Assembly (NCBI GenBank): GCA_035544735.1
Contig: DATKCD010000073.1
Coordinates: 8,546 to 72,545 of the forward strand
Source of the DNA: Thermoanaerobaculia bacterium
GTDB lineage: Bacteria; Acidobacteriota; Thermoanaerobaculia; Gp7-AA8
Direction of reading: 5' to 3'
DNA length: 64,000 nucleotides
Of the stretch, positions 1-64,000 are shown one piece after another; the stretch's first letter is position 1; the number at the start of each line of letters is the position of its first letter. A program made the translations under genes and the position numbers. Under the pieces are notes generated by a model. The model did no database searches and had not been told where the DNA came from. It saw only the letters and a program-made list of their open reading frames with translations.

Positions 1-14
1 CGGGAGACGCGAAG

Positions 15-1988
15 GTGATCGAGGCCGAGTTCGTGGCGGAGGACGCAGCCGCGGGGCTGGGGCGCGCGCTCGACCGGCTGATCGAAGGGCTCGAGACCGA
101 GCGGGCACTTCGAATCGCGAAGCGGGCATTCGCCGAGGAGCTCGCGTTTCCCTACGAGCGGATGCGTCCCTTTCAGGCCGAGATGATCGACGCCGTCGCC
201 CGGACCGTCCGCGAGAGGGAGCTGCTGCTCGTCTCCGCCCCGACCGGAGTCGGCAAGACCATCGCCGCGATCTACCCCGCGCTCCGCGAGGCGCTCCGCG
301 CCGGCAGGAAGCTCTTCTACCTCACGCCGAAGACCCTCCAGCAGGAGATGGCGGTCGCCGCCCTCGGCATGCTCAACGACGGCTCGTTCCGCACCCTCCG
401 CGTCCGCGCGAAACAGAAGATGTGCGCCCATACGGAGGTGATCTGCCACGAGGACTTCTGCCCTTTCGCCGCGAAGTATCAGGAGAAGATGCAGCGGAAC
501 GGTCTGGTCGACCGGATCGCTTCCGATCTGTCGTACTTCGATCCCGACGTGATCTTCGAGATGGCGCGCGACGAGGAGGTCTGCCCGTTCGAGGTCTCGC
601 TCGAGCTGCTGGAAGAGGCGGACGTGGTCGTCTGCGACTACAACTACGTCTTCGACCCCTACATCGGCCTCAAGACCTGGAGCGACGGAGGCGACTGGTC
701 GGACGCGGTGCTGATCATCGACGAGGCGCACAACCTGGTCGATCGGGCCCGCGGCTACTATTCTCCCGAGATCTCCGGGAAGGACCTCGATCGGGTGGCC
801 TCCCACCTCGCCTCCCGCCCCGCCTTTCCCATCGACGGGTGGGAAGAGCTGCTCGAGCAGTTGCGCGATCAGCTCGCGTCGCTCGCCGAAGAGCTCGATG
901 GAGAGGTCAGCCAGGCGCTCTGCGAGCCCTCGGCGCGATTCTTCGTCTCTCAGCGGGCCGACTGGGAGCGCATCATGCTCCGCTACATCGCGTGGAAGAT
1001 CCAGCACCGCATCGCGGAAGAGGACGATCCGCTCATCGACTTCTATTTCCGCATCGTGAAGCTCTCGAACCTGCTCGGAGAGGACTGCGACGACCTCGCC
1101 AGGATCATCGAGCGCACTCCCGACGGGCCGAAGCTCAAGATCTTCTGCAAGGACCCGGCGCGATTCATCGCTCCGATCCTCGAGTCGGCCCATGCCGTGG
1201 TCGCGATCTCCGCCACCCTCCAGCCGTTCGAGTTCTACCGCAAGACCCTCGGGTTTCCGGAGCCACGCACCGCCGAGATCTCACTCCCCTCCCCCTTCCC
1301 GCGCGAGAACCGGAAGGTGATCGTCGTCTCCGAGGTCGATACGACGTACAGGAACCGGGCGCTCCATTTCGACCGGATCGCGCAGACCGTCGCCTCCATG
1401 GCCGAGTCGAACGAGGGAAATTTTCTCGCGCTCTTTCCCAGCTACGTCTTTCTCCGGGAGGTCTCCAGCCGCCTGCCGCCGACGCGCAAGAACACGCTGG
1501 TCCAGCGCCCGGACATGACCGACTGGGAGCGGCGCATGCTGCTCGACGCGCTGCGCGGAACGCGCGAGGGCGGCACGCTCGTCCTCGCCGTCTCCGGCGG
1601 CATGTACGCCGAGGGAATCGACTACCAGGGCGAGATGCTCTCCGGGGTCTTCGTGGTCGGCCCCGCACTCCCCTCGGTCTCGTTCGAGCAGGAGCTGCTC
1701 AAACAGTACTTCGACGAGCAGTACGGCGCGGGATTCGAGTACGCCTATCTGATTCCGGGGATGACGCGCGTGGTGCAGTCGGCCGGGCGCGTCATCCGCA
1801 GCGAGCGCGACGTCGGCGTCATCGCTCTGCTCTGCCGGCGCTTCACGCAGCCGATGTACACGCGCTTTTTCCCCGCCGAATGGTTCGACGAGTCTCCGCG
1901 CGAGCTCGTCACGCGCAGGCCGGTGGACGAGATCCGCGCCTTCTTCGAGGAGCGCCGCACCGGCCAGATGCGCCTCATGATTCCGTAG
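15..1988 (+). CDS. DinG/XPD(Rad3)-family ATP-dependent DNA helicase with FeS-cluster domain
   Basis: Walker A is VSAPTGVGKT and the DEAH box is LIIDEAHNL. Four Cys (CAHTEVICHEDFCPF...VCPF) lie between motifs I and II, as in FeS helicases. A C-terminal helicase_C2-like region ends in VQSAGRVIRS. GTG start at 15 is preceded by GGAGA; the true start could be upstream of the window. Confidence 0.8.
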   Translation: MIEAEFVAEDAAAGLGRALDRLIEGLETERALRIAKRAFAEELAFPYERMRPFQAEMIDAVARTVRERELLLVSAPTGVGKTIAAIYPALREALRAGRKLFYLTPKTLQQEMAVAALGMLNDGSFRTLRVRAKQKMCAHTEVICHEDFCPFAAKYQEKMQRNGLVDRIASDLSYFDPDVIFEMARDEEVCPFEVSLELLEEADVVVCDYNYVFDPYIGLKTWSDGGDWSDAVLIIDEAHNLVDRARGYYSPEISGKDLDRVASHLASRPAFPIDGWEELLEQLRDQLASLAEELDGEVSQALCEPSARFFVSQRADWERIMLRYIAWKIQHRIAEEDDPLIDFYFRIVKLSNLLGEDCDDLARIIERTPDGPKLKIFCKDPARFIAPILESAHAVVAISATLQPFEFYRKTLGFPEPRTAEISLPSPFPRENRKVIVVSEVDTTYRNRALHFDRIAQTVASMAESNEGNFLALFPSYVFLREVSSRLPPTRKNTLVQRPDMTDWERRMLLDALRGTREGGTLVLAVSGGMYAEGIDYQGEMLSGVFVVGPALPSVSFEQELLKQYFDEQYGAGFEYAYLIPGMTRVVQSAGRVIRSERDVGVIALLCRRFTQPMYTRFFPAEWFDESPRELVTRRPVDEIRAFFEERRTGQMRLMIP

Positions 1989-2087
1989 GGAGCGGAGGCG
2001 GTGACTCGGAGGGCCGCAAGGCGCGACATCAGCGCCGAGCCGAAGATCGTCATTCTTCGCCGCGCCCCAGGGTTAGAATGCGCGTCG

Positions 2088-2525
2088 ATGGACGAGTTCA
2101 TGGCAGCCGCGATCGCCGAGGCGGAGGAGGGGATGCGCGAAGGGGGCATCCCGATCGGGTCGGTTCTGGTGCACCGGGACGAGATCGTCGGCCGCGGTCA
2201 CAACCGCCGCGTCCAGCGCGGCAGCGCCGTCCTGCACGGCGAGATGGACGCGCTCGAGAATGCCGGCCGCCTCTCCGCCTCGATCTATCGCGATTCGACC
2301 ATCTACACCACGCTCTCCCCCTGCGCGATGTGCAGCGGCGCCATCCTCCTCTACGGGATCCCGCGCGTCGTCGTCGGCGAGAACCGCACCTTCCTCGGCG
2401 AAGAGGATCTGCTCCGCAGCCGCGGCGTCGCCGTCGACGTGCTCGAGGACCCCGCCTGCATCCGAATGATGGAGGAGTTCATCGCGCGACACCCCACCCT
2501 CTGGAACGAAGACATCGGGGTCTGA
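2088..2525 (+). CDS. Zinc-dependent cytosine deaminase (yeast FCY1-like CDA fold)
   Basis: It carries HGEMDALEN and SPCAMCSGAI zinc-ligand motifs and is near-collinear with FCY1 (TTLSPC.MC.GAI..YGIPR.VVGEN). The ATG at 2088 is in frame with ORF 2001..2525. Confidence 0.85.
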   Translation: MDEFMAAAIAEAEEGMREGGIPIGSVLVHRDEIVGRGHNRRVQRGSAVLHGEMDALENAGRLSASIYRDSTIYTTLSPCAMCSGAILLYGIPRVVVGENRTFLGEEDLLRSRGVAVDVLEDPACIRMMEEFIARHPTLWNEDIGV

Positions 2526-2935
2526 GGAGCGTCTGGTGCGTCTTGAGCGTCTTGAGCGTCTTGTGCGTCTTGAGCATCTGGAGCGTCTGGAGCATCTTGG
2601 GCGTCTTGAGCATCTGGAGCGTCTGGAGCATCTTGGGCGTCTGGCGCGGCACGGCCGCCCGGTGCAGGTGAATCGATTCCAGACTCACGAGACGCCCTAG
2701 ACGCACGAGACGCACGAGACGCACAAGACGCCCAAGACGCCCCAGACGCCCCAGACGCCCTAGACGCCCTAGACGCCCCAGACGCCCCAGACGCCCCAGA
2801 CGCCCCAGACGCCCAAGACGCCCCAGACGCCCAAGACGCCCAAGACGCTCCAGACGCCCAAGACGCCCAAGACGCCCAGGACGCCTCAGACCCCCTCGAC
2901 GCTCCAGACGCCCTGGACGCCGTGATCGACGTCCG
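2526..2935. repeat. Inverted array of 9-bp tandem repeats (left arm GAGCGTCTT-like x~13, right arm AAGACGCCC-like x~27) forming a potential ~120-bp-stem hairpin
   Basis: Read directly from the sequence. Positions 2526-2650 hold 9-mers gcgtcttga/gcgtctgga/gcatcttgg. Positions 2690-2930 hold their reverse complements agacgcccc/agacgccca/agacgccct. A ~45-bp unique spacer separates the arms. The array sits between convergent genes. Confidence 0.9.
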
Positions 2936-3944
2936 AAGGCTGGACGGTGACTCGCTCGCCCGCGCGCTCGGGCCCCTGGAACAGGATCGGGTGCAGCACC
3001 CGCTCGAGGATCGCCCGGAGCCCGCGAGCGCCCAGCTTCTGGCGGAGGGCGGCGTGGGCGATGGCGTAGAGGGCTTCCGTGGAGAACTCGAGCTGGAGCT
3101 GATCGAGGGCGCAGAGGCGCTGGTATTCGGGCACGAGCGCCTCGCGAGGCTGCGTGAGGATGGCCACCAGGTCGTCGGCCGTGAGCGCATCGAGGTGCAC
3201 GCGGACGGGAAGGCGGCCCAGCAGCTCGGGAAGGAATCCGTAGCGGACGAGCTCGTCGGTGCGCGGTTCGGCCGCCGGGCCCGCCCCCGAGCCGAAGAAC
3301 CCGATCGGCTTCGCGTCGGGCTCCTGCTCGAGATCCGAGAACGAGCCGGAGCAGATGAACAGTATGTTCGAGATGTCGAGCTCGACGTAGTCGTACTTGT
3401 TCCAGTGAGCGGTGACGTTCATCGGGACGAAGATCTTCTCGCCTTCGAGGATCTTGAGCAGAGCCTGCTGAACCCCTTCTCCGCCGATGTCGCGGGAACC
3501 GGCGCCGGTCCTCGCGCCGCCCGAGCGGCGGGCGATCTTGTCGATCTCGTCGATGAAGACGATTCCGGTCTCGGCCTGGCCTACGTCCTGATTCGTGCTG
3601 TAGAGCAGACGGCCGATCGCGACCTCGACGTCCTCGCCGTAATACCCGGCTTCCGTGAATGCGGTCGCGTCGTTGTAGGCGAACGGGACGTCGAGAATGC
3701 GGGCCAGCGTGCGCGCCAGATACGTCTTGCCCGATCCGGTCGGGCCGATCATCAGAACGTTCGACTTGTGGATCGATGATTCGCCCGAGAAGCGGAGGTA
3801 CTCGATGCGCTTGAGATGGTTGTATGCCGCGATCGCGAGAACTTCCTTCGCGTGTCGCTGCCCGACGACGAACTGGTCGAGCTGCTCGTAAATTCGGCGC
3901 GGAGTGATGTGGAGAAAGCGGTAGACGTCGCGCCTTTCCTTCAT
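2886..3944 (-). CDS. ClpX-like AAA+ ATPase lacking the N-terminal zinc-binding domain
   Basis: ClpX N-terminal signature YEQLDQFVVGQRHAKEVLAIAAYNHLKRI, Walker A GPTGSGKT, Walker B IVFIDEIDKI. The pore loop is GYYGEDVE (canonical GYVG). An IGF-loop PIGFFGSGAG is retained. There is no C4 zinc ribbon. The start Met is residue 114 of ORF 2886..4283. Confidence 0.8.
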   Translation of the reverse strand: MKERRDVYRFLHITPRRIYEQLDQFVVGQRHAKEVLAIAAYNHLKRIEYLRFSGESSIHKSNVLMIGPTGSGKTYLARTLARILDVPFAYNDATAFTEAGYYGEDVEVAIGRLLYSTNQDVGQAETGIVFIDEIDKIARRSGGARTGAGSRDIGGEGVQQALLKILEGEKIFVPMNVTAHWNKYDYVELDISNILFICSGSFSDLEQEPDAKPIGFFGSGAGPAAEPRTDELVRYGFLPELLGRLPVRVHLDALTADDLVAILTQPREALVPEYQRLCALDQLQLEFSTEALYAIAHAALRQKLGARGLRAILERVLHPILFQGPERAGERVTVQPSDVDHGVQGVWSVEGV

Positions 3945-4321
3945 CGGATCCCCGCATCCGAGTATAGCACCGGCGCGGAGCCGGCTTCCGCCGCCGCGCC
4001 CCTGCAGAAACTTTTGCACTCGGCTTCCCGACGCAAAAAATCTTGACACTCCGTCCGACGGGGATTCGAGCCCGATCCCCCGGTCCCAGAAGCGTTTGAC
4101 CCCTTCAGCCACGTTCGGCCGAGCCCTTGAACTGTCGTGCCGGCGAAGGAGGTGATGCCGGAGCGAGAACGAACAGATTTGATCGGAGTCAGGTGAACGG
4201 TGTGGGTTCGTCACCAGGCTCTCGAGCCGGAACGTCTCGAAAGCAGACATACGAAACTCGAAACCACGAACAAGACTCAGCACTCACTCTCGAAACGAAA
4301 CGAAAAGGAGGGTTTCACGAC

Positions 4322-4690
4322 ATGCGGATTCTTCAGTCCCGAATGATTCTCATCCTCACCCTGCTCGTCCTCGGGGCGGGCACGGCCCTCGCCGACGAGG
4401 CGGCGCCGGCGGCGGGCGTGGTCAACATCAACACGGCGGCCGCCTTGCAGCTCGAGCTGCTCCCCGGAGTCGGCCCGAAGGTCGCCGAGCGGATCGTCGC
4501 CTGGCGCGACCAGAACGGCCCGTTCAAGAAGACGACCGACCTGATGCAGATCCAGGGGATCGGCGAAAAAACCTTCGAGCGTCTGAGCCCCTATCTGACC
4601 CTCGAAGGGAAGACCACCCTGGCGAGCGAAGTCCGCCTTCCGCGGAAACCGCGCGCAGACTCGCCCTCCAACAAGGCGCAACGGCAGTAG
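4322..4690 (+). CDS. comEA: ComEA-like helix-hairpin-helix DNA-binding competence protein
   Basis: It has a signal peptide (MRILQSRMILILTLLVLGAGTALA) followed by tandem HhH motifs (VNINTAAALQLELLPGVGPKVAERIV...IQGIGEKTFERL). RBS AAGGAGGG lies upstream. Confidence 0.8.
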   Translation: MRILQSRMILILTLLVLGAGTALADEAAPAAGVVNINTAAALQLELLPGVGPKVAERIVAWRDQNGPFKKTTDLMQIQGIGEKTFERLSPYLTLEGKTTLASEVRLPRKPRADSPSNKAQRQ

Positions 4691-4785
4691 CCTCGCGCCT
4701 CCCGCCACCCGGGGCCGCTCCGTCACCGGAGCGGCCCCCCTCGAACCGACCGCCCGCGCCCGCCAGAGCGCGAAAGGAGTGTCCC

Positions 4786-5379
4786 GTGTTTCGACGCCGG
4801 AAAGGATTCGCCCTCGTCGAGATGCTCGCCGTCGTGGCGATCGTCGGCCTGATCGTCGCGGTGAGCGTGCCCGCGTTCGGCACGATTCGCCGGAAGGCTG
4901 CGCTTCGCGCTTCCGTCCACGAGATCCGGTCCGTCATCCGGCTGGGCCGCTCGCGCGCGATCGCGCGCGGAGAGCACTCCGCGATCAAGTTCCGCAAAAC
5001 GGGAGAGGTCTGGACCTGGGCGCTCGTCGACGACCTCGACGGAGACGGCGTCCGAAACGACGACATTCTCGCGGGCATCGATCTGGTGATCGGGCGCTAT
5101 CGCGACGTGCTGGTCGCCTCGGACGAGGTCGCCATCGCCCTCCCGAGCTTTCCCGTCCGCGACCCGGATACCAAGAAGTTTCTTCCGGCGAACGCTTCGC
5201 CGGTCCGCTTCAATGCATCGACCCTCTGCTCGTTCGGTCCTCTCGGCGGAGGGACTTCCGGCTCGATCTTCCTGACCAACCGTTGGGACGACGTGGCGAT
5301 GGTGCGCGTGTCCGGAGCGACCGGGCGCGTTCGCGCGATTCTCTACGACCGCGGGACCGAGACCTGGGGTGGGCTTTGA
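4786..5379 (+). CDS. Prepilin-type N-terminal cleavage/methylation domain protein (type IV minor pilin / GspH-FimT-like pseudopilin)
   Basis: N-terminus RRKGFALVEMLAVVAIVGLIVA is a class III signal peptide (G|F cleavage site, Glu at +5). GTG start. Confidence 0.75.
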   Translation: MFRRRKGFALVEMLAVVAIVGLIVAVSVPAFGTIRRKAALRASVHEIRSVIRLGRSRAIARGEHSAIKFRKTGEVWTWALVDDLDGDGVRNDDILAGIDLVIGRYRDVLVASDEVAIALPSFPVRDPDTKKFLPANASPVRFNASTLCSFGPLGGGTSGSIFLTNRWDDVAMVRVSGATGRVRAILYDRGTETWGGL

Positions 5380-7049
5380 GGCGCCAGCGGCTCGACCGGG
5401 TCGGGCCGGCGGACGAGCAGCCGCTCGCTCTCGTAGGACTGGATCAGCGAGATCGGGCTCCCGCGAAGGAACGGATCGGTGAACGCCTCCGTGACGACCC
5501 GCCCGTCCATGTCGCGGCCGACCGGAAGCCCGGCGGCGAACAGCAACGTCGGAATGACGTCGACGACCTCGATTCCGGGGGCGTTCGCTCGCGGCGCGGC
5601 TCCGGGTGCGAGCAGGAGCAGGAACCCGTCGTCGGCGCCGGGATCGATGAGCTCCTCGACGGCGCGCACGAGGGTCGGAATCGTACCGGGGAGCACGGGA
5701 GGATGGGGGGCCGTGGGGGAGACGATCGCGAGGACGCCCGTGTCGGCAGTCTCGGCGAGGCGGGCCAGCGAAGCGTCGAGCACGGAGAGAACGGCCCGGA
5801 TGGCATCTCCCTCCGGAGAGTGGCGAGGGGGCAGAGCGTTCCTCTCGGTCTCGAGGACTCTCACGGCTCGCGCGACCGAGTGGAGCTCGATCGCGAGCAG
5901 AGACTTCGATCCCGCCGCGAGCGAAGACTCGATCCGCCGCACGTCTTCGGCGACCGCGGCGCGGATTTCGCGCGACGCTTCGGCCGGGAGCCGCTCGCTC
6001 GTCCTCGCCAGACTCTCGGCCAGCCCGGCTGTGCCCGCCGTCTCGCCGCTCTCTCCCTCCTCCGCGCCCTGGTCATCGCGGTTCACCCCGTCCCATCCGT
6101 GGACGCTCGCGTCGAATCCGAGCCGCTCCCAGGCGCGCCAGAACGGCATCGATCGCCCCGACGGCAGCAGCGCGGAGATCCGTTCCACCGGCGGGATCAG
6201 CCCCCATCCCTTGAACCCGACTCCGAAGGGGACGAGCAGAAACGGCTCGCCGGGCCGGTTCAGCAGCGTCTGATACGAGAACCGTCCGGTCACGCCGTGC
6301 CGGTTGGGAAGCTTCCCGGTCGCGAGCGAGGCCCAGAGCGCCTTCGGGCTCGTCGTTCGGAACGGCTCGACGCGCGTGAAGAACCCGCGCTCGATGGCTT
6401 CGCTGAGAAAGGGGATCGATCCCTCGCCCCGGAGCGTGATGATCCAGTCGTAGGGAAGGTCGCGCATCGCGACCAGCACGGTAGGGCGCTGCTGTCCGAC
6501 CGCGACCGTGGCGACGACCGGAGCGCGCACCTCGGTCCGATAGCCCTCGCGTCGCTGGTAGAGGAAGAAGCTCGAGACGAAGATCAGCGCCACGCCCGTC
6601 GTGAAGAGGATGCGGGAAGTCCTTCGCGAAGCCGTCCGCTCGAAGAGCCACAGGATGAGCAGCAGTGCCGCGGTCACGGCGATCACCGTGGTCGCCTTCG
6701 AGAGGATGCGGATCGCTCCGCGCGGAAGATAGATGCGGAGCGCGGCCAGGTGTGCCCAGTAGACGAGGGCGGAGATGAATGCGGCGGCGACCACGAATCC
6801 GAATCCGTGCGGGCGATATCCGTCGGACTCCTCGTCCCGGCCGAACAGACGAAACCGCGCGGACCTCGACCACCAGAGGATGCTGCCGAAGATCAGCCCG
6901 CACAGCACGCCGTAGATCAGCGTCACGGCGATCAGCCTGGGCGCCGTGATGTCGATCTGCGGGTTCAGGTAATACAGCAGGTGGGCCATGTAGAGGCCGA
7001 AGATCGCCCCAGCCACGACCCGCTTGGAGTAGCTCCAGGGGAAGCGCAT
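5343..7049 (-). CDS. Membrane-anchored alkaline-phosphatase-superfamily protein (type I phosphodiesterase/nucleotide pyrophosphatase-like)
   Basis: About five N-terminal TM helices precede a soluble domain with TTSPKALWASLATGKLPNRHGV (AlkP-core metal/nucleophile region) and a C-terminal PTLLFAAGLP motif. Its 3' end overlaps the pilin-like gene by 37 bp, convergently. Confidence 0.5.
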   Translation of the reverse strand: MRFPWSYSKRVVAGAIFGLYMAHLLYYLNPQIDITAPRLIAVTLIYGVLCGLIFGSILWWSRSARFRLFGRDEESDGYRPHGFGFVVAAAFISALVYWAHLAALRIYLPRGAIRILSKATTVIAVTAALLLILWLFERTASRRTSRILFTTGVALIFVSSFFLYQRREGYRTEVRAPVVATVAVGQQRPTVLVAMRDLPYDWIITLRGEGSIPFLSEAIERGFFTRVEPFRTTSPKALWASLATGKLPNRHGVTGRFSYQTLLNRPGEPFLLVPFGVGFKGWGLIPPVERISALLPSGRSMPFWRAWERLGFDASVHGWDGVNRDDQGAEEGESGETAGTAGLAESLARTSERLPAEASREIRAAVAEDVRRIESSLAAGSKSLLAIELHSVARAVRVLETERNALPPRHSPEGDAIRAVLSVLDASLARLAETADTGVLAIVSPTAPHPPVLPGTIPTLVRAVEELIDPGADDGFLLLLAPGAAPRANAPGIEVVDVIPTLLFAAGLPVGRDMDGRVVTEAFTDPFLRGSPISLIQSYESERLLVRRPDPVEPLAPQSPPQVSVPRS

Positions 7050-7081
7050 GCGCAGCGCCGTAGTGTAGCAGGGGGGCGGAG

Positions 7082-10000
7082 GTGATCCCTCCCGATGCCG
7101 TCGCGGCGTGCGCCGACCTCCAGGGCGTCGCCGCCCTTCTGCGCGAGCTCGGCTGGGACGTCGCGCTCCGGCCGCTCGATCCGGGATTCTGGCGGAGATG
7201 CAACGTGGCGCCTCTGCCCGACACCGCGCATCTGTTTCACGCCTCCCGTCACGGGCCGATCGAGCTGTTCGTCGCGGAAGGGACCGCCGCCCGCGACGCC
7301 GTCGCGGCTTTCACCGGCGCGCTCTCGTCGTGGAATCTCCTGCTTCGATTCGTCACGGTCTATCGTGACTCGGAGACGGGGTCGATCTCGATCTTCGGCA
7401 CGGATGGGAAGCGCCGGCTGCGCCGCATCGATCTCGACCGAACTTCGCCCAGGGCCGAAGCGCTCGCGCGGGCGGGCGCCCTGGAACTGCGCGGGACCGC
7501 CTCGTCGGCCGACTTCGTCACGGGCCTGGAGCGCGCCTTCGAGAAAGAGAGCGTCGGCCGGAAGTTCTTCCTGCGGTTCCGGGACGACGTCGCCCGCCTC
7601 TCGCTCGACCTCGCGCGCGCCTGTCCGGCCGAGGATCCCCGTGCCCTCGCCGCCGAATCTCTGCTGATTCTCTCGAGAATCCTCTTCCTCTGTTTCATCC
7701 AGGAGAAAGGGTGGCTGGACGGAAATCGCGCATACCTGTCCGATCTGGTGCGCCGATCGGCGAAGGTTCGCGAAGGAATGTTCTCGGGGGTGTTCCTGCC
7801 GCTCTTCTTCGGCTGCCTGAACACTCCGCCCGCGCGTCGCGATCCGTTCGCGCGAAAGCTGGGGCGGGTCCCCTACCTCAACGGCGGACTGTTCGAGCCG
7901 AGCGCGTTCGAGCGCCGCCACCCGGTCATCGGGCTGGACGACGCCGTGCTCGAATCGATTCTGTTCGACACCTTCGAACGTTTCCAGTTCACGATCGAAG
8001 AGGACGACGAGACCGGCGCGCACATCGACCCGGAGATGCTCGGACGGGTCTTCGAGACGCTGATGGCGGAGGACGAGCGCGCGGAGAGTGGGAGCTTCTA
8101 CACGCCGCGTGAGGTCGTCGACGTGTTGACGGCCCGGGCGATCGCCGTCCGGGTCGGGCGGGACGAGCGGCGCGCGGGCGCGGTTCTGGCGCGATGGGCG
8201 GCGGAAGGGGAGGCGGAGATCGAGAGCATCGCGAGCCGCGAGCTTCTCGTCCGCCTTCGATCGATTCGGATCCTCGATCCCGCCTGCGGGTCGGGGGCAT
8301 TCCTTCTCGCCGCGCTTCACTCGCTCGAGGGCCTCGAGCGCCGGATCTGTGAAGGGCTGGGGATCCCGCCGCCCGCCGGCGTGCGGCGCCGGATCGTCGC
8401 GAGGTCGCTTCACGGAATCGATCTCAAGCCCGAGGCCGTCCGCCTGTGCGAGCTCCGCCTCTGGCTCGCGATCGCCTCGGCTCACGACGGCGATTCGATG
8501 GAGATCGAGCCTCTCCCCAACCTCGACCGGAACATCCTCCAGGGAAACGCGCTGATCGGCCCGCTCGACTTCGCCGGAGGTGCGCGCTTCGATCTGGTCC
8601 GCGAGTGGTCGTTCGCCCTTCGCGCCCGCGAAGGGATGCTCGAGCGGTACCGCGTCGCCGCGCCGGCGGAGCGGCGCTCGCTGGCTGCGGCTCTGCGGAG
8701 CTCGGACCGGGAGCTCGCGCTCGCGATGACCTCGCGTGCGGCCGAGGTCGCACGGGACGAAGTCGACGATCTGGTCCGCCGCCAGGGCTCGCTGTTCGGG
8801 GGGAAACCGCGCCGGAACGACCCGCGAATCGCAGCGATCGAGGCGCGGATCGAAGCGGCGGATCGTGAGCGGGCGCGCATCGAGTCGGGAGAGATCGGCT
8901 TCTTCGCCCCTGACGTCCATTTCGCGCACGTCGAGCGGGACGGCGGATTCGACCTCGTGCTCGGCAACCCTCCCTGGGTCCGCGCGCCGCGCATCGAGCC
9001 ATCCCAGCGCAAAAAGCTCGCCGAGCGCTATCCGATGTTCGGCAAACCGATGCGCGGGAGCGCCATCCATCAGGGAGAGCTCGCGCTCGCCTTCTTCGAG
9101 AAGAGCCTCCGGCTCGCCGCTCCGGGAGGCGTGGTCGCCCTTCTCGTTCCGGCCAAGGTCGCGACCGCCGATTACGCCGCCCGATTTCGTTCCGAGATCA
9201 GTCGTCACGGCCGCCTCGTCGAGATCCGCGACTGGAGCGAGCGCGCACGCTCGCTCTTCGACGCAGACACGTTTCCGCTCGGTGTCGTCCTGCTGAAGGG
9301 CGCCCGGCCGGCGACGACGCTCGTGGTGGACGGCGCGTCCGGATTCGCGGTACCACAGAGACGCCTGGGCGATCGCGCCGGCGGCCCGTGGATCCTCGCT
9401 CCCGCCGAGGTTCGCTCGATCCTCGATCGTCTGCGCGATGCCGGCGAGCCGTTCGCGACGCGGTTCGCTCCCCCCATCATGGGCATCAAGACGGGAGCCA
9501 ACCTCGAGTTCTTCGTCGAGCCGGAGATCGTGAACGGATCACGGTGGGCTCGGCTGGCCGGCATCGAGGTGCCCATCGAGGCTCTCTGCCGCGTCGTGCG
9601 CGGGCGCGACGTTCGCCGATGGAGCGCCCACGGATCGGTCTGGATGCTCTGGCCCCGGCCGGGCGAGCCGTGGTTCGAGCGTTGGCGCGCCTCGGGCGGA
9701 CCGAAGCCGGCTTCGCTCGCCTACTCTCGGCCCGCCCACTTCGGTTCGAAGGTCGTCTGGAAGGACATCTCGCGCGGGATGTCGGCGGCCGCGGTGCCGC
9801 CGGAAACCGAGTTCGAAGGACGTCGCGTCGCCCTCGTTCCGAATCAGACCGTCTATTGCGCGGAGGTCCCGAACATGGAGCAGGCTCACCTCGCCGCGGC
9901 GCTGCTCAACTCGACTCTCGCGGGCGCGTGGCTCGCCTCGGTCGCCGACCGCGCGAAAGACTCCCACTTCCGCTATTTCGGCAGGACGGTGGCGGGACTG

Positions 10001-10180
10001 CCGGTGCCGCAGCTCGATCGGGAAGCCGAACGGCGGCTCGCCGGTCTGGCGGGCCGGGCCGCGGCCGGGGCCCGCGTCGAGCGCGAGATCGATCTCGAGC
10101 TCGCGCGGGCGTTCGAGATCTCCGATCGGGAGATGCGGCTCCTGGGCGAGTATCTCGAGCGCCGTCTCGGCAGAGTCTGA
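7082..10180 (+). CDS. Large N6-adenine DNA methyltransferase with helical N-domain and C-terminal target-recognition domain (Eco57I / type IIG / BREX PglX / DISARM DrmMI-like)
   Basis: Motifs seen: PYLNGGLFE (type IIG/PglX hallmark), GSFYTPREVVD (motif X), ILDPACGSGAFL (motif I, SAM binding), LVLGNPPW (motif IV, amino-MTase) and a ~350-aa TaqI_C-like specificity domain. No PD-(D/E)xK, HNH or PLD nuclease motif is recognisable. GTG start is preceded by GGAGG. Confidence 0.8.
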   Translation: MIPPDAVAACADLQGVAALLRELGWDVALRPLDPGFWRRCNVAPLPDTAHLFHASRHGPIELFVAEGTAARDAVAAFTGALSSWNLLLRFVTVYRDSETGSISIFGTDGKRRLRRIDLDRTSPRAEALARAGALELRGTASSADFVTGLERAFEKESVGRKFFLRFRDDVARLSLDLARACPAEDPRALAAESLLILSRILFLCFIQEKGWLDGNRAYLSDLVRRSAKVREGMFSGVFLPLFFGCLNTPPARRDPFARKLGRVPYLNGGLFEPSAFERRHPVIGLDDAVLESILFDTFERFQFTIEEDDETGAHIDPEMLGRVFETLMAEDERAESGSFYTPREVVDVLTARAIAVRVGRDERRAGAVLARWAAEGEAEIESIASRELLVRLRSIRILDPACGSGAFLLAALHSLEGLERRICEGLGIPPPAGVRRRIVARSLHGIDLKPEAVRLCELRLWLAIASAHDGDSMEIEPLPNLDRNILQGNALIGPLDFAGGARFDLVREWSFALRAREGMLERYRVAAPAERRSLAAALRSSDRELALAMTSRAAEVARDEVDDLVRRQGSLFGGKPRRNDPRIAAIEARIEAADRERARIESGEIGFFAPDVHFAHVERDGGFDLVLGNPPWVRAPRIEPSQRKKLAERYPMFGKPMRGSAIHQGELALAFFEKSLRLAAPGGVVALLVPAKVATADYAARFRSEISRHGRLVEIRDWSERARSLFDADTFPLGVVLLKGARPATTLVVDGASGFAVPQRRLGDRAGGPWILAPAEVRSILDRLRDAGEPFATRFAPPIMGIKTGANLEFFVEPEIVNGSRWARLAGIEVPIEALCRVVRGRDVRRWSAHGSVWMLWPRPGEPWFERWRASGGPKPASLAYSRPAHFGSKVVWKDISRGMSAAAVPPETEFEGRRVALVPNQTVYCAEVPNMEQAHLAAALLNSTLAGAWLASVADRAKDSHFRYFGRTVAGLPVPQLDREAERRLAGLAGRAAAGARVEREIDLELARAFEISDREMRLLGEYLERRLGRV

Positions 10181-12015
10181 TGGAGCTCGAGGCGTGGGTC
10201 GGCGCTGCCCGCGAGCGGACGCTCCCTCCGCTCCGCGATCCTCCGCCGGTTCGCCTCATGCCGCATCAGGAGATGGGGGCCCGGCGGCTGGTCGAGGCCT
10301 TGCGGCGGTTCGGCGGCGCTCTGCTTCTGGACGAGGTGGGACTGGGCAAGTCGTTCACGGCTGCGACGGTGGCGCGCGAGCTCGCGGCGGAGGGCTGGCA
10401 GATCGAAGCATGCGTTCCCGCTCCTCTCGTATGCGGCTGGGAGCGGACCTTCGCCCGGTTCGGGGTGGCCGGACCGATCGTGACGCACGATTCGCTGCTC
10501 CGCCGCGCAGCGAGCGGGACGGGTCGCCGGCTTCTGCTGGTGGACGAGGCGCACCGCTTCAGGAACCGGGCGACGCTCCGACACCGCGCCCTCGAGGGCT
10601 GCCGTTCGATGGCGGGCCTTCTGCTGATCACCGCGACTCCGGTCTGCAACGGCATCGAGGACCTTCTCGCGATCGTCCGGCTCGCGGTCGGCGACGATTC
10701 ATTGAAGCCGTGGGGGATTGCGTCCATCGACCGGGCCTTCGCTCTGCGCGACCGGCGATCGGTGAGGGAGATCGTGGCGGCCGTGGGACTTCGCCGTTCG
10801 GCGGAGATCGAGGGACTTCCCTTTCCATCGCTGCGGCGGGCGGTCGTTCGATTCGGGCACGGAGCGGAAGGAGCCGAGGTGCGGCGCGGAATCGAGAGCC
10901 TCGGGTTTCCCGTGCTCGGCCAGGGGGGAGGGGCGCCACTGATGAGACAGCATTTGTGGCGTCGGTTCGAATCGAGTCCCGAAGCCCTCGTCGAGTCGCT
11001 CCTGCGGCAGCGCCGCTTCGTGCGGCGGGCCGCCGAGAAGCTCGCCGCAGGATTCACGCTCAGCCGCGCCGACTTCGCCTCGATGTTCGATCGCGAGGAC
11101 CATGGAATGTTTCAGGAGGTGCTCTTCCCGGAAGCGTTTTTCGGCAGGGTGGAGCCGGCCGGGAGCTCGATCGATGCGCGACTGGAGCAGGAGCTCCGCC
11201 GGATCGAGACACTTCTGTCGCTGGCTCGCAGGGCAGGCACGCCGAAGGTCGATCTGCTCGAGGAGCGCCTCGAAGGGATCGCGATGCCGGCGGTGATCTT
11301 CACGCGTGCCGTTGCCACTGCCCGGGCGGTCGTCTCCCGGCTGCGGCTCGCCCGGCGAACGGCCTCGATCACCTCGCGGGGCGCCAGCGACGACCGGGGA
11401 TGCGCCGTCGCGCCGGAGCGCGTGCTCGCGCAGTTCCGGGCGCGGCAGCTCGACCTTCTCGTCCTGACCGATCTGGCGAGCGAAGGCCTCGACCTGCAGA
11501 CCGCCGCGAGCGTAGTGCATTACGACCTCCCCTGGACTGCCGTGAAGCTTCATCAGCGCGATGGGCGCGCCAGGCGCATCGGACAGGTGCGTCCGGAGAT
11601 CGGCTCCGTCGTCTTCATCCCGGGTCGGGCGCTCGACTCCGGCGCCATGAAGTTCATCGCGCGGAAGGAGCGGCTTTCCAATCGCTACCTGGGAGCCGAT
11701 CCCTTCCCGAGCCGGTGCGAAACGGTCATCGGCGAGCGCCTCCCGGCGCTGGCTGCGCGCTGCGGCTCCTCGGTCGTCGTCGTCGACCGCGGCATTCTTC
11801 TCTTCGTCGTGAACGGAGAAGTGACGCTGGATCCCGGATCTCCCGGAATCGGCAACCGCGACTCGGTGAGTCCGTGCGAGATTCCTCCGGTTCTCGACCG
11901 GTGGCGCGAACAGGCGGAGCTGATGCCGCCGCGGTGCGCCCGCCTCCCGCCGGTCAGCGCGGCGACTGAAACAGGGGAGCGCCCGATATCCGGTCGACGG
12001 TCGAGGCGTAGGTGA
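10180..12015 (+). CDS. SNF2-family (SWI2/SNF2, DEAH-box) helicase/ATPase, minimal core
   Basis: Motif I LLLDEVGLGKSFTA, motif II LLLVDEAHRFRN, motif III LLITATPVCNGIEDL. Helicase-C has HQRDGRARRIGQ (motif VI). The ATG overlaps the MTase stop (TGATG at 10178-10182). It is 611 aa, with no nuclease or other added domains. Confidence 0.8.
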   Translation: MELEAWVGAARERTLPPLRDPPPVRLMPHQEMGARRLVEALRRFGGALLLDEVGLGKSFTAATVARELAAEGWQIEACVPAPLVCGWERTFARFGVAGPIVTHDSLLRRAASGTGRRLLLVDEAHRFRNRATLRHRALEGCRSMAGLLLITATPVCNGIEDLLAIVRLAVGDDSLKPWGIASIDRAFALRDRRSVREIVAAVGLRRSAEIEGLPFPSLRRAVVRFGHGAEGAEVRRGIESLGFPVLGQGGGAPLMRQHLWRRFESSPEALVESLLRQRRFVRRAAEKLAAGFTLSRADFASMFDREDHGMFQEVLFPEAFFGRVEPAGSSIDARLEQELRRIETLLSLARRAGTPKVDLLEERLEGIAMPAVIFTRAVATARAVVSRLRLARRTASITSRGASDDRGCAVAPERVLAQFRARQLDLLVLTDLASEGLDLQTAASVVHYDLPWTAVKLHQRDGRARRIGQVRPEIGSVVFIPGRALDSGAMKFIARKERLSNRYLGADPFPSRCETVIGERLPALAARCGSSVVVVDRGILLFVVNGEVTLDPGSPGIGNRDSVSPCEIPPVLDRWREQAELMPPRCARLPPVSAATETGERPISGRRSRRR

Positions 12016-13504
12016 AGAAGCTCGCATGCTCGCTCGTCGCAGAGACGCGCACGGTCAGCCCGCCCGCCTCGTCGAGGCCGTCGAAGAGCGGCAGGTTCGA
12101 TTCGATCCGGCCCGGCGCGAGATTGACGTCTCTCGTTTTCACCACGGTGCCGCTGGAATCGAGAACCTCGACCCGAAGCGACGCGGCGCGCTCGCCCGGG
12201 TTCATCACCGTCACGTTCGTCCGCCCCCGCTCCGCGACTTCGAGCCCGGTCAGATAGGCGGTCTCACCCGAGTGGAACAGCCTCGGGAGCTCGATGACCG
12301 GCACCGCCTGCGCCACCCTCCCTCCGTCCGCCCGGAGGTTGTACGTCGAGCTGCGGATCACGAGATCGCCGCTCGAGGCCTCGATCAGCAGCGCTCCTCC
12401 CGCATCCCCCGGGCCGAACAGCTCGCCGATCAGATCGCCCCATCCGATCGTCGTGCCGGGGGCGATCGCCACCTCCACCGGACCGAACGCCGAGGCTCCG
12501 CCGTTCGGCAGCAGGCTCATTCGCACGCTCGCCTCGGCGTTTCCGGGGTTGTGGAGGTGGAGCTCCGAAAGCCAGCGCGAGGATTCGGCCCCGTCGAGCC
12601 GCGCGACTGCGGGAACGATCGCGCGACGATCGTAATAGAACTCGCCGCGGGTCGCCGCACCGATCAGCTCGGCCGTCGCCGTCACTCCCCCCTCGACGCG
12701 CAGGATCAGGCGGCCCGAGTACTCTCCCCGCTCGGCGGCATCGAAGAGCAGATCCACCGCGACGCTCTCCCCCGGCTGCAGCACGGCCGGAAGCGGCGCC
12801 CTCGCGCCGAAGGCCGCACTTCCGGCTTCGAGCTCCGGACGCTCGAGCCCGAGCGGCGCCGTGCCGCTATTGGTCGCGACGAGCGTCTGCGTCGCCGTCG
12901 ATCCGACCGGAACCGATCCGAAGTGGACCACCGGCCGGGAAAGCGTCAGCGAGGCCCGGGCGGAGGCGATCGCGATTCCTCCCTCGCCCACGACCCTCCC
13001 TTCGACGGCGCGACCTTCCGCATCGGACGCCGCGAAGGGCTGGACCGGGTCGATCCGGACCGGGGCGAATCCCGCCGCCCCGGGGCGCACCCGGAAGCGG
13101 AGCCGCGCGATCTCCCCCTCGGACAGAGCTCCGATCGGAGGGGTCGGATCGTAGATGGCGATCCCGAGCAGGCCCGCCTCGCTTCCCGCCCAGGAGGAGG
13201 CGGTGAACTCCCCCGGCACGGCGAGCTCGACGCGCGATCCGGCAGCGGAGTCGGGGTCGAGCAGGAGCCGTTCAGCGTCGAAGCGGATCACGAAGGCGAT
13301 CGCGGAGACGCGAGCCTCGGGGGTCGACAGCTCGATCGGAATTTCGGCGGTCCGGCCGGGAGCCGCCGCGGCGGACCCGACGGCGAGCTCCCACCCGGGC
13401 CCTTCGGCGCGTCCGGTCGTGGCGAAACCGAGGAGGATGCCGAGGATCGCCGGAGCGATGCCGCGGGCGAGTGCGGGCCGGGTGGGAGGGGCGTTCTGCG
13501 GCAT
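11954..13504 (-). CDS. Secreted hypothetical protein (signal peptide; cohesin-like beta-sandwich N-domain)
   Basis: N-terminal signal MPQNAPPTRPALARGIAPAILGILLGFATTGRA. The sequence is rich in G/A/V/T as in beta-sandwich repeats. GGAGG RBS. The family cannot be assigned from sequence alone. Confidence 0.5.
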   Translation of the reverse strand: MPQNAPPTRPALARGIAPAILGILLGFATTGRAEGPGWELAVGSAAAAPGRTAEIPIELSTPEARVSAIAFVIRFDAERLLLDPDSAAGSRVELAVPGEFTASSWAGSEAGLLGIAIYDPTPPIGALSEGEIARLRFRVRPGAAGFAPVRIDPVQPFAASDAEGRAVEGRVVGEGGIAIASARASLTLSRPVVHFGSVPVGSTATQTLVATNSGTAPLGLERPELEAGSAAFGARAPLPAVLQPGESVAVDLLFDAAERGEYSGRLILRVEGGVTATAELIGAATRGEFYYDRRAIVPAVARLDGAESSRWLSELHLHNPGNAEASVRMSLLPNGGASAFGPVEVAIAPGTTIGWGDLIGELFGPGDAGGALLIEASSGDLVIRSSTYNLRADGGRVAQAVPVIELPRLFHSGETAYLTGLEVAERGRTNVTVMNPGERAASLRVEVLDSSGTVVKTRDVNLAPGRIESNLPLFDGLDEAGGLTVRVSATSEHASFFTYASTVDRISGAPLFQSPR

Positions 13505-13537
13505 GCTCGTACCCCGGACCTCCGGGCGGGGGGGCGG

Positions 13538-13556
13538 GTAGCAAGGTTCGTTCCCG
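13538..13556 (-). promoter_or_regulatory. Candidate sigma-54 (-24/-12) promoter for the secreted-protein gene
   Basis: The reverse complement reads GGAACGAACCTTGCT, i.e. GG-N10-GC with a TTGCT -12 element. It sits ~35 nt upstream of the ATG at 13504, in the gap shared with the divergent sigma-54 activator gene. Confidence 0.35.
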
Positions 13557-13595
13557 TCCCGGGCCGGTGGGGAGAGGAAGTCTATAATCGTTTTC

Positions 13596-15000
<1,405 letters not shown>

Positions 15001-15014
<14 letters not shown>

Positions 15015-15492
15015 GGTTGCGATGTTGAGCGCCTGGCTGCTCCTCGCTGCCGCCTGCGGCGTTCGCCCTTCGGGGAGCTCTCCCTCCGATCCGGTCGACC
15101 CGAGCGCTCCTCAGGTCGTCCTTCCCGACGGCTCGACGGTTGGGGTCGAGATCGCGGCCGACCCCGAGACGCGCGCGCGCGGGCTGATGTACCGCCCCTC
15201 GCTTCCTCCCGGCCGCGGGATGCTGTTCCTCTTCCCGGAGACCTCGGTCCATTCATTCTGGATGAAGGACACTCTGGTGTCGCTCGACATGATCTGGATC
15301 GACGAGCAGGGGAGGGTGGTCGACGTCGAATCCGAGGTTCCTCCCTGCCGGAGCGATCCATGCCCGTCTTACGTCCCGGACGGAGAGTCCCGATACGTGC
15401 TCGAGCTCGCGGCGGGGGAGGCGGCGCGGCACGGCATCTCGCCCGGCGTCACCCTCGGATTCCGCAATCTCGAGCGCTTCGCCGTCCGCTGA
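15001..15492 (+). CDS. DUF192-family secreted/lipoprotein
   Basis: Signal peptide plus Cys (LLLAAACG). Conserved DUF192 core PLDMIWIDEQGRVV...PCPSY. Start choice (15001 versus 15022) is uncertain. Confidence 0.6.
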
Positions 15493-15577
15493 GGCTCCTT
15501 CGGAGGGTTCCGAACCGCGGCACGTCGATCACGACGAATATCCGGGGGAACCAGCCCGTTCTCGACCCCGAGCCGTC

Positions 15578-16480
15578 ATGGTCCGCTCGCGCGAGAATCT
15601 CCACGTCATCTACGTCCTCCTCTTCCTCGAGGCCGCCCTCTTTCTGCTCCAGATGCAGGACGGGCAGCGCTACGTTCAGATGTTCGCGTTCGTGCCGCAG
15701 CTCTTCCTCGCGGGGGAGGTCTGGCGCATCTTCACCTATCAGTTCATGCAGGGAGGAGCGCTCGGGCTGTTCTTCGCGCTCCTGATCCTCTACATCATGG
15801 GAAACGCGCTCGAGGAGGAATGGGGAACGTTCGACTTCGTCGTGTTCTGGCTGCTGTCGGTTCTCGGGTCGGCCACCGTCGCGATGATCCTCGGCGTCCC
15901 GATCTACGGCTCGTTCTTCCTGAGCTACTCGCTTCTGTTCGCGTACGCGCTCACCTATCCGGAGATGACGTTCCTTCTCTTCTTCGTCCTCCCGGTGAAG
16001 GTGAAGTGGCTCGCCTGGATCGCCCTCGCGATCCTGATCTTCGGGCTTCTGCGCGCTCAGCCGAACAGCATCGCGGCCGCCGGGGGCGCGGCGGCCAGCC
16101 TGATGTACTTCAGAATGCGGCAGGGGGGCCGCCTCCGTATTCGCATGCCGCCTCGAGCGGCGCGCCCGCCGCTCGAGCGGCCCCCGATCGACCCCTCCGA
16201 CGAGAAGCTCGCCGGCCGCAACCTCGCTCTGTTCGCCGAGGTCGAGGAAGCTCTCGAGCGCGGCGATCGCGAAGAGGTCGAGAGCCTGATCCGGCGCACG
16301 GAGAATCAGATCGTTCCGGGCGTGAACATCTGTCCTCCCCCCGATTACAAGCCGAAAGGGGAAGATCGCTACTGCATCCGCTGTGAAGGATTCGCCGAGT
16401 GCACGGTGCGGTTCATGCGCGCGAGCTCGGAGGCTTCCACGGTGGAGCAGGGCGAGCCCGACCGCGCCGGTTCGCGCTGA
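15578..16480 (+). CDS. Rhomboid-like polytopic membrane protein with Cys-rich C-terminal tail
   Basis: Six predicted TM helices with rhomboid-like spacing (FMQGGALGLFFALLILYIMGNALEEEWG; LGSATVAMILG). The catalytic GxSG and His are not clearly conserved. The C-terminus has CPPPDYKPKGEDRYCIRCEGFAEC. Confidence 0.45.
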   Translation: MVRSRENLHVIYVLLFLEAALFLLQMQDGQRYVQMFAFVPQLFLAGEVWRIFTYQFMQGGALGLFFALLILYIMGNALEEEWGTFDFVVFWLLSVLGSATVAMILGVPIYGSFFLSYSLLFAYALTYPEMTFLLFFVLPVKVKWLAWIALAILIFGLLRAQPNSIAAAGGAAASLMYFRMRQGGRLRIRMPPRAARPPLERPPIDPSDEKLAGRNLALFAEVEEALERGDREEVESLIRRTENQIVPGVNICPPPDYKPKGEDRYCIRCEGFAECTVRFMRASSEASTVEQGEPDRAGSR

Positions 16481-17053
16481 TCATTCGGATGGAGGGGCGC
16501 TCCCGCCCCCGCCCCCCCCGCGCCGGCGCCTCCGCCGGACGCGCCGCTTGCGAGCCTCCCCCGCGGTGCCGCCGGCGGGGGAGCCTGCCGGCTGCGGCTG
16601 CGTTCGCGGCGCTTCATGGGTCGCCGCCGGCGGCCCCCCTCCCTCCGCCCGTCCGCGTCCGCGCCGCCGGCGCTTGCGTCTGCGTCCTTCCGGCCCCGCG
16701 GTGCCGGGCGGATTCTGCGTCGCCGGCCGCTGCTGCGTGCCCGCCGCCTTCGTCGGCGACCCCGGCCCGCGCGGTTCGCCGCTCCGCGGCCGCCCTCTCT
16801 GGCCGGAACCTCCGGCCGAGCGCGTGGCCGCCGGCGTCTCCTTCTCCGGGCTGCGCCGTCCCCGTCCGCCACGCTTCCCCTCGCGCGCGGGCTGCTGCGG
16901 GCTCCGGGCGCGAAGCTTCTCGCGCAGCCGGCGGGCGGCTTCCCCCTCGCGCCTGAGACGGACCGGGTCGTGGCCGCAGTACGGACAGCGTCGCCATCCC
17001 TCGGGATAGGTGCGGCTGCACGCCGAGCAGAGGATGCTTTTCGGCAGCGGCAT
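16481..17053 (-). CDS. Putative zinc-ribbon protein with long Arg/Gly/Pro-rich disordered tail
   Basis: N-terminus CSACSRTYPEGWRRCPYCGH is a CxxC-N13-CxxC ribbon. The rest is low complexity in an extremely GC-rich stretch, so this could be a GC-frame artefact. Confidence 0.3.
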   Translation of the reverse strand: MPLPKSILCSACSRTYPEGWRRCPYCGHDPVRLRREGEAARRLREKLRARSPQQPAREGKRGGRGRRSPEKETPAATRSAGGSGQRGRPRSGEPRGPGSPTKAAGTQQRPATQNPPGTAGPEGRRRKRRRRGRGRAEGGGPPAATHEAPRTQPQPAGSPAGGTAGEARKRRVRRRRRRGGGGGGSAPPSE

Positions 17054-17318
17054 CGGGGGCGCATTGTACCGGAAAGCCTCGGGCGGAATAGCTGCTGCGG
17101 GGCGCCGATTCTGAAGGCCGGACGCTCACGCGAGTCGATGGACGACGAGAGACGCAAGACGCTCGAGACTCTTCTCGATCTCGCCGGCGGGGACGACCCG
17201 GCCGGCTGCTGGGATCCGGCGCGCGCGGTGTCGATCCTGCGCCATCAGACCACCGCCGAGGAGCTCGAGCAGATCGGAGCGAGCCCGGCCCTCATCGCCG
17301 AGATCTGGCCGGAGGACC

Positions 17319-17723
17319 GTGAAGGGTAGATTCTCAGTCCGGATCGAGTCGCGGTTCGAGGCCGCGCACTTCCTGCGCAACTACCGCGGAATCTCGGAGC
17401 CGCTGCACGGGCACTCCTACCGCGTGGAAGCGGTCCTCAGCGCAGCCGACGCCGGCCTCGATCAGGATGCCATCGCGGTCGACTTCGTCAGCTCGGGCCG
17501 GGAGCTCGAGCGCCTCGCGAAGCGGCTCGATTACACCTGCATCAACGACGTCCCTCCCTTCGACGACGTGAACCCCTCGGCGGAGAACATCGCCGAATGG
17601 TTCTGGAACGAGCTGAATGCGGCCGTGGCGAAGGAGAACGCGCGCGTCGACCGGGTGACCGTCTGGGAAGGTCCCGTGAACGCGGCGACCTATGCGCCGC
17701 AACGGGAGAGCGAAACACGATGA
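17319..17723 (+). CDS. queD: 6-carboxy-5,6,7,8-tetrahydropterin synthase (QueD / PTPS family)
   Basis: PTPS motifs FEAAHFL and EPLHGHSYRVEAV (zinc-binding His triad and catalytic region). About 134 aa. Confidence 0.85.
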   Translation: MKGRFSVRIESRFEAAHFLRNYRGISEPLHGHSYRVEAVLSAADAGLDQDAIAVDFVSSGRELERLAKRLDYTCINDVPPFDDVNPSAENIAEWFWNELNAAVAKENARVDRVTVWEGPVNAATYAPQRESETR

Positions 17724-18337
17724 AGATCCCGAATCACACCGCGCTGAAGGAATGGGCCTCGGTCGTCGCCGCGATCGGCGCCGGCGAGCAGATCCTCCTG
17801 CTCCGCAAGGGAGGCATCGCCGATCCGAAGTTCGGCGTCGACGCCGATCGCTTCCATCTCTTTCCGACCTATCTCCATCAGAAGGAGAAGCTCTTCCAGC
17901 CGCAGCGTGCGGAATGGTTCCGCAGGACCGATCGCGACGATCCCGAGCCGCCGGAGGTCGAGATCGACACCTGGGTCGAGGTGGTCGAGACCTTTCAGAT
18001 CCGCGAGCTCGACCGCCTTCTCGCGCTCGAGCCCTTTCTGATCTTCACCCGCGAGACGATCGAGGAGCGGTACCGCTTCCGGCCGGAACAGGCGGTGCAC
18101 GTGATCGCGGTGCGCGGGTGGAAGCTTCCGCGTCCGGCGGCGATCCGCGCCGATCGTCCCGAATACCGCGGATGCGTGAGCTGGATCTCGCTCGAAGAGG
18201 AGATTCCGATCGACGGCTCGACGCGGGCGATGCCCGAGGAGACGCTGCGCGGGCGGATCGACGAGGTGGTCCGGGCGCTCAAGGCGGTTCCCGGCGCGCC
18301 GCTCACGGCTCGCGATCCGGCAGCTTCGAGGTCGTGA
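17720..18337 (+). CDS. Conserved hypothetical protein (DUF1802-like)
   Basis: ATG overlaps the queD stop (ATGA). N-terminal MKIPNHTALKEWASVVAAIGAGEQILLLRKGGI resembles DUF1802-family proteins, which are often linked with queuosine genes. Confidence 0.5.
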   Translation: MKIPNHTALKEWASVVAAIGAGEQILLLRKGGIADPKFGVDADRFHLFPTYLHQKEKLFQPQRAEWFRRTDRDDPEPPEVEIDTWVEVVETFQIRELDRLLALEPFLIFTRETIEERYRFRPEQAVHVIAVRGWKLPRPAAIRADRPEYRGCVSWISLEEEIPIDGSTRAMPEETLRGRIDEVVRALKAVPGAPLTARDPAASRS

Positions 18338-18745
18338 GCACGAAGTCGGAGGTCGCGATCGCCGCCAGATCGCCGTTCCCGTCGACCACGTCGACGCGCG
18401 CGACGCAGATCGTCGACCCCTTCTTGACGATCCTCGCCGTCGCGATGGCCCGATCCTTCGCCCGCCGCAGAAAGTGAAGATTCAGGTTCGAGGTGGCGAA
18501 CCCCATCTTCCCGTCGAAATTCGTCGACAGCGCGCCGGCGATCGCGAGGTCGGCAAGGATCGCGACGACGCCTCCGTGGATCGTGCCGGAGCCGTTGTCG
18601 GTCGGCGGATGGAGATCGGCCTCTACGGTGCAGAGATCCGGCTGGAGGTCGACGAACCGGACGCCGAGGAACCGGTGGAGAGGATGATTCGCGAATCGGG
18701 CGCGCAGGCGCTCGAGAAGGTCGGGGGCGATCTCGCGGCTCAAGG
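18303..18745 (-). CDS. PaaI/4HBT-type hotdog-fold thioesterase
   Basis: Motif HGGVVAILADLAIAGA...ARVDVVDGNGDLAAIATSDF. TTG start with GGAGG 8 nt upstream. It overlaps the stop of the upstream gene. Confidence 0.7.
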
Positions 18746-19729
18746 ATTCGCTCCTCCCGGCGCCTGAGCCAGGATCGTCGCCAGCTTCGCCGGGTCGTCC
18801 GGGAGGAGTCCGGAGGCCGGAAGCCGCCGCGTGACCTCGACCCAGTCCGCGTTCTTCGCGAAGACCTCGCGGAAGATCGGAAGCGCCTCCGCCTCGCGCC
18901 CCGCGGTGAAGAGCGTCACCGCGACCCAGTAGGGGAGCTCTTCGATGTCGGGCGCCAGGGCGGCCCCCTGACGATACTCCGCCATCGCTTCGTCCCATCG
19001 CTTTTCGGCGGAGAGCTCGTCGCCGCGGTTCATGTGCGCGTAGGCGCGCTGCAGCACGACCAGGCGCCTGAGCTCGGCGATCGGATCGGGGTGATCTTCG
19101 ACGCGGAGGTCGAAAATCCGGTCGACCCACTGTTTTCCGGTCGGTTCGGCCCGGACGACGAGGATCGCAGCCGACTGCTGCCCGCGGATGTCGCCTCCGG
19201 CTGCCTGACCCGCCTCGAGGGCGGCGATCATCCGGACGGCGAGATCGCCGCGGGCGGAGCGAAACGCAGCAGCCATCGCCGGCCACACCCGGTCGTTGCG
19301 CATCAGGTTCGCCTGCACCGCGAACTCGTCGCCTGCGTAGTGGCCGGCGGCGGCGATCGCCGCATCGCCGGTGTGGACGGCGGGCGGTCCGGTCGGGGCG
19401 ATCATCGCGACCTGCCTTACTTCCGCCTGCGGATCGATCGAAAGGAGCGCCTCGAGCGCCTGCACCGGTGTCTTCCCCGAGCGCATCAGCGCGAGGCCGA
19501 GCGGCCCGTACGCCGGATCGACGAACGACTGCGTGGCGACCGCCCCGACTCCGGCTTCGGCCCACGTCACGATCGATCCGACCGAGAACCAGTGCGACTG
19601 GACCGCGACCCCCATCTCGCCGGTCTGCGGATCGCGCGCGACGATCGAGAAGGTGTGCGCCAGCGGGTCGGCGCTCGCCGGCGGCACGAGCGGCGCGAGC
19701 AGGAGCAGCATGAAAGAGAGTCGAGTCAT
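18740..19729 (-). CDS. DUF1028-family (Ntn-hydrolase-like) secreted protein
   Basis: Signal peptide MTRLSFMLLLLAPLVPPASA, then the HTFSIVARD N-terminal nucleophile-like motif typical of DUF1028. Confidence 0.6.
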   Translation of the reverse strand: MTRLSFMLLLLAPLVPPASADPLAHTFSIVARDPQTGEMGVAVQSHWFSVGSIVTWAEAGVGAVATQSFVDPAYGPLGLALMRSGKTPVQALEALLSIDPQAEVRQVAMIAPTGPPAVHTGDAAIAAAGHYAGDEFAVQANLMRNDRVWPAMAAAFRSARGDLAVRMIAALEAGQAAGGDIRGQQSAAILVVRAEPTGKQWVDRIFDLRVEDHPDPIAELRRLVVLQRAYAHMNRGDELSAEKRWDEAMAEYRQGAALAPDIEELPYWVAVTLFTAGREAEALPIFREVFAKNADWVEVTRRLPASGLLPDDPAKLATILAQAPGGANP

Positions 19730-19788
19730 CGGTTCCTCCTGATCCCGATTATTCACGAGAGCCTCGCCGGGAGTGAGAAAATCGTGCG

Positions 19789-20538
19789 GTGGATCTGTTT
19801 CTGGGCGTCCTGATGGTGCTGTTCGGTGCGGCTCTCGCGGGGGCGTTCGTGGTCCTGGCTGCCCTCTTGAACAGCGCGGAGAAGGGAACGCGCTCGCAGC
19901 GGTCCCCCGTGCGGGGGGAGATCGGAGTCTCCATCCTCCACCACATCGCCGCGGCCGGCGGGGCCGGCCCCGAGGCGGCGAGCCGCCTGGTGCGGGACCA
20001 TTCCTCCCATCGTGGAGTCGTCGAGCGGGGGATCGACCTCCGCAACTGGGCGGAAGCCTACGCGCGCGCGACGGACGAGCAGGGGCGTCACGAGCTGCTC
20101 GAGTCGGGCGTCCGGATCGCCGTCGCGATGCACCCGGCGATTCCGCTCCGCCAGTACAATGCGCTGCTCGATCTGAGCTTCGCGCTCGGGTTTCATCCCG
20201 ACGCCATGGCGCGCCTTCGCGCCCGATACCGCTTCGAGTACGTCGATTACGCGAAGGCCTCCCGGCCGCGGGAAGCCGACCGCTCCGGGGGGGCCGCCCC
20301 TCTGTTCGATCGGCGGACGAGTGCCGCCGATCGTGATGCGCTCCTGCAGGTCCTCGGGCTGAGCGGCGAATGCGACCGGCCGAGGGTCGTTTCCGCCTAC
20401 CGGCGCCTGGCTGCCCGGCACCATCCCGACCGCTTCCATCATGCCGGCCCCGCCGAGCGGGAGGCGGCCGCGCGGCGCTTCATCGAGATCACCGAGGCCT
20501 ACGAGCGGCTGCTGATCGTGATGAGCGCCGACGATTGA
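19789..20538 (+). CDS. J-domain (DnaJ-like) membrane protein, DjlA-like
   Basis: N-terminal TM helix (LGVLMVLFGAALAGAFVVLAALL). C-terminal J domain with YRRLAARHHPDR...ITEAYERL (HPD motif). Confidence 0.7.
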   Translation: MDLFLGVLMVLFGAALAGAFVVLAALLNSAEKGTRSQRSPVRGEIGVSILHHIAAAGGAGPEAASRLVRDHSSHRGVVERGIDLRNWAEAYARATDEQGRHELLESGVRIAVAMHPAIPLRQYNALLDLSFALGFHPDAMARLRARYRFEYVDYAKASRPREADRSGGAAPLFDRRTSAADRDALLQVLGLSGECDRPRVVSAYRRLAARHHPDRFHHAGPAEREAAARRFIEITEAYERLLIVMSADD

Positions 20539-20591
20539 CCCCCCTCCGGGGGGCTGCTATACTCGCCAGTCCGGTAGGGAATAGCCGTCGT

Positions 20592-20758
20592 TAACTGTTT
20601 GTTGACAGTCCTTCCGCCGAACCATTTCCCCGCGACAAACGTATTATTTTTGACTCGGCTATCGAGGACAGTAATGTCCCCTTTGATAGACGCCAGCAGC
20701 GTCGGCCTGCAATGGAACGAAGTGAAGCCGATGGTATCCCGCTTGCCCTAACTGTTTG
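20592..20758 (+). promoter_or_regulatory. Low-GC promoter/operator region upstream of the ECF sigma gene with duplicated motif TAACTGTTTG
   Basis: The motif occurs at 20592-20601 and 20749-20758, each followed by TTGA(C). Local GC is ~45% against a ~70% background. Confidence 0.3.
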
Positions 20759-20876
20759 ATTTGATTAATGTATGAGATTGGCCGCGCGCCAGGCCGCTCC
20801 CGGGCGGACCGGATGGACTCGCGGCATGAAGTGTGAACCCGATCATCACCGCGACGGAGTCGCGAGGAGTCACCCG

Positions 20877-21644
20877 ATGAAGAGCGCCGACGCCTACGAG
20901 CACGAACAGGGGTGGGATTTCGAGAAGGCAGCCATGCCTTACGTCGACTCCCTCTACAACACCGCGTATCGCATGACCCGGAACTCCGAGGATGCGGAGG
21001 ACCTGGTCCAGGAAACGTATCTCAAGGCGTACAAGTACTACGACAAGTTCGAGGAAGGCACGAACTTCAAGGCGTGGCTCTTCAAGATCATGAAGAACAC
21101 GTTCATCAACAACTACCGCAAGAAGAAGCTGACGCCTCACAAGATCGATTTCTCGGAGATTGAGGAGTCGTACGAGCGGGTGATCCAGAAGAACGCCCCC
21201 GATCTGATCCGGGATCCGGAGACCGAGATCTTCCAGGACATGATGGACGAGGACGTCAAGCGCGCCCTCGATACGCTTCCGCACGACTACAAGATGGTCG
21301 TGCTGCTCGCGGACATCGAGGGGTTCTCGTACAAGGAGATCGCCGAGATCCTTGATTGCCCCGTCGGGACGGTCATGTCGAGGCTCTATCGCGGCCGGAA
21401 GATGCTCGAGCGGACGCTTCTGGAGTACGCGCGCAAGTACGGCTACATCCGCGGCGCCGAGCCCGCGAAGATGCGCTCGCGCAAGGATGAGTCCAAGGGG
21501 ACCGAGAAGAAGAAGTCGGGCGAAGCCGACTCGGACGAGGCTCAGTCCGCCGACGATGAAGAGGACCTCGGCCTGCTGGCCGCCGATTCTTCCGACTTCG
21601 AATTCGAGATCGTCGAGGAAGAAGAGGAATTCGAGCTCCGGTAG
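20877..21644 (+). CDS. ECF-type RNA polymerase sigma-70 factor (SigR/SigE-like) with ~60-aa acidic C-terminal extension
   Basis: Sigma region 2 (YRMTRNSEDAEDLVQETYLKAYKYYDKF...WLFKIMKNTFIN) and region 4 (LPHDYKMVVLLADIEGFSYKEIAEILDCPVGTVMSRLYRGRKML). The tail is DSDEAQSADDEEDLGLL...FEFEIVEEEEEFELR. Confidence 0.85.
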   Translation: MKSADAYEHEQGWDFEKAAMPYVDSLYNTAYRMTRNSEDAEDLVQETYLKAYKYYDKFEEGTNFKAWLFKIMKNTFINNYRKKKLTPHKIDFSEIEESYERVIQKNAPDLIRDPETEIFQDMMDEDVKRALDTLPHDYKMVVLLADIEGFSYKEIAEILDCPVGTVMSRLYRGRKMLERTLLEYARKYGYIRGAEPAKMRSRKDESKGTEKKKSGEADSDEAQSADDEEDLGLLAADSSDFEFEIVEEEEEFELR

Positions 21645-21702
21645 GCCTGGTTTCGATCCGCGGGAGTCGTCACGCCCACAAATTTCTGGCGAGGAGACCT
21701 TC

Positions 21703-21933
21703 ATGGTCTGTGACGATGTACGACGGATCGCCTACTTCTTCCTCGACGGGCAGGTCGCTGCCGACGAGCTCGTCGACCTCGAAGGACACCTGAAACTCTG
21801 TCCCTCATGCGACGGACGCCTCTTGCTCCACCGGCGTCTTCGCGCTTTCGTCCGGGACAGGCTGCGCCCCCTCACCGCTCCGGTCTCTCTCCGGGACCGC
21901 ATCCACGCCGCTCTGCGGAGCGCAAGAGCCTGA
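21703..21933 (+). CDS. Zinc-binding anti-sigma factor (ZAS), soluble RsrA-like
   Basis: 76 aa with Cys3 and an H-x3-C-x2-C motif (HLKLCPSC). It lies immediately downstream of the ECF sigma gene, with GAGGAG RBS. No TM helix is present. Confidence 0.7.
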   Translation: MVCDDVRRIAYFFLDGQVAADELVDLEGHLKLCPSCDGRLLLHRRLRAFVRDRLRPLTAPVSLRDRIHAALRSARA

Positions 21934-21946
21934 GCGGAGTGTCGGG

Positions 21947-22507
21947 TTGAACGAGTCCCCCCTCGTCCTCGTCTCGTCCAACCCCAACAAAGCGATCGAG
22001 GCCGAGCGGATCCTCGGCCTCCCTCTTCTCCGCGTCGACCTCGCCCTCCCCGAGATCCAGGCCGCTTCCATCGAAGACATCACCCGCCACAAGCTCGAGA
22101 TGGCTCGGACTCGCGGCCATGGCCGCCTCATCGTCGAGGACGTCTCGCTCGGATTCGACGAGCTCGGCAACTTCCCCGGCCCCTACATCCACTGGCTCCT
22201 CCGCGCCGCCGGCGGACCCGCTCTCGGGGCCATCGCCTACTCCCTTCGCGACCGCGCCGCTCTCGCCCGCTGCTGCGTCGGCCTGTTCGACGGCGAGCGG
22301 ATCGACCTCCTGCTCGGCGAGACGCGCGGCGAGATCCTGGTCGAGCCTCGCGGCTCGACTGGTTTCGGCTGGGATGCCTGGTTCCTCCCCGCCGGATCGG
22401 ACCAGACCTATGCGCAGATGAGCCCGGATGAAAAGGACGCCGTCTCCCACCGCGGGAAGGCCTACCGGAAGCTTCGCGATCTCCTCGGCCCGACTGTCCG
22501 GAGGTGA
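21947..22507 (+). CDS. rdgB: Non-canonical purine NTP pyrophosphatase (RdgB/HAM1 family)
   Basis: Motifs SSNPNKAIEAERIL, FGWDAWFLP and SHRGKA. TTG start. Confidence 0.85.
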   Translation: MNESPLVLVSSNPNKAIEAERILGLPLLRVDLALPEIQAASIEDITRHKLEMARTRGHGRLIVEDVSLGFDELGNFPGPYIHWLLRAAGGPALGAIAYSLRDRAALARCCVGLFDGERIDLLLGETRGEILVEPRGSTGFGWDAWFLPAGSDQTYAQMSPDEKDAVSHRGKAYRKLRDLLGPTVRR

Positions 22508-22673
22508 CGACAATCGGGTCTCGATTCTGGACACTCTCACCCTCCCCTCCGCCCTCCGTGTGAGTAAAGTGCCTATAATCAGTCGCTTACAAGCCAGCGC
22601 CCATGGCAAGGCCTTTGAAATGAACAGGGCGTCCGCCTTCGAGGCGAGCACAGAGGAAAGGGGGCACCGGAAC

Positions 22674-22847
22674 ATGTGGATCTTCGATGGAGAAGAGTGG
22701 ATCAGGGAAGAAGGCGACTCAGGGACGAAGTCTTCGATCCCGGCCCCCGAGCTCCGTTACGAGCCTCCGGCGCCCGAGCTTCAGGTGGTCGAGATCCCGA
22801 TCACCCGCCGGAAGGAAAGGGAGATTCCCCCGTTTCCGATGGTGTGA
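22674..22847 (+). CDS. Small hypothetical protein (58 aa)
   Basis: ATG is preceded by GGAAAGGGGG; TATAAT box at 22575. Local GC is lower than background. There is no homology evidence. Confidence 0.25.
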   Translation: MWIFDGEEWIREEGDSGTKSSIPAPELRYEPPAPELQVVEIPITRRKEREIPPFPMV

Positions 22848-23649
22848 CCGGACTGATCTGCCGATGACCGGAAGGGCCGCGCGCCGAGCGCGGCCCTTCG
22901 CATTTGCGCAGGAATTCATCGAGAACCGGATCGAATGCTTCGGGTGCCGCCGTCATGAGGCGGTCCGCATGGTAGCGCCCCCTGACGGGGAGAATGATGA
23001 GCTTTCTCGGCTCGGGCGCCCGTTCCCACAGGATTCGGCCGTGGCGGTGATGGACGAGCCAGTCGTGCCGCGCGTGAATGATCGTGACGTCGATGGCGGC
23101 ATTCGCGATCTCGCGGGCGGCGTCGAGCTTGGAGCGGAAGCAGAAGCCCCAGTCGAATCTGGGGCTGCGGAACGCCTGGGAGAAGGTGAGGTGGCGATGG
23201 AGCGTGAACGGATTCGCCGCAGGGAAGATGCTCCGGAATCGAGCGACGGGTGAAACGAGAAGAAATGCCCCCCACGGGAGCTCCGGCACCCGCGCCGCGG
23301 CGGTGACGGCGATCGAAGCTCCGAGCGAAAAGGCGATGACATCGATCCGGTGGGCTGCCCCCCGCGCGACCAGATCGCGGGCGACCGCCTCGAGATCGCG
23401 GTATTCGCCGAGATTGAAACCGAACCTGCCACCGCTGTCGCCATGTCCCCGGAGATCGAGGATCGCGGCGGCGGCTCCGCTCGCGCCGATCCGGCGGGCG
23501 AGCTCGAGCATGGTGGGCCAGCGGCGGGTTCTCCAGAAGCCGGGAACGACCAGGACCAGGCGGTCGGATGGGACGGAGTAGTAGTCGTAATAAATTTCGG
23601 TCCCGTCGAGGGAACGAACCTTGCGAACAACGGGCTCGGGCAGGTTCAT
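22801..23649 (-). CDS. Alpha/beta-hydrolase fold protein
   Basis: Nucleophile elbow AFSLGAS, HG oxyanion-region LDLRGHGDSGG, and a C-terminal His (ARHDWLVHH). Confidence 0.7.
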   Translation of the reverse strand: MNLPEPVVRKVRSLDGTEIYYDYYSVPSDRLVLVVPGFWRTRRWPTMLELARRIGASGAAAAILDLRGHGDSGGRFGFNLGEYRDLEAVARDLVARGAAHRIDVIAFSLGASIAVTAAARVPELPWGAFLLVSPVARFRSIFPAANPFTLHRHLTFSQAFRSPRFDWGFCFRSKLDAAREIANAAIDVTIIHARHDWLVHHRHGRILWERAPEPRKLIILPVRGRYHADRLMTAAPEAFDPVLDEFLRKCEGPRSARGPSGHRQISPVTPSETGESPFPSGG

Positions 23650-23930
23650 CAGTTCATTTCAGAGCGCGGCTTGACAAGCGGGGACTCGCACCTAAGATAT
23701 ACACGGTTTTCAGATACCCCCCGTGGATCCCCGTTTCTGCGCTTGAAACCGGCTGGAAAGGATCGGTCGCCCATCGGACTGGTCGTGCTCGTGAGTTGCC
23801 GATGTCAGTTTTCGACGAGTGGGAAACGAGGTGATGCAGGCAACCTGAGCAATCATCGCCGAGAATGTCGAATTTCAGAACCAGAATCCATCGAAATCAT
23901 TTCGATGAATCAACAAAGGAGAGAGAACCC

Positions 23931-24122
23931 ATGAAGAAGTCCCTGATTGTCACCCTCGTTGCGATCTTCGCGATCGCCACCCTCGCCGTCAGTTGTGCCA
24001 GGGAAGAAACCATCATCACCGATACCGCCGCGACGGATACGGTCGTCATCGACACCGACACCGCGATGACGGACACGACGATGACGGACACGACGATGAC
24101 CGACACGACCGGCACGTACTGA
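23931..24122 (+). CDS. Small lipoprotein with Thr/Asp-rich (T-[MA]-TDT) repeats
   Basis: Signal peptide plus lipobox (MKKSLIVTLVAIFAIATLAVSC), then TDTAATDTVVIDTDTAMTDTTMTDTTMTDTT. It is encoded by an 18-bp DNA tandem repeat (gatgacggacacgac...). Confidence 0.4.
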   Translation: MKKSLIVTLVAIFAIATLAVSCAREETIITDTAATDTVVIDTDTAMTDTTMTDTTMTDTTGTY

Positions 24123-24138
24123 TCGGATTTCAGCCACA

Positions 24139-24180
24139 TCATGAAACGCCCCCGCCGAGGCGGGGGCGTTTCATTTCCCT
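24139..24180. terminator. Rho-independent terminator (bidirectional) between the lipoprotein gene and coaE
   Basis: aaacgcccccgcc-gagg-cgggggcgttt is a perfect 13-bp stem flanked by A- and T-rich runs. Confidence 0.7.
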
Positions 24181-24800
24181 TTCCGGAGCTTCCTGAGATC
24201 AGCGAGGAGCAACTCGTGCACGCGCCTGGTTTCGGTCTCCAGATGTTCCTCGCTGCCTGAGTTGTCGATCACGTAATCGGCTGCCGCCCGCCGTGAAGTC
24301 CGATCCATCTGCCGCCGGATCCGGTTCTCGGCGTCCTCGCGGTCCATGCCTCGAGCCGCGGCACGCTCGATCTGGATCGGTTCCGGGAGGTCGACCACGA
24401 CGACCCGATCGTAGCGACCGCGTCCGCCGGACTCGAGCAGCAGCGTGGCCTCGGCGACGACGATTCCGTCTTCCCCTTCCGAGCGCTTCTCCTCCTCCGC
24501 GATGATCCGCTTCTCCCGCTCGATGACGAGGGGATGGATCAGTCGGTTGAGGCGGTCGGCCTCTTCCCGGGAGGCGAACGCAAGCGCAGCCAGCGCCGGC
24601 CGGTCGATCTCCCCCTCCGGCGTGAGAACCCGGCGCCCGTACTCCCGGACTACGGCGCGATGACCCGGCTCGCCCGGCTCGTAGAGACGATCGACGATCT
24701 CGTCGGCATCGACGACCTTGCATCCCAGTCCGGCGAGGATCTCTCCGACGGTCGATTTGCCCGACGCCAGGCCTCCGGTGAGTCCGACTCTGAGGATCAT
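24171..24800 (-). CDS. coaE: Dephospho-CoA kinase
   Basis: [18 protein letters not shown]-loop with CoaE-family collinearity. The ATG overlaps the folD stop (ATGA). Confidence 0.9.
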
Positions 24801-25705
24801 CGCCAGCGCCCTTCGGCCGCCGCGACCGTGTTGGCCATCAGCATGGCGATCGTCATCGGTCCGACTCCTCCCGGAACCGGGGTGATCCACCCCGCGACCT
24901 CCGCGGCACCTTCGAGCTCCACGTCGCCCACGAGCACCGAGCCCTTTTCCTCGAGGATCGCCCGCTTCCGGGGGCCGAGAGCGGCGGCCGCGGAATCGCC
25001 CGCTTCGAGCCGGTTCATCCCGACGTCTATGATGACGCCGCCGGGACGCAGCATCTCGGCTCGGATCAGGCAGGGGCGGCCGACGGCGGCGACGACGATG
25101 TCGGCCTGGCGGACCATCGCGGCGAGATCGCGGGTTCTCGAGTGGCAGATGGTCACCGTGGCGTGGTGCTGCAGGAGCAGGATGGCCACCGGCTTGCCGA
25201 CGATGTTGCTCCGCCCGACCACCACGGCGTGGGCTCCCGCGATGGTCCGTCCCGTCGACTCGATCAGCCGCATCACGCCCGCCGGCGTACACGGCACCAG
25301 GGAGGGCCGGCCGAGCTGGAGCCGGCCGACGTTGACCGGATGGAACCCGTCGACGTCCTTCGCCGGATCGATCGCCTCGACCACGGCGCGCTCGTCGATT
25401 CGGGCGGGAAGCGGAAGCTGAACCAGGATTCCATCGATCTCGGGGTCTCGATTGAGCCGGTCGACTTCGCGCAGCAGCTCTTCGCCGGCGGTCGATGCGG
25501 GAAGGTGAAGCACCTCGCCCGCCAGTCCGAGCTCCTCGGCTTTACGCGCCTTGCTCCGGACGTAGATCTCGGACGCGGGATCGTCGCCCACGCGCACGGC
25601 GGTGAGCTTCGGGCGGATCCCGCGCGCGGCGAGTGCTGCGATTCGGGGCTGAAGCTCCCGCTCGACGGTTCGTGCGATCGCTTTTCCATCGATGATTCGG
25701 GCGGG
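24797..25705 (-). CDS. folD: Bifunctional 5,10-methylene-tetrahydrofolate dehydrogenase / methenyl-THF cyclohydrolase
   Basis: [10 protein letters not shown]..., [14 protein letters not shown] and GRSNIVGKP motifs. GTG start with AAGGA RBS. Confidence 0.9.
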
Positions 25706-26014
25706 CACGGGGAGATCCTTTCGTCGAACGGTCGGGGCGAGGCGGCCGGTCCGGGCTTGTACCACAACGGACGGGCGGCGTCAGCGTGGCCTTCGCGGCG
25801 ATGCCGTTCGAGTCGGTGCAGAGCGAGCGTTTTCGCTCCGATTCGAGGGGAATGAAGCCTTGACACCCCCTGTTCGCATGGGTTACCGTTTCACGCCCTT
25901 CGCGGAGCAGGAGCGGTCGTGTGCGCTGCCGTCCCGGAAGGTCCCGCCGCGCACGCGCCGGTTTTTGAAATTTCCAGACAGTTACGGGTTTTTCCCGGAT
26001 CAGCAGGGAGAGTC

Positions 26015-26473
26015 ATGCGCACGTATTTCCCCAAAGAGGGGGACATCAAGGCCCGATGGTGGGTCGTCGACGCCGAGGGCATGGTCCTGGGACGGCTTTC
26101 GTCCGAGATCGCCAAGATCATCAGCGGCAAGACCAAGCCGACCTATACCCCGTTCCTCGATACGGGGGATCACGTGATCGTGGTCAACGCCGAGAAGATC
26201 GTGCTCAGCGGGAAGAAGGAAGGCGACAAGCTCTACCGGCGTCACAGCGGGTATCCGGGCGGTCTGCGTGAAACGCAGGCGAAGTTCGTCCGGGCCGAGA
26301 AGCCGGAGACGATGATCGAAGAGGCGGTCTGGGGGATGCTCCCGAAGAACCGCCTCGGACGGAAGATGCTCAAGAAGCTGAAGGTCTATCGCGGCGCGCA
26401 GCATCCGCACCAGGCCCAGCAGCCGGAGAATCTGAAGATCGAGGTCGACGGGCCTCGCGGACAGGGTGAATGA
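26015..26473 (+). CDS. rplM: 50S ribosomal protein L13
   Basis: [28 protein letters not shown]... is the L13 signature. AGGGAG RBS. Confidence 0.95.
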
Positions 26474-26859
26474 TGGTCGAGTACTACGGAACGGGACGAA
26501 GGAAGTGTTCGACGGCGCGCGTCCGGCTGCGCCAGGGAAGCGGGAAGATCGTGGTGAACCGCCGGGGATTCGACGAGTACTTTCCCAACGAAGTTCTGAA
26601 GATGGTGATCAGGCAGCCGCTCTCGCTGACCGAGACGGCCGATCATTTCGACATCGTGGTTCGAGTCGACGGCGGCGGGCCGAGCGGGCAGGCCGGAGCC
26701 ATCCGGCACGGGATCTCACGGGCCCTGCTCAGCTTCAATGCAGAGCTCCGGAAACGGCTGAAGAAGGCCGGACTCCTCACGCGCGACCCGCGCATGAAAG
26801 AGCGGAAGAAATACGGGCAGCGCGGCGCGCGAGCCCGCTTCCAGTTCTCCAAGCGCTGA
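26470..26859 (+). CDS. rpsI: 30S ribosomal protein S9
   Basis: YYGTGRRK...[19 protein letters not shown]...[17 protein letters not shown]. Confidence 0.95.
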
Positions 26860-26892
26860 TCCATGGTTCCGGACTCCATCGCCGAGATTTCG

Positions 26893-26937
26893 GGACAGGG
26901 GCCGATCCGGCTCCTGTCCTTTGTTTTGTGGAGCACG
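26893..26937 (+). terminator. Rho-independent terminator after rpsI
   Basis: ggacaggggccgatccggctcctgtcc hairpin followed by tttgttttg. Confidence 0.6.
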
Positions 26938-27030
26938 GACGCCCCACGGCCGGGCCGGGGCCGCAGTTGCACGAACGTCCCTCGGGACACAGGTTGTGGG
27001 AGTGACTGAAAGAGCGAAAAGGAGGATCCG

Positions 27031-27831
27031 TTGGCCGTTTCTATTACGATGAAAGAGCTATTGGAAGCTGGCGTTCACTTCGGTCATCAGACCAAGCGCT
27101 GGAATCCGAAGATGAAGAAATACATCTTCGGCAAGCGCAACGGGATCTACATCATCGACCTGCAGAAAACGCTCAAGCTCTTCAAGGAAGCTTCCGCATT
27201 CGTCACCGATCTTGCCGCCCAGGGCAAGAGGGTGCTGTTCGTCGGTACCAAGCGCCAGGCCCAGGACGCGATCGTCGAAGAGGCGAACCGCTGCGGGATG
27301 TTCTACGTGAACAGCCGCTGGCTGGGCGGAACCCTGACCAATTTCACGACCGTCCGCCGCTCGATCGAGCGCCTCAAGGAGCTGGAGGCGATTCTCGCGG
27401 ACGAGAGCAAGGAAATGTCGAAAAAGGAGCGCGCCGCCTTCGAGCGCGAGCGCGAAAAGCTCCAGAAGAACCTGATCGGAATCCGCGAGATGGAGAGCCT
27501 TCCCGATGCCCTCTTCGTGATCGACCCGAAGAAGGAGCACATCGCCGTCAAGGAGGCACGCAAGCTCGCGATCCCGGTGGTCGGCATCGTCGACACGAAC
27601 TGCGATCCGGACGACATCGAATACGTCATCCCGGGCAACGACGACGCGATCCGCGCGATCCGCCTGTTCACGTCGAAGATCGCGGACTCGGTCCTCGAAG
27701 GCTACTCGGTCGCCGAGGAACAATACCTCGCCGCCGAAGGAAAGGAAGACGCCGGAGAAGAGGAATCGGTCTCCCCCGTCGCTCCCGAGAGCGGGCCGGA
27801 GCCCGCCGTTGCCGTCCCGCCGGTCAACTGA
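27031..27831 (+). CDS. rpsB: 30S ribosomal protein S2
   Basis: [22 protein letters not shown]... Confidence 0.95.
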
Positions 27832-27940
27832 ATGCGAATCTGATCCCGGCGCACCCCCGGTCGGGGTTCGCCCTCGTCGTCGACCCGCGAGGCTCGTCCT
27901 CTGCGGCCGCTCACCCCGTCCGAGTTCGGAGAGTTCGATC

Positions 27941-28867
27941 ATGGCAGAAATCACTGCAGCTCAGGTGAAGGAGCTCCGCGAAAAAACCGGAGCCGGAATG
28001 ATGGATTGCAAGAAGGCGCTGACCGAGGCCGGCGGCGACTTCGAGGAGGCGGTCAAGGTCCTGCGCAAGAAGGGTCTCGCCGCCGCGGGCAGGAAGGCGG
28101 GGCGCGTCACCTCCGAGGGACTCGCATGGGCCGAGGTGTCCGAGGGCAGCGCCGTCGCCGTCGAGATCAACTCCGAGACCGACTTCGTCGCTCAGAACGC
28201 CGAGTTTCGGGAGCTCGTCGTGACGATCGCCGGCATCGCGGCTCGCTCGAAGGCCGGCAGCGTCGATCAGCTCGTCGATGAGAAGTGGCCCGGCGACCCC
28301 GAAAACCGCACGGTCGCCCAGATTCTCGCCGAAAAGATCGCGAAGATCGGCGAGAACCTCTCGGTCCGGCGATTCATCCGGTACGAGGCGACGCCGAAAT
28401 CGGTGTTCGGCACCTACGTCCACGGAAACGGCAGGATCGCGGTGGTGGTCGAGCTTCATGCCGAGGGCGGCGACCGGGACGCGCTCGGTTCGCTCGCCCG
28501 CGACCTGGCGATGCACGTCGCCGCAGCTGAGCCGCGCTTCCTCCGCCGCGAGGAGATCACCGAAGCGGACCTCACGACCGAGAGGGAGATCGCGCGCGAT
28601 CAGGCGCTCAAGTCGGGCAAGCCCGAAAACGTGGTCGAGAAGATCGTCTCCGGCAAGATGGAGAAGTTCTACGGCGAGGCGGTCCTTCTCGAGCAGCCCT
28701 ACATCCGCGAGGAGAAGACCTCGATCCGCCAGCTCGTCGAACAGAGGGCCGGGCAGGCGGGCGCGAAGGCGGAGCTCGCCCGGTTCGCCCGCTTCAAGGT
28801 CGGCGAAGGTCTCGAGCGGCGCTCGGACGATTTCGTCGCCGAAGTGATGGCTCAAGCCCGCGGCTGA
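27941..28867 (+). CDS. tsf: Elongation factor Ts
   Basis: MAEITAAQVKELREKTGAGMMDCKKAL (UBA-like N-terminus) with EF-Ts dimerisation core. Confidence 0.95.
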   Translation: MAEITAAQVKELREKTGAGMMDCKKALTEAGGDFEEAVKVLRKKGLAAAGRKAGRVTSEGLAWAEVSEGSAVAVEINSETDFVAQNAEFRELVVTIAGIAARSKAGSVDQLVDEKWPGDPENRTVAQILAEKIAKIGENLSVRRFIRYEATPKSVFGTYVHGNGRIAVVVELHAEGGDRDALGSLARDLAMHVAAAEPRFLRREEITEADLTTEREIARDQALKSGKPENVVEKIVSGKMEKFYGEAVLLEQPYIREEKTSIRQLVEQRAGQAGAKAELARFARFKVGEGLERRSDDFVAEVMAQARG

Positions 28868-28883
28868 GCGAGAGCGCATTCGA

Positions 28884-28924
28884 ATCGATCGACGAGGCGG
28901 GCCACGGCCCGCCTCGTTCTTTCT
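28884..28924 (+). terminator. Rho-independent terminator after tsf
   Basis: gaggcgggcc-acg-gcccgcctc stem followed by gttctttct. Confidence 0.6.
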
Positions 28925-29003
28925 GCGGACCTGCGCCTGGGTCGCGCTGCTTCGGGACCCTGCATACCCATGTGGTATATAAATGCGCCGGGACGCCACG
29001 ACG

Positions 29004-29759
29004 ATGACCTCCGACCCTTCCCCGCGATACGGGAGAATCCTCCTCAAGCTCTCCGGCGAGGCGCTCATGGGCGAGCGCAAGTACGGAATCGATCCGGACA
29101 CGCTCAACGCGATCGCCGAAGAGGTTTCGACCGTCCAGGAGCTGGGAGTACAGACGGCGATCGTGATCGGCGGAGGAAACATCTTCCGCGGCGTCAACGC
29201 CGCCGGCCAGGGGATCGACCGCGTGGTCGGGGACCACATGGGGATGCTCGCGACGGTGATCAACGGGCTGGCTCTTCAGGCGGCGCTGGAACGGCAGGGG
29301 CTGCCGACGCGAGTCACCACGGCCATCATGATGTCGGAGGTGGCCGAGCCGTTCATCCGGCGGCGGGCGATCCGTCACCTCGAGAAGGGGCGCGTGGTGA
29401 TCTGCGCCGCCGGCACCGGGAATCCATTCTTCACGACCGATTCCGCGGCCGCACTCCGCGCCGCCGAGCTCGGATGCGAGATCCTGTTCAAGGCGACGAA
29501 GGTCGACGGCGTCTACACCGCCGATCCGAACGAGGACCCCTCGGCGAAGAAGATCTCGCGCCTGTCGTATCAGCGCGTGCTCTCCGAGCGCCTTCAGGTG
29601 ATGGACGCCTCGGCCATCGACCTCGCGCGCGGCAGCTCGATTCCCATCTGCGTCTTCTCGATTTTCGAGAAAGGGAACATCCGGCGGGCCGTGCTCGGCG
29701 AACAGATCGGCTCCATCGTGACCGACGAGCCCGAAATGGCTCGCGTGGAGGGCATCTGA
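29004..29759 (+). CDS. pyrH: UMP kinase
   Basis: [11 protein letters not shown]...[11 protein letters not shown]... Confidence 0.95.
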
Positions 29760-30319
29760 TGGAAGTCAGGGAGCTCCTCAAGGATCTCGACCGGCGGATG
29801 CACGGAGCGATCGAGGCGCTCCACTCCGAGTTCAAGCAGCTCCGCACCGGCCGGGCATCGCTCTCGATGCTCGACGGAGTCGTCGTGCCGTATTACGGGA
29901 ACGACTCGCCGTTGAATCAGGTCGCGAGCCTGAGCGTCCCAGAGACTTCTCTGATCGTGGCGCAGCCCTGGGACCGTTCCCTGATCCCGGCGATCGAAAA
30001 GGCGATCCGTTCGGCCGACCTCGGTTTCAACCCCGCGAGCGACGGCCAGGTCGTCCGCATCCCGGTCCCCCCCCTCACCGAAGAGCGTCGCAAGGAGCTC
30101 GTCAAGAAGGCCCACCACATGGCCGAAGAGGTTCGGACCGCGATCCGGCAGGTGCGCCGGGACGGCAATGACAAGGTCAAGAAGCTCCAGAAGGACCATC
30201 AGATCTCCGAGGACGAGGAGAAGCGGACGCACGACGAGATCCAGAAGCTGACCGATAAATACATCGCCGAGGTCGCGACGGTTCTGGAGCACAAAGAAGC
30301 GGAGATCATGGAAGTCTGA
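29759..30319 (+). CDS. frr: Ribosome recycling factor
   Basis: RRF family collinearity (LRTGRASLSMLDGVVVPYYG...). ATG overlaps the pyrH stop. Confidence 0.95.
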   Translation: MEVRELLKDLDRRMHGAIEALHSEFKQLRTGRASLSMLDGVVVPYYGNDSPLNQVASLSVPETSLIVAQPWDRSLIPAIEKAIRSADLGFNPASDGQVVRIPVPPLTEERRKELVKKAHHMAEEVRTAIRQVRRDGNDKVKKLQKDHQISEDEEKRTHDEIQKLTDKYIAEVATVLEHKEAEIMEV

Positions 30320-30392
30320 GTCGCATCCGGGAGCGACCTGTTACGATTGAGAGCGGAACGCGGTGGCGCTCCGCTCTTTTCATTTCGATCCG

Positions 30393-31097
30393 ATGAGCGC
30401 AGAAACGGGCCGTCTTCGATGCGTGGCGATCCTTCCCGCGGGAGGATCCGGAATGCGCTTCGGCGGCGGGATCCCGAAACAGTTCGCGGAGCACGGGGGG
30501 CGGCCGTTGATCGGCTGGGCGATCGCGAGACTCGTGGAGAGCGGGCTGGTCGATCGAATCGTCGTCGCGGTTCCGGGCGCGCATCGGAGTCTGGCCGAGG
30601 CGATCATCCGCGAGGGCGCATGGAGCGCGGCCATCGACCTCGCGAACGGTGGCGCGACCCGGCAGGAGTCGGTCTGGAACGCTCTGGAGTCGGCGCCGGA
30701 GAGCGAGCTCGTCGCCGTTCACGACGCGGTCCGCCCCAACGTCTCGGCGGCCACGCTCGGATCTCTGCTCGATGCGGCCGCGCGATGGGGAGGAGCGATC
30801 CCCGGGCTTCCGCTCACCGATACGATCCATCGGGTCGAAGGTGCGTTCGTCGTCGAATCTCCGCGCCGTCAGGAGTGGGTCGCGGCGCAGACGCCCCAAT
30901 GCTTCCGGCGCGAGATCCTCGTCGAAGCGATGAAGCGCGCCCGCGACGAAGGGTGGGTGGGGACGGACGAGGCGGGGATCGTCGCCCGTCACGGGGGGAA
31001 GGTCCGCGTGCTCGATGGTGATCCGCGGAACGTGAAGGTCACGTGGCGCGAGGACCTCGGGCGCCTGCCCCTCGGCCTCGGAGAGGATGCGGAATGA
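30393..31097 (+). CDS. ispD: 2-C-methyl-D-erythritol 4-phosphate cytidylyltransferase
   Basis: AILPAGGSGMRFG...KQF IspD signature. Confidence 0.9.
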   Translation: MSAETGRLRCVAILPAGGSGMRFGGGIPKQFAEHGGRPLIGWAIARLVESGLVDRIVVAVPGAHRSLAEAIIREGAWSAAIDLANGGATRQESVWNALESAPESELVAVHDAVRPNVSAATLGSLLDAAARWGGAIPGLPLTDTIHRVEGAFVVESPRRQEWVAAQTPQCFRREILVEAMKRARDEGWVGTDEAGIVARHGGKVRVLDGDPRNVKVTWREDLGRLPLGLGEDAE

Positions 31098-31579
31098 TCC
31101 GGATCGGTCAGGGAATCGACGTCCACCCGTTTCAGGAGGATCGGCCGCTCGTGCTGGGTGGTGTGCGGATCGCCGACCGGAGAGGGCTGGCGGGCCATTC
31201 GGACGCCGACGCGGTCCTTCACGCGCTGACCGACGCGCTTCTCGGATCGGTCGCGGCGGGAGACATCGGCGCCCACTTTCCTTCGTCGGATCCGAAGTGG
31301 CGCGACGCGGACTCCCGGCTGTTCGTCGCCGGAGCGCTCGACGCGGTCGCTCGCGCCGGCTTTCGCGTCGTCAACGTCGATGTCACGATCGTGGCTGAAA
31401 CGCCGAAGCTCGCGCAGCAGATGGAGCCGATCCGATCCTCGATCGCCGCGATGCTCGGGATCGAGAGCGGGCGGGTGGGCGTGAAGGCGACCACGACCGA
31501 CCATCTCGGTTTCGTCGGCCGGAACGAGGGAATCGCCGCACTCGCCGTCGTCCTGGTCGAATCCCTCGACCGCTCCTGA
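31094..31579 (+). CDS. ispF: 2-C-methyl-D-erythritol 2,4-cyclodiphosphate synthase
   Basis: RIGQGIDVHPF...HSDADAVLHALTDALLG. Overlaps the ispD stop (ATGA). Confidence 0.9.
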   Translation: MIRIGQGIDVHPFQEDRPLVLGGVRIADRRGLAGHSDADAVLHALTDALLGSVAAGDIGAHFPSSDPKWRDADSRLFVAGALDAVARAGFRVVNVDVTIVAETPKLAQQMEPIRSSIAAMLGIESGRVGVKATTTDHLGFVGRNEGIAALAVVLVESLDRS

Positions 31580-31654
31580 ACCCGGACGCCGGGACGCCGG
31601 CCCGATTCGCGTTATAGTTCCCGCCAGCTTCGATTCCCCGGAGGATGCTCCTCG

Positions 31655-33169
31655 TTGACCGTACGCGTTCGATTCGCTCCTTCACCGACCGGTCACCTTC
31701 ACGTCGGCGGCGCCCGCACTGCGATCTTCAACTGGCTCTTCGCCCGCCGTCACGGAGGCGCCTTCATCATCCGCATCGAGAACACCGACACCGAGAGGTC
31801 GACGGCCGAATCCGAGGAGATGGTGCTCGGCGACCTGCGCTGGCTCGGCCTTCAGTGGGATGAAGGCCCCGACGTCGGAGGCATTCACGGTCCCTACCGT
31901 CAATCGGAGCGATTCGATCTTTACGGCCGCGTCGCCCTCGAGCTCATCGACCGCGGGCATGCCTATCCCTGCTTCTGCGATGAGGAAACGCTCGACCGCA
32001 AGCGGAGAGAGGCGGAAGCATCGAGCAGCCCGCCCCAATACGATCTCACCTGCTGGCGGCTTCCGATCGACGAGCGGAAGAGACGGATCGACGAGGCCGA
32101 GACCCCGTACGTCGTACGGTTCCACGTTCCGAAGCAGGCGGACGCCGCCTTCGAGGCGGACGTCACCATCGAAGATCTGATCCGTGGCGCGGTCACCTGG
32201 CGGAAGGAATCGCTCGGAGACTTCATCATCCTCCGCTCCGATGGAAGGCCGACCTACAACTTTTCCGTCGTGGTCGACGACCACATGATGGAGATCTCGC
32301 ACGTGATCCGCGCCGAAGAGCATCTGACGAACACCCACAGGCAGGTGCTGCTCTATCGCGCGATGGGGTGGAACGAGCCGCAGTTCGCTCACGTCTCGCT
32401 CATCCTGGGCGAAGACCGCTCGAAGCTGTCGAAGCGCCACGGCGCAACCTCCATCTCCCAGTTCGCGGAGGCGGGGCATCTGCCCGACGCCATGCTGAAC
32501 TACCTCACCCTTCTCGGATGGTCTCCGCCTGACGGGCACGAAGTGTTCACACGGGCCGAAGCCGTCGCCCACTTCTCGCTCGAGCGCGTGAACCCGGCTC
32601 CGGCCGCCTTCGACGAACGGAAGCTGCGCTGGATGAGCGGGCAGTACCTGCGACGCCTCGAGCCGGGAACGCTCCGCCGCCAGCTCTATCGCTCCTTCGA
32701 ACAGGCGGGGTGGGTCGTCGGCGGCGGACCCGACGCCGAGCGATGGCTCGATGCGGCGGTCGAGATGGTTCAGAGCTCGGCCGAGCTCACCACCGAGATC
32801 CTCCCGGCGCTGCGGTTCCTCTTCGAGTTCGATCCCGTTGCCGTCGTCGGGGATCCCGAATCGGGATCCGTCCTGCGCGACCCCGGAAACCGCACCGTTC
32901 TCGACGCGCTCCTGCGCGAGCTCGAAAGCGGCGGGGGCCCGCGCGACGCCGACCAGGTCCACGCGCTCGCGAAACGGCTCGAGGCCGCCACCGGACGGAA
33001 GGGAAAGGCTCTGTTCATGCCGATGCGGCTCGCCGTCACCGGGACGCTGCACGGTCCCGAGCTCGCCCGCGTCCTGCCGCTGCTCGAAACGGGAAGCGAA
33101 CTGCGCGGCCTCGCTCCGATCGACGCTCCCGCCGCCCGAGTGAGGCGCGTGCTCGCCGCCCTCGGATGA
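31655..33169 (+). CDS. gltX: Glutamyl-tRNA synthetase
   Basis: VRFAPSPTGHLHVGGARTA (HIGH) and KLSKRHG (KMSKS). TTG start. Confidence 0.9.
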   Translation: MTVRVRFAPSPTGHLHVGGARTAIFNWLFARRHGGAFIIRIENTDTERSTAESEEMVLGDLRWLGLQWDEGPDVGGIHGPYRQSERFDLYGRVALELIDRGHAYPCFCDEETLDRKRREAEASSSPPQYDLTCWRLPIDERKRRIDEAETPYVVRFHVPKQADAAFEADVTIEDLIRGAVTWRKESLGDFIILRSDGRPTYNFSVVVDDHMMEISHVIRAEEHLTNTHRQVLLYRAMGWNEPQFAHVSLILGEDRSKLSKRHGATSISQFAEAGHLPDAMLNYLTLLGWSPPDGHEVFTRAEAVAHFSLERVNPAPAAFDERKLRWMSGQYLRRLEPGTLRRQLYRSFEQAGWVVGGGPDAERWLDAAVEMVQSSAELTTEILPALRFLFEFDPVAVVGDPESGSVLRDPGNRTVLDALLRELESGGGPRDADQVHALAKRLEAATGRKGKALFMPMRLAVTGTLHGPELARVLPLLETGSELRGLAPIDAPAARVRRVLAALG

Positions 33170-33173
33170 TCCG

Positions 33174-34208
33174 ATGTACGACGCGCTCCGGTCGATCCTG
33201 TTCCACGCCGACGCCGAGGCCGCTCACGAGCTCGCCATGTGGCAGTTGCAGCGGATCCAGGGGATTCCTCCTCTGCTCGACGCGATCCGAGCTCACTGCC
33301 GTCCTCGCGCCCGGGTCTCGCGGACCGTCTGGGGGCTCCGCTTCGCCAATCCTCTCGGCCTCGCGGCCGGCTTCGACAAGAACGCCACGGCCATCGAGGC
33401 CCTCGAAGCCCTCGGTTTCGGCTTCATCGAGGTGGGGACCGTCACGCTCCGGCCGCAACCGGGGAATCCCCCTCCCCGGATCTTTCGCTTCCCGCGGCAG
33501 AAGGCTCTCGTGAACCGTCTCGGGTTCAATAACGATGGTGCGGAACGGGTCGCCGAGAGGCTGCGACTCCGCGTGGAACGGCGTGGAACCTCCGTGGAAC
33601 CGCCGCCGCCCGTCTTCGTCAACGTCGGGAAGAATCGGGACGTCGATGCGGCGGCCGCTGCGGAGGCGTATGCCGCCTGCTACCGGATCGTCGGGCCGTG
33701 GGCGGACGGCACGGTGGTCAACGTCTCTTCCCCGAACACGCCGAACCTGCGCGATCTGCAGCGGCCCTGGCAGTTGCGCGAGATCCTCGATGCGCTCGGG
33801 GCGGCTCGGGCTCGATTTCCGGCCGGACCGTTCCGGCCGATCCTGGTCAAGATCGCCCCCGATCTCGAATTGCGACAGATCGAAGCGATCGCGTCGGTCT
33901 GCGTCGAGCTCGCCGACGGGATCGTTGCGACGAACACCACCCTCGATCACGGGTCGATTCCTCCGGACGAGGACGCGCCCGGGGGGCTTTCGGGGGCGCC
34001 ACTCTTCGAGAGATCGACGGCGGTCCTGCAGGAGCTGAGGGGGCTCGTGGGACCGCGCTATCCGCTGGTCGGGGTCGGCGGGATCGTCGATTCCGGCTCG
34101 GCGAGAGCGAAGCTGGCGGCGGGCGCCGACCTGATCCAGACGTATACGGGATTCGTCTACGGGGGCCCGCTGTTCGTCAGGAGAATCGTGGAGGAGCTGG
34201 CGGCATGA
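33174..34208 (+). CDS. pyrD: Dihydroorotate dehydrogenase (class 2, quinone-dependent)
   Basis: N-terminal membrane-association helix, then GLAAGFDKN...GFGFIEVGTVT...NVSSPNTPNLRDLQ. Confidence 0.9.
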   Translation: MYDALRSILFHADAEAAHELAMWQLQRIQGIPPLLDAIRAHCRPRARVSRTVWGLRFANPLGLAAGFDKNATAIEALEALGFGFIEVGTVTLRPQPGNPPPRIFRFPRQKALVNRLGFNNDGAERVAERLRLRVERRGTSVEPPPPVFVNVGKNRDVDAAAAAEAYAACYRIVGPWADGTVVNVSSPNTPNLRDLQRPWQLREILDALGAARARFPAGPFRPILVKIAPDLELRQIEAIASVCVELADGIVATNTTLDHGSIPPDEDAPGGLSGAPLFERSTAVLQELRGLVGPRYPLVGVGGIVDSGSARAKLAAGADLIQTYTGFVYGGPLFVRRIVEELAA

Positions 34209-34915
34209 TCGTCTACGGGGCCAACCCGGTTCTCGAGGCACTCCGGGCGCATCCGGAGCGCGTGCGATGGGTGGCGGTGTCGCGGGAGGGAGGACGGCGC
34301 GGACAGCGGATCGTCGAGGCGGCGCGCGAGGCGGGGGTGGCTGTGCGTTTTCCGGGAGCGAAGGAGCTCGCCCGCCTGGCGGGGGGGGGCGTCCACAACG
34401 GGGTCGTCGCCGAAGTCTCCTCGGGGGCATACGCCGGATTCGAGGAGGCGGTCGCGGCGGCGGAGGTGGTGTTTCTGCTCGACGGGATCACCGATCCGCA
34501 GAATCTCGGAGCGATCCTGAGGGTGGCGGACGCCTTCGGAGTCGATCTGATCGTGATTCCGGAGCACGACTCCGCGGGGCTGACGCCGGCGGCGGTCAAG
34601 GCCTCGGCCGGGGCGGCCGAGTGGGTCCGGGTTGCTCAGGTGACCAATCTCGCGCGGGCGATCGAGCGACTCAAGCGCGAGGAATTCTGGATCTGGGGGG
34701 CGGCGGCCGATGGCGAGCCGGCCGACCGGGTCGACCTGCGCGGGAAGACGGGCCTCGTTCTCGGGAGCGAAGGCAAGGGGATCCGGCGGAACGTGCTGGA
34801 GCATTGCGACGGGCGGGTGGCGATCCCGATGCAGGGACACGTCGGTTCGCTGAACGTGGCGGCGGCGGCAGCGGTGCTCGCGTACGAGCTGCGACGACAG
34901 CGGGGGAAGGACTGA
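34205..34915 (+). CDS. rlmB: TrmH/SpoU-family 23S rRNA (Gm2251) 2'-O-methyltransferase, RlmB-like
   Basis: SPOUT motifs DGITDPQNLGAILRVADAFG, LVLGSEGKGI and GSLNVAAAAAV. Confidence 0.8.
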   Translation: MIVYGANPVLEALRAHPERVRWVAVSREGGRRGQRIVEAAREAGVAVRFPGAKELARLAGGGVHNGVVAEVSSGAYAGFEEAVAAAEVVFLLDGITDPQNLGAILRVADAFGVDLIVIPEHDSAGLTPAAVKASAGAAEWVRVAQVTNLARAIERLKREEFWIWGAAADGEPADRVDLRGKTGLVLGSEGKGIRRNVLEHCDGRVAIPMQGHVGSLNVAAAAAVLAYELRRQRGKD

Positions 34916-35128
34916 GAGGCTTTTCGGGGCTCTGAACCGGATCGCCGGGTCGTCTTCCCGAGCCGGCCGGGGGTGCCCGTAAACGGCGTCGAGCGCGGGC
35001 TCGGCAATCGGAATACGGTGCGCTTGCCCTCCGTTAGGCGATTTGCTATAAGGCTCAGTCCCTCGAGCCGAGACCGGCGGACGGTGGAGGTCCGCCTTTC
35101 GAGTTTCTTTGAAATCAAGGGAATCCGG

Positions 35129-35204
35129 GCTGGCATAGCTCAGTTGGTAGAGCAGCTGATTTGTAATCAGCAGGTCGCGGGTTCGAGTCCCGCCGCCAGC
35201 TCCA
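35129..35204 (+). tRNA. tRNA-Thr (anticodon TGT)
   Basis: Manual fold: acceptor gctggca/cgccagc, D-arm gctcagttggtagagc, anticodon loop tttgtaa, T-arm gcgggttcgagtcccgc, encoded CCA end. Confidence 0.85.
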
Positions 35205-35229
35205 GCACCCCGGGGCCGGAACGAGGTGT

Positions 35230-35315
35230 GGAGGCGTGCCCGAGTGGCTAAAGGGGGCAGACTGTAAATCTGTTGGCGCAAGCCTACGGTGGTTCGAATC
35301 CATCCGCCTCCACCA
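35230..35315 (+). tRNA. tRNA-Tyr (anticodon GTA), long variable arm
   Basis: ggaggcgtgcccgagtggc...gactGTAaatc...ggttcgaatcc...cgcctccacca. Confidence 0.85.
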
Positions 35316-35412
35316 GCTCGTCCGTCCAGTGCGGCGGCTTGGGATCCCCGTTCAGCGGCGGAAGCTCGAGAGCGCTCGAGGGTCCGCCGGCGGCCGGGGC
35401 GAATCGGGCCGG

Positions 35413-35487
35413 GCGGGAGTAACTCAGTGGTAGAGTCACAGCCTTCCAAGCTGTTGGTCGCGGGTTCGATCCCCGTCTCCCGCTCCA
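35413..35487 (+). tRNA. tRNA-Gly (anticodon TCC)
   Basis: gcgggagtaactcagtggtagag...ccttCCAa loop has TCC at positions 34-36. Ends in the canonical Gly 3' sequence ...gtcgcgggttcgatccccgtctcccgctcca. Confidence 0.85.
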
Positions 35488-35546
35488 ATCCGATCCCGAC
35501 AGATCGCGAGGTGCGGAGCGCGGTCCGAGGCCGTGGACGGACGAAC

Positions 35547-35621
35547 GCCCTCGTAGCTCAGGGGTAGAGCACGTCCTTGGTAAGGACGGGGTCACGAGTT
35601 CAAATCTCGTCGAGGGCTCCA
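35547..35621 (+). tRNA. tRNA-Thr (anticodon GGT)
   Basis: gccctcgtagctcaggggtagagc...cttGGTaa...gagttcaaatctcgtcgagggctcca. Confidence 0.85.
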
Positions 35622-35700
35622 TCGGCCGGTCCGGCGCGGCCGAACGGCGAGGCAGGGGCGCGCGGCGCGGCGCGGGCGACATCACGACAACGGAGATCGC

Positions 35701-35859
35701 ATGGCGGCAGTCAGAGAGATCATCAACCTGCAGTGCACCGAGTGCAAACGCCGGAATTACTCGACGACCAAGAACCGGAAGACCTCGACCGAGAAGCTCG
35801 AGCTCAGCAAGTTCTGCCGGTTCGATCGCCGGCACACGGTGCATCGGGAAGTCAAGTAG
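35701..35859 (+). CDS. rpmG: 50S ribosomal protein L33
   Basis: Not in the ORF track (52 aa). [52 protein letters not shown] carries a C4 zinc ribbon and the L33 signature. Confidence 0.9.
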
Positions 35860-35883
35860 GCGGGGATTCGACGAGACGAACAC

Positions 35884-35960
35884 AGGCCAGTAGCTCGAAC
35901 TGGTAGAGCAGCGGTCTCCAAAACCGCGGGTTGGGGGTTCGAATCCCTCCTGGCCTGCCA
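35884..35960 (+). tRNA. tRNA-Trp (anticodon CCA)
   Basis: aggccagtagctcgaactggtagagc...ctCCAaa...ggttcgaatccctcctggcctgcca. Confidence 0.85.
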
Positions 35961-36027
35961 ACTCGCAGACGGCAGAAGGACCCGACCCGGCAGCGTCGAG
36001 TGACATCGGGAATCGGGCGATCGGAGC

Positions 36028-36258
36028 ATGAGGATGAAATTCGATCCGAAGGGGTGGTGGTCGAACACGCGTGACTACGTTCGCGAGGTCAGCTCGGAGA
36101 TGAACAAGGTGACCTGGCCCTCGCGTCCCGAGGTCATCGGGACCACGGGCGTGGTGCTCGCCACGGTGGTCTTCTTCGGACTCTATCTCTGGCTGTCCGA
36201 TCTGGTGTTCTACCGCGCGATCGATTTCGTGTTCACCCAGCTCGGAGCGGGCGCTTGA
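36028..36258 (+). CDS. secE: Preprotein translocase subunit SecE
   Basis: Single C-terminal TM helix (VIGTTGVVLATVVFFGLYLWLSD), preceded by EVSSEMNKVTWPSR. Confidence 0.85.
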   Translation: MRMKFDPKGWWSNTRDYVREVSSEMNKVTWPSRPEVIGTTGVVLATVVFFGLYLWLSDLVFYRAIDFVFTQLGAGA

Positions 36259-36262
36259 GGTC

Positions 36263-36838
36263 ATGACCGAAACCAGGCCGAAGCAGTGGTACATCGTGCA
36301 CACCTATTCCGGGTTCGAGGAACGGGTGCGCGAGAATCTCGAACAGCGGATCGACGCGCTCGCCATGCGGGAGAAGTTCGGCGAGGTGCGGATTCCGACG
36401 GAAACGCTCGTCGAGATGAAAGGGGGGAAGAAGCGCGAGGTCCAGCGCAAGTTCTTCCCCGGTTACATCCTGATCGAGATGGAGATGGACGACGAGGCGT
36501 GGCATCTGGTCAAGAACACGCCCAAGGTCACCGGGTTCGTCGGAGCCGGCAAGAAGCCGACCCCGCTGACCCAGGAGGAGGTCGATTCGATCCTCAATCA
36601 GGTCGTCTCGACCAAGGAGAAACCGAAGCCGAAGCACGTCTACGAGCACGGAGAGCACGTCCGGATCATCGACGGGCCGTTCACCAACTTCACCGGCGTG
36701 GTCGAGGAAGTGAACCTCGACCGGAACACGCTGAAGGTGATGGTCACGATCTTCGGCCGGTCGACTCCGGTGGAGCTGGACTTCCTTCAGGTGACGCGCT
36801 ACGACGCGGCGGAAGAACAGGCCGGGGCGAAGCGATGA
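36263..36838 (+). CDS. nusG: Transcription termination/antitermination factor NusG
   Basis: [14 protein letters not shown]... (NGN domain) and a KOW motif ([21 protein letters not shown]). Confidence 0.95.
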
Positions 36839-36848
36839 GGCCTCGCGT

Positions 36849-36940
36849 GCGGAATGAAGAACGAAAGAATGATGGTGGGGTCGAAGGTCAGTTGAATAGA
36901 CAATGATTTACAATGAAACATTCTTAGTCGTTCATTCCGC
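36849..36940 (+). promoter_or_regulatory. AT-rich structured leader between nusG and rplK (long imperfect inverted repeat)
   Basis: gcggaatgaa...(~70 nt)...ttcattccgc 10-bp perfect stem with additional gaatg/cattc pairing. GC is ~40%. Confidence 0.35.
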
Positions 36941-36964
36941 ATTCTAAAACAGGGATAGTTAATC

Positions 36965-37387
36965 ATGGCTAAAAAGGTTACCGGATTCATCAAACTGCAG
37001 ATTCCTGCGGGGCAGGCGACCCCGGCCCCTCCCGTCGGGCCCGCCCTCGGCCAGCACGGCGTGAACATCATGGAGTTCTGCAAAGCATTCAACGCCCGGA
37101 CGCAGAAGGATCAGGGGCTCATCATCCCGGTCGTGATCACGGTCTTCTCCGACCGCTCGTTCACCTTCATCACCAAGACCCCTCCCGCCGCCATCCTGCT
37201 GCTCCGCGCCGCCGGCCTGCAGAAGGGCTCGGGGGTTCCGAACCGGGAGAAGGTCGGCACGGTCAGGCGCCAGCAGGTCGAGGAGATCGCGAAGACCAAG
37301 ATGCCCGACCTGAATGCGGCGTCTCTCGAGGCGGCGGTTCGAACCGTGGAGGGAACCGCTCGCTCGATGGGGATCGACGTGGAGTGA
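36965..37387 (+). CDS. rplK: 50S ribosomal protein L11
   Basis: [43 protein letters not shown]. Confidence 0.95.
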
Positions 37388-37528
37388 GAAGAACCAATCG
37401 TCGAAGGGGCGAGGTCGGTTTCTCCCCGTTTCGACGTTCGAGAAGGCCCCCGGCATGGTGCCGGGCAGACGGCAACCGAAAGCGTAGGAGATGAGGGCGA
37501 CCTCATCGTTCGGACTACCGGAGGTGCA

Positions 37529-38230
37529 ATGGCGCAACACGGAAAGAAGTACCGGGCGGCAGCCGACCGGGTCGAGCCGCGTCCGTATCAGCTCGAGGAG
37601 GCGTTCGCGCTCCTCAAGCAGATCGCGTACGCGAAATTCGACGAGACGGTCGAGCTCGCGGTGCTGCTCGGAGTCAACCCCAAGCATGCGGATCAGATGG
37701 TGCGGGGCACCACGGTCCTTCCCCACGGAACCGGTCAGACCAAGCGCGTGCTCGTCATCGCCGCGGGCGACAAGCAGCGCGAGGCGCAGGAGGCCGGAGC
37801 CGATTACGTCGGCGGAGACGATCTCGTCGAAAAGATCCAGAAGGGGTGGGTCGACTTCGATGCGGTGATCGCCACCCCCGACATGATGAAGTCGGTCGGA
37901 CGCCTCGGAAAGGTCCTCGGGCCGCGGGGCCTGATGCCGAATCCCAAGACCGGCACGGTGACGTTCGACGTCGTGAAGGCCCTCCAGGAGATCAAAGCCG
38001 GCAAGGTCGAGTTCCGCGTCGACAAGACGGCGATCATCCACGTCCCAGTCGGCAAGGTCTCGTTCTCGCCACGGCAGCTCGCCGATAACGCGGATGCGAT
38101 GATCGCCGCCGTCCGGAAGGCCAGGCCGGTCGCGGCCAAAGGTCGTTTCATGAAGTCCATTTACATCTCGTCCACGATGAGCCCCTCGATCCCCATCGAT
38201 GCGGCCATCGGCGAAGCGAAGGCGGAGTAG
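37529..38230 (+). CDS. rplA: 50S ribosomal protein L1
   Basis: L1 family collinearity ([10 protein letters not shown]...GTVTFDV). Confidence 0.95.
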
Positions 38231-38240
38231 GAGAGGGACG

Positions 38241-38789
38241 ATGAAGCGCGAAGACAAACAACAGATCGTCGAAACTCTGAAACGCGAGATCGGTCAGGCC
38301 ACCAACGCCTTCCTGATCGAGTTCAAGGGAATCACCGTTCCCCAGGTCACCGAACTGCGCAGGCACGTCCGCGACACCGGTTCCCGGTACGTCGTGGTCA
38401 AGAACACCCTCGCCCTGATCGCTCTCAAGGACTCGCCCATGATCGAGCTCCGCGAGCAGTTCAGGGGCGAAACGGCCGTCGCCTACAACTCAGGCGACGC
38501 CGTGGCGCTCGCCAAAGCCCTCACCAGGTTCGCCAAGGACGTTCCGGCGCTCACCTTCAAGGGGGTCCTGCTCGACGGCAAGGTGGTCCCGGCCGAGCAG
38601 ATCGAAGACATTGCCAGCCTGCCCAGCCGCGAAGAGCTGGTCTCGAAGCTCCTCTACGTTCTCCAGAGCCCGATCCGGGGGCTGGCGACGGTGCTTCAGG
38701 CCAACATTCGCAACCTCGCGGTCGTCCTCGATCAGGTCGCGAGACAGAAGGGCGGCGGAGAGGAACCGGAGCAGGCGGCATCCGAATGA
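38241..38789 (+). CDS. rplJ: 50S ribosomal protein L10
   Basis: MKREDKQQIVETLKREIGQATNAFLIEFKGITV. Confidence 0.9.
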   Translation: MKREDKQQIVETLKREIGQATNAFLIEFKGITVPQVTELRRHVRDTGSRYVVVKNTLALIALKDSPMIELREQFRGETAVAYNSGDAVALAKALTRFAKDVPALTFKGVLLDGKVVPAEQIEDIASLPSREELVSKLLYVLQSPIRGLATVLQANIRNLAVVLDQVARQKGGGEEPEQAASE

Positions 38790-38874
38790 TTCACGGATCA
38801 GGGTCGGCCGCCGGCCGACTCGATGGATTGCGAACGAAACTCGAAATTAGCGAGAAACCTGGAGGCTGAAAGCG

Positions 38875-39255
38875 ATGGCTATGTCCACTGAAGAATTCGT
38901 CAAGTCGATCGAGCAGATGTCGGTGCTCGACCTTTCGAACCTGGTCAAGGCGCTCGAGGAGCGCTTCGGCGTGTCGGCCGCCGCGGCGGCGATGCCGATG
39001 GCGATGCCTGCGGCGGCCGCCGCCGCGGCGCCGGTCGAGGAGCAGACCGAGTTCAACGTCGTCCTCTCGGAGGTCGGCGAGAAGAAGATCAACGTCATCA
39101 AGGCCGTCCGCGAGGTCACCAGCCTCGGCCTGAAGGAGGCCAAGGACCTGGTCGAGAGCGCCCCCGCCACCGTCAAGGAAGGGGTGTCCAAGGACGAGGC
39201 GGCGAAGATCAAGAAGATCTTCGAAGAGGCCGGCGCCAAGGTGACGATCAAGTAA
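38875..39255 (+). CDS. rplL: 50S ribosomal protein L7/L12
   Basis: Ala-rich hinge and C-terminal domain [37 protein letters not shown]. Confidence 0.95.
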
Positions 39256-39275
39256 ATCCCCCGGGATTCGGGATT

Positions 39276-39310
39276 CGCGGGCGGCCCCCGGAGGGGCCGC
39301 CCGAAGCGGA
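39276..39310 (+). terminator. rplL-rpoB intergenic attenuator hairpin
   Basis: gggcggcccc-cgga-ggggccgccc is a perfect 10-bp GC stem. Confidence 0.55.
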
Positions 39311-39642
39311 CTCGTCCGCTGGCCCGGGAATGGGAAGCCCCGGAAGGCGTTGTAACGGTTCGGGCAACCCATTCAGCAGTCTCCAATTCCGGACCGGCGT
39401 CCGGTCGCGAATCGTCAGAGAGTTCTCGAGTCGGGAAAGGGGGGGAGAGGTCCCTTTCCATACGACTCTCGGTTTTCCCCGCGAAACACCGTGCCGTGCC
39501 TGCCTGCGGCCGATCTCGCAAAGATTAGAGTTCCGAGTGCCGGGTCATCCGAGTCTCGAGTTGTGTTCCGCGCAGCTCGGGACCTCGTCATTTCCCGACC
39601 TCGGCCCCTCGGAGCTCGGCAGTCAAGAAGGAGCCAGGGCCC

Positions 39643-43926
<4,284 letters not shown>

Positions 43927-43940
43927 AGAGGAGGCGAACC

Positions 43941-48122
<4,182 letters not shown>

Positions 48123-48144
48123 CCGCTGTACGGATCCAGGATCG

Positions 48145-48182
48145 GAGGGCGGGCCCGGGTGGGCTCGCCCTCTTCGTTTCCG
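48145..48182. terminator. Terminator after rpoC (bidirectional with the convergent proline dehydrogenase gene)
   Basis: gagggcgggcccgggtgggctcgccctc stem followed by ttcgtttcc. Confidence 0.6.
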
Positions 48183-48204
48183 CGGAGCACGCCGCGATCG
48201 CGCC

Positions 48205-49128
48205 TCACCCCACCCAGAGGTTCTTCACGACGAACCATACGTTGGCGGGGCGCTCGGCGAGGCGGCGCACGTACCAGGGAAACCACTGCTCGCCGTAGCT
48301 GATGAGAACCCGCACCTTCGCTCCGGCGGCCGCGAGCGCGCGCTGCGCGGCCGACTCGATCCCGTACAGCATGTGAACCTCCCAGCGATCGGTCGCGCGA
48401 CTCTCGGCGTGGTTCCGGATCCGCGCGAGAAGTTCGAGATCGTGCGTCCCGAAGACCGGGAAGGCTCCCCCGTCGGCGGCGGCATCCAGCAGGCGCCGAC
48501 CGAGCTCGAAGAACGCGCGATCGGTGTCCCTCTTCTTCGGATAGGCCACCTCGTCCGGTTCCCGATACGCCCCCTTCACGAGGCGGATCGCAGGCGAGAG
48601 CGGCAGAAGCGATTCGAGGTCCGCCGGCGTCCGCCGAAGGTAGGACTGGAGGCAGAGTCCGACGTTCGGCGATGCCGCTCGGGCGGCCCGGAAGATCTCG
48701 ATCGTTCGGTCGACGTAGCCGGACTCCTCCATGTCGATCCACGCCGTCGAGCCGATCCGCCCGGCCGCCTCGGCGAGTGAAACGACGCTCTCGAGGCAGA
48801 GGTCGGGATCGAGGTCGAGCCCCAGGTGGGTGAGCTTGACCGAGACGTGGGTCGGGAGCGCGCGATCGCGAATGGCATCGACCACGCGATGGTAGTGATC
48901 GCGAACGGCGCGCGCCTGCTCGCGGCTCTCGGTCCGCTCGCCGAGGTTCGTCAGGATCGTTCCGAGTCCGGCCCGTCCGAGCTCGGCGGACGCGCCGAGT
49001 GCGGACTCGAGGTCTTCTCCCGGCATGAAGCGGCGGACCGCCCGCTGCACGAACGGCCGCCGCGGCAGGTGCTCGGCGAGCCAGCGGCTCCGGGACGCCC
49101 GGAGGAGGAGAGATCGCGCGATCGACAC
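48205..49128 (-). CDS. Proline dehydrogenase (PutA PRODH-domain family, monofunctional)
   Basis: TIM-barrel PRODH motifs (VSVKLTHLGLD, RLVKGAYREP, LYGIE). Confidence 0.8.
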   Translation of the reverse strand: MSIARSLLLRASRSRWLAEHLPRRPFVQRAVRRFMPGEDLESALGASAELGRAGLGTILTNLGERTESREQARAVRDHYHRVVDAIRDRALPTHVSVKLTHLGLDLDPDLCLESVVSLAEAAGRIGSTAWIDMEESGYVDRTIEIFRAARAASPNVGLCLQSYLRRTPADLESLLPLSPAIRLVKGAYREPDEVAYPKKRDTDRAFFELGRRLLDAAADGGAFPVFGTHDLELLARIRNHAESRATDRWEVHMLYGIESAAQRALAAAGAKVRVLISYGEQWFPWYVRRLAERPANVWFVVKNLWVG

Positions 49129-49245
49129 GGCGACATTGATACCCTTCCCGGCGCCCGGTTGTCCATCCGCGCCGAAGCCTCGATTCTCCGCCCGGATTGA
49201 GCGATGATTCGGGTTTCACTCACGGTCCATCAGAAGGAGGCCCCG

Positions 49246-49749
49246 ATGAGCGGTCACAGGAAAGAGGCATTTCTACGGACGTCCGACCGGGAGCACAAGA
49301 CGACGATGCGCGTGCTGCGCGCGTACCCACCCGACAAGCTGGACATGCGTCCGAGCGAGCGATCCAACACGGCGCGGGGACTCGCGTGGACCTTCGTCCT
49401 CGAGCGCGGCCTCGGCCGGAAGGTGTGGCACGACGGATTCGCGGACGGAGTGCCCCCGTCGAAGCCGGCTGACCCGCCCGAGTCGTGGGACGAGCTTCTC
49501 GATGCGCTCGAGAAGTCGCACGCCGAGTTCCGCGCTCTCGTCGCCGGCGCTTCCGACGACGACCTCGACGTCAAGGTGCACTTCTTCACCGCTCCGAAGA
49601 CGATGGGCGAGATCTCGAGGCACGAGTTCATCTGGTTTCTGCTCCACGACGAGATCCACCACCGCGGACAGTTCTCGGTCTACCTTCGGCTGGCGGGCGC
49701 GAAGGTTCCATCGATCTACGGCCCCTCGGCCGACGAACCGTGGATGTGA
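49246..49749 (+). CDS. DinB/YfiT-family (DinB_2) metal-dependent protein
   Basis: Four-helix-bundle DinB signature with HDEIHHRGQ near the C-terminus. Confidence 0.7.
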   Translation: MSGHRKEAFLRTSDREHKTTMRVLRAYPPDKLDMRPSERSNTARGLAWTFVLERGLGRKVWHDGFADGVPPSKPADPPESWDELLDALEKSHAEFRALVAGASDDDLDVKVHFFTAPKTMGEISRHEFIWFLLHDEIHHRGQFSVYLRLAGAKVPSIYGPSADEPWM

Positions 49750-50041
49750 GCCCGCCGGGTCGGGACGCTCCGGATGGACATCGCCTTTCAGGTCGCGCTC
49801 GTGCTTGCCGGGCTCTTCGTGCTCGACCGCCTCGCCCTCGGAGCCGAGCGGCGCGGGTGGATCTACTACCGTCGCCGGAAGGCTTCCCCGGGAACCGCCG
49901 CTGGAGCCTTTCTCGAAGCTCAATCGCTCGTCGAACCGGCGAAGAAGCACGTGGCGGAGGCACGGAGGAACGAAGAGGTCGACGAGGAGGACCTGGCAGA
50001 CCCGCCCTCGACGGGCGCATGATCGGCCGGAGGACGCATTC

Positions 50042-50713
50042 GTGTTTCTCGGACATCTGGCAATCGGCTTTGGGGCGAAGCGGCTGGCGCCACGCCTTTC
50101 TCTCGGCACGCTGATCCTCGGTTGCCAGCTCGCCGATCTGATCTGGCCGGTCCTGATCCTGATCGGGATCGAGCGGGCGGAGGTTCGGCCGGGCATCACC
50201 ACGGTGACGCCGTTGGAGTTCCTCCACTACCCCTGGTCGCACAGCCTGCTCATGCTGGTGTTCTGGGGAATCGCTCTTGGGGTCGTCTGGGCGGCGGTCC
50301 GGCGCGGCTCGGTGCGGGACGGGGCCGTCCTGGCGATCGTGGTCGTCAGCCACTGGTTTCTCGATGCGTTGACGCATCGGCCCGACCTCCCGCTCACGCC
50401 GTGGGGGGAGGTGAAGGTGGGCCTGGGACTCTGGAGCTCGTTCGCGGGCACGATCGCGGTGGAGCTGGTGCTGTTCGCGATCGGGGTCGAGATCTATCGG
50501 CGGTCGACGGTGCCGCGCGACCGGACGGGGACGTGGAGCCTGGCCGCGCTCGTCCTCTTTCTGCTCGTGGTCTTCGCTGCAAATCTGTTCGGCCCGCCGC
50601 CTCCGGAGATCGTGGCGGTCGCGTGGGTGGCGCAGGCGATCTGGCTCCTGGTGGCGTGGGGTTACTGGATCGACCGGCATCGGATGCCGCGCGACGATCT
50701 CCGGAGGGTCTGA
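50042..50713 (+). CDS. Membrane-bound metal-dependent hydrolase (DUF457 / YdjM-like)
   Basis: Four to five TM helices with conserved His/Asp (FLGHLAIG...HWFLDALTHR). GTG start. Confidence 0.6.
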   Translation: MFLGHLAIGFGAKRLAPRLSLGTLILGCQLADLIWPVLILIGIERAEVRPGITTVTPLEFLHYPWSHSLLMLVFWGIALGVVWAAVRRGSVRDGAVLAIVVVSHWFLDALTHRPDLPLTPWGEVKVGLGLWSSFAGTIAVELVLFAIGVEIYRRSTVPRDRTGTWSLAALVLFLLVVFAANLFGPPPPEIVAVAWVAQAIWLLVAWGYWIDRHRMPRDDLRRV

Positions 50714-50722
50714 CCGCGGGTC

Positions 50723-50968
50723 TCAGCGGTCGAGCTTCGTGAGCTCGTCGTCGAGGAATGCCAGGGCATTCTCGAGCGCGGCGCGGTGCGCGGGCGTCGT
50801 CGCCGTCTCGAGGTCGGTCAGGACCCGCCTTCGAGACATCGACAGGCTCGCGCGCTTCCGTTCGCGCTCCTCGACCGCGCGAGGAACGTGCCTGTTCCCG
50901 GCCTCGATCTCGCTCTGACGGTCCGCGATCTGTGATTCGACCGACTTGCTTTCCCACCCTCTTGCCAT
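50723..50968 (-). CDS. Small coiled-coil protein (81 aa), DUF2630-like
   Basis: MARGWESKSVESQIADRQSEIEAGNRHVP...ALENALAFLDDELTKLDR. GGAG RBS. It sits just downstream of the LDH-family gene on the same strand. Confidence 0.45.
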   Translation of the reverse strand: MARGWESKSVESQIADRQSEIEAGNRHVPRAVEERERKRASLSMSRRRVLTDLETATTPAHRAALENALAFLDDELTKLDR

Positions 50969-50973
50969 GAGCT

Positions 50974-51913
50974 TCACTCCGGTCCGCGGAATGCGGCGTC
51001 TCGGATCGGGGCGAGCGCCTCGCGGAGAATCTGCGCCGAGCGATCGAGCCGCGCCCGTTCGTCGGTCGACATTTCGGGTTCCAGGACTTCGGTCGCCCCC
51101 TGGCGGCCGACGATCGCGGGCAGCGAAAGAGCTACGTCGCGGATACCTGCCGCTCCCTCCTGCACCCGGGTCACGGTGAGAATGCGCCGGTCGCCTCGGA
51201 GCATCCACGCGAGCAGGGAGGCGGTCACGAGCCCGATCGCGTGGTTGGTCGCTCCCTTTCTCCGGATGATCTCGTAAGCGGCGGTCCGGACCTCGGCTGC
51301 GATCCGCTCCTCCTTCGCCGCGCTCCATCCGGTCCAGTCGCGGAGCCGCAGCCCTCCCGCCCGCGCTCCCTCCCACAGGACGACCTCCGAGTCTCCGTGC
51401 TCTCCGACGACCTGCGCGTGGACGGACCGAGGGTCGACGCCGAGCTCGCGTCCGAGCATCTGTCGGAGCCGCGCCGTGTCGAGCATAGTGCCCGTGCCGA
51501 TGACGCGGGCAGGGGGGAGCCCGGCCGCCGCCGTCATGACCGAGGTCAGCACGTCGACCGGGTTGGTGACGACGACGATGATCCCGCCGAATCCCCGCAG
51601 AGTCTCGCCGATCCGCCTCGCGGTCGCCGCGTTGTCCTTGAGCAGATCGAGACGCGTTTCGCCCGGGCGGCCGCCCCGACCCGCGGTGACGACCACGGCG
51701 TCGCAGGCGCGCATCTCGTCGAGCTCCGTGGCCCGGACCGAGGCTGGAGGATAGAACGGCGCCCCCTGCCCCAGGTCCATCGCCTCCCCTTCGGCGATCG
51801 CGCCGCGGACGTCGTGAAGCAGGAGCTCGGTCGCGATTCCGCGCTGCAGCGTGGAGATCGCGACGCTCGATCCGACCCATCCGGTCCCGACGATGCCGAC
51901 TCGGCTCACGCCT
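50974..51913 (-). CDS. L-lactate/malate dehydrogenase-family 2-hydroxyacid dehydrogenase
   Basis: Rossmann GIVGTGWVGSS and the substrate loop AGRGGRPGETRLDLL (position 102 is neither Q nor R). Catalytic VIGTGTMLDTARLR and GEHGDS. GTG start. Confidence 0.85.
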
Positions 51914-52015
51914 CGGGAGGGTGGCACGACTCGTACGCGGTCGGCAACCCGGGGGCGGGCACCGGGAGGGGAGTTCCCCCGCCCGCCCGGAGAGCGGGCG
52001 GTACAATCGGGCGGA

Positions 52016-53719
52016 ATGGTCGAAGCGGGCCGGGAGCGCACGGCGGAGGGGGCGGAGCGGCGGGAGCTGGCGATCGAATCGCTTCTGATCGTTTTCCTTT
52101 TCGCGCTTCTGGTGCTCACCGTCGATCCCCGCGGAGACTTTCCCCTCGACGACGACTGGAACTTCGCGCTCGGGACGTGGTGGTTCGCCGAGCATGGAGA
52201 GTTCCGTTTCGCACGCTTCACGGGGATGAGTCTTCGGGCGCAGGTGGTGTGGGGTGCGGTCTGGACGCGGTGGTTCGGCGAGAGCTTCGAGGTGCTGCGC
52301 GCGTCGACGCTCGTCCTGGCGCTAGGAAGCCTGCTCGTGTTCCACCGCTTCTGCGCACGTGCCGGCGTCGGCTCGTTTTCGCGGCGAATCGCGGTCGTGG
52401 CACTCATGGCACATCCGATCTTTGTCTGGTCGTCGTTCACGTACATGACGCAGATCCCGTTTCTCGCGTGCACGGTGGCGGCCGTGTACTGCTGGGCCAG
52501 GGGTGCCGGGGATCGCGCGATCGGGTGGTTCGCGGCCGGCTCGGCCGCGCTGATCGCGTCCTATTTCGTGCGCCAGAGCGGCATTGCGACGATCGCCGCG
52601 GGTGCGGCGGCGCTGGCGGTCGTCTGGAGCGGCTCCGGACGGCGGTTCCGCGCCGCGGCGACGGCGCTACTCGCGATTCCGGGAGCTCTGTTTCTCGTCA
52701 TGATCGTCGGAACCGATCTGCTGCACGGGCGGCCGGAGGAGTTCGCGCTCCGTTTCGGACTTCTCGATCTTCCGCCGGCGCGCGCCGCCGCGGCACTCGC
52801 TGCCCAGATCGCCAGAAACTTCGCATTCGAGATGCAGTACGCCGTGCTCTCGCTGCTCGGGGTCGCCCTGGCCGCGTCGCTGGCGAGACTCGATCGCCGG
52901 GAGCTCGCGGGCGCCCTGCTGCTGGCGATCCCGATCGCCTGGGGTGCTTCGGAGCTCTCGGCGCTTCGGGGTCCGCTCCCGTACGACATTCACGGGAACG
53001 TCATCGTCGGAACCGGTTTCGGGCCGCTCACGCTCCGCGACACCTGGATCTTCGGATATCCCGGACCGCGAGAGATCGCCACTGTGATTCGGTGGCTGCT
53101 CACCATCGGCGGCGCCGCGCTGGCGTCGGTGTGCCTGAGCCGCATCGCGATCGAAGGATGGCGCCTCGCTCGCGAGAGAGGGAATCCGGGCGTGGCCGTC
53201 GCCGCCGCGGCGGGCACTCTGGCGGGCGGCACCGCCATTCTCTTCACGACCGACATCTTCTTCGACCGATACGCCCTCGATGCGGCCTGGTCTCTGGCGT
53301 TTCTCCTTCCCGCGGTCACGGCGTGGACCGGATGGAGAAAGGTGATCGCGATCGGCGCGACGCTCCTCGTCTTCGTCTTCTCGGCCGTGGGGACTTCCGA
53401 CTATCTCGCATGGAATCGAGCGAGGTGGGAAGGGTTCGGCTGGCTTCGGGCGAGGGGAGTGCCGCTCGAGCGGATGGACGGAGGATACGAGATCAACCAG
53501 TATCTGATCGGCGGGTTCGACGGGCCGGCCTTCCTGCGAAAGCCGCAGTTCTCGGTGGTCGACGACGAGTGGATTCTTTCGTTCAACGAAGTGGCCGGGT
53601 ACCGAACCGTCGCCCGCGTCGAGTACGAACGATGGTCGGGAGCGGGCACGATTCACGTTCAGCGCCGGACGGAAGGGTTTCGCCCGGGGCTCGCTCGCGG
53701 GGAGGGGGAGATCCCGTGA
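52016..53719 (+). CDS. GT-C-fold membrane glycosyltransferase-like protein, paralog 1 (ArnT/PMT-like topology)
   Basis: TM1 is followed by a loop carrying DPRGDFPLDDDWNFA (acidic DD/DxD motif in the first periplasmic loop). About 11 TM helices, then a ~130-aa C-terminal soluble domain (ERMDGGYEINQYLIGGFDG...). Confidence 0.55.
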   Translation: MVEAGRERTAEGAERRELAIESLLIVFLFALLVLTVDPRGDFPLDDDWNFALGTWWFAEHGEFRFARFTGMSLRAQVVWGAVWTRWFGESFEVLRASTLVLALGSLLVFHRFCARAGVGSFSRRIAVVALMAHPIFVWSSFTYMTQIPFLACTVAAVYCWARGAGDRAIGWFAAGSAALIASYFVRQSGIATIAAGAAALAVVWSGSGRRFRAAATALLAIPGALFLVMIVGTDLLHGRPEEFALRFGLLDLPPARAAAALAAQIARNFAFEMQYAVLSLLGVALAASLARLDRRELAGALLLAIPIAWGASELSALRGPLPYDIHGNVIVGTGFGPLTLRDTWIFGYPGPREIATVIRWLLTIGGAALASVCLSRIAIEGWRLARERGNPGVAVAAAAGTLAGGTAILFTTDIFFDRYALDAAWSLAFLLPAVTAWTGWRKVIAIGATLLVFVFSAVGTSDYLAWNRARWEGFGWLRARGVPLERMDGGYEINQYLIGGFDGPAFLRKPQFSVVDDEWILSFNEVAGYRTVARVEYERWSGAGTIHVQRRTEGFRPGLARGEGEIP

Positions 53720-55374
53720 GCGTCGCCGACGATCGGATCGTGACGCCCTCCCGGCGCTCGCTCCCGGGCGGCCTCGCGCTTCTCGCCCTGTTCGCCGGAT
53801 CCGTCGCTCTCGTCCGGCCCTACGGCAACTTTCCACTCAACGACGACTGGAACTTCGCGATGGCCGCCTGGCACTTCGCCGAGAATCTCGAGTTCCGCTT
53901 CTCCCGACTGACGGGGATGTCGCTGAAGCTGCAGGTCCTCTGGGGGGCACTCTGGACCTGGCTGTTCGGCAGATCGTTCGAGGTGCTCCGGGCCTCGACG
54001 CTGTTTCTCTCCGCCGCCACGCTCCTTCTCTTCTGGAAGTGGACCGGCGAGCTCGGATGGCGCGGACCGGTCAGGATGCTGATCGCCGCCTCCCTGCTCG
54101 CGAACCCGATCTTCTTCTGGTCTTCCATGACGTTCATGACGCAGGTCCCGTTTCTGTTCTGTTCGATGCTCGGTTTGTACTCGACCTGGAAGGCGTACCG
54201 GGAGGAAAAGATCGGATGGGGAGTCGCTGCGGCAGTGGCGGTGCTCGCCGCAGCGCTGATCCGGCAGACCGGAATCGCCGTCGCCCTCCCGGGGCTGTTG
54301 TTGCCGTGGCTCGACCGTCGGGAAGGCGCGAACAGACGCCTCTCGCTTCCATTCGCCGCGGCCTGCGTTCTGTTCGCGGCGCTCTACGCGGGGACCGATC
54401 TGTTCGACGGATATCCCGGCCAGATCGCCGTTCACTACGAAGCCTACCGAGGCGAGCGCGGCTGGATCCAGGCGCTGATCGTTCCGTTTCACCATTTCGG
54501 GACGAACGTGCAGTACGGCGCTCTGTTCGCGCTCCCGCTGACGGCCGGCCTGCTGCTCACGCGGATGCGGCCCGACCGGCGGTGGGTGGCCGTGTCGCTG
54601 CTGCTCTCCTCGGTGCCGGTCGCCGTCGGTTCCTGGCAGATCGCGAGGGGAAACCCCTTTCCCTACGGAACCGGGGGATCCATTCTTCAGAACATCGGGC
54701 TCGGGGTGATGACGCTCCGCGACGTCTATTTTCTCGGCTACGACTACCCGACTCACCTCGGCCGGTTCGGCTCGATCGTGGCGACGGCACTGGCAGTCCT
54801 GGCGGGCGCGTTTCTGCTCGGCAGAGCCGTCCGGGGATGGTTCGAGAGTGCGACGGCTCCGCTCGGCGCGGCTCTGGCGGTCCGGCTCGGCCTCCTCCAC
54901 TCGGCGGCGGCCACCGCCATCCTGATCCCTTCGGCGATCTATTTCGACCGTTATGCCCTCGACTCGCTCTGGTGCATTCCGTTGTGGGCTCCGTTTCTGA
55001 TCCGGTGGAGCCGCCCGGTACGTGTCGCCGTCGCCGCCGTGCTGGTGCTGCTGCTCGGATTCTCGATCGCAGCGACTCGGGAGTACTTCGCCTGGAATCG
55101 GGCTCGCTGGGAGGCGTTCGGCTGGCTCACCGACCGAGGGGTGACTCTGCGTGAGATGGATGGGGGGTACGAGATCAACCAGTATCTTCTCGGAGGGTGG
55201 GACGGTCCGGAGCGGCTGGACAAGCGCGGGTTTTCGGTCGTCGACGACGAGTACGTGATCGCCTTCAACCGGGAGGTGAGAGGCTACGAGGCGATCCACT
55301 CGATTCCGTATCGGGGGTGGATCAGCGGAGCAGGAGCGATCCACGTTCTGCAGCGGCGGGAGGTGGATCGGTGA
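53716..55374 (+). CDS. GT-C-fold membrane glycosyltransferase-like protein, paralog 2
   Basis: GTG overlaps the paralog-1 stop (GTGA). RPYGNFPLNDDWNFAMAAWHFAENLEFRFSRLTGMSLKLQVLWGALWT is collinear with paralog 1. Same C-terminal domain (EMDGGYEINQYLLGGWDG). Confidence 0.55.
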   Translation: MSVADDRIVTPSRRSLPGGLALLALFAGSVALVRPYGNFPLNDDWNFAMAAWHFAENLEFRFSRLTGMSLKLQVLWGALWTWLFGRSFEVLRASTLFLSAATLLLFWKWTGELGWRGPVRMLIAASLLANPIFFWSSMTFMTQVPFLFCSMLGLYSTWKAYREEKIGWGVAAAVAVLAAALIRQTGIAVALPGLLLPWLDRREGANRRLSLPFAAACVLFAALYAGTDLFDGYPGQIAVHYEAYRGERGWIQALIVPFHHFGTNVQYGALFALPLTAGLLLTRMRPDRRWVAVSLLLSSVPVAVGSWQIARGNPFPYGTGGSILQNIGLGVMTLRDVYFLGYDYPTHLGRFGSIVATALAVLAGAFLLGRAVRGWFESATAPLGAALAVRLGLLHSAAATAILIPSAIYFDRYALDSLWCIPLWAPFLIRWSRPVRVAVAAVLVLLLGFSIAATREYFAWNRARWEAFGWLTDRGVTLREMDGGYEINQYLLGGWDGPERLDKRGFSVVDDEYVIAFNREVRGYEAIHSIPYRGWISGAGAIHVLQRREVDR

Positions 55375-56990
55375 GCGCCGGATCGATCTCCGGCGGCACG
55401 TTCCGGCGATGGGGAGCGGAGGCGGTCGCGGCGGCGTCGCTCGTCGGGTTCGGATTCGCCTTCCATCGTTCCGCTCTCGAGGGATGGTGGCTCTTCGACG
55501 ATCCGCAGATCGTCGCGCACGCGAGGCAGTTTCCCTGGTACGAGATCATGTTCCTTCCTTCGGCGTGGCGCTGGCTCTCCACCTCCAACTTCACGCCGCT
55601 GGTCACGCTCTCGTTCGAGCTCGACCTGATGCTCGGCGGGCTCGATCCCCGGGTTTATTACGCGCACCAGCTTTCGAGCGCCCTGGCGGCCGGACTCGCG
55701 CTCCATGCCTTCCTTCGCGCACTCCGCGTTCCCGTGGCGAGCTCGGCGATGCTCGCCGCCGCCTTTCTGGCCTCGCCGCCGATGGTCGAGTGCGTCCGCT
55801 CGCTGATGACCCGGCACTATCTGGAAGGATCGCTGCTCTTTCTCGTCGCCGCGAATCTCTGGGTTCGGGCTCGCACGCGAGCCGGACTGACGGCCGCGTC
55901 GGCGCTCGCGCTGCTGGCCATGCTCGCAAAGGAGCTCTTCGTCCCCTGTTTTCTCGGCTTGCTCCTGATCGATCGGTTCCGGCGCCTCCCCCGGCGGGAG
56001 ATGGCCGAACGGGCGCTCGCGGTGGCCGCGGTCGTGACCCTCTACACCGCCTGGCGATTCCTCGCCCTCGGCGGGTTCGGCGGCTATGGTCCGGGGCTTC
56101 GGACGGGGTCGCTCCCTACGCCTCTCGATCTGATCTCGATCTTCGCCGGGGAGCCGGACGCGCCGTGGTGGGCGCTCTGGCTGGCGGCCCTTTCGTTCGT
56201 CGTCTTCCGGAGCCGGTTGCGGCCTCGGGCGGCGTGGTCGGCGGCGGGGGCGATCCTGCTGCTCGGCCTGGTTCCCATTCTGCCCGTTCTTCGCTTCCCC
56301 TTTCCGCGCTACTTCTACGTTCTCGGCCTGATGATCGTGGTTCTTTTCGGGCTGGCGCACCCGCTTCTCGGCAGAAGGGGGGGGCTGCTCGTTCCGCTGG
56401 CACTGCTGGTGAGCTCGGCCGGCGCGGGGCTGCAGGCGGCCCGGGGGGCCGAGCTCGAGGCGGCGGCCTGGGAGCGGGAGGGGCGATGGATGCTGGAGGG
56501 TCCCCCCGCCCCCACGCTGTTCGAGAGCGCCCACACTCTCTACCTCGACGGGCTTCGTCATCTCTATCTCGGACCGGGGAGTGAGCCGGCGCATCCGGTG
56601 GCCCTCTCGACCGTGGTGGTGCAGCCGGAATGGCCCGAGATGGTGAGATTCCGGCATGGAAGGATGGTGAAGCCGACCGAGCACGAGCGCGTGTCGCCCC
56701 TCGATCCCTCGCGCTCGGGTCTGGTGCTCGCGAACCGGGGGGGGCGCTACGCCTGGTCGCTCTGGCCGAGGGGAGGAGACTGGAGGTACGTCGCGTCGCC
56801 GTTCGGGGAGGCGTTCGCCGTGGAAGCGGAGGGCTCGCTGCGGGCGCCGACGAGCCTCTGGCCGCCGACGCGGGAGGGGGAGGGGTGGTTCCGGTTCGCC
56901 CGGCGAGTCGAGCGGGGGTGGATCGTGAGTCCGCGCCTCCCTTTGCCGCAGCGGGGCGAAGCGGTTCGGTGGGGAACGATACCGGAATAA
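55371..56990 (+). CDS. GT-C-fold membrane glycosyltransferase-like protein, divergent paralog 3
   Basis: GTG overlaps the paralog-2 stop. The first loop has EGWWLFDDPQIVAHA. Polytopic, with a different C-terminal soluble domain. Confidence 0.5.
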   Translation: MSAGSISGGTFRRWGAEAVAAASLVGFGFAFHRSALEGWWLFDDPQIVAHARQFPWYEIMFLPSAWRWLSTSNFTPLVTLSFELDLMLGGLDPRVYYAHQLSSALAAGLALHAFLRALRVPVASSAMLAAAFLASPPMVECVRSLMTRHYLEGSLLFLVAANLWVRARTRAGLTAASALALLAMLAKELFVPCFLGLLLIDRFRRLPRREMAERALAVAAVVTLYTAWRFLALGGFGGYGPGLRTGSLPTPLDLISIFAGEPDAPWWALWLAALSFVVFRSRLRPRAAWSAAGAILLLGLVPILPVLRFPFPRYFYVLGLMIVVLFGLAHPLLGRRGGLLVPLALLVSSAGAGLQAARGAELEAAAWEREGRWMLEGPPAPTLFESAHTLYLDGLRHLYLGPGSEPAHPVALSTVVVQPEWPEMVRFRHGRMVKPTEHERVSPLDPSRSGLVLANRGGRYAWSLWPRGGDWRYVASPFGEAFAVEAEGSLRAPTSLWPPTREGEGWFRFARRVERGWIVSPRLPLPQRGEAVRWGTIPE

Positions 56991-57025
56991 GGGTCTGAGG
57001 CACCCTGTTACTGGCCCGAGCAGGC

Positions 57026-57060
57026 TTGACAAGAGCTGGGCGCGGGGATATTTTGCGCCG
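57026..57060 (+). promoter_or_regulatory. Sigma-70-type promoter of the str operon
   Basis: TTGACA (57026-57031), a 17-nt spacer, then TATTTT. It is ~95 nt upstream of rpsL. Confidence 0.4.
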
Positions 57061-57154
57061 GTTTTCCCTGCGGTCCGGACATTCCTAAGTTTCAGAGCCA
57101 CAGGATTTTCGCGGCCTCGAGGGGGGCTGGGACAGAACGAAGTTCGAGGAACGA

Positions 57155-57529
57155 ATGCCAACGATCAACCAACTGGTGGCGAGCGGTCGCGCGGCGCTCA
57201 AGACGAAGACCAAGTCGCCGGCCCTCCAGTCGTCCCCGCAGCGTCGGGGCGTCTGCACTCGCGTATACACGACGACCCCGAAGAAGCCGAACTCGGCGCT
57301 CAGGAAGGTCGCGCGCGTGCGCCTGACCAACGGGATCGAGGTCACGACTTACATTCCGGGCGTGGGACACAATCTTCAGGAGCACTCGATCGTGCTGATC
57401 CGCGGCGGCCGCGTGAAGGATCTTCCCGGCGTGCGGTATCACGTGATCCGCGGGACGCTCGATTCGGTCGGCGTCGCGAACCGCAAGCAGGGGCGCTCGA
57501 AATACGGCGCCAAGCGGGCGAAATCGTAA
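57155..57529 (+). CDS. rpsL: 30S ribosomal protein S12
   Basis: MPTINQLV...[11 protein letters not shown]... Confidence 0.95.
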
Positions 57530-57544
57530 GACTGGAACGGAGCG

Positions 57545-58015
57545 ATGCCGAGACGACGAGAGATTCCGAAGCGCGAGGTCCTTCCGGACCCGATCTACAA
57601 CAGCCAGCTGGTGACCAAGTTCATCAACTCGCTGATGTCGGGCGGGAAGAAGTCGACCGCGGAAAGCATTTTCTACGGAGCCATGAAGACGGTGGAGGAT
57701 CGGGCGAAGGACGATCCTCTCAAGGTCTTCAAGAAGGCGGTCGACAACGTCAAGCCGGCGCTCGAGGTCAAGAGCCGGCGGGTCGGGGGATCGAACTACC
57801 AGGTGCCGGTCGAGGTTCGCCCCTCGCGGCGGAATTCCCTGGCGATCCGGTGGCTGATCACGTTCGCGACCTCCCGAGGCGAGAAGACGATGGAAGACAG
57901 GCTCGCCGGCGAGATTCTCGACGCCGCGAACAATCGCGGCAACGCCATCAAGAAGCGTGAGGACACGCACCGGATGGCGGAAGCGAACAAGGCGTTCGCG
58001 CATTATCGGTGGTGA
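57545..58015 (+). CDS. rpsG: 30S ribosomal protein S7
   Basis: [20 protein letters not shown]... Confidence 0.95.
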
Positions 58016-58349
58016 TTTTCGGAGGCTGCGGAGCGAGGGCACGGTCGGCCCTTCCGCAGCCGGGTCAGGAAGCAGGCCGGATTCAGCGTTTTTTCTGCGT
58101 TCGGCGGTAACTCCCCCCGTAGCTCCGTCTCGACCGGATAACACAGGGCATCGGCCCTGAGGTTCCGGACCGAGCAACGGGAATCGTAAAACCGAATTCG
58201 ACGACGCCGGGCGGGCGGCTGCTGCCGCCGGTCCGACGTGAGCGATCCGGCGTGCCGCATCCGGCGCATCGTTTCGTTCGAGCGAGCTGGTCGTGGCCGG
58301 AGTGCCTCCCGGATGGAGGCATCGTTCCGGTGAATGGTCCGAGGACAGA

Positions 58350-60428
<2,079 letters not shown>

Positions 60429-60520
60429 TGGATTCGAGCTCTCAGCCTCTCCCGGACCGCCGGGCGAGACCCGAGGTCTGAGAGCGGACAGCTGAGAGCG
60501 AAGACGGAGGTATTCCAGAA

Positions 60521-61714
<1,194 letters not shown>

Positions 61715-61788
61715 TGAAAAAACGGGGCGCGGCCTACCAGCCGCGCCCCGTTGCCGCTGCGGCGGCAGTTCCATTGAGGATCGAGACG

Positions 61789-62103
61789 ATGAACGAGAAG
61801 ATTCGCATCCGCCTGAAGGCCTACGATTACCGGGTCCTGGACCAGTCCACCTCGGAGATCGTCGACACCGCGAAACGCACCGGGGCCAGAGTGGCGGGGC
61901 CCATTCCGCTGCCGACGCAGATCTCGCGCTACACCGTGCTTCGCAGCCCGCACGTGGACAAGAAGTCGCGCGAGCAGTTCGAGATGCGGACGCACAAGCG
62001 GCTTCTCGACATCCTGGAGCCGACCACCCAGACGGTCGACGCCCTGATGAAGCTCGAGCTGCCGGCGGGCGTCGACGTCGAGATCAAGGCCTTCGGGAAG
62101 TAG
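61789..62103 (+). CDS. rpsJ: 30S ribosomal protein S10
   Basis: [16 protein letters not shown]... Confidence 0.95.
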
Positions 62104-62155
62104 TCCCGGGGCACGCGACACATGAGCCGGCCGGTCCGGTTCCAAGGTGACTGAG

Positions 62156-62794
62156 ATGATTCGAGGATTGATTGGCAAAAAGGTCGGAATGACCCAGGTC
62201 TTCGCCGAAGACGGCCAGCTCGTGCCGGTGACGGTGGTGCAGGCCGGCCCCTGCCTGGTCGTACAGAAGAAGACCGCCGAGAGCGACGGCTACGACGCCG
62301 TTCAGGTCGGCCTGGTGGAGAAGGTTTCGAACCGCCGGATGAACCAGCCGATGAAGGGGCGCTTCGACAAGGCCGGCGTCCCTCCCACGCGGACCCTCGC
62401 CGAGTTCGAGTACGACGGCGACGCGAACGTGGGGGACCGCGTGTTGGTCGACATCTTCCAGCCGGGCGACACGATCGACGTGATCGGCCGCTCGAAGGGG
62501 AAGGGGTTCCAGGGCGTGGTGAAGCGTCACGGATTCGCCGGAGGCCGGGCCTCGCACGGCTCGATGTTCCACCGCGCTCCCGGCTCGATCGGCGCCTCGG
62601 CCTTTCCTTCCCGCGTCATGAAGGGGATGCGGATGGGCGGCCGCATGGGCGGCGATCAGGTGACGGTCAAGAATCTCCGCGTCACGAAGATCGACCCGGA
62701 GAACAACCTGATCTACATCCGCGGGGCGGTTCCGGGCGGTCGCAACGCCGTCGTGGTGATCCGCCATGCCGGCAACGGAAAGGCCGGGGAGTAG
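62156..62794 (+). CDS. rplC: 50S ribosomal protein L3
   Basis: [13 protein letters not shown]... Confidence 0.95.
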
Positions 62795-62796
62795 CC

Positions 62797-63420
62797 ATGC
62801 CGAAGATCGACGTCAAGGACATGCAGAGCAGGAAGGTCGGCTCGGTCGAGCTGCCGGACGAGGTGTTCGGGTATCCGTACAAGGAGCACCTGATCCACGA
62901 AGCGGTGCGGAACCATCTCGCCTCGCTGCGCGCCGGCACGCACAAGACGAAGGTCCGCTCGGAAGTGGCGGGATCGGGCAGGAAGCCGTTTCGGCAGAAG
63001 GGGACGGGGCGCGCTCGGCAGGGCGGAAACCGTCCGCCAATTCATCGACACGGCGGGACCGCGTTCGGGCCGGTACCGCGCGACTATTCCTACAAGATGA
63101 ACGTGCGCGAGAAGAAGGCGGCGCTCAAGTCGGCGCTGAGCTTCAAGATGAAGCACGGAAAGATCCTGGCGCTGCGGGCGCTCGATCTCGACGAGCCGAA
63201 GACCCGGATCCTGGTCGAGCGGCTCGCCTCGTTCGGAGTCGAGGGAAAGACGCTGATCGTCGACTCGCTCGACAACGTGAACGTCGTCCTCGCCTCGCGC
63301 AACCATCCGGAGTGGCGGATGGTCGACCCGCTCCACATGAACGTGTACGACGTGGTCGACAGCAGGTTCATTCTCATCAGTGAGGCGGCCCTGCAGACGC
63401 TGACGGAGGTGCTGTCGTGA
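62797..63420 (+). CDS. rplD: 50S ribosomal protein L4
   Basis: L4 family collinearity. Confidence 0.95.
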
Positions 63421-63707
63421 ACAGCCACCAGATCATCCGCCGCCCTCTGGTGACCGAGAAGAGCACCGGCATGAAGGAGAGCGGGAACGTCATCGCGTTC
63501 GAAGTCTCGCCGGATGCGAACAAGATTCAGGTCAAGAAGGCCGTGGAAGAGCTCTTCAAGGTGAAGGTGGCCGAAGTCCGGCTGCTGAACGTACGGGGAA
63601 AGATGAAGCGGCTCGGGCGGTTCGCCGGGCGGCGCCGCGACTGGCGCAAGGCCTACGTGAAGCTCGCCGCAGGGGAGAAGGCCCCGGAGTTCTTCGAGGG
63701 AGTATGA
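63417..63707 (+). CDS. rplW: 50S ribosomal protein L23
   Basis: L23 family collinearity. Overlaps the rplD stop. Confidence 0.95.
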
Positions 63708-63777
63708 CGATCCGATGAGCGAGCGGTGACGAGTCCCTTTCGACTCTTCACTCGCGGCTCGGAAGAACGAGGACATT

Positions 63778-64000
63778 ATGCCTGTCAAGACGTACAAGCC
63801 GACTTCGCCGGGGATCCGGTTCAGCTCGCGCCCGTCGTTCGAGACGCTGACCGCGGATGAGCCGCAGAAGGCGCTCACGCGCGGCAAGACCCGGAGCGGC
63901 GGCAGGAACAACAAGGGGCGGGTGACCTCGCGCTTCATCGGCGGGGGACACAAGCGGCGCTACCGCGAGATCGATTTCCGCCGCGACAACCACGGCGTGC
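63778..64000 (+). CDS. rplB: 50S ribosomal protein L2 (5' partial, runs off window)
   Basis: MPVKTYKPTSPGIRF... Confidence 0.9.
   Translation, partial: MPVKTYKPTSPGIRFSSRPSFETLTADEPQKALTRGKTRSGGRNNKGRVTSRFIGGGHKRRYREIDFRRDNHGV

Follow-up and report, generated by a model that had tools for sequence, protein, structure and literature searches.

Inverted arrays of a 9-bp tandem repeat between convergent genes of a Thermoanaerobaculia bacterium: a probable ORF-less copy of a dispersed, foldback-type repeat family

What kind of element is made of two opposed arrays of a 9-bp tandem repeat, lodged between genes that run towards each other? Such an array pair lies at positions 2526-2935 of the window, by which we mean the whole stretch of 64,000 nucleotides from a Thermoanaerobaculia bacterium that was analysed here, and both flanking genes converge on it. 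A preliminary description made from the sequence had drawn these 9-bp tandem repeats as an inverted pair between convergent genes, with about 13 copies on the left and about 27 on the right, and Tandem Repeats Finder and a listing of the units agreed on that layout, with 13 and 27 units found. The features of the locus are as follows.

2088..2525, plus strand: nucleoside/cytosine deaminase gene, 145 aa (Pfam dCMP_cyt_deam_1, E = 2.6e-23)
2527..2643, plus strand: left array, with G-to-A variants GAGCATCTG within a 36-bp higher-order repeat
2644..2679, no strand: spacer, the centre of the palindrome
2680..2922, minus strand: right array, reading GGGCGTCTN on the minus strand and CCAGACGCC / CAAGACGCC / CTAGACGCC on the plus strand
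2740..2841, minus strand: G-quadruplex-motif tract, (G3+N1-7)x4, the longest in the window (regex scan)
2886..2921, minus strand: repeat-encoded tail of the ClpX-like protein, GVQGVWSVEGV, and its TGA stop (ORF translation)
2886..3944, minus strand: ClpX-like AAA+ ATPase gene, 352 aa (Pfam AAA_2 and ClpB_D2-small)

A fixed-phase unit listing resolved the left array into 13 units of GAGCGTCTK and the right array into 27 units of the reverse complement of the left-array 9-mer, and Tandem Repeats Finder called both at period 9 (left, 2527-2642, 12.9 copies, consensus GAGCGTCTT, 81% matches; right, 2679-2921, 27.0 copies, consensus CCAGACGCC, 85% matches). In the left array the same program also called a period of 18 and a higher-order period of 36 bp, or 4 units (3.2 copies, 91% matches), and in the right array the outermost 4-5 units are degenerate. 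A unique, non-palindromic spacer of 36 bp (34-36 bp) separates the arms; that a spacer exists had been recognised before, but its length had been put at about 45 bp because degenerate inner units were left out. An inverted-repeat finder paired the arms over 117-140 nt at 78-81% complementarity in every 9-bp register, and no mirror-image (register-specific) order of unit variants was demonstrable between the window arms, whose complementarity was 73-81% whatever the register. A two-unit pattern allowing up to 2 mismatches matched 28 times, with all matches in 2528-2921, against an expectation of 0.3 and with 0 of 100 shuffles reaching 28; the 64-kb window held only this one copy of the array pair and no other palindrome of the kind. 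We rejected a CRISPR array, since the arrays are head-to-tail 9-mers without spacers as opposed to repeats of 23-50 bp with unique spacers, and likewise an iteron or centromere-like (parC/tubC) array, since the neighbours are chromosomal housekeeping genes and there are many array loci per genome.

How the repeat meets its two neighbours was evaluated from the protein ends. The deaminase, 100% identical to the Thermoanaerobaculia MAG entry P0121, keeps its native C-terminus (...LWNEDIGV*, where orthologues end ...LWNEDIGV/E) and its native TGA stop at 2523-2525, and the left array begins 1 nt later. The ClpX-like protein lacks a zinc-finger N-domain and is 100% identical to P0001, another Thermoanaerobaculia MAG entry; exact-protein look-ups with this protein and the deaminase found no second assembly of the window locus. 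Four degenerate units at the outer end of the right array encode its tail, with a TGA variant of the unit supplying the stop codon, whereas its orthologues (344-351 aa) agree as far as ...SDV[DE] and end after 5-10 further residues of unrelated sequence, a comparison that indicates that the repeat overwrote a dispensable native tail. The preliminary description was thus right that the end of the ClpX-like protein is repeat-encoded, though this concerns about 11 codons and the stop rather than about 15 codons. Its further suggestion of a phase-variable C-terminal extension is not supported, because slippage cannot switch the protein when the 9-nt unit, a multiple of 3, keeps the frame and when the stop codon lies in a degenerate unit outside the homogeneous part of the array; orthologue tails are moreover short, variable and of similar length. 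Phase-variable repeats act through frame or promoter spacing, and here both neighbours turn their 3' ends toward the repeat.

Comparison with relatives revealed that gene order breaks at the element. In three relatives (loci L102, L103/L104 and L105) the order is MmeI-like gene, gene for a 566-aa protein, pseudopilin, ComEA-like and ClpX-like genes, followed in the same direction by NAD kinase, amidohydrolase and others; L105 comes from the MAG JBOGJQ01, and its ClpX-like protein is 86% identical to that of the window. The window retains the whole upstream part, from the MmeI-like to the ComEA-like gene, and its alignment to the relatives stops at 2916, inside the array (tblastn). None of the genes that follow the ClpX-like gene in relatives were found anywhere in the window, and no arrays adjoin the ClpX-like or deaminase genes in the relatives. 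Gene order thus places the window element precisely where a rearrangement broke the synteny or, failing that, where the assembly joined two sequences wrongly. All data used here come from metagenome assemblies; errors in copy number are possible, and a mis-join inside the repeats could account for the synteny break. The 9-mer bears what we take to be a resemblance to the Neisseria DNA-uptake sequence; we dropped this likeness and the nearby ComEA-like gene as a lead, since the ComEA synteny is kept in relatives that have no array.

Is the repeat confined to this locus? When one genome per species was scanned with a three-unit pattern, most matches were single short arrays in unrelated taxa; others fell on at least 12 contigs of JBOGJQ01, a Thermoanaerobaculia MAG, and on three loci in the Acidobacteriota MAG MFD03899.bin.2.39. 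Head-to-head inverted arrays of 9-mers with the consensus GGGCGTCTN occur in at least six related Thermoanaerobaculia/Acidobacteriota assemblies, and their polarity was the same in 13 of 13 two-armed loci, with (GGGCGTCTN)n followed by (NAGACGCCC)n and never the reverse. Single-copy within the 64-kb window, the element therefore belongs to a family that is dispersed in relatives, and the earlier view of a locus-specific structure, which named occurrence of the unit at many intergenic loci among the findings that would refute it, is not supported, since the 9-mer occupies many such loci in close relatives. A metagenome scan with four units (28 loci) and a viral scan with three units (2 loci) added no two-armed loci, and we rejected their matches as family members because each was a lone short array in an unrelated taxon, often one of lower GC, and was probably coding; L075 was likewise rejected as a coding repeat.

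Across 316 units from several genomes the consensus reads G-G/A-G-C-G-T-C-T-N, in which GGCGTCT is almost invariant, an invariance that is partly circular because units were picked by that core. In an alignment of four cassettes (arms with an enclosed gene, see below) the leaders were unalignable and third codon positions differed, and the 9-mer was identical. Both arms of L143 bear the variant GGGGGTCTN / GGGAGTCTN, so that the arms changed together, and the variant yields a G.U pair on the sense RNA; the arms of L020 carry different unit variants, which means that covariation between arms is not universal, and in L096 the unit has drifted to an CGAGACGCC-type. Contigs L034, L040, L068 and L089 of JBOGJQ01 start or end inside arrays, indicating that assemblies break there. 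Our searches of the available literature turned up no account of such arrays in Thermoanaerobaculia or of PF05635 genes flanked by them. We saw no transposase adjoining any copy, no direct repeat (target-site duplication) was evident at the outer ends of the elements, and no presence/absence polymorphism was found; synteny is also broken next to the window element, and we found no clean empty site. Mobility is suggested by the occupancy of multiple sites.

What the arms enclose differs among copies. A palindromic, MITE-like core of about 130 bp (GTCATCCTGAG...GAAGGATCTCCTCAGC...GCTGAGGAGATCCTTC...CTCAGGATGAC, found in both orientations) separates the arms of L034, L040, L055 and L077 and adjoins a single array in L028, L061 and L094, and a variant of this core without arrays lies downstream of the ClpX-like gene in L105. 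Empty elements, with arms meeting at GCGTCGAGCGACGC, are found in L101 and at the start of L040, and the window and L020, both between converging genes, have short unique spacers of 36 and 53 bp, respectively. Between the arms of L088, L140, L141, L142 and L143 lies a gene of family PF05635 (23S rRNA IVS protein, where IVS denotes an intervening sequence), and these array-flanked genes come from five assemblies and occupy three distinct genomic sites (FHA / LexA; response regulator / 288-aa protein; PilZ / Band_7). The cassette protein matches the S23p-type pentamer structure 2GSC, a four-helix bundle, and in the L141 cassette RNA the arrays are predicted to pair as a stem of about 70 bp around the ORF (-403 kcal/mol, z = -16). 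Within the window we found 0 matches to the palindromic core of JBOGJQ and no PF05635 homologue in all 64 kb (tblastn), and the spacer gave only chance matches to the leaders and cores of the family's cassettes (blastn-short).

Orthologous copies inform on how such elements behave. L140, L141 and L142 represent one orthologous site (97% identity between the response regulators of L141 and L142, 83% between the 288-aa proteins of L142 and L140), at which the arrays number 14/8, 8/4 and 4/7 units, respectively, subject to the accuracy of the metagenome assemblies. The L142 cassette is flipped, whereas the two flanks keep their orientation, and the points at which the orientation changes fall within the arrays. 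The proposal of a slippage or recombination hotspot is therefore borne out in family members, where copy numbers differ and a cassette has been inverted, and the window adds its position at a synteny breakpoint. Turning to gene contacts, 17 of the 18 array ends that adjoin the 3' end of a gene come within 0-6 nt of its stop codon, often as TAG followed at once by CGTCT, and array ends that face start codons stay 17-140 nt away. Of the 18 stop codons beside arrays, 8 were TAG, 5 TAA and 5 TGA, whereas TGA makes up 60% of the background (p about 0.006); these statistics were curated by hand. Family elements occur between converging, tandem and diverging genes and also upstream of dnaA, lexA, prs and a tRNA, and this pattern of gene contacts fits DNA that fills the space selection permits and not a dedicated 3'-end device.

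We then considered what the window element could do as nucleic acid structure. Over 2500-2950 the predicted folds were -252 kcal/mol for the plus-strand RNA (z = -14.8 against shuffles), -337 kcal/mol for the minus-strand RNA (z = -20.9 against shuffles) and -136 kcal/mol for DNA (z = -11.6), and with arms of 117-140 nt these predictions uphold the imperfect hairpin of more than 100 bp that had been proposed together with a computed secondary-structure check. The arms differ mostly by transitions (GAG / GAGCA on the left, GGG / GGGCG on the right), and the minus-strand RNA folds better because these transitions give G.U pairs on that strand and also because the G-rich strand can pair with itself. 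A promoter/terminator scan was empty across the element, with no U-tract or terminator-like site in 2500-2950, the sole terminator-like site in 2000-4500 being at 3918, and the suggestion of a bidirectional terminator is thus not supported for the canonical intrinsic form. Searches against Rfam returned no rRNA match in 2000-3500 and, for the window region and eight related loci, no family for the arrays or the core. An RNA role for the window element is possible: a transcript crossing it would form a duplex of more than 100 bp, and the G-rich sense strand of each arm would self-pair too. The most plausible fates of such a duplex would be cleavage by RNase III and/or action as a barrier to 3' exonucleases and to read-through from one gene into the other, in keeping with the behaviour of REP/BIME elements and rRNA IVS stems; a terminator or RNase III role is thus putative.

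Which known system does the family resemble? The closest known thing is the 23S rRNA IVS, which carries an S23p / PF05635 ORF in Coxiella, Leptospira and Salmonella (PMC4990558). In Coxiella it has a 28-bp terminal stem with the S23p ORF in the loop, is excised by RNase III and has, next to the ORF, tandem heptamers whose number varies, and IVSs are regarded as selfish, with many copies losing the ORF (PMC4990558). Shared with the array family, as seen in relatives, are terminal inverted repeats that make a long stem around a small PF05635 ORF encoding a four-helix bundle, a stem that is a known RNase III substrate in the IVS and would by inference be one here. The two differ in that the array family lies between protein-coding genes and not in a 23S rRNA helix, and in that its stem is built of tandem 9-mers (4-27 units per arm) as opposed to a unique 28-bp inverted repeat. 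The window element has the stem-forming terminal inverted repeats of an IVS, whereas it is neither inserted in a 23S rRNA helix nor provided with the ORF, which is present in L088 and L140-L143.

REP and BIME elements, whose unit is an imperfect palindrome of 20-40 bp tagged with GTAG or CGTC (PMC3733652), are, like the array family in relatives, dispersed, intergenic and hairpin-forming, often in head-to-head pairs, mostly just downstream of genes and lineage-specific, and the array unit contains CGTC; their likely consequences are similar as well. We nevertheless rejected a CGTC-tagged REP family, because REPs are small self-palindromes and GGGCGTCTN has no stem-loop of its own; the array 9-mer is non-palindromic and palindromy arises only through two opposed tandem arrays, whose copy number per site is also far more variable. 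Foldback transposons and MITEs with internally repetitive terminal inverted repeats, such as Drosophila FB and Galileo (PMC3573991, PMC4079207), share long terminal inverted repeats of short tandem repeats, a centre that is variable or absent, unequal arms and an association with inversions and rearrangement breakpoints, and the window arrays do form terminal inverted repeats. FB and Galileo are, however, eukaryotic and have known transposases, whereas the array family showed neither a transposase nor a target-site duplication. As with invertible DNA segments, the cassette occurs in both orientations at one site in close genomes (L141 and L142), but the family has no adjacent invertase gene or evident promoter switch; because its inverted repeats are long tandem arrays, general homologous recombination would suffice for inversion. 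The element is thus akin to the IVS, to REP/BIME and to foldback elements and is a member of none of them.

Putting these observations together, we consider that the window feature is probably an ORF-less copy of a lineage-restricted, dispersed, foldback-type and IVS-like selfish repeat. The array pair would be the stem of an IVS-like selfish cassette that resides in intergenic DNA instead of rRNA, and the window copy would be a solo stem whose cargo was lost or never present. At the DNA level the arrays would expand and contract by slippage, as the 36-bp higher-order repeat of the left arm suggests, and recombination within the element and between copies would account for the break in gene order at precisely this point. 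Spread of the family in its own interest, and not that of the host, is how we would read its distribution.

The alternatives were weighed against the same evidence. It is possible, though unlikely, that the element is selected by the host as a 3'-end device, either a bidirectional transcription barrier or an mRNA 3'-end stabiliser of the REP/BIME type, with its spread reflecting repeated recruitment. The position between converging genes, beginning at or inside both stop codons, the very stable fold, stronger on the ClpX-sense strand owing to the arm transitions that make G.U pairs, and the stop-codon contacts across the family all suit such a device. It is opposed by the missing U-tract and terminator-like site, by copies that separate divergent genes or precede dnaA, lexA, prs and a tRNA, where a 3' role makes no sense, by orthologous ClpX-like and deaminase genes in relatives that manage without an array, and by arm lengths that are unequal and variable and so do not look like a tuned structure. 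We find it doubtful that the 9-mers are primarily a protein-binding array, with sites for the PF05635 pentamer, a transposase/recombinase or a nucleoid protein and with the hairpin secondary. The near-invariance of GGCGTCT beside diverged non-coding DNA, the fixed polarity and the fact that PF05635 is the only gene repeatedly enclosed would be expected of binding sites; yet the unit drifts in L143 and L096, slippage-driven concerted evolution could by itself keep units uniform, and the window has no PF05635 gene.

An assembly artefact, in which two gene-plus-array loci were joined through repeat k-mers and copy numbers are unreliable as well, seems improbable to us. The source is a short-read MAG, JBOGJQ contigs frequently break in arrays, and the join coincides with the synteny break; however, a unique non-palindromic spacer of 36 bp joins the arms, distinct variant patterns in the arms make long k-mers unique, the two-armed layout recurs on contigs of 425-631 kb of another MAG and in four further assemblies, and L020 is another cargo-less, short-spacer copy between converging genes. 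We regard as most improbable a locus-specific VNTR born in situ by local slippage and a local inverted duplication, for although the single copy in 64 kb and the local expansion implied by the higher-order repeat would suit it, relatives share the unit, the polarity and the stop-codon contact at many loci, including the relative with the 86%-identical ClpX-like protein. Hardly credible, finally, is a truly protein-coding tripeptide repeat (GRL, ASW, GVL / KTP, DAP): long open frames do traverse the arrays, and short single 9-mer arrays in unrelated taxa, L075 included, are probably coding, but the array frames lack the GC3 signature of this genome's genes, both flanking genes end where their orthologues end, and arrays lie in both orientations and in every intergenic context.

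Beyond the selfish ORF-less repeat that we favour for the window lies a more speculative proposal, which we hold with little confidence, namely that the inverted arrays act in cis as the termini of a mobile, invertible cassette system, so far undescribed, with PF05635 (S23p / Avd-like) as its sole gene. The encoded protein would recognise the 9-mer, either in DNA or in the RNA stem, and help the cassette to spread, to invert or to be removed cleanly from host transcripts by RNase III, and cargo-less copies would be non-autonomous derivatives. If true, the long-unexplained IVS ORFs would gain a function and the movement of IVS-type elements a mechanism. The array and the PF05635 protein form a concrete, testable candidate pair for a protein family whose function is otherwise known from diversity-generating retroelements.

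Judged from sequence and from the literature as available, the family appears to be an undescribed bacterial foldback-type repeat family tied to an IVS protein gene. Foldback arms made of 9-bp tandem repeats would represent a new architecture among bacterial dispersed repeats, one that was previously essentially that of eukaryotic foldback transposons, and its tie to a PF05635 gene outside rRNA suggests that IVS elements are one part of a wider class of selfish cassettes bounded by stems. Breaks in gene order, flipped DNA, rewritten gene ends such as the ClpX-like tail and the fragmentation of short-read assemblies all coincide with arrays, which are thereby relevant to annotation and MAG quality in Acidobacteriota.

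A minor observation concerns the composition of the right arm. Its G-quadruplex-motif tract is a by-product of the GGGGCGTCT units that this array contains, and a regex scan found no such motif in the left arm, so that the motif, being confined to the right arm, is not a common property of both. On the plus strand the right arm holds 9 T in 243 nt.

Searching the related Thermoanaerobaculia MAG JBOGJQ01, which carries 9-mer arrays on at least 12 contigs, revealed a dispersed, palindromic, MITE-like element of ~130 bp with the pattern GTCATCCTGAG...GAAGGATCTCCTCAGC...CTCAGGATGAC. Copies of this palindrome occur in both orientations and mostly lie nested inside 9-mer array pairs, though sometimes alone. 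The palindrome matched no Rfam family and is absent from the 64-kb window.

Copies of the MITE-like palindrome (coordinates local to each locus; L105 is the ClpX-like locus of JBOGJQ01)
L034 150-270
L040 5706-5836
L055 1449-1590
L077 5624-5737
L028 4905-5035
L094 1300-1435
L061 236-367
L105 1722-1882

Evaluating where arrays meet genes, we curated by hand the array-adjacent stop codons of the window and of loci L020, L028, L034, L040, L055, L068, L071 and L140-L143, and in this hand-curated set TAG (8) and TAA (5) were commoner among stops touching arrays than the background of 60% TGA predicts (p ~0.006). TAG|CGTCT is a frequent sequence at the gene/array boundary, which looks as though the stop codon were supplied or overlapped by the outermost array unit. 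At L143, where the PF05635 cassette occupies a third genomic site between arrays at 2868-2912 and 3394-3456, the arrays are built of a variant unit (GGGGGTCTN in one arm and GGGAGTCTN in the other) with the same unit position altered in both arms.

At locus L101, a spacer-less pair (1004-1315) lies ~140 nt upstream of dnaA and is adjoined by the DnaA-box-like sequences TTTTCCACA and CTGTGGAAA, and this location is therefore likely the origin/dnaA promoter region. At locus L040 (18-143 and 224-297), an array pair at the contig start has a tRNA gene 80 nt downstream, and a second element of this locus lies upstream of a cspA-like 5' UTR, an Rfam match under the gathering score.

Within the window, the ComEA-like and prepilin-type genes are divergent from the ClpX-like gene, a layout kept in array-less relatives, and a conserved block that includes the MmeI-like gene lies upstream of the ClpX-like gene. 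Two short tandem repeats elsewhere in the window are probably within coding sequence.

Genes and short tandem repeats of the window
4322-4693, + strand, ComEA-like helix-hairpin-helix protein
4792-5376, + strand, prepilin-type N-methyl-domain protein
7082-9001, + strand, MmeI-like type IIL restriction-modification gene; shares 51% identity with its syntenic counterpart in the relative L102
24064-24109, short tandem repeat, 15 bp x 3.1, 96% matches
46850-46922, short tandem repeat, 27 bp x 2.1-2.2

A one-armed 9-bp array of ~25 units was seen upstream of a gene on the Candidatus Marinacidobacterales chromosome OZ240210.1 (L096 3349-3600); its units, CGAGACGCC / TGAGACGCG, are more degenerate, and it may represent a distant relative of the 9-mer array family in another acidobacterial order.

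Follow-up and report, generated by a model that had tools for sequence, protein, structure and literature searches.

A gene for an adenine DNA methyltransferase (MTase) and a gene for an SNF2 ATPase lie next to each other in core chromosomal DNA of a member of Thermoanaerobaculia (Acidobacteriota), and the locus raises the question of whether such a pair is an immune system, the residue of one, or part of the cell's own machinery. The features of the locus, numbered within the 64,000-nucleotide stretch analyzed here (the window), are listed in Table 1.

Table 1. Features of the MTase-SNF2 locus
Feature	Position (nt)	Strand	Residues	Remarks
AlkP-like gene	5343..7049	opposite to pair		divergent; 32-nt spacer before MTase gene
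MTase gene	7082..10180	+	1032 aa	GTG start; ORF and translation
MTase N-terminal alpha/beta domain	7082..7501	+	1-140	least conserved domain; non-nuclease
MTase helical spacer domain	7502..8071	+	141-330	includes PYLNGGLFE (nt 7871-7897)
MTase catalytic domain	8072..9316	+	331-745	motif I, helical insertion, motif IV
MTase motif I, DPACGSGAFL	8276-8305	+
MTase motif IV, NPPW	8966-8977	+
MTase TaqI/CamA-like target-recognition domain (TRD)	9317..10006	+	746-975	PDB profile match
TGATG stop/start overlap, MTase/SNF2 coupling	10178..10182	+		direct sequence reading
SNF2 gene	10180..12015	+	611 aa	counted from ATG at 10180; ORF and translation
SNF2 small C-terminal beta-domain and helix	11746..11922	+	523-581	AF2 prediction
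SNF2 disordered C-terminal tail	11950..12015	+	591-611	pLDDT <50; overlaps 3' end of convergent gene
"Secreted protein" gene	11954..13504	convergent		overlaps SNF2 3' end by 62 nt

Architecture of the two proteins

The first gene encodes a gamma-class N6-adenine DNA methyltransferase of PglX/MmeI-type architecture with its own specificity domain. The protein matches Eco57I (1.6e-17), MmeI_Mtase (4.8e-12), and N6_Mtase in Pfam and REase_MTase_IIG (5e-37), DrmMI (3e-19), and PglX (1e-11) in PADLOC. The top Foldseek matches of its AF2 model (pLDDT 82.9) are PglX/BrxX, CamA, M.BseCI, and MmeI. The start codon is backed by the conserved residues L19, L23, and G24. In the N-terminal domain only W37, N85, R114, R115, and R130 are invariant; a homologous "LGY" N terminus occurs in a relative on a Nostoc plasmid, whose nuclease is on the helicase. 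The helical spacer shows a weak match to Pfam MmeI_hel (residues 197 to 271) and has 39 residues conserved in the orthologues of both Thermoanaerobaculia and Gemmatimonadota, and residues 191 to 456 give a PDB profile match to MmeI (5HR4). The catalytic domain carries a coiled helical insertion at residues 491 to 600. For the C-terminal/TRD half of the protein the best PDB sequence match is CamA (residues 617 to 814, 4e-18). PYLNGGLFE (residues 264 to 272), motif I (DPACGSGAFLL, residues 399 to 409), and NPPW (residues 629 to 632) are invariant in 49 Thermoanaerobaculia orthologues, and the catalytic motif residues remain so when 27 Gemmatimonadota orthologues are added.

The second gene encodes a minimal SNF2-family ATPase, i.e., a dsDNA translocase core, with Pfam matches to SNF2-rel_dom and Helicase_C. 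Walker A (GLGKS, residues 54 to 58), DEAH (residues 122 to 125), TATP (residues 151 to 154), and motif VI (QRxGRxxRxGQ, residues 459 to 469) are invariant in 48 orthologues; judged from these ATPase motifs and the invariant SAM and NPPW motifs of its partner, both proteins look active. The AF2 model (pLDDT 87.9, pTM 0.88) resembles generic SNF2 remodeler cores in Foldseek. Five short strands and one helix are predicted at residues 523 to 581 (pLDDT 84 to 96), a segment that gave no match in Pfam and has a comparable counterpart in the Gemmatimonadota orthologues. At the junction of the two genes, base A10180 is common to the TGA stop and the ATG start. Of 38 Thermoanaerobaculia loci, 36 have such a stop/start overlap or a near-abutment, the offsets peaking at -11, -8, and -4 nt.

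These results agree with the initial annotation, which had described a 1032-residue Eco57I/PglX/DrmMI-type methyltransferase with its own specificity domain, a compact 611-residue SNF2 ATPase coupled to it through TGATG, and the same kinds of protein as DrmMI/PglX and DrmD (PADLOC, NCBIfam, and Foldseek matches). Its statement that no nuclease domain is present also holds: a Pfam search at E<=10 returned nothing in MTase residues 1 to 145 or SNF2 residues 480 to 611, the orthologue alignments of the MTase N-terminal and SNF2 C-terminal regions contain no invariant acidic, Lys, or His residue, and none of the Type IIG profiles of PADLOC reaches MTase residues 1 to 140.

Inheritance and selection

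The initial annotation had regarded the pair as inserted between unrelated genes, a view that the surroundings contradict. The GC content (0.70) and GC3 (0.84) of the pair are the same as those of its flanks, and synteny of pair and flanks extends throughout the class. The order AAA-ATPase / ComEA / pseudopilin / AlkP-like (opposite strand) / MTase / SNF2 / ... / NtrC / DUF192 / rhomboid / PTPS is found in the window, in 6 independent metagenome contexts, and in ~34 GTDB species representatives. In a metagenome scan of Thermoanaerobaculia anchored on the AlkP-like gene, with loci chosen without regard to the presence of the pair, the MTase gene lies divergently upstream of the AlkP-like gene in 39 of the 40 loci. 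At one locus (L192) a foreign island occupies the usual site of the pair.

The two genes are adjacent in ~115 loci of two phyla. In ~40 Gemmatimonadota species they are adjacent and co-oriented amid housekeeping flanks quite different from those of Thermoanaerobaculia; because the pair is kept there despite the different flanks, MTase and SNF2 alone form the conserved, translationally coupled unit. The two phyla are not sisters, which implies at least one ancient horizontal transfer. Within Thermoanaerobaculia the pair has diverged together with its flanking genes and is inherited vertically, in a core-genome position: similarity to the window copies correlates with that of NtrC (r = 0.73 for MTase and 0.75 for SNF2) and of the AlkP-like protein (r = 0.60 and 0.75). 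No other gene of the syntenic block evolves as fast as MTase and SNF2, which stand at 42 to 51% and 39 to 46% identity, respectively, versus 71 to 83% for NtrC. No genuine viral contig carries the pair (the sole orthologous match in IMG/VR has host synteny), and no plasmid protein exceeds ~30% identity to either product.

It is improbable that the pair is part of a larger defense system whose nuclease, DUF499/BrxC-type ATPase, PglZ, or DrmABC is encoded elsewhere in the genome. Known relatives do operate with such partners, and our inspection spanned 64 kb of this genome and flanks of 6 to 10 kb in the related loci. However, defense systems are almost always clustered, the flanks differ wholly between the phyla, and no conserved third gene stands beside the pair in ~150 related loci of the two phyla. 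Genes for DrmA/B/C, PglZ, BrxC, and DUF499 were found neither in the window, where PglZ and BrxC had already been reported missing, nor in those ~150 loci; other defense genes were not found near the pair either.

A two-function operon, in which an orphan methylase is merely neighbor to a RapA-like ATPase that recycles RNA polymerase, was the other counter-reading of the initial annotation, and we regard it as very unlikely. Its first half fits, in that lineage-wide orphan methylases exist and this MTase behaves as one; its second half does not. RapA is among the weak matches of the SNF2 protein, but the NCBIfam RapA model reaches 38 bits, where 576 is the cut-off, and does so over motif VI only, and Foldseek places RapA at rank 31 (TMq 0.39). 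Since the SNF2 core begins at residue 25, N-terminal Tudor domains are absent. The core is most like the HKD-SNF2 and DrmD helicases that partner methylases, and the genes remain adjacent and overlapping in two phyla though every flank differs.

All structured domains of both proteins are under purifying selection (dN/dS 0.11 to 0.17), with values of 0.13 to 0.14 for the MTase catalytic domain, 0.16 for the TRD, and 0.14 for SNF2. Purifying selection thus acts to the same extent on the specificity domain and on the catalytic domain. No TRD replacement was seen in 26 independent close pairs, and 21 TRD residues are conserved in both phyla; the mean identity of the TRD is 0.46 versus 0.52 to 0.59 for the catalytic halves of MTase. 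Variation is greatest in the N-terminal domain and the C-terminal tails. The initial suggestion of a stripped DISARM remnant finds no support here: although the nuclease domain and partner genes of the mobile relatives are missing, the catalytic motifs are invariant in ~50 orthologues of each protein and dN/dS is ~0.14, so the pair is not a remnant. Full-length ORFs are kept in >100 loci, and decay of a DISARM/Hma-like system into a nonfunctional state is scarcely credible.

A possible cellular role

With its fixed place in the core genome and vertical inheritance in two lineages, the pair resembles a mobile immune system less than it does a domesticated epigenetic machine. We would give about an even chance to its being a domesticated methylase–translocase module, nuclease-free and fixed in the chromosome, that serves the cell epigenetically; it is the distribution alone that points to a nonimmune role. 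We infer that the two proteins may form a complex in which methylation is coupled to translocation. The TRD would recognize one fixed short motif, within which MTase would methylate adenine, and the ATP-driven motor would track along DNA or strip bound proteins from it, thereby keeping the chromosome methylated after replication; alternatively, the motor might act on DNA depending on its methylation state. No DNA cutting would be involved, and instead of taking part in restriction the mark might serve the cell, in the manner of Dam, CcrM, or CamA, in gene regulation, replication, or repair.

The self-contained defense system that had been proposed initially is not supported by the core synteny, the co-divergence, the lack of phage or plasmid carriers, and the conserved TRD. 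A nuclease-free immunity fixed in the lineages, in which the methylase marks self and the MTase-SNF2 complex senses unmethylated motifs on incoming DNA, is nevertheless a possibility that we take seriously, while considering it rather unlikely. The motor would then block replication or transcription or strip proteins without cutting, as in BREX, which likewise has no classical nuclease. The pair evolves faster than its neighbors and varies most in the N-terminal domain and the tails, which favors such a role, but it holds a fixed syntenic position throughout one class and apparently throughout a phylum as well, diverges with its host, is missing from phage, plasmid, and island contexts, and has no further defense genes nearby. 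The TRD is conserved without swaps, and phages easily escape a fixed specificity. Partial class 1 DISARM is instructive, since deletion of drmABC left protection against some phages, T1 and M13 (bioRxiv 10.1101/2021.12.28.474362), and genes of the DrmD and DrmMI type may thus protect without the DISARM core; the related HmaA/Hma defense, by contrast, fails without the nuclease domain of its SNF2 helicase (PMC11232893).

All close relatives of known function are defense components (PglX/BrxX, MmeI, DrmMI, DrmD, DpdE, and HmaA), which speaks against a cellular role, as do the rapid evolution of both genes, the implied ancient transfer, and the foreign island at L192. In the domesticated module that we favor, a defense-type methylase and a nuclease-free SNF2 motor have become a fixed chromosomal part of two whole bacterial lineages.

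Comparison with known systems

BREX PglX/BrxX (PDB 8C45 and 9EWZ) is the best whole-chain structural match to MTase (~1045 aligned columns). Both lack a nuclease and share the same domain order, namely, N-terminal domain, helical spacer, gamma-class N6-MTase with helical insertion, TRD, and C-terminal helices. Sequence identity, however, is only 13 to 14%, and the NCBIfam PglX models score 25 to 54 bits against cut-offs of 400 to 900. The window has no PglZ, BrxC, BrxA, BrxB, or BrxL; the partner of MTase is instead an SNF2 ATPase, and the pair, unlike BREX, is a vertically inherited part of the core genome. With MmeI-type (Type IIL/IIG) restriction-modification enzymes MTase shares MmeI_Mtase, MmeI_hel, and the 5HR4 profile match, and REase_MTase_IIG profiles are its top PADLOC matches, whereas the N-terminal PD-ExK endonuclease is missing and MmeI_TRD and MmeI_C were not detected.

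The pair is related to modules that join a methylase to a nuclease-fused SNF2 helicase, i.e., DISARM class 1 DrmMI/DrmD (with DrmC), Hma/"BREX-related" systems, and plasmid operons, and relative to such helicases the window SNF2 is the motor core only. In DISARM class 1 the same two kinds of protein are adjacent (DrmD SNF2 helicase and DrmMI adenine methylase; PADLOC scores for the pair 2e-24 and 3e-19, respectively), but the core of DrmA, DrmB (DUF1998), and DrmC (PLD) is missing from the window and all related loci; DrmD has ~1000 residues against 611, and its NCBIfam model, with a cut-off of 610 bits, gives 78. Of the mobile relatives, the nearest found are Hma, the DUF499-centered "BREX-related" systems (PMC12839542), and plasmid MTase and HKD-SNF2 operons such as those of Nostoc pn2 and D. 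radiophilus pRadio5. Their MTases are 26 to 30% identical to that of the window over most of its length, and the full length of the window SNF2 is covered by an alignment to the motor core (residues 210 to 815) of a 1097-residue HKD+SNF2 plasmid helicase, with RFESS in common (E = 6e-27). The mobile helicases are fused to a nuclease (HKD at the N terminus or REase at the C terminus) and lie on plasmids or islands amid toxin-antitoxin and other defense genes, whereas the window pair has neither nuclease nor DUF499.

Type ISP enzymes (LlaGI/LlaBIII) likewise unite a TRD and a gamma-class adenine MTase with an ATP-driven translocase, but in one polypeptide that includes an Mrr-like nuclease and whose motor is Type-I-like instead of SNF2. 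CamA of Clostridioides difficile (PDB 7LNI; TM-score on target 0.70) is a species-wide, lineage-conserved orphan m6A methylase with no cognate nuclease; with 577 residues, it has no counterpart of the N-terminal domain or the helical spacer of the window MTase, and no SNF2 partner. Dam and CcrM, like MTase, are methylases of restriction-modification-type ancestry fixed in a large clade, but both lack an ATPase partner. In the eukaryotic DDM1/LSH-dependent and DNMT5 systems, DNA methylation is linked to an SNF2 motor, a functional analogy only. Neither these systems nor Dam and CcrM share sequence relationship with the pair beyond the superfamily, and in the eukaryotic systems the methylated base is cytosine, in chromatin, whereas the methyltransferase described here is an adenine enzyme.

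Organization of the locus

The methyltransferase (MTase) and SNF2 genes lie in a chromosomal window of approximately 67% GC, and the genes of the region were called from an ORF list with GC3 as the coding guide. The two reading frames meet at the sequence TGATG, in which A10180 is common to the stop and start codons, and a gap of only 32 nt separates the MTase gene from the divergent gene of an AlkP-like membrane protein. At the other end, 62 nt of the SNF2 gene overlap the convergent gene of a secreted protein, and the tail encoded there is disordered in the AlphaFold prediction. The protein records that match exactly originate from a Thermoanaerobaculia bacterium MAG of the phylum Acidobacteriota, and the remaining genes of the window are housekeeping genes (FolD, EF-Ts, GltX, PyrD, rpoB/C, EF-G, and EF-Tu). 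The initial annotation described the pair as inserted between unrelated genes; a horizontal insertion is not borne out by composition, as GC and GC3 are unremarkable and similar to those of the flanks.

Features of the region around the MTase-SNF2 gene pair
Feature	Position in window	Strand	Remarks
DinG/XPD-like helicase	15-1988	+	PADLOC 'typeIV_DinG, CAS-IV-A associated', 1.2e-114
Cytidine/dCMP deaminase	2001-2525		follows the DinG/XPD-like helicase gene
9-nt tandem-repeat array	2527-2644		GAGCGTCTT x13
9-nt tandem-repeat array	2679-2921		CCAGACGCC x27
AlkP-like polytopic membrane protein	5343..7049	-	divergent to MTase
AlkP-like/MTase spacer	7050-7081
AGTGTA(G/A/T)C motif	7062-7069		TACACT on the minus strand
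MTase ORF, 1032 aa	7082..10180	+	ORF list, GC3
SNF2 ORF, 611 aa	10180..12015	+	ORF list, GC3
SNF2 beta-domain (aa 523-581)	11746-11922		past the motor
Secreted Ig/cohesin-like protein	11954..13504	-	convergent to SNF2

The motif in the AlkP-like/MTase spacer resembles a -10 box, and most Thermoanaerobaculia loci retain it at a distance of 10-16 nt from the start codon of the AlkP-like gene; it probably serves as promoter for an AlkP-like mRNA with almost no leader, or else as an operator common to both divergent genes. Where this spacer exceeds about 45 nt (related loci L010, L033, L029, L017, L047, L015, and L003), the extra DNA consists of inverted short tandem-repeat arrays, e.g., GGGAGTC xN ... 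GACTCCC xN, of the style seen in the two arrays of the window. The latter, 35 nt apart and reverse complements of one another, together make up an imperfect inverted repeat of great length that lies between the deaminase gene and the ClpX-like gene's 3' end. The common style of the spacer and window arrays suggests that hairpin-forming mini-repeat insertions are a class in these genomes. The ComEA and pseudopilin genes are located just past the AlkP-like gene, and cas genes are absent near the DinG/XPD-like helicase gene.

Domain structures of MTase and SNF2

The motifs PYLNGGLFE, DPACGSGAFLL, and NPPW, named by the initial annotation as hallmarks of the MTase, are all found in the protein. 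Pfam matches are to Eco57I, MmeI_Mtase, and N6_Mtase, with a weak one to MmeI_hel, and the top PADLOC matches are Type IIG REase-MTase (5e-37), followed by DrmMI (3e-19) and PglX (1e-11); all of these PADLOC matches are partial, and residues 1-140 lie outside every one of them. The NCBIfam PglX models give 25-54 bits against cut-offs of 400-900 (best BREX_6_MTaseX, 54 versus 900). In the PDB, the profile built from 49 orthologues finds CamA (4e-18, aa 617-814), MmeI (3e-11, aa 191-456), and BrxX/PglX (2e-8), and the whole-length Foldseek likeness of the AlphaFold model (pLDDT 82.9, pTM 0.73) is greatest to PglX/BrxX (approximately 1045 columns), with further matches to CamA (TM 0.70), M.BseCI, and MmeI. 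The profile and structure matches therefore assign to the MTase the PglX/MmeI domain order, i.e., an N-terminal alpha/beta domain, a helical spacer, a gamma-class N6-adenine MTase domain with a long helical insertion, a TaqI/CamA-like target recognition domain (TRD), and C-terminal helices. Pfam, PDB, and Foldseek matches together give the gamma-class MTase domain, helical spacer, and own TRD of Type IIG/IIL enzymes.

The nuclease of MmeI-type enzymes resides in the N-terminal domain. A hidden PD-ExK nuclease in residues 1-140 of the MTase was rejected, as Pfam gives nothing there at E<=10, none of the Type IIG profiles covers the segment, and no conserved D/E/K residues are present; only W37, N85, R114, R115, and R130 are invariant in the N-terminal domain. 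A relative on a Nostoc plasmid has an N-terminus of the same kind, yet carries its nuclease on the helicase. Judged from these sequence comparisons, the N-terminal domain of the MTase is not a nuclease.

The SNF2 protein matches SNF2-rel_dom and Helicase_C in Pfam, and motifs I (GLGKS), II (DEAH), III (TATP), and VI are invariant among 48 orthologues. Both RecA lobes and the SNF2-specific helical insertions are present in addition to these motifs, as in SNF2-family dsDNA translocases. The core begins at residue 25, and the protein is therefore without an N-terminal accessory domain. Foldseek matches its AlphaFold model (pLDDT 87.9, pTM 0.88) to the generic SNF2 remodeller motors SWR1, Chd1, ISWI, INO80, and ZorD. 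The NCBIfam scores are far under the cut-offs (DpdE, 96 versus 500; DrmD, 78.5 versus 610; RapA, 38 versus 576). The HmaA model matches only aa 414-470, and ResIII matches weakly (1e-4) over motif II. A RapA-like recycling factor, the identity of SNF2 that, together with an orphan housekeeping MTase, would have refuted the proposal according to the initial annotation, was checked with NCBIfam and Foldseek and rejected: the RapA match covers aa 426-471 only, the N-terminal extension with tandem Tudor-like domains is missing, and RapA ranks 31st in Foldseek (TMq 0.39).

Past the motor, a small five-stranded beta-domain with a helix is confidently predicted, for which there is no profile match; it could be an MTase-docking element or an element that reads DNA or the methyl mark. 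A nuclease in the C-terminus of SNF2 was rejected, as aa 480-611 have neither a Pfam match at E<=10 nor conserved catalytic residues. In the Gemmatimonadota orthologues, a further 210-325 residues are present; this region is without profile matches, and none of its acidic, Lys, or His positions is strongly conserved in the full-length alignment. The absence of a nuclease, stated in the initial annotation, thus holds for both proteins by Pfam and PADLOC profiles and by residue conservation.

Distribution, inheritance, and mobile relatives

When GTDB species representatives were searched with the SNF2 profile, at least 578 relatives were retrieved, the best 80 of which include approximately 37 from Thermoanaerobaculia and 40 from Gemmatimonadota. 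Among these 80, every Thermoanaerobaculia locus with enough flank has the MTase gene directly upstream and the same flanks as the window. The gene neighbours of six divergent SNF2 homologues (40-46% identity), carried by long metagenome contigs from different samples, were inspected, and all six show the window neighbourhood of NAD kinase, ClpX-like AAA, ComEA (HHH_3), pseudopilin, AlkP-like (minus strand), MTase, SNF2, and a variable part, beyond which the sigma-54 response regulator (NtrC), DUF192, rhomboid, PTPS, DUF1802, DnaJ, and ECF sigma genes follow in all six. In the Gemmatimonadota loci, which were located by the SNF2 profile, directly upstream of SNF2, and on the same strand, is an MTase orthologue of 33-37% identity and 77-98% coverage, and the flanks encode an anti-sigma factor, adhesin-like protein, HAD phosphatase, aminotransferase, aldehyde dehydrogenase, PhoU, and PitA. 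Because the flanks differ between the phyla while the pair is constant, the conserved unit is the two genes alone; conservation as a unit, for which the initial annotation had proposed a neighbourhood survey, is thereby established in Thermoanaerobaculia and Gemmatimonadota. The stop and start codons overlap or abut in 36 of 38 Thermoanaerobaculia loci, and beside this constant pairing it is very unlikely that the operon merely combines two unrelated functions.

Genes for DrmA/B/C, PglZ, BrxC, DUF499, and stand-alone nucleases were found neither in the 64-kb window nor in the flanks of approximately 150 related loci. According to the initial annotation, DrmA/B/C or PglZ/BrxC in the operon of relatives would have contradicted its proposal, and none was seen at these loci. 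A partner encoded elsewhere in the genome could still supply a missing activity to the pair, which is improbable beside the constancy of the two genes alone. Two outlier carriers (L083 and L088) were observed: a MAG labelled 'proteobacterium' with adjacent MTase (29%) and SNF2 (32%) genes and a TGATG-type 1-nt overlap, and a Truepera MAG with SNF2 (28%) and an MTase-like match approximately 1.2 kb downstream instead of upstream.

Since the GTDB and metagenome loci were found via the pair itself, the AlkP-like neighbour of Thermoanaerobaculia was used as an unbiased anchor; its profile was scanned against metagenome contigs, and loci were counted where the AlkP-like gene was orthologous (43% identity or more) and 700 nt or more of upstream sequence was available. 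The MTase gene is divergently upstream of the AlkP-like gene in 39 of the 40 anchored loci, and SNF2 follows wherever the contig is long enough. The sole exception, L192 (1-9000), has at the position of the pair a low-GC3 island with an S24/LexA-type repressor, a TPR protein, and an M4 peptidase; its pair may have been lost, or may be located further out than the 9-kb flank. More distant AlkP-like homologues (26-31%) are without the pair. The AlkP-like gene, whose product has a domain of the alkaline-phosphatase superfamily, is divergent to the MTase gene in Thermoanaerobaculia (spacer of 11-206 nt) and is not beside the pair in Gemmatimonadota. It was considered as a cryptic PglZ and rejected, given this absence, no PADLOC matches, a sub-threshold Phosphodiest match, and the polytopic membrane nature of the protein, and it is treated as a syntenic neighbour only.

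Among the Thermoanaerobaculia loci, similarity of NtrC to the window copy correlates with that of MTase (r = 0.73) and SNF2 (r = 0.75), as does that of the AlkP-like protein (r = 0.60 and 0.75, respectively). The pair evolves faster than its neighbours, with identities of 42-51% for MTase and 39-46% for SNF2 against 71-83% for NtrC. Among 26 close pairs that are phylogenetically independent, every structured MTase domain has a dN/dS of 0.11-0.17 (0.16 in the TRD and 0.13-0.14 in the catalytic halves), and no case of a TRD swap was found; SNF2 has a dN/dS of 0.14. Conservation across both phyla extends to 129 residues of the MTase, of which 21 belong to the TRD. With such values, the idea that the pair is a dead remnant is hardly credible. 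The patchy spread, location on islands or mobile elements, and diversifying specificity of mobile defence systems are not seen, and synteny, the anchor scan, and co-divergence show instead the vertical, clade-wide inheritance at a stable locus, with no cognate nuclease, of orphan methyltransferases. The conservation of the TRD lends indirect support to a single conserved methylation motif with a cellular role, as such methyltransferases have.

The pair family is essentially absent from IMG/VR. A phage or plasmid origin was rejected, as the single orthologous IMG/VR contig (L089) has host synteny and the plasmid matches have at most approximately 30% identity. The closest plasmid relatives, on Nostoc pn2 (L154) and Deinococcus radiophilus pRadio5 (L155), are operons with, in this order, genes for a Type IIG-like MTase (Type IIG profiles, 1e-133), small ORFs or a DUF262 protein (PADLOC HEC-05), and a helicase of approximately 1090 aa ('HKD+Snf2', 6e-67, with DrmD and DrmC matches also), with toxin-antitoxin genes around them. 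Within the 16 kb displayed around these operons, no DUF499 ATPase is encoded, and they may represent a variant of Hma/BR type-2 systems with two core genes. Over its entire length, the window SNF2 can be aligned with residues 210-815 of the plasmid HKD+SNF2 helicase (E = 6e-27; RFESS motif common), and by this alignment it corresponds to the motor core of that helicase without the N-terminal PLD/HKD nuclease and the C-terminal 280 residues.

Further assemblies of such genes were noted. Distant partial SNF2 matches (31-37%) with a distant MTase (25-28%) 1-3 kb downstream occur on IMG/VR contigs L090 and L092-L095, possibly as mobile SNF2-then-MTase modules on viral contigs. A cluster bordered by IS elements on D. 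radiodurans MP1 (L153, 157173-168669) encodes a DEAD/DEAH helicase of 1706 aa, a helicase-related protein of 941 aa, and a class I DNA methyltransferase that is split, and it is followed by a gene for an McrB family protein.

Possible role of the pair and comparison with known systems

The population genetics of the pair is that of housekeeping genes: its position is fixed, it is clade-wide, it diverges with the host, it lies apart from mobile DNA and defence genes, and its specificity domain is conserved, not diversified. This pattern, parallel to Dam, CcrM, and CamA, therefore favours the view that the pair is a methylase-translocase module domesticated for an epigenetic role in the cell, a reading we give an even chance. 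MTase and SNF2 would form a complex, and the motor would assist the methylation or read it. The defence module proposed in the initial annotation is upheld insofar as the proteins are of defence-system kinds and form a self-contained unit without a nuclease, but not in its population genetics. Nuclease-free, BREX-like exclusion nevertheless is a serious rival, if a clearly less probable one.

Killing in DISARM class 1 and Hma/BREX-related systems is the job of a nuclease or extra ATPases. To our knowledge, methylase-plus-SNF2 modules have so far been seen only within these multigene mobile phage-defence systems, whereas here both proteins are alone, nuclease-free, and under purifying selection, in a fixed place throughout an acidobacterial class and, beside different neighbours, throughout Gemmatimonadota. 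The pair is thus a natural minimal system in which to ask what an SNF2 motor adds to a PglX-type methylase. We tentatively suggest that Thermoanaerobaculia and Gemmatimonadota may possess a clade-wide epigenetic machine, in which a defence-derived PglX-like adenine MTase dependent on a dedicated SNF2 motor methylates the chromosome at one ancient fixed motif. If so, an immune module has been domesticated into housekeeping, and the pair is a bacterial counterpart of eukaryotic remodeller-dependent DNA methylation (DDM1/LSH with DNMTs; SNF2-fused DNMT5). A cellular role would place it beside Dam and CcrM as the third large case in which an R-M-type methylase has turned to housekeeping, and as the first of these that has an ATP-driven partner; a role in defence would make it the smallest known nuclease-free methylation-based immunity, with a rare clade-wide fixation.

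Literature searches gave no MTase-SNF2 pair described from Gemmatimonadetes or Acidobacteria, and neither these phyla nor a two-gene form appears in the text on BREX-related systems (PMC12839542); a description of the two-gene, nuclease-free, clade-fixed form was thus not found in these searches. DISARM class 1 consists of the DrmABC core with DrmD and DrmMI, and one such system retained partial protection after drmABC deletion (bioRxiv 10.1101/2021.12.28.474362). Unlike DISARM class 1, the pair is without the core triplet of DrmA (helicase), DrmB (DUF1998), and DrmC (PLD), and it stays below the family-level scores, with DrmD at 78.5 of 610 bits and only partial PADLOC matches to DrmD and DrmMI. 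The MTase likewise lacks a PglX equivalog score, although its fold is closest to PglX, and the PglZ and BrxC/PglY partners of PglX in BREX are missing, the neighbours being without PADLOC matches. In BR systems, the helicase is fused to a nuclease (REase/HKD) in types 1 and 2 and occurs with PglZ in type 3, whereas the SNF2 of the pair has neither a fused REase/HKD nuclease nor an accompanying PglZ. Hma or 'BREX-related' systems are defined by a DUF499 AAA+ ATPase (HmaC) as the third core gene beside an N6-MTase and a Swi2/Snf2 helicase with a fused REase or HKD nuclease (PMC12839542), and defence requires the nuclease domain of HmaA (PMC11232893); no DUF499 accompanies the pair in the window or the related loci. 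The MTase also differs from Type IIG/IIL (MmeI-like) enzymes in lacking the in-chain N-terminal PD-(D/E)xK endonuclease, and SNF2 differs from the Res subunit of Type III (Mod/Res) systems in lacking the C-terminal PD-ExK nuclease. The pair is therefore distinct from DISARM, BREX, Hma/BR, Type IIG/IIL, and Type III systems and from RapA in their defining features, whereas it has those of SNF2 translocases, of gamma-class MTase-TRD proteins, and, by its distribution, of lineage-wide orphan methylases, in a pattern that parallels Dam, CcrM, and CamA.

Follow-up and report, generated by a model that had tools for sequence, protein, structure and literature searches.

Three consecutive genes, G1, G2 and G3, form a translationally coupled operon within the window (the whole 64-kb stretch of DNA that was analysed), as is evident from the overlaps between them. 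We judge it probable, at roughly 0.78, that this operon encodes three catalytically competent glycosyltransferases of the GT-C fold, predicted to transfer lipid-linked sugar to a periplasmic acceptor.

Gene arrangement and coupling

G1 (52016-53719, + strand; ATG start, 567 aa), G2 (53716-55374, + strand; GTG start, 552 aa) and G3 (55371-56990, + strand; GTG start, 539 aa) each encode a GT-C membrane protein. Neighbouring genes share a GTGA start/stop overlap in the sequence (+ strand; 53716-53719 for G1/G2 and 55371-55374 for G2/G3), and Shine-Dalgarno-like sites, GGAG before G2 (53707-53710, + strand) and GGAGG before G3 (55359-55363, + strand), can be read 5-7 nt 5' of each GTG start. The GC3 frame profile displays coding-type bias in all three genes on the + strand, with the frame changing precisely at the G1/G2 and G2/G3 junctions, and NCBI lists the same three CDS at the same lengths (VMS56_07925/30/35; product 'hypothetical protein'). 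Sequence, profile and annotation thus bear out the original prediction, an earlier reading of this DNA, in its account of three consecutive ORFs linked by GTGA. The annotated CDS come from an uncultured Thermoanaerobaculia MAG (Acidobacteriota).

Between G1 and the divergent ldh gene (50977-51909, - strand) lies an intergenic region (51910-52015) that is presumed to hold the operon promoter and in which a promoter scan found no sigma-70 consensus site. Scanning also located a promoter-like TTGACA-17-TATTTT (57026-57054, + strand) 36 bp past the G3 stop and 5' of rpsL, which is conserved in two metagenome contigs (L001 and L002) and delimits the operon on its 3' side.

Parts of the arrangement recur elsewhere. 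Another MAG (L003) contains orthologs of G1 and G2, at 69% identity each, joined by the same GTGA, and the 4-bp overlap between G2 and G3 is preserved in L001/L002. Because both junctions are kept in this way, the three-gene arrangement goes beyond chance, and G1 and G2 are an old pair, coupled in translation and conserved as orthologs.

Relationship of G1 and G2 to PMT_2 and ArnT

G1 and G2 share 42% identity across 536 aa (E 2e-112), and sequence comparison indicates that paralogy holds for these two only among the three proteins. In a Pfam scan both fall under the PMT_2 (PF13231) gathering score of 26.1 bits (G1, 17.2 bits, E 0.006; G2, 24.1 bits), and G3 has no PMT_2 match at all. G2 also reaches 18.2 bits against PMT (PF02366), for which the threshold is 22.7 and G1 has no match; no other Pfam model detects either protein. 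PMT_2 is matched at E <0.01 by 39 of 52 relatives of G1/G2 (best 4.9e-12), so the family borders PMT_2, although the window proteins alone do not pass. Taken together, the sequence scores suggest a widespread family related to PMT_2, some members of which carry the NCBI names 'ArnT family' or 'GT39 family'. PMTs (GT39) share with G1 and G2 an acidic pair in loop 1, but have 11 TM helices where G1 and G2 have 13. They also differ in possessing a MIR domain, which Pfam does not find in G1, G2 or G3; none of the three combines a Pfam PMT match with a luminal MIR domain, as expected of GT39.

The AlphaFold (AF2) model of G2 (pLDDT 93, pTM 0.93) was compared with the PDB using Foldseek, and the top 34 matches are all GT-C proteins. 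The best is 5f15 (E 7.6e-6), a structure of ArnT, the lipid A 4-amino-4-deoxy-L-arabinose transferase of CAZy GT83 (PDB 5ezm/5f15). For G2, AlphaFold helices and charge statistics indicate 13 TM helices; alignment to G2 gives the same number for G1, which is predicted to end in a periplasmic C-terminal domain of ~95 aa. ArnT likewise has 13 TM helices (PMC7801869), and, like G2, it carries juxtamembrane helices within periplasmic loop 1 as well as a C-terminal periplasmic domain. G1 and G2 alone among the three proteins have this GT83-like combination of 13 TM helices and a C-terminal periplasmic domain. The resemblance is limited by a TM-score of only 0.36-0.38, and global TM-scores of the G2 and G3 models against solved GT-Cs are modest throughout (0.36-0.45). 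Homology to bona fide ArnT was not detected in sequence: the NCBIfam ArnT model gives no match, hhalign finds no significant alignment of E. coli ArnT with the profile of either family (E 0.082 and 0.17), and no PDB sequence, 5ezm included, is matched by G1, G2, G3 or their family profiles. G2 is best described as close to PMT_2 and, on its model, ArnT-like in fold. Assignment to GT39, GT83 or GT87 was considered and dropped; 'GT-C superfamily, near PMT_2 family' is preferred because the G1 and G2 scores lie under PMT_2 and PMT gathering and E. coli ArnT cannot be aligned significantly.

The structural match to ArnT raises the possibility, which we would entertain only tentatively, that the operon modifies LPS, each enzyme adding one sugar to lipid A or the LPS core at the periplasmic face. 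Members of the G1/G2 family come from presumably diderm phyla, and the family's periplasmic residues are strongly conserved, as might be expected were the acceptor itself conserved. The presence of an ArnC-like GT2 in a sister island (see below) points the same way, since ArnT takes its donor, an Und-P-monosaccharide, from the GT2 enzyme ArnC. Modification of LPS is less easily reconciled with the sequence-level failure to recover ArnT, or with the lack of LPS genes, arn genes among them, near G1-G2-G3 within the window.

G3 and the TMTC-like proteins

The claim of three paralogs, which stands for G1 and G2, fails for G3. BLASTP finds no similarity between G3 and G1, and profile-profile comparison of the two families gives a probability of only 55%, over 62 columns; on these grounds G3 was rejected as a recognisable paralog. 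It is a member of a different, unannotated family with a TMTC-like membrane domain and about 900 cluster representatives; no model in Pfam or NCBIfam matches G3 itself. With hhalign, G3 aligns to TPR-bearing polytopic proteins at 97.9% (E 3e-13, 312 columns) and 95.8% probability.

Its membrane domain resembles TMTC1-4, the ER protein O-mannosyltransferases of CAZy GT105, and their prokaryotic homologs, the aligned proteins being bacterial and TPR-bearing. From AlphaFold helices and charge statistics G3 has 11 TM helices, and as in TMTCs the N-terminus is inside and the C-terminus outside. Comparison by eye with the motif table of PMC7801869 identifies counterparts of the TMTC motifs DD (EL1), PL..SF, KE (EL3), PxxP (TM9) and R..Y (EL5), with D43/D44, K187/E188, P302..P305 and R313-Y314..Y316 among the matching residues; K187/E188 correspond to K186/E187 of TMTC2. 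This comparison recovered neither the DW motif nor the Glu of ERxxY, and G3 has a Pro at the Glu position of its own family's E-x-R-Y consensus. Unlike TMTCs, G3 contains neither a TPR array nor DUF1736, both of which are absent by Pfam from G3 and 44 relatives; TPRs occur only in its more distant relatives (P0273-P0276). The model suggests that a β-rich, periplasmic C-terminal domain (residues ~377-539, ~160 aa) stands in place of the TPR domain.

Foldseek comparison of the G3 AF2 model (pLDDT 86, pTM 0.89) with the PDB is led by PglB (E 1.4e-4), and the top 18 matches, all GT-C, include PglB, STT3, AglB, Pmt4, AftB/A, ArnT and DPY19. The GT66 enzymes PglB, STT3 and AglB are the top matches (E 1.4e-4 to 2e-3) and, like G3, have a periplasmic C-terminal domain. 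G3 differs from them in having no WWDYG motif (no WWD occurs in the sequence) and no Pfam STT3 match, although two of its 44 relatives match STT3 weakly. The GT2 neighbours of its relatives, moreover, suggest monosaccharide-phosphate donors rather than diphosphate-linked oligosaccharides. For G2 and G3 together, the significant PDB fold matches (ArnT, AglB, STT3, PglB, Pmt4, Emb/Aft) are all GT-C, and the predicted GT-C-like polytopic character is upheld for all three proteins, mainly at the level of fold (structure search) and motif (the conserved DD).

The kinship with TMTCs also bears on whether the acceptor could be protein. The operon might direct periplasmic O-glycosylation, in which mannose or another hexose would pass from a polyprenyl-phosphate sugar to Ser/Thr of exported proteins, with G1-G2 acting as a heterodimer like Pmt1-Pmt2; we regard this as possible though doubtful. 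PMT_2 and PMT are the sole Pfam similarities, Pmt4 is among the top fold matches of both models, and the coupled G1-G2 pair would suit a heterodimer, PMTs being described as obligate dimers, and as dimers of paralogs. These similarities to protein glycosyltransferases do not, however, extend to the MIR (PMT) or TPR (TMTC) domains that are tied to protein substrates in those enzymes.

Topology and conserved residues

In the G1/G2 family the density of K+R is 0.227 in loops assigned as cytoplasmic vs 0.074 in periplasmic ones; the corresponding values in the G3 family are 0.215 and 0.074. Because of these positive-inside statistics, the DD loop and C-terminal domains of all three proteins are predicted to be periplasmic and their N-termini cytoplasmic. 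This agrees with the periplasmic acidic loop expected from the original prediction, no cytoplasmic placement being seen, and with its order of TM helices followed by a C-terminal soluble domain.

Both families have the acidic motif of GT-Cs after TM1, in the first extracytoplasmic loop, on a polytopic fold like those of solved GT-C structures (7-13 TM). The DD noted at first reading is present in each protein (G1 FPLDDDWNFA; G2 FPLNDDWNFA; G3 WLFDDPQIVAHA). In G1 it is the invariant D46-D47 (52151-52156, + strand), a putative catalytic or metal-binding site. D43-D44 of G2 (53842-53847, + strand) are invariant in 52/52 family members and lie in a net acidic, K/R-poor loop. The equivalent D43-D44 of G3 (55497-55502, + strand) are the counterpart of TMTC motif M1; across the 44 members of the G3 family D44 never varies and D43 is kept in 90% or more.

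At the periplasmic TM5/TM6 turn, G3 has the invariant K187-E188 (55929-55934, + strand), counterpart of TMTC motif M4, the lysine of which binds the phosphate of Dol-P-Man in TMTC models (PMC7801869). G2 has the invariant R183-Q184 (54262-54267, + strand) at the same turn, and by likeness to the KE motif R183 is a candidate phosphate-binding site. Further along, the conserved periplasmic DRY motif of G2 (D411-R412-Y413; 54946-54954, + strand) is the sole segment that can be aligned between the two families, and R313-Y314 of G3 (56307-56312, + strand), in the TM9-TM10 loop, are the counterpart of M7 (ERxxY). In total, D43/D44, R183/Q184, R412 and D416 are invariant in the 52 G1/G2-family sequences, G1 and G2 included, and D44, D85, H99, R148, K187/E188 and R313 in the G3 family.

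These residues weigh on a further alternative, that at least one of the three is a GT-C-fold protein other than a glycosyltransferase, either a non-catalytic partner or scaffold, as PIGU is in GPI transamidase, or an enzyme that ligates or polymerises undecaprenyl-diphosphate-linked glycans. GPI transamidase subunits (7wld_U, 9ub7_B) do appear low in both lists of fold matches, and the proline of G3 in E-x-R-Y counts on the same side. Yet G1, G2 and G3 keep every polar residue that is invariant in their families, the DD pair and the R/K at TM5/TM6 among them, and the L003 orthologs of G1 and G2 are equally diverged, so neither gene looks relaxed. Distant relatives of G3 are, in addition, linked to monosaccharide-phosphate-lipid synthases and not to Wzx/Wzy-type genes. 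We consider such a non-catalytic or polymerising role very unlikely.

Genomic context and the likely sugar donor

Three-component periplasmic glycosylation combines a GT-C enzyme with a flippase and a GT2 synthase (PMC11127046), comparable examples being GtrA/GtrB/Gtr*, the ORF12 GT136 system and mycobacterial PpgS-Rv3632-Rv3779. Unlike these, the window contains GT-C components only, three of them, with no synthase or flippase in cis. Most of its likely genes were compared with Pfam, and the small remaining ORFs were checked for hydrophobic helices only; among the likely genes there is no GT-A/GT-B enzyme, GT2 synthase or flippase, as had been noted at first for the cluster, and thus no GT2 synthase and small flippase beside the GT-C genes in the manner of Gtr/Arn loci.

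Candidate synthases are found in relatives. In sister MAGs the rpoC-rpsL slot, the one that the operon occupies here, contains a GT2 that is either ArnC-like (E 1.4e-44) or PpgS-like (E 1.2e-60). A GT2 synthase is present in the sister islands L003, L004 and L008, and in L004 the PpgS-like GT2 occurs together with DUF2304 and DUF2142. At more distant G3-family loci an ArnC-like GT2 is adjacent in 17/31 and within 5 kb in 23/31; close relatives of G3 with enough flanking sequence have an adjacent GT2 in 0/8. From these ArnC/GtrB/PpgS-like GT2 genes beside sister islands and distant G3 relatives, polyprenyl-phosphate sugars are the likely donors for G1-G2-G3. Genes of the G1/G2 family have heterogeneous immediate neighbours across phyla (GT2 in 3/120), and their context therefore says little about partner or acceptor.

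The sister islands also contain GT4, EpsE-like GT2, asparagine-synthase-like amidotransferase and methyltransferase genes, which are more typical of glycan clusters and argue against protein as the acceptor.

Proposed mechanism and acceptor

In the mechanism that we propose, a cytoplasmic GT2 of the ArnC/GtrB/PpgS type, encoded outside the window, would load a monosaccharide onto polyprenyl (undecaprenyl) phosphate. The lipid-linked sugar would be flipped to the periplasmic face, where each GT-C would bind the donor phosphate and transfer the sugar to the acceptor. The three might in this way build one glycan step by step, as suggested at first reading. The three enzymes would share a layout of cytoplasmic N-terminus, DD loop, basic residue at the TM5/TM6 turn (G2 R183, G3 K187) and periplasmic C-terminal domain. 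G1 and G2, as ancient duplicates, may differ in acceptor or linkage specificity or may form a heterodimer like Pmt1-Pmt2 or EmbA-EmbB, and G3 would be a TMTC-like 11-TM enzyme with a β-rich C-terminal domain instead of TPRs.

As acceptor, a glycan or glycolipid of the envelope (lipid A, LPS core or exopolysaccharide) seems to us somewhat likelier than protein, because of two observations: the gene content of islands in relatives and the absence of TPR and MIR domains. In Rhizobium leguminosarum a single envelope glycoconjugate is the target of more than one GT-C gene: RgtA/RgtB/RgtC are LPS-core galacturonosyltransferases, and RgtE, the GT2 synthase of their donor, is encoded at another site. 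The likeness to G1-G2-G3 is organisational only; it is the analogy for LPS modification, and the existence of rgtA-E is documented.

A GT-C prediction for three genes is sound and rather ordinary. A bolder and improbable reading is that G1-G2 is an obligate heterodimer, as in Pmt1-Pmt2 and EmbA-EmbB, which with G3 would constitute an undescribed bacterial periplasmic pathway in Acidobacteriota, for example protein O-glycosylation in the style of TMTCs or PMTs. If so, each of the two families would be the first of a new GT family in CAZy, and with its β-domain G3 would have a new module for acceptor recognition instead of TPRs. GT136, like G3, has a β-rich domain following TM11.

A translationally coupled operon between rpoC and rpsL

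The genes G1 (52016–53719, + strand, ATG start, 567 aa), G2 (53716–55374, + strand, GTG start, 552 aa) and G3 (55371–56990, + strand, GTG start, 539 aa) are consecutive, and both the G1/G2 and the G2/G3 junctions consist of a GTGA start/stop overlap. The G+C content of the window is ~67%, so long spurious ORFs are common; a position-specific GC profile gives a GC3 above 0.8 in exactly the frames of G1, G2 and G3, with the frame shifting at both junctions. The NCBI annotation of the source contig, which comes from a Thermoanaerobaculia (Acidobacteriota) MAG, contains the identical three CDS with the same lengths, each labelled 'hypothetical protein' (VMS56_07925/30/35). The gene models and overlaps of the original prediction are thereby borne out, and the DD-containing motifs it quoted are present in all three proteins. 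A GGAG or GGAGG sequence lies 5–7 nt upstream of each GTG (G2 and G3), as expected for translational coupling. A promoter scan located no sigma-70 consensus site in the 106-bp spacer upstream of G1, and a scan for a terminator after G3 was likewise negative.

The operon sits within a core information-processing region. It is preceded on the + strand by nusG, rplKAJL, rpoB (end at 43926) and rpoC (end at 48122) and followed by rpsL (57155) and then rpsG, fusA, tuf and rpsJ; tuf, rpsJ and rplKAJL were named from position and ORF size, not from a scan. In addition to the three GT-C genes, the gap between rpoC and rpsL (48123–57154) holds genes for a proline dehydrogenase (48205–49128, − strand), a DinB-family protein (49204–49749, + strand), a YdjM-like membrane hydrolase (50042–50713, + strand) and a lactate/malate dehydrogenase (ldh; 50977–51909, − strand), the last divergent from G1 across the 106-bp spacer. 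A strong sigma-70-like site, TTGACA-17-TATTTT (57026–57054), begins 36 bp past the G3 stop codon just upstream of rpsL and is probably the str-operon promoter. It recurs almost unchanged in sequence in two metagenome contigs (L001 and L002) that also carry G2–G3 with the 4-bp overlap, and a terminator-like hairpin call (57039–57059) overlaps it.

G1 and G2 belong to a widespread PMT_2-related family

G1 and G2 share 42% identity along their entire length (E 2e-112). Their family comprises at least 172 proteins in a word-indexed search and at least 572 loci in a scan of GTDB species representatives, which included Thermoanaerobaculia, other Acidobacteriota, Bacteroidota (Saprospiraceae, Prolixibacteraceae), Cyanobacteria, Myxococcota, Verrucomicrobiota, Zixibacteria, WOR-3 and others. 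Carriers of the family include Lewinella, Phaeodactylibacter and Microcystis, which may be cultivable. Both proteins score just under the Pfam PMT_2 threshold of 26.1 bits (G1 17.2, G2 24.1). Of 52 aligned relatives, 39 hit PMT_2 (best E 4.9e-12), and 'ArnT family' and 'GT39 family' are among the names that NCBI gives to relatives. Searches of NCBIfam gave only a weak LA_3751/3752 match, and PDB sequence searches with the single proteins and with the family profile returned nothing useful. Comparison of the family profile with E. coli ArnT (hhalign) was not significant, and neither G1 nor G2 passed the tests made for assignment to GT39 (PMT) or GT83 (ArnT), two of the families raised at the outset. 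Sixteen residues are invariant in the 52 sequences, G1 and G2 included (G2 numbering): P40, D43, D44, T139, T142, P145, R183 and Q184 in the first half and R412, D416, W419, Y457, W460, R464, G484 and E486 in the second. The diagnostic motifs of the family are DDW, MTxVP, RQ, DRY and AWNRARW.

An AlphaFold model of G2 was built from the 52-sequence family alignment (pLDDT 93, pTM 0.93). The top 34 PDB fold matches of this model (Foldseek) are all GT-C enzymes, with ArnT first (5f15, E 7.6e-6), followed by AglB, ALG9, STT3, Pmt4, Emb and PglB. Global TM-scores against these GT-C structures are only 0.36–0.45; the resemblance is one of fold, not of close kinship. A simple Kyte–Doolittle scan undercounted transmembrane (TM) helices and was replaced by the AlphaFold2 helices combined with alignment-wide charge statistics. 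With the 13 model helices taken as TM, the G1/G2 family has 0.227 K+R per residue in cytoplasm-assigned loops against 0.074 in periplasm-assigned ones. The N-terminus is accordingly predicted to be cytoplasmic and the DD loop periplasmic, as is the C-terminal domain with its conserved AWNRARW...GGYEINQ sequence.

G3 represents a separate TMTC-like family

The operon had been described as three tandem paralogs, a description that holds for G1 and G2 but not for G3. BLASTP detects no relationship between G3 and G1, and the G1/G2 and G3 family profiles (hhalign) align over only 62 columns, at 55% probability, centred on a common DRY/PRY loop. A word-index search badly under-reported the G3 family (three proteins, or eight with a profile) and an exhaustive search was needed; with phmmer the family amounts to 906 cluster representatives, of which 573 have E values of 1e-10 or lower. 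It is covered by neither Pfam nor NCBIfam, weak Pfam matches among 44 relatives are confined to PMT_2 (3/44) and STT3 (2/44), and PDB sequence searches, including one with the family profile, gave nothing useful. Here too the profile match to E. coli ArnT (hhalign) was not significant.

The AlphaFold model of G3 (pLDDT 86, pTM 0.89) contains 11 TM helices followed by a C-terminal domain rich in β-structure (residues ~377–539), and its top 18 PDB fold matches are all GT-C enzymes, among them PglB, STT3, AglB, Pmt4, AftB, AftA, ArnT and DPY19. K+R density across the family is 0.215 in cytoplasm-assigned and 0.074 in periplasm-assigned loops, which again predicts a cytoplasmic N-terminus, with the DD loop and the C-terminal domain on the periplasmic side. 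A similar charge bias in both families agrees with a periplasmic acidic loop, and the GT-C interpretation of the original prediction was largely right, given the fold matches and DD motifs, except that two families are present in place of three paralogs.

The G3 family profile also matches polytopic bacterial proteins that carry TPR arrays (P0275, 97.9% probability, E 3e-13, 312 columns; P0276, 95.8%), in which a polytopic membrane domain followed by a C-terminal TPR array constitutes the TMTC architecture. Human TMTC1–4 have 11 TM helices and conserved motifs in EL1 (DD and SHKSYRPL..SF), EL2 (RxD), EL3 (KE(T/Q)xxT), EL4 (DW), TM9 (PxxP) and EL5 (ERxxY), and the KE lysine binds the phosphate of the donor in models of TMTC (PMC7801869). 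Matched by eye, the counterparts in G3 are D43/D44, NFTPLVTLSF (with P76 invariant), R148..E152, K187/E188, P302..P305 and R313-Y314..Y316; the same comparison found neither the DW motif nor the ERxxY glutamate. The profile match to TPR proteins and these motif counterparts argue that G3 is a TMTC-like GT-C protein and not a diverged copy of G1 or G2: as judged from sequence and model, it shares with TMTCs the 11 TM helices and the DD, KE, PxxP and R..Y elements, but has a β-rich domain in place of the TPRs.

Conservation and genomic context of the two families

Orthologs of both G1 and G2 occur in another Thermoanaerobaculia MAG (L003), at 69% identity each and with the GTGA junction kept. 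Neither gene looks degenerate, since both have diverged to the same extent and have kept every invariant residue; their translational coupling and co-inheritance suggest either a heteromer of fixed stoichiometry or paired, distinct specificities. Tandem duplications of the G1/G2 family have arisen independently in other lineages (L013, L017, L022, L044 and L082). The case in L044 (1850–6840), a Bacteroidia MAG, is a tandem triplicate of a G1/G2-type gene that arose separately from the G1–G2 duplication of the window.

Monophyletic G1/G2-type genes fill the rpoC–rpsL slot in the window and in L003, L004, L007 and L008, and the remainder of the island varies. That of L003 also encodes a PMT_2 protein, an ArnC-like GT2 (NCBIfam E 1.4e-44), an asparagine-synthase-like enzyme, a methyltransferase and an uncharacterised 485-aa protein, and that of L004 a GT2, a GT4, a PpgS-like GT2 (E 1.2e-60), a DUF2304 and a DUF2142 protein, a set that resembles the mycobacterial PpgS-Rv3632-Rv3779 system. 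The rpoBC–str operon slot of Thermoanaerobaculia is a variable insertion site holding differing glycosylation gene sets, and donor synthases are encoded in cis in relatives. The absence of GT-A/GT-B enzymes and flippases noted earlier for the cluster extends to the likely genes of the 64-kb window, most of them covered by a Pfam scan; small ORFs outside that scan, assessed by a hydrophobic-helix check only, include none like a small 4-TM flippase.

Outside the slot clade, G1/G2-family genes have varied surroundings. No universal partner emerged when 120 of their immediate neighbours were assigned to Pfam families, the commonest being RNase PH (9), CoA transferase (6), β-lactamase (5), PMT_2 (4) and GT2 (3), and gene context was dropped as a guide to the acceptor of this family. 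Among metagenome loci of the G3 family, 31 in the more distant branch have sequence to both sides; an ArnC-like GT2 is adjacent in 17 of these and within 5 kb in 23. Eight close relatives are flanked by enough sequence for the comparison, and none of them has an adjacent GT2. The distant gene with its ArnC/GtrB-like GT2 looks like a compact two-gene periplasmic glycosylation module. Among the metagenome relatives of G3 (L101–L165), several distant ones also have an upstream methyltransferase or form tandem pairs (L139, L140, L160, L164). In L017, L021, L022 and L089 a close relative of G3 and G1/G2-type genes are ~6 kb apart.

Proposed mechanism and candidate acceptors

Enzymes of the GT-C type assemble or modify components of the bacterial envelope such as LPS, arabinan and glycoproteins, and to our knowledge most environmental GT-C families are uncharacterised. 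A literature search on Thermoanaerobaculia glycosyltransferases gave no result. G1, G2 and G3 are most likely three periplasm-facing GT-C glycosyltransferases, which would use single sugars from polyprenyl-phosphate carriers loaded by a GT2 encoded elsewhere in the genome. Gtr, Arn and GT136 three-component systems follow the same logic of GT2 donor and GT-C (PMC11127046). As the acceptor we favour, tentatively, a glycan or glycolipid of the envelope, in view of the glycan-type genes in the sister islands of related Thermoanaerobaculia and of the lack of MIR or TPR modules in the three proteins. Protein O-glycosylation of the PMT/TMTC kind is a possible alternative, in keeping with the PMT_2 scores and TMTC-like motifs and set against the same lack of modules; ArnT/Rgt-like modification of LPS is also possible, ArnT being the first fold match of G2, but the non-significant profile comparisons with ArnT count against it.

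Two GT-C families are defined here, one 13-TM, PMT_2-related and spread over many phyla, the other 11-TM and TMTC-like with a β-rich C-terminal domain (~900 cluster representatives). The putative catalytic residues of both can now be tested, which should aid annotation and the choice of experimental targets. Nothing known is overturned and the operon is not surprising, yet it gives clear experimental handles.

Other features of the window

A 568-aa polytopic membrane protein with at least five hydrophobic helices (5343–7049, − strand) has no Pfam match and is matched by neither GT-C family profile. The ispD and ispF genes of the MEP pathway for isoprenoid precursors (30453–31579, + strand) lie ~20 kb upstream of the operon, with no evidence seen of a functional link to it. 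A cluster of five tRNA genes (35129–35957, + strand) is found just upstream of nusG and the rplKAJL–rpoBC block. In a probable defence or restriction island (7082–12015, + strand), a 1032-aa Eco57I/MmeI-type restriction-modification methyltransferase fusion is followed directly by an SNF2-family helicase (611 aa).
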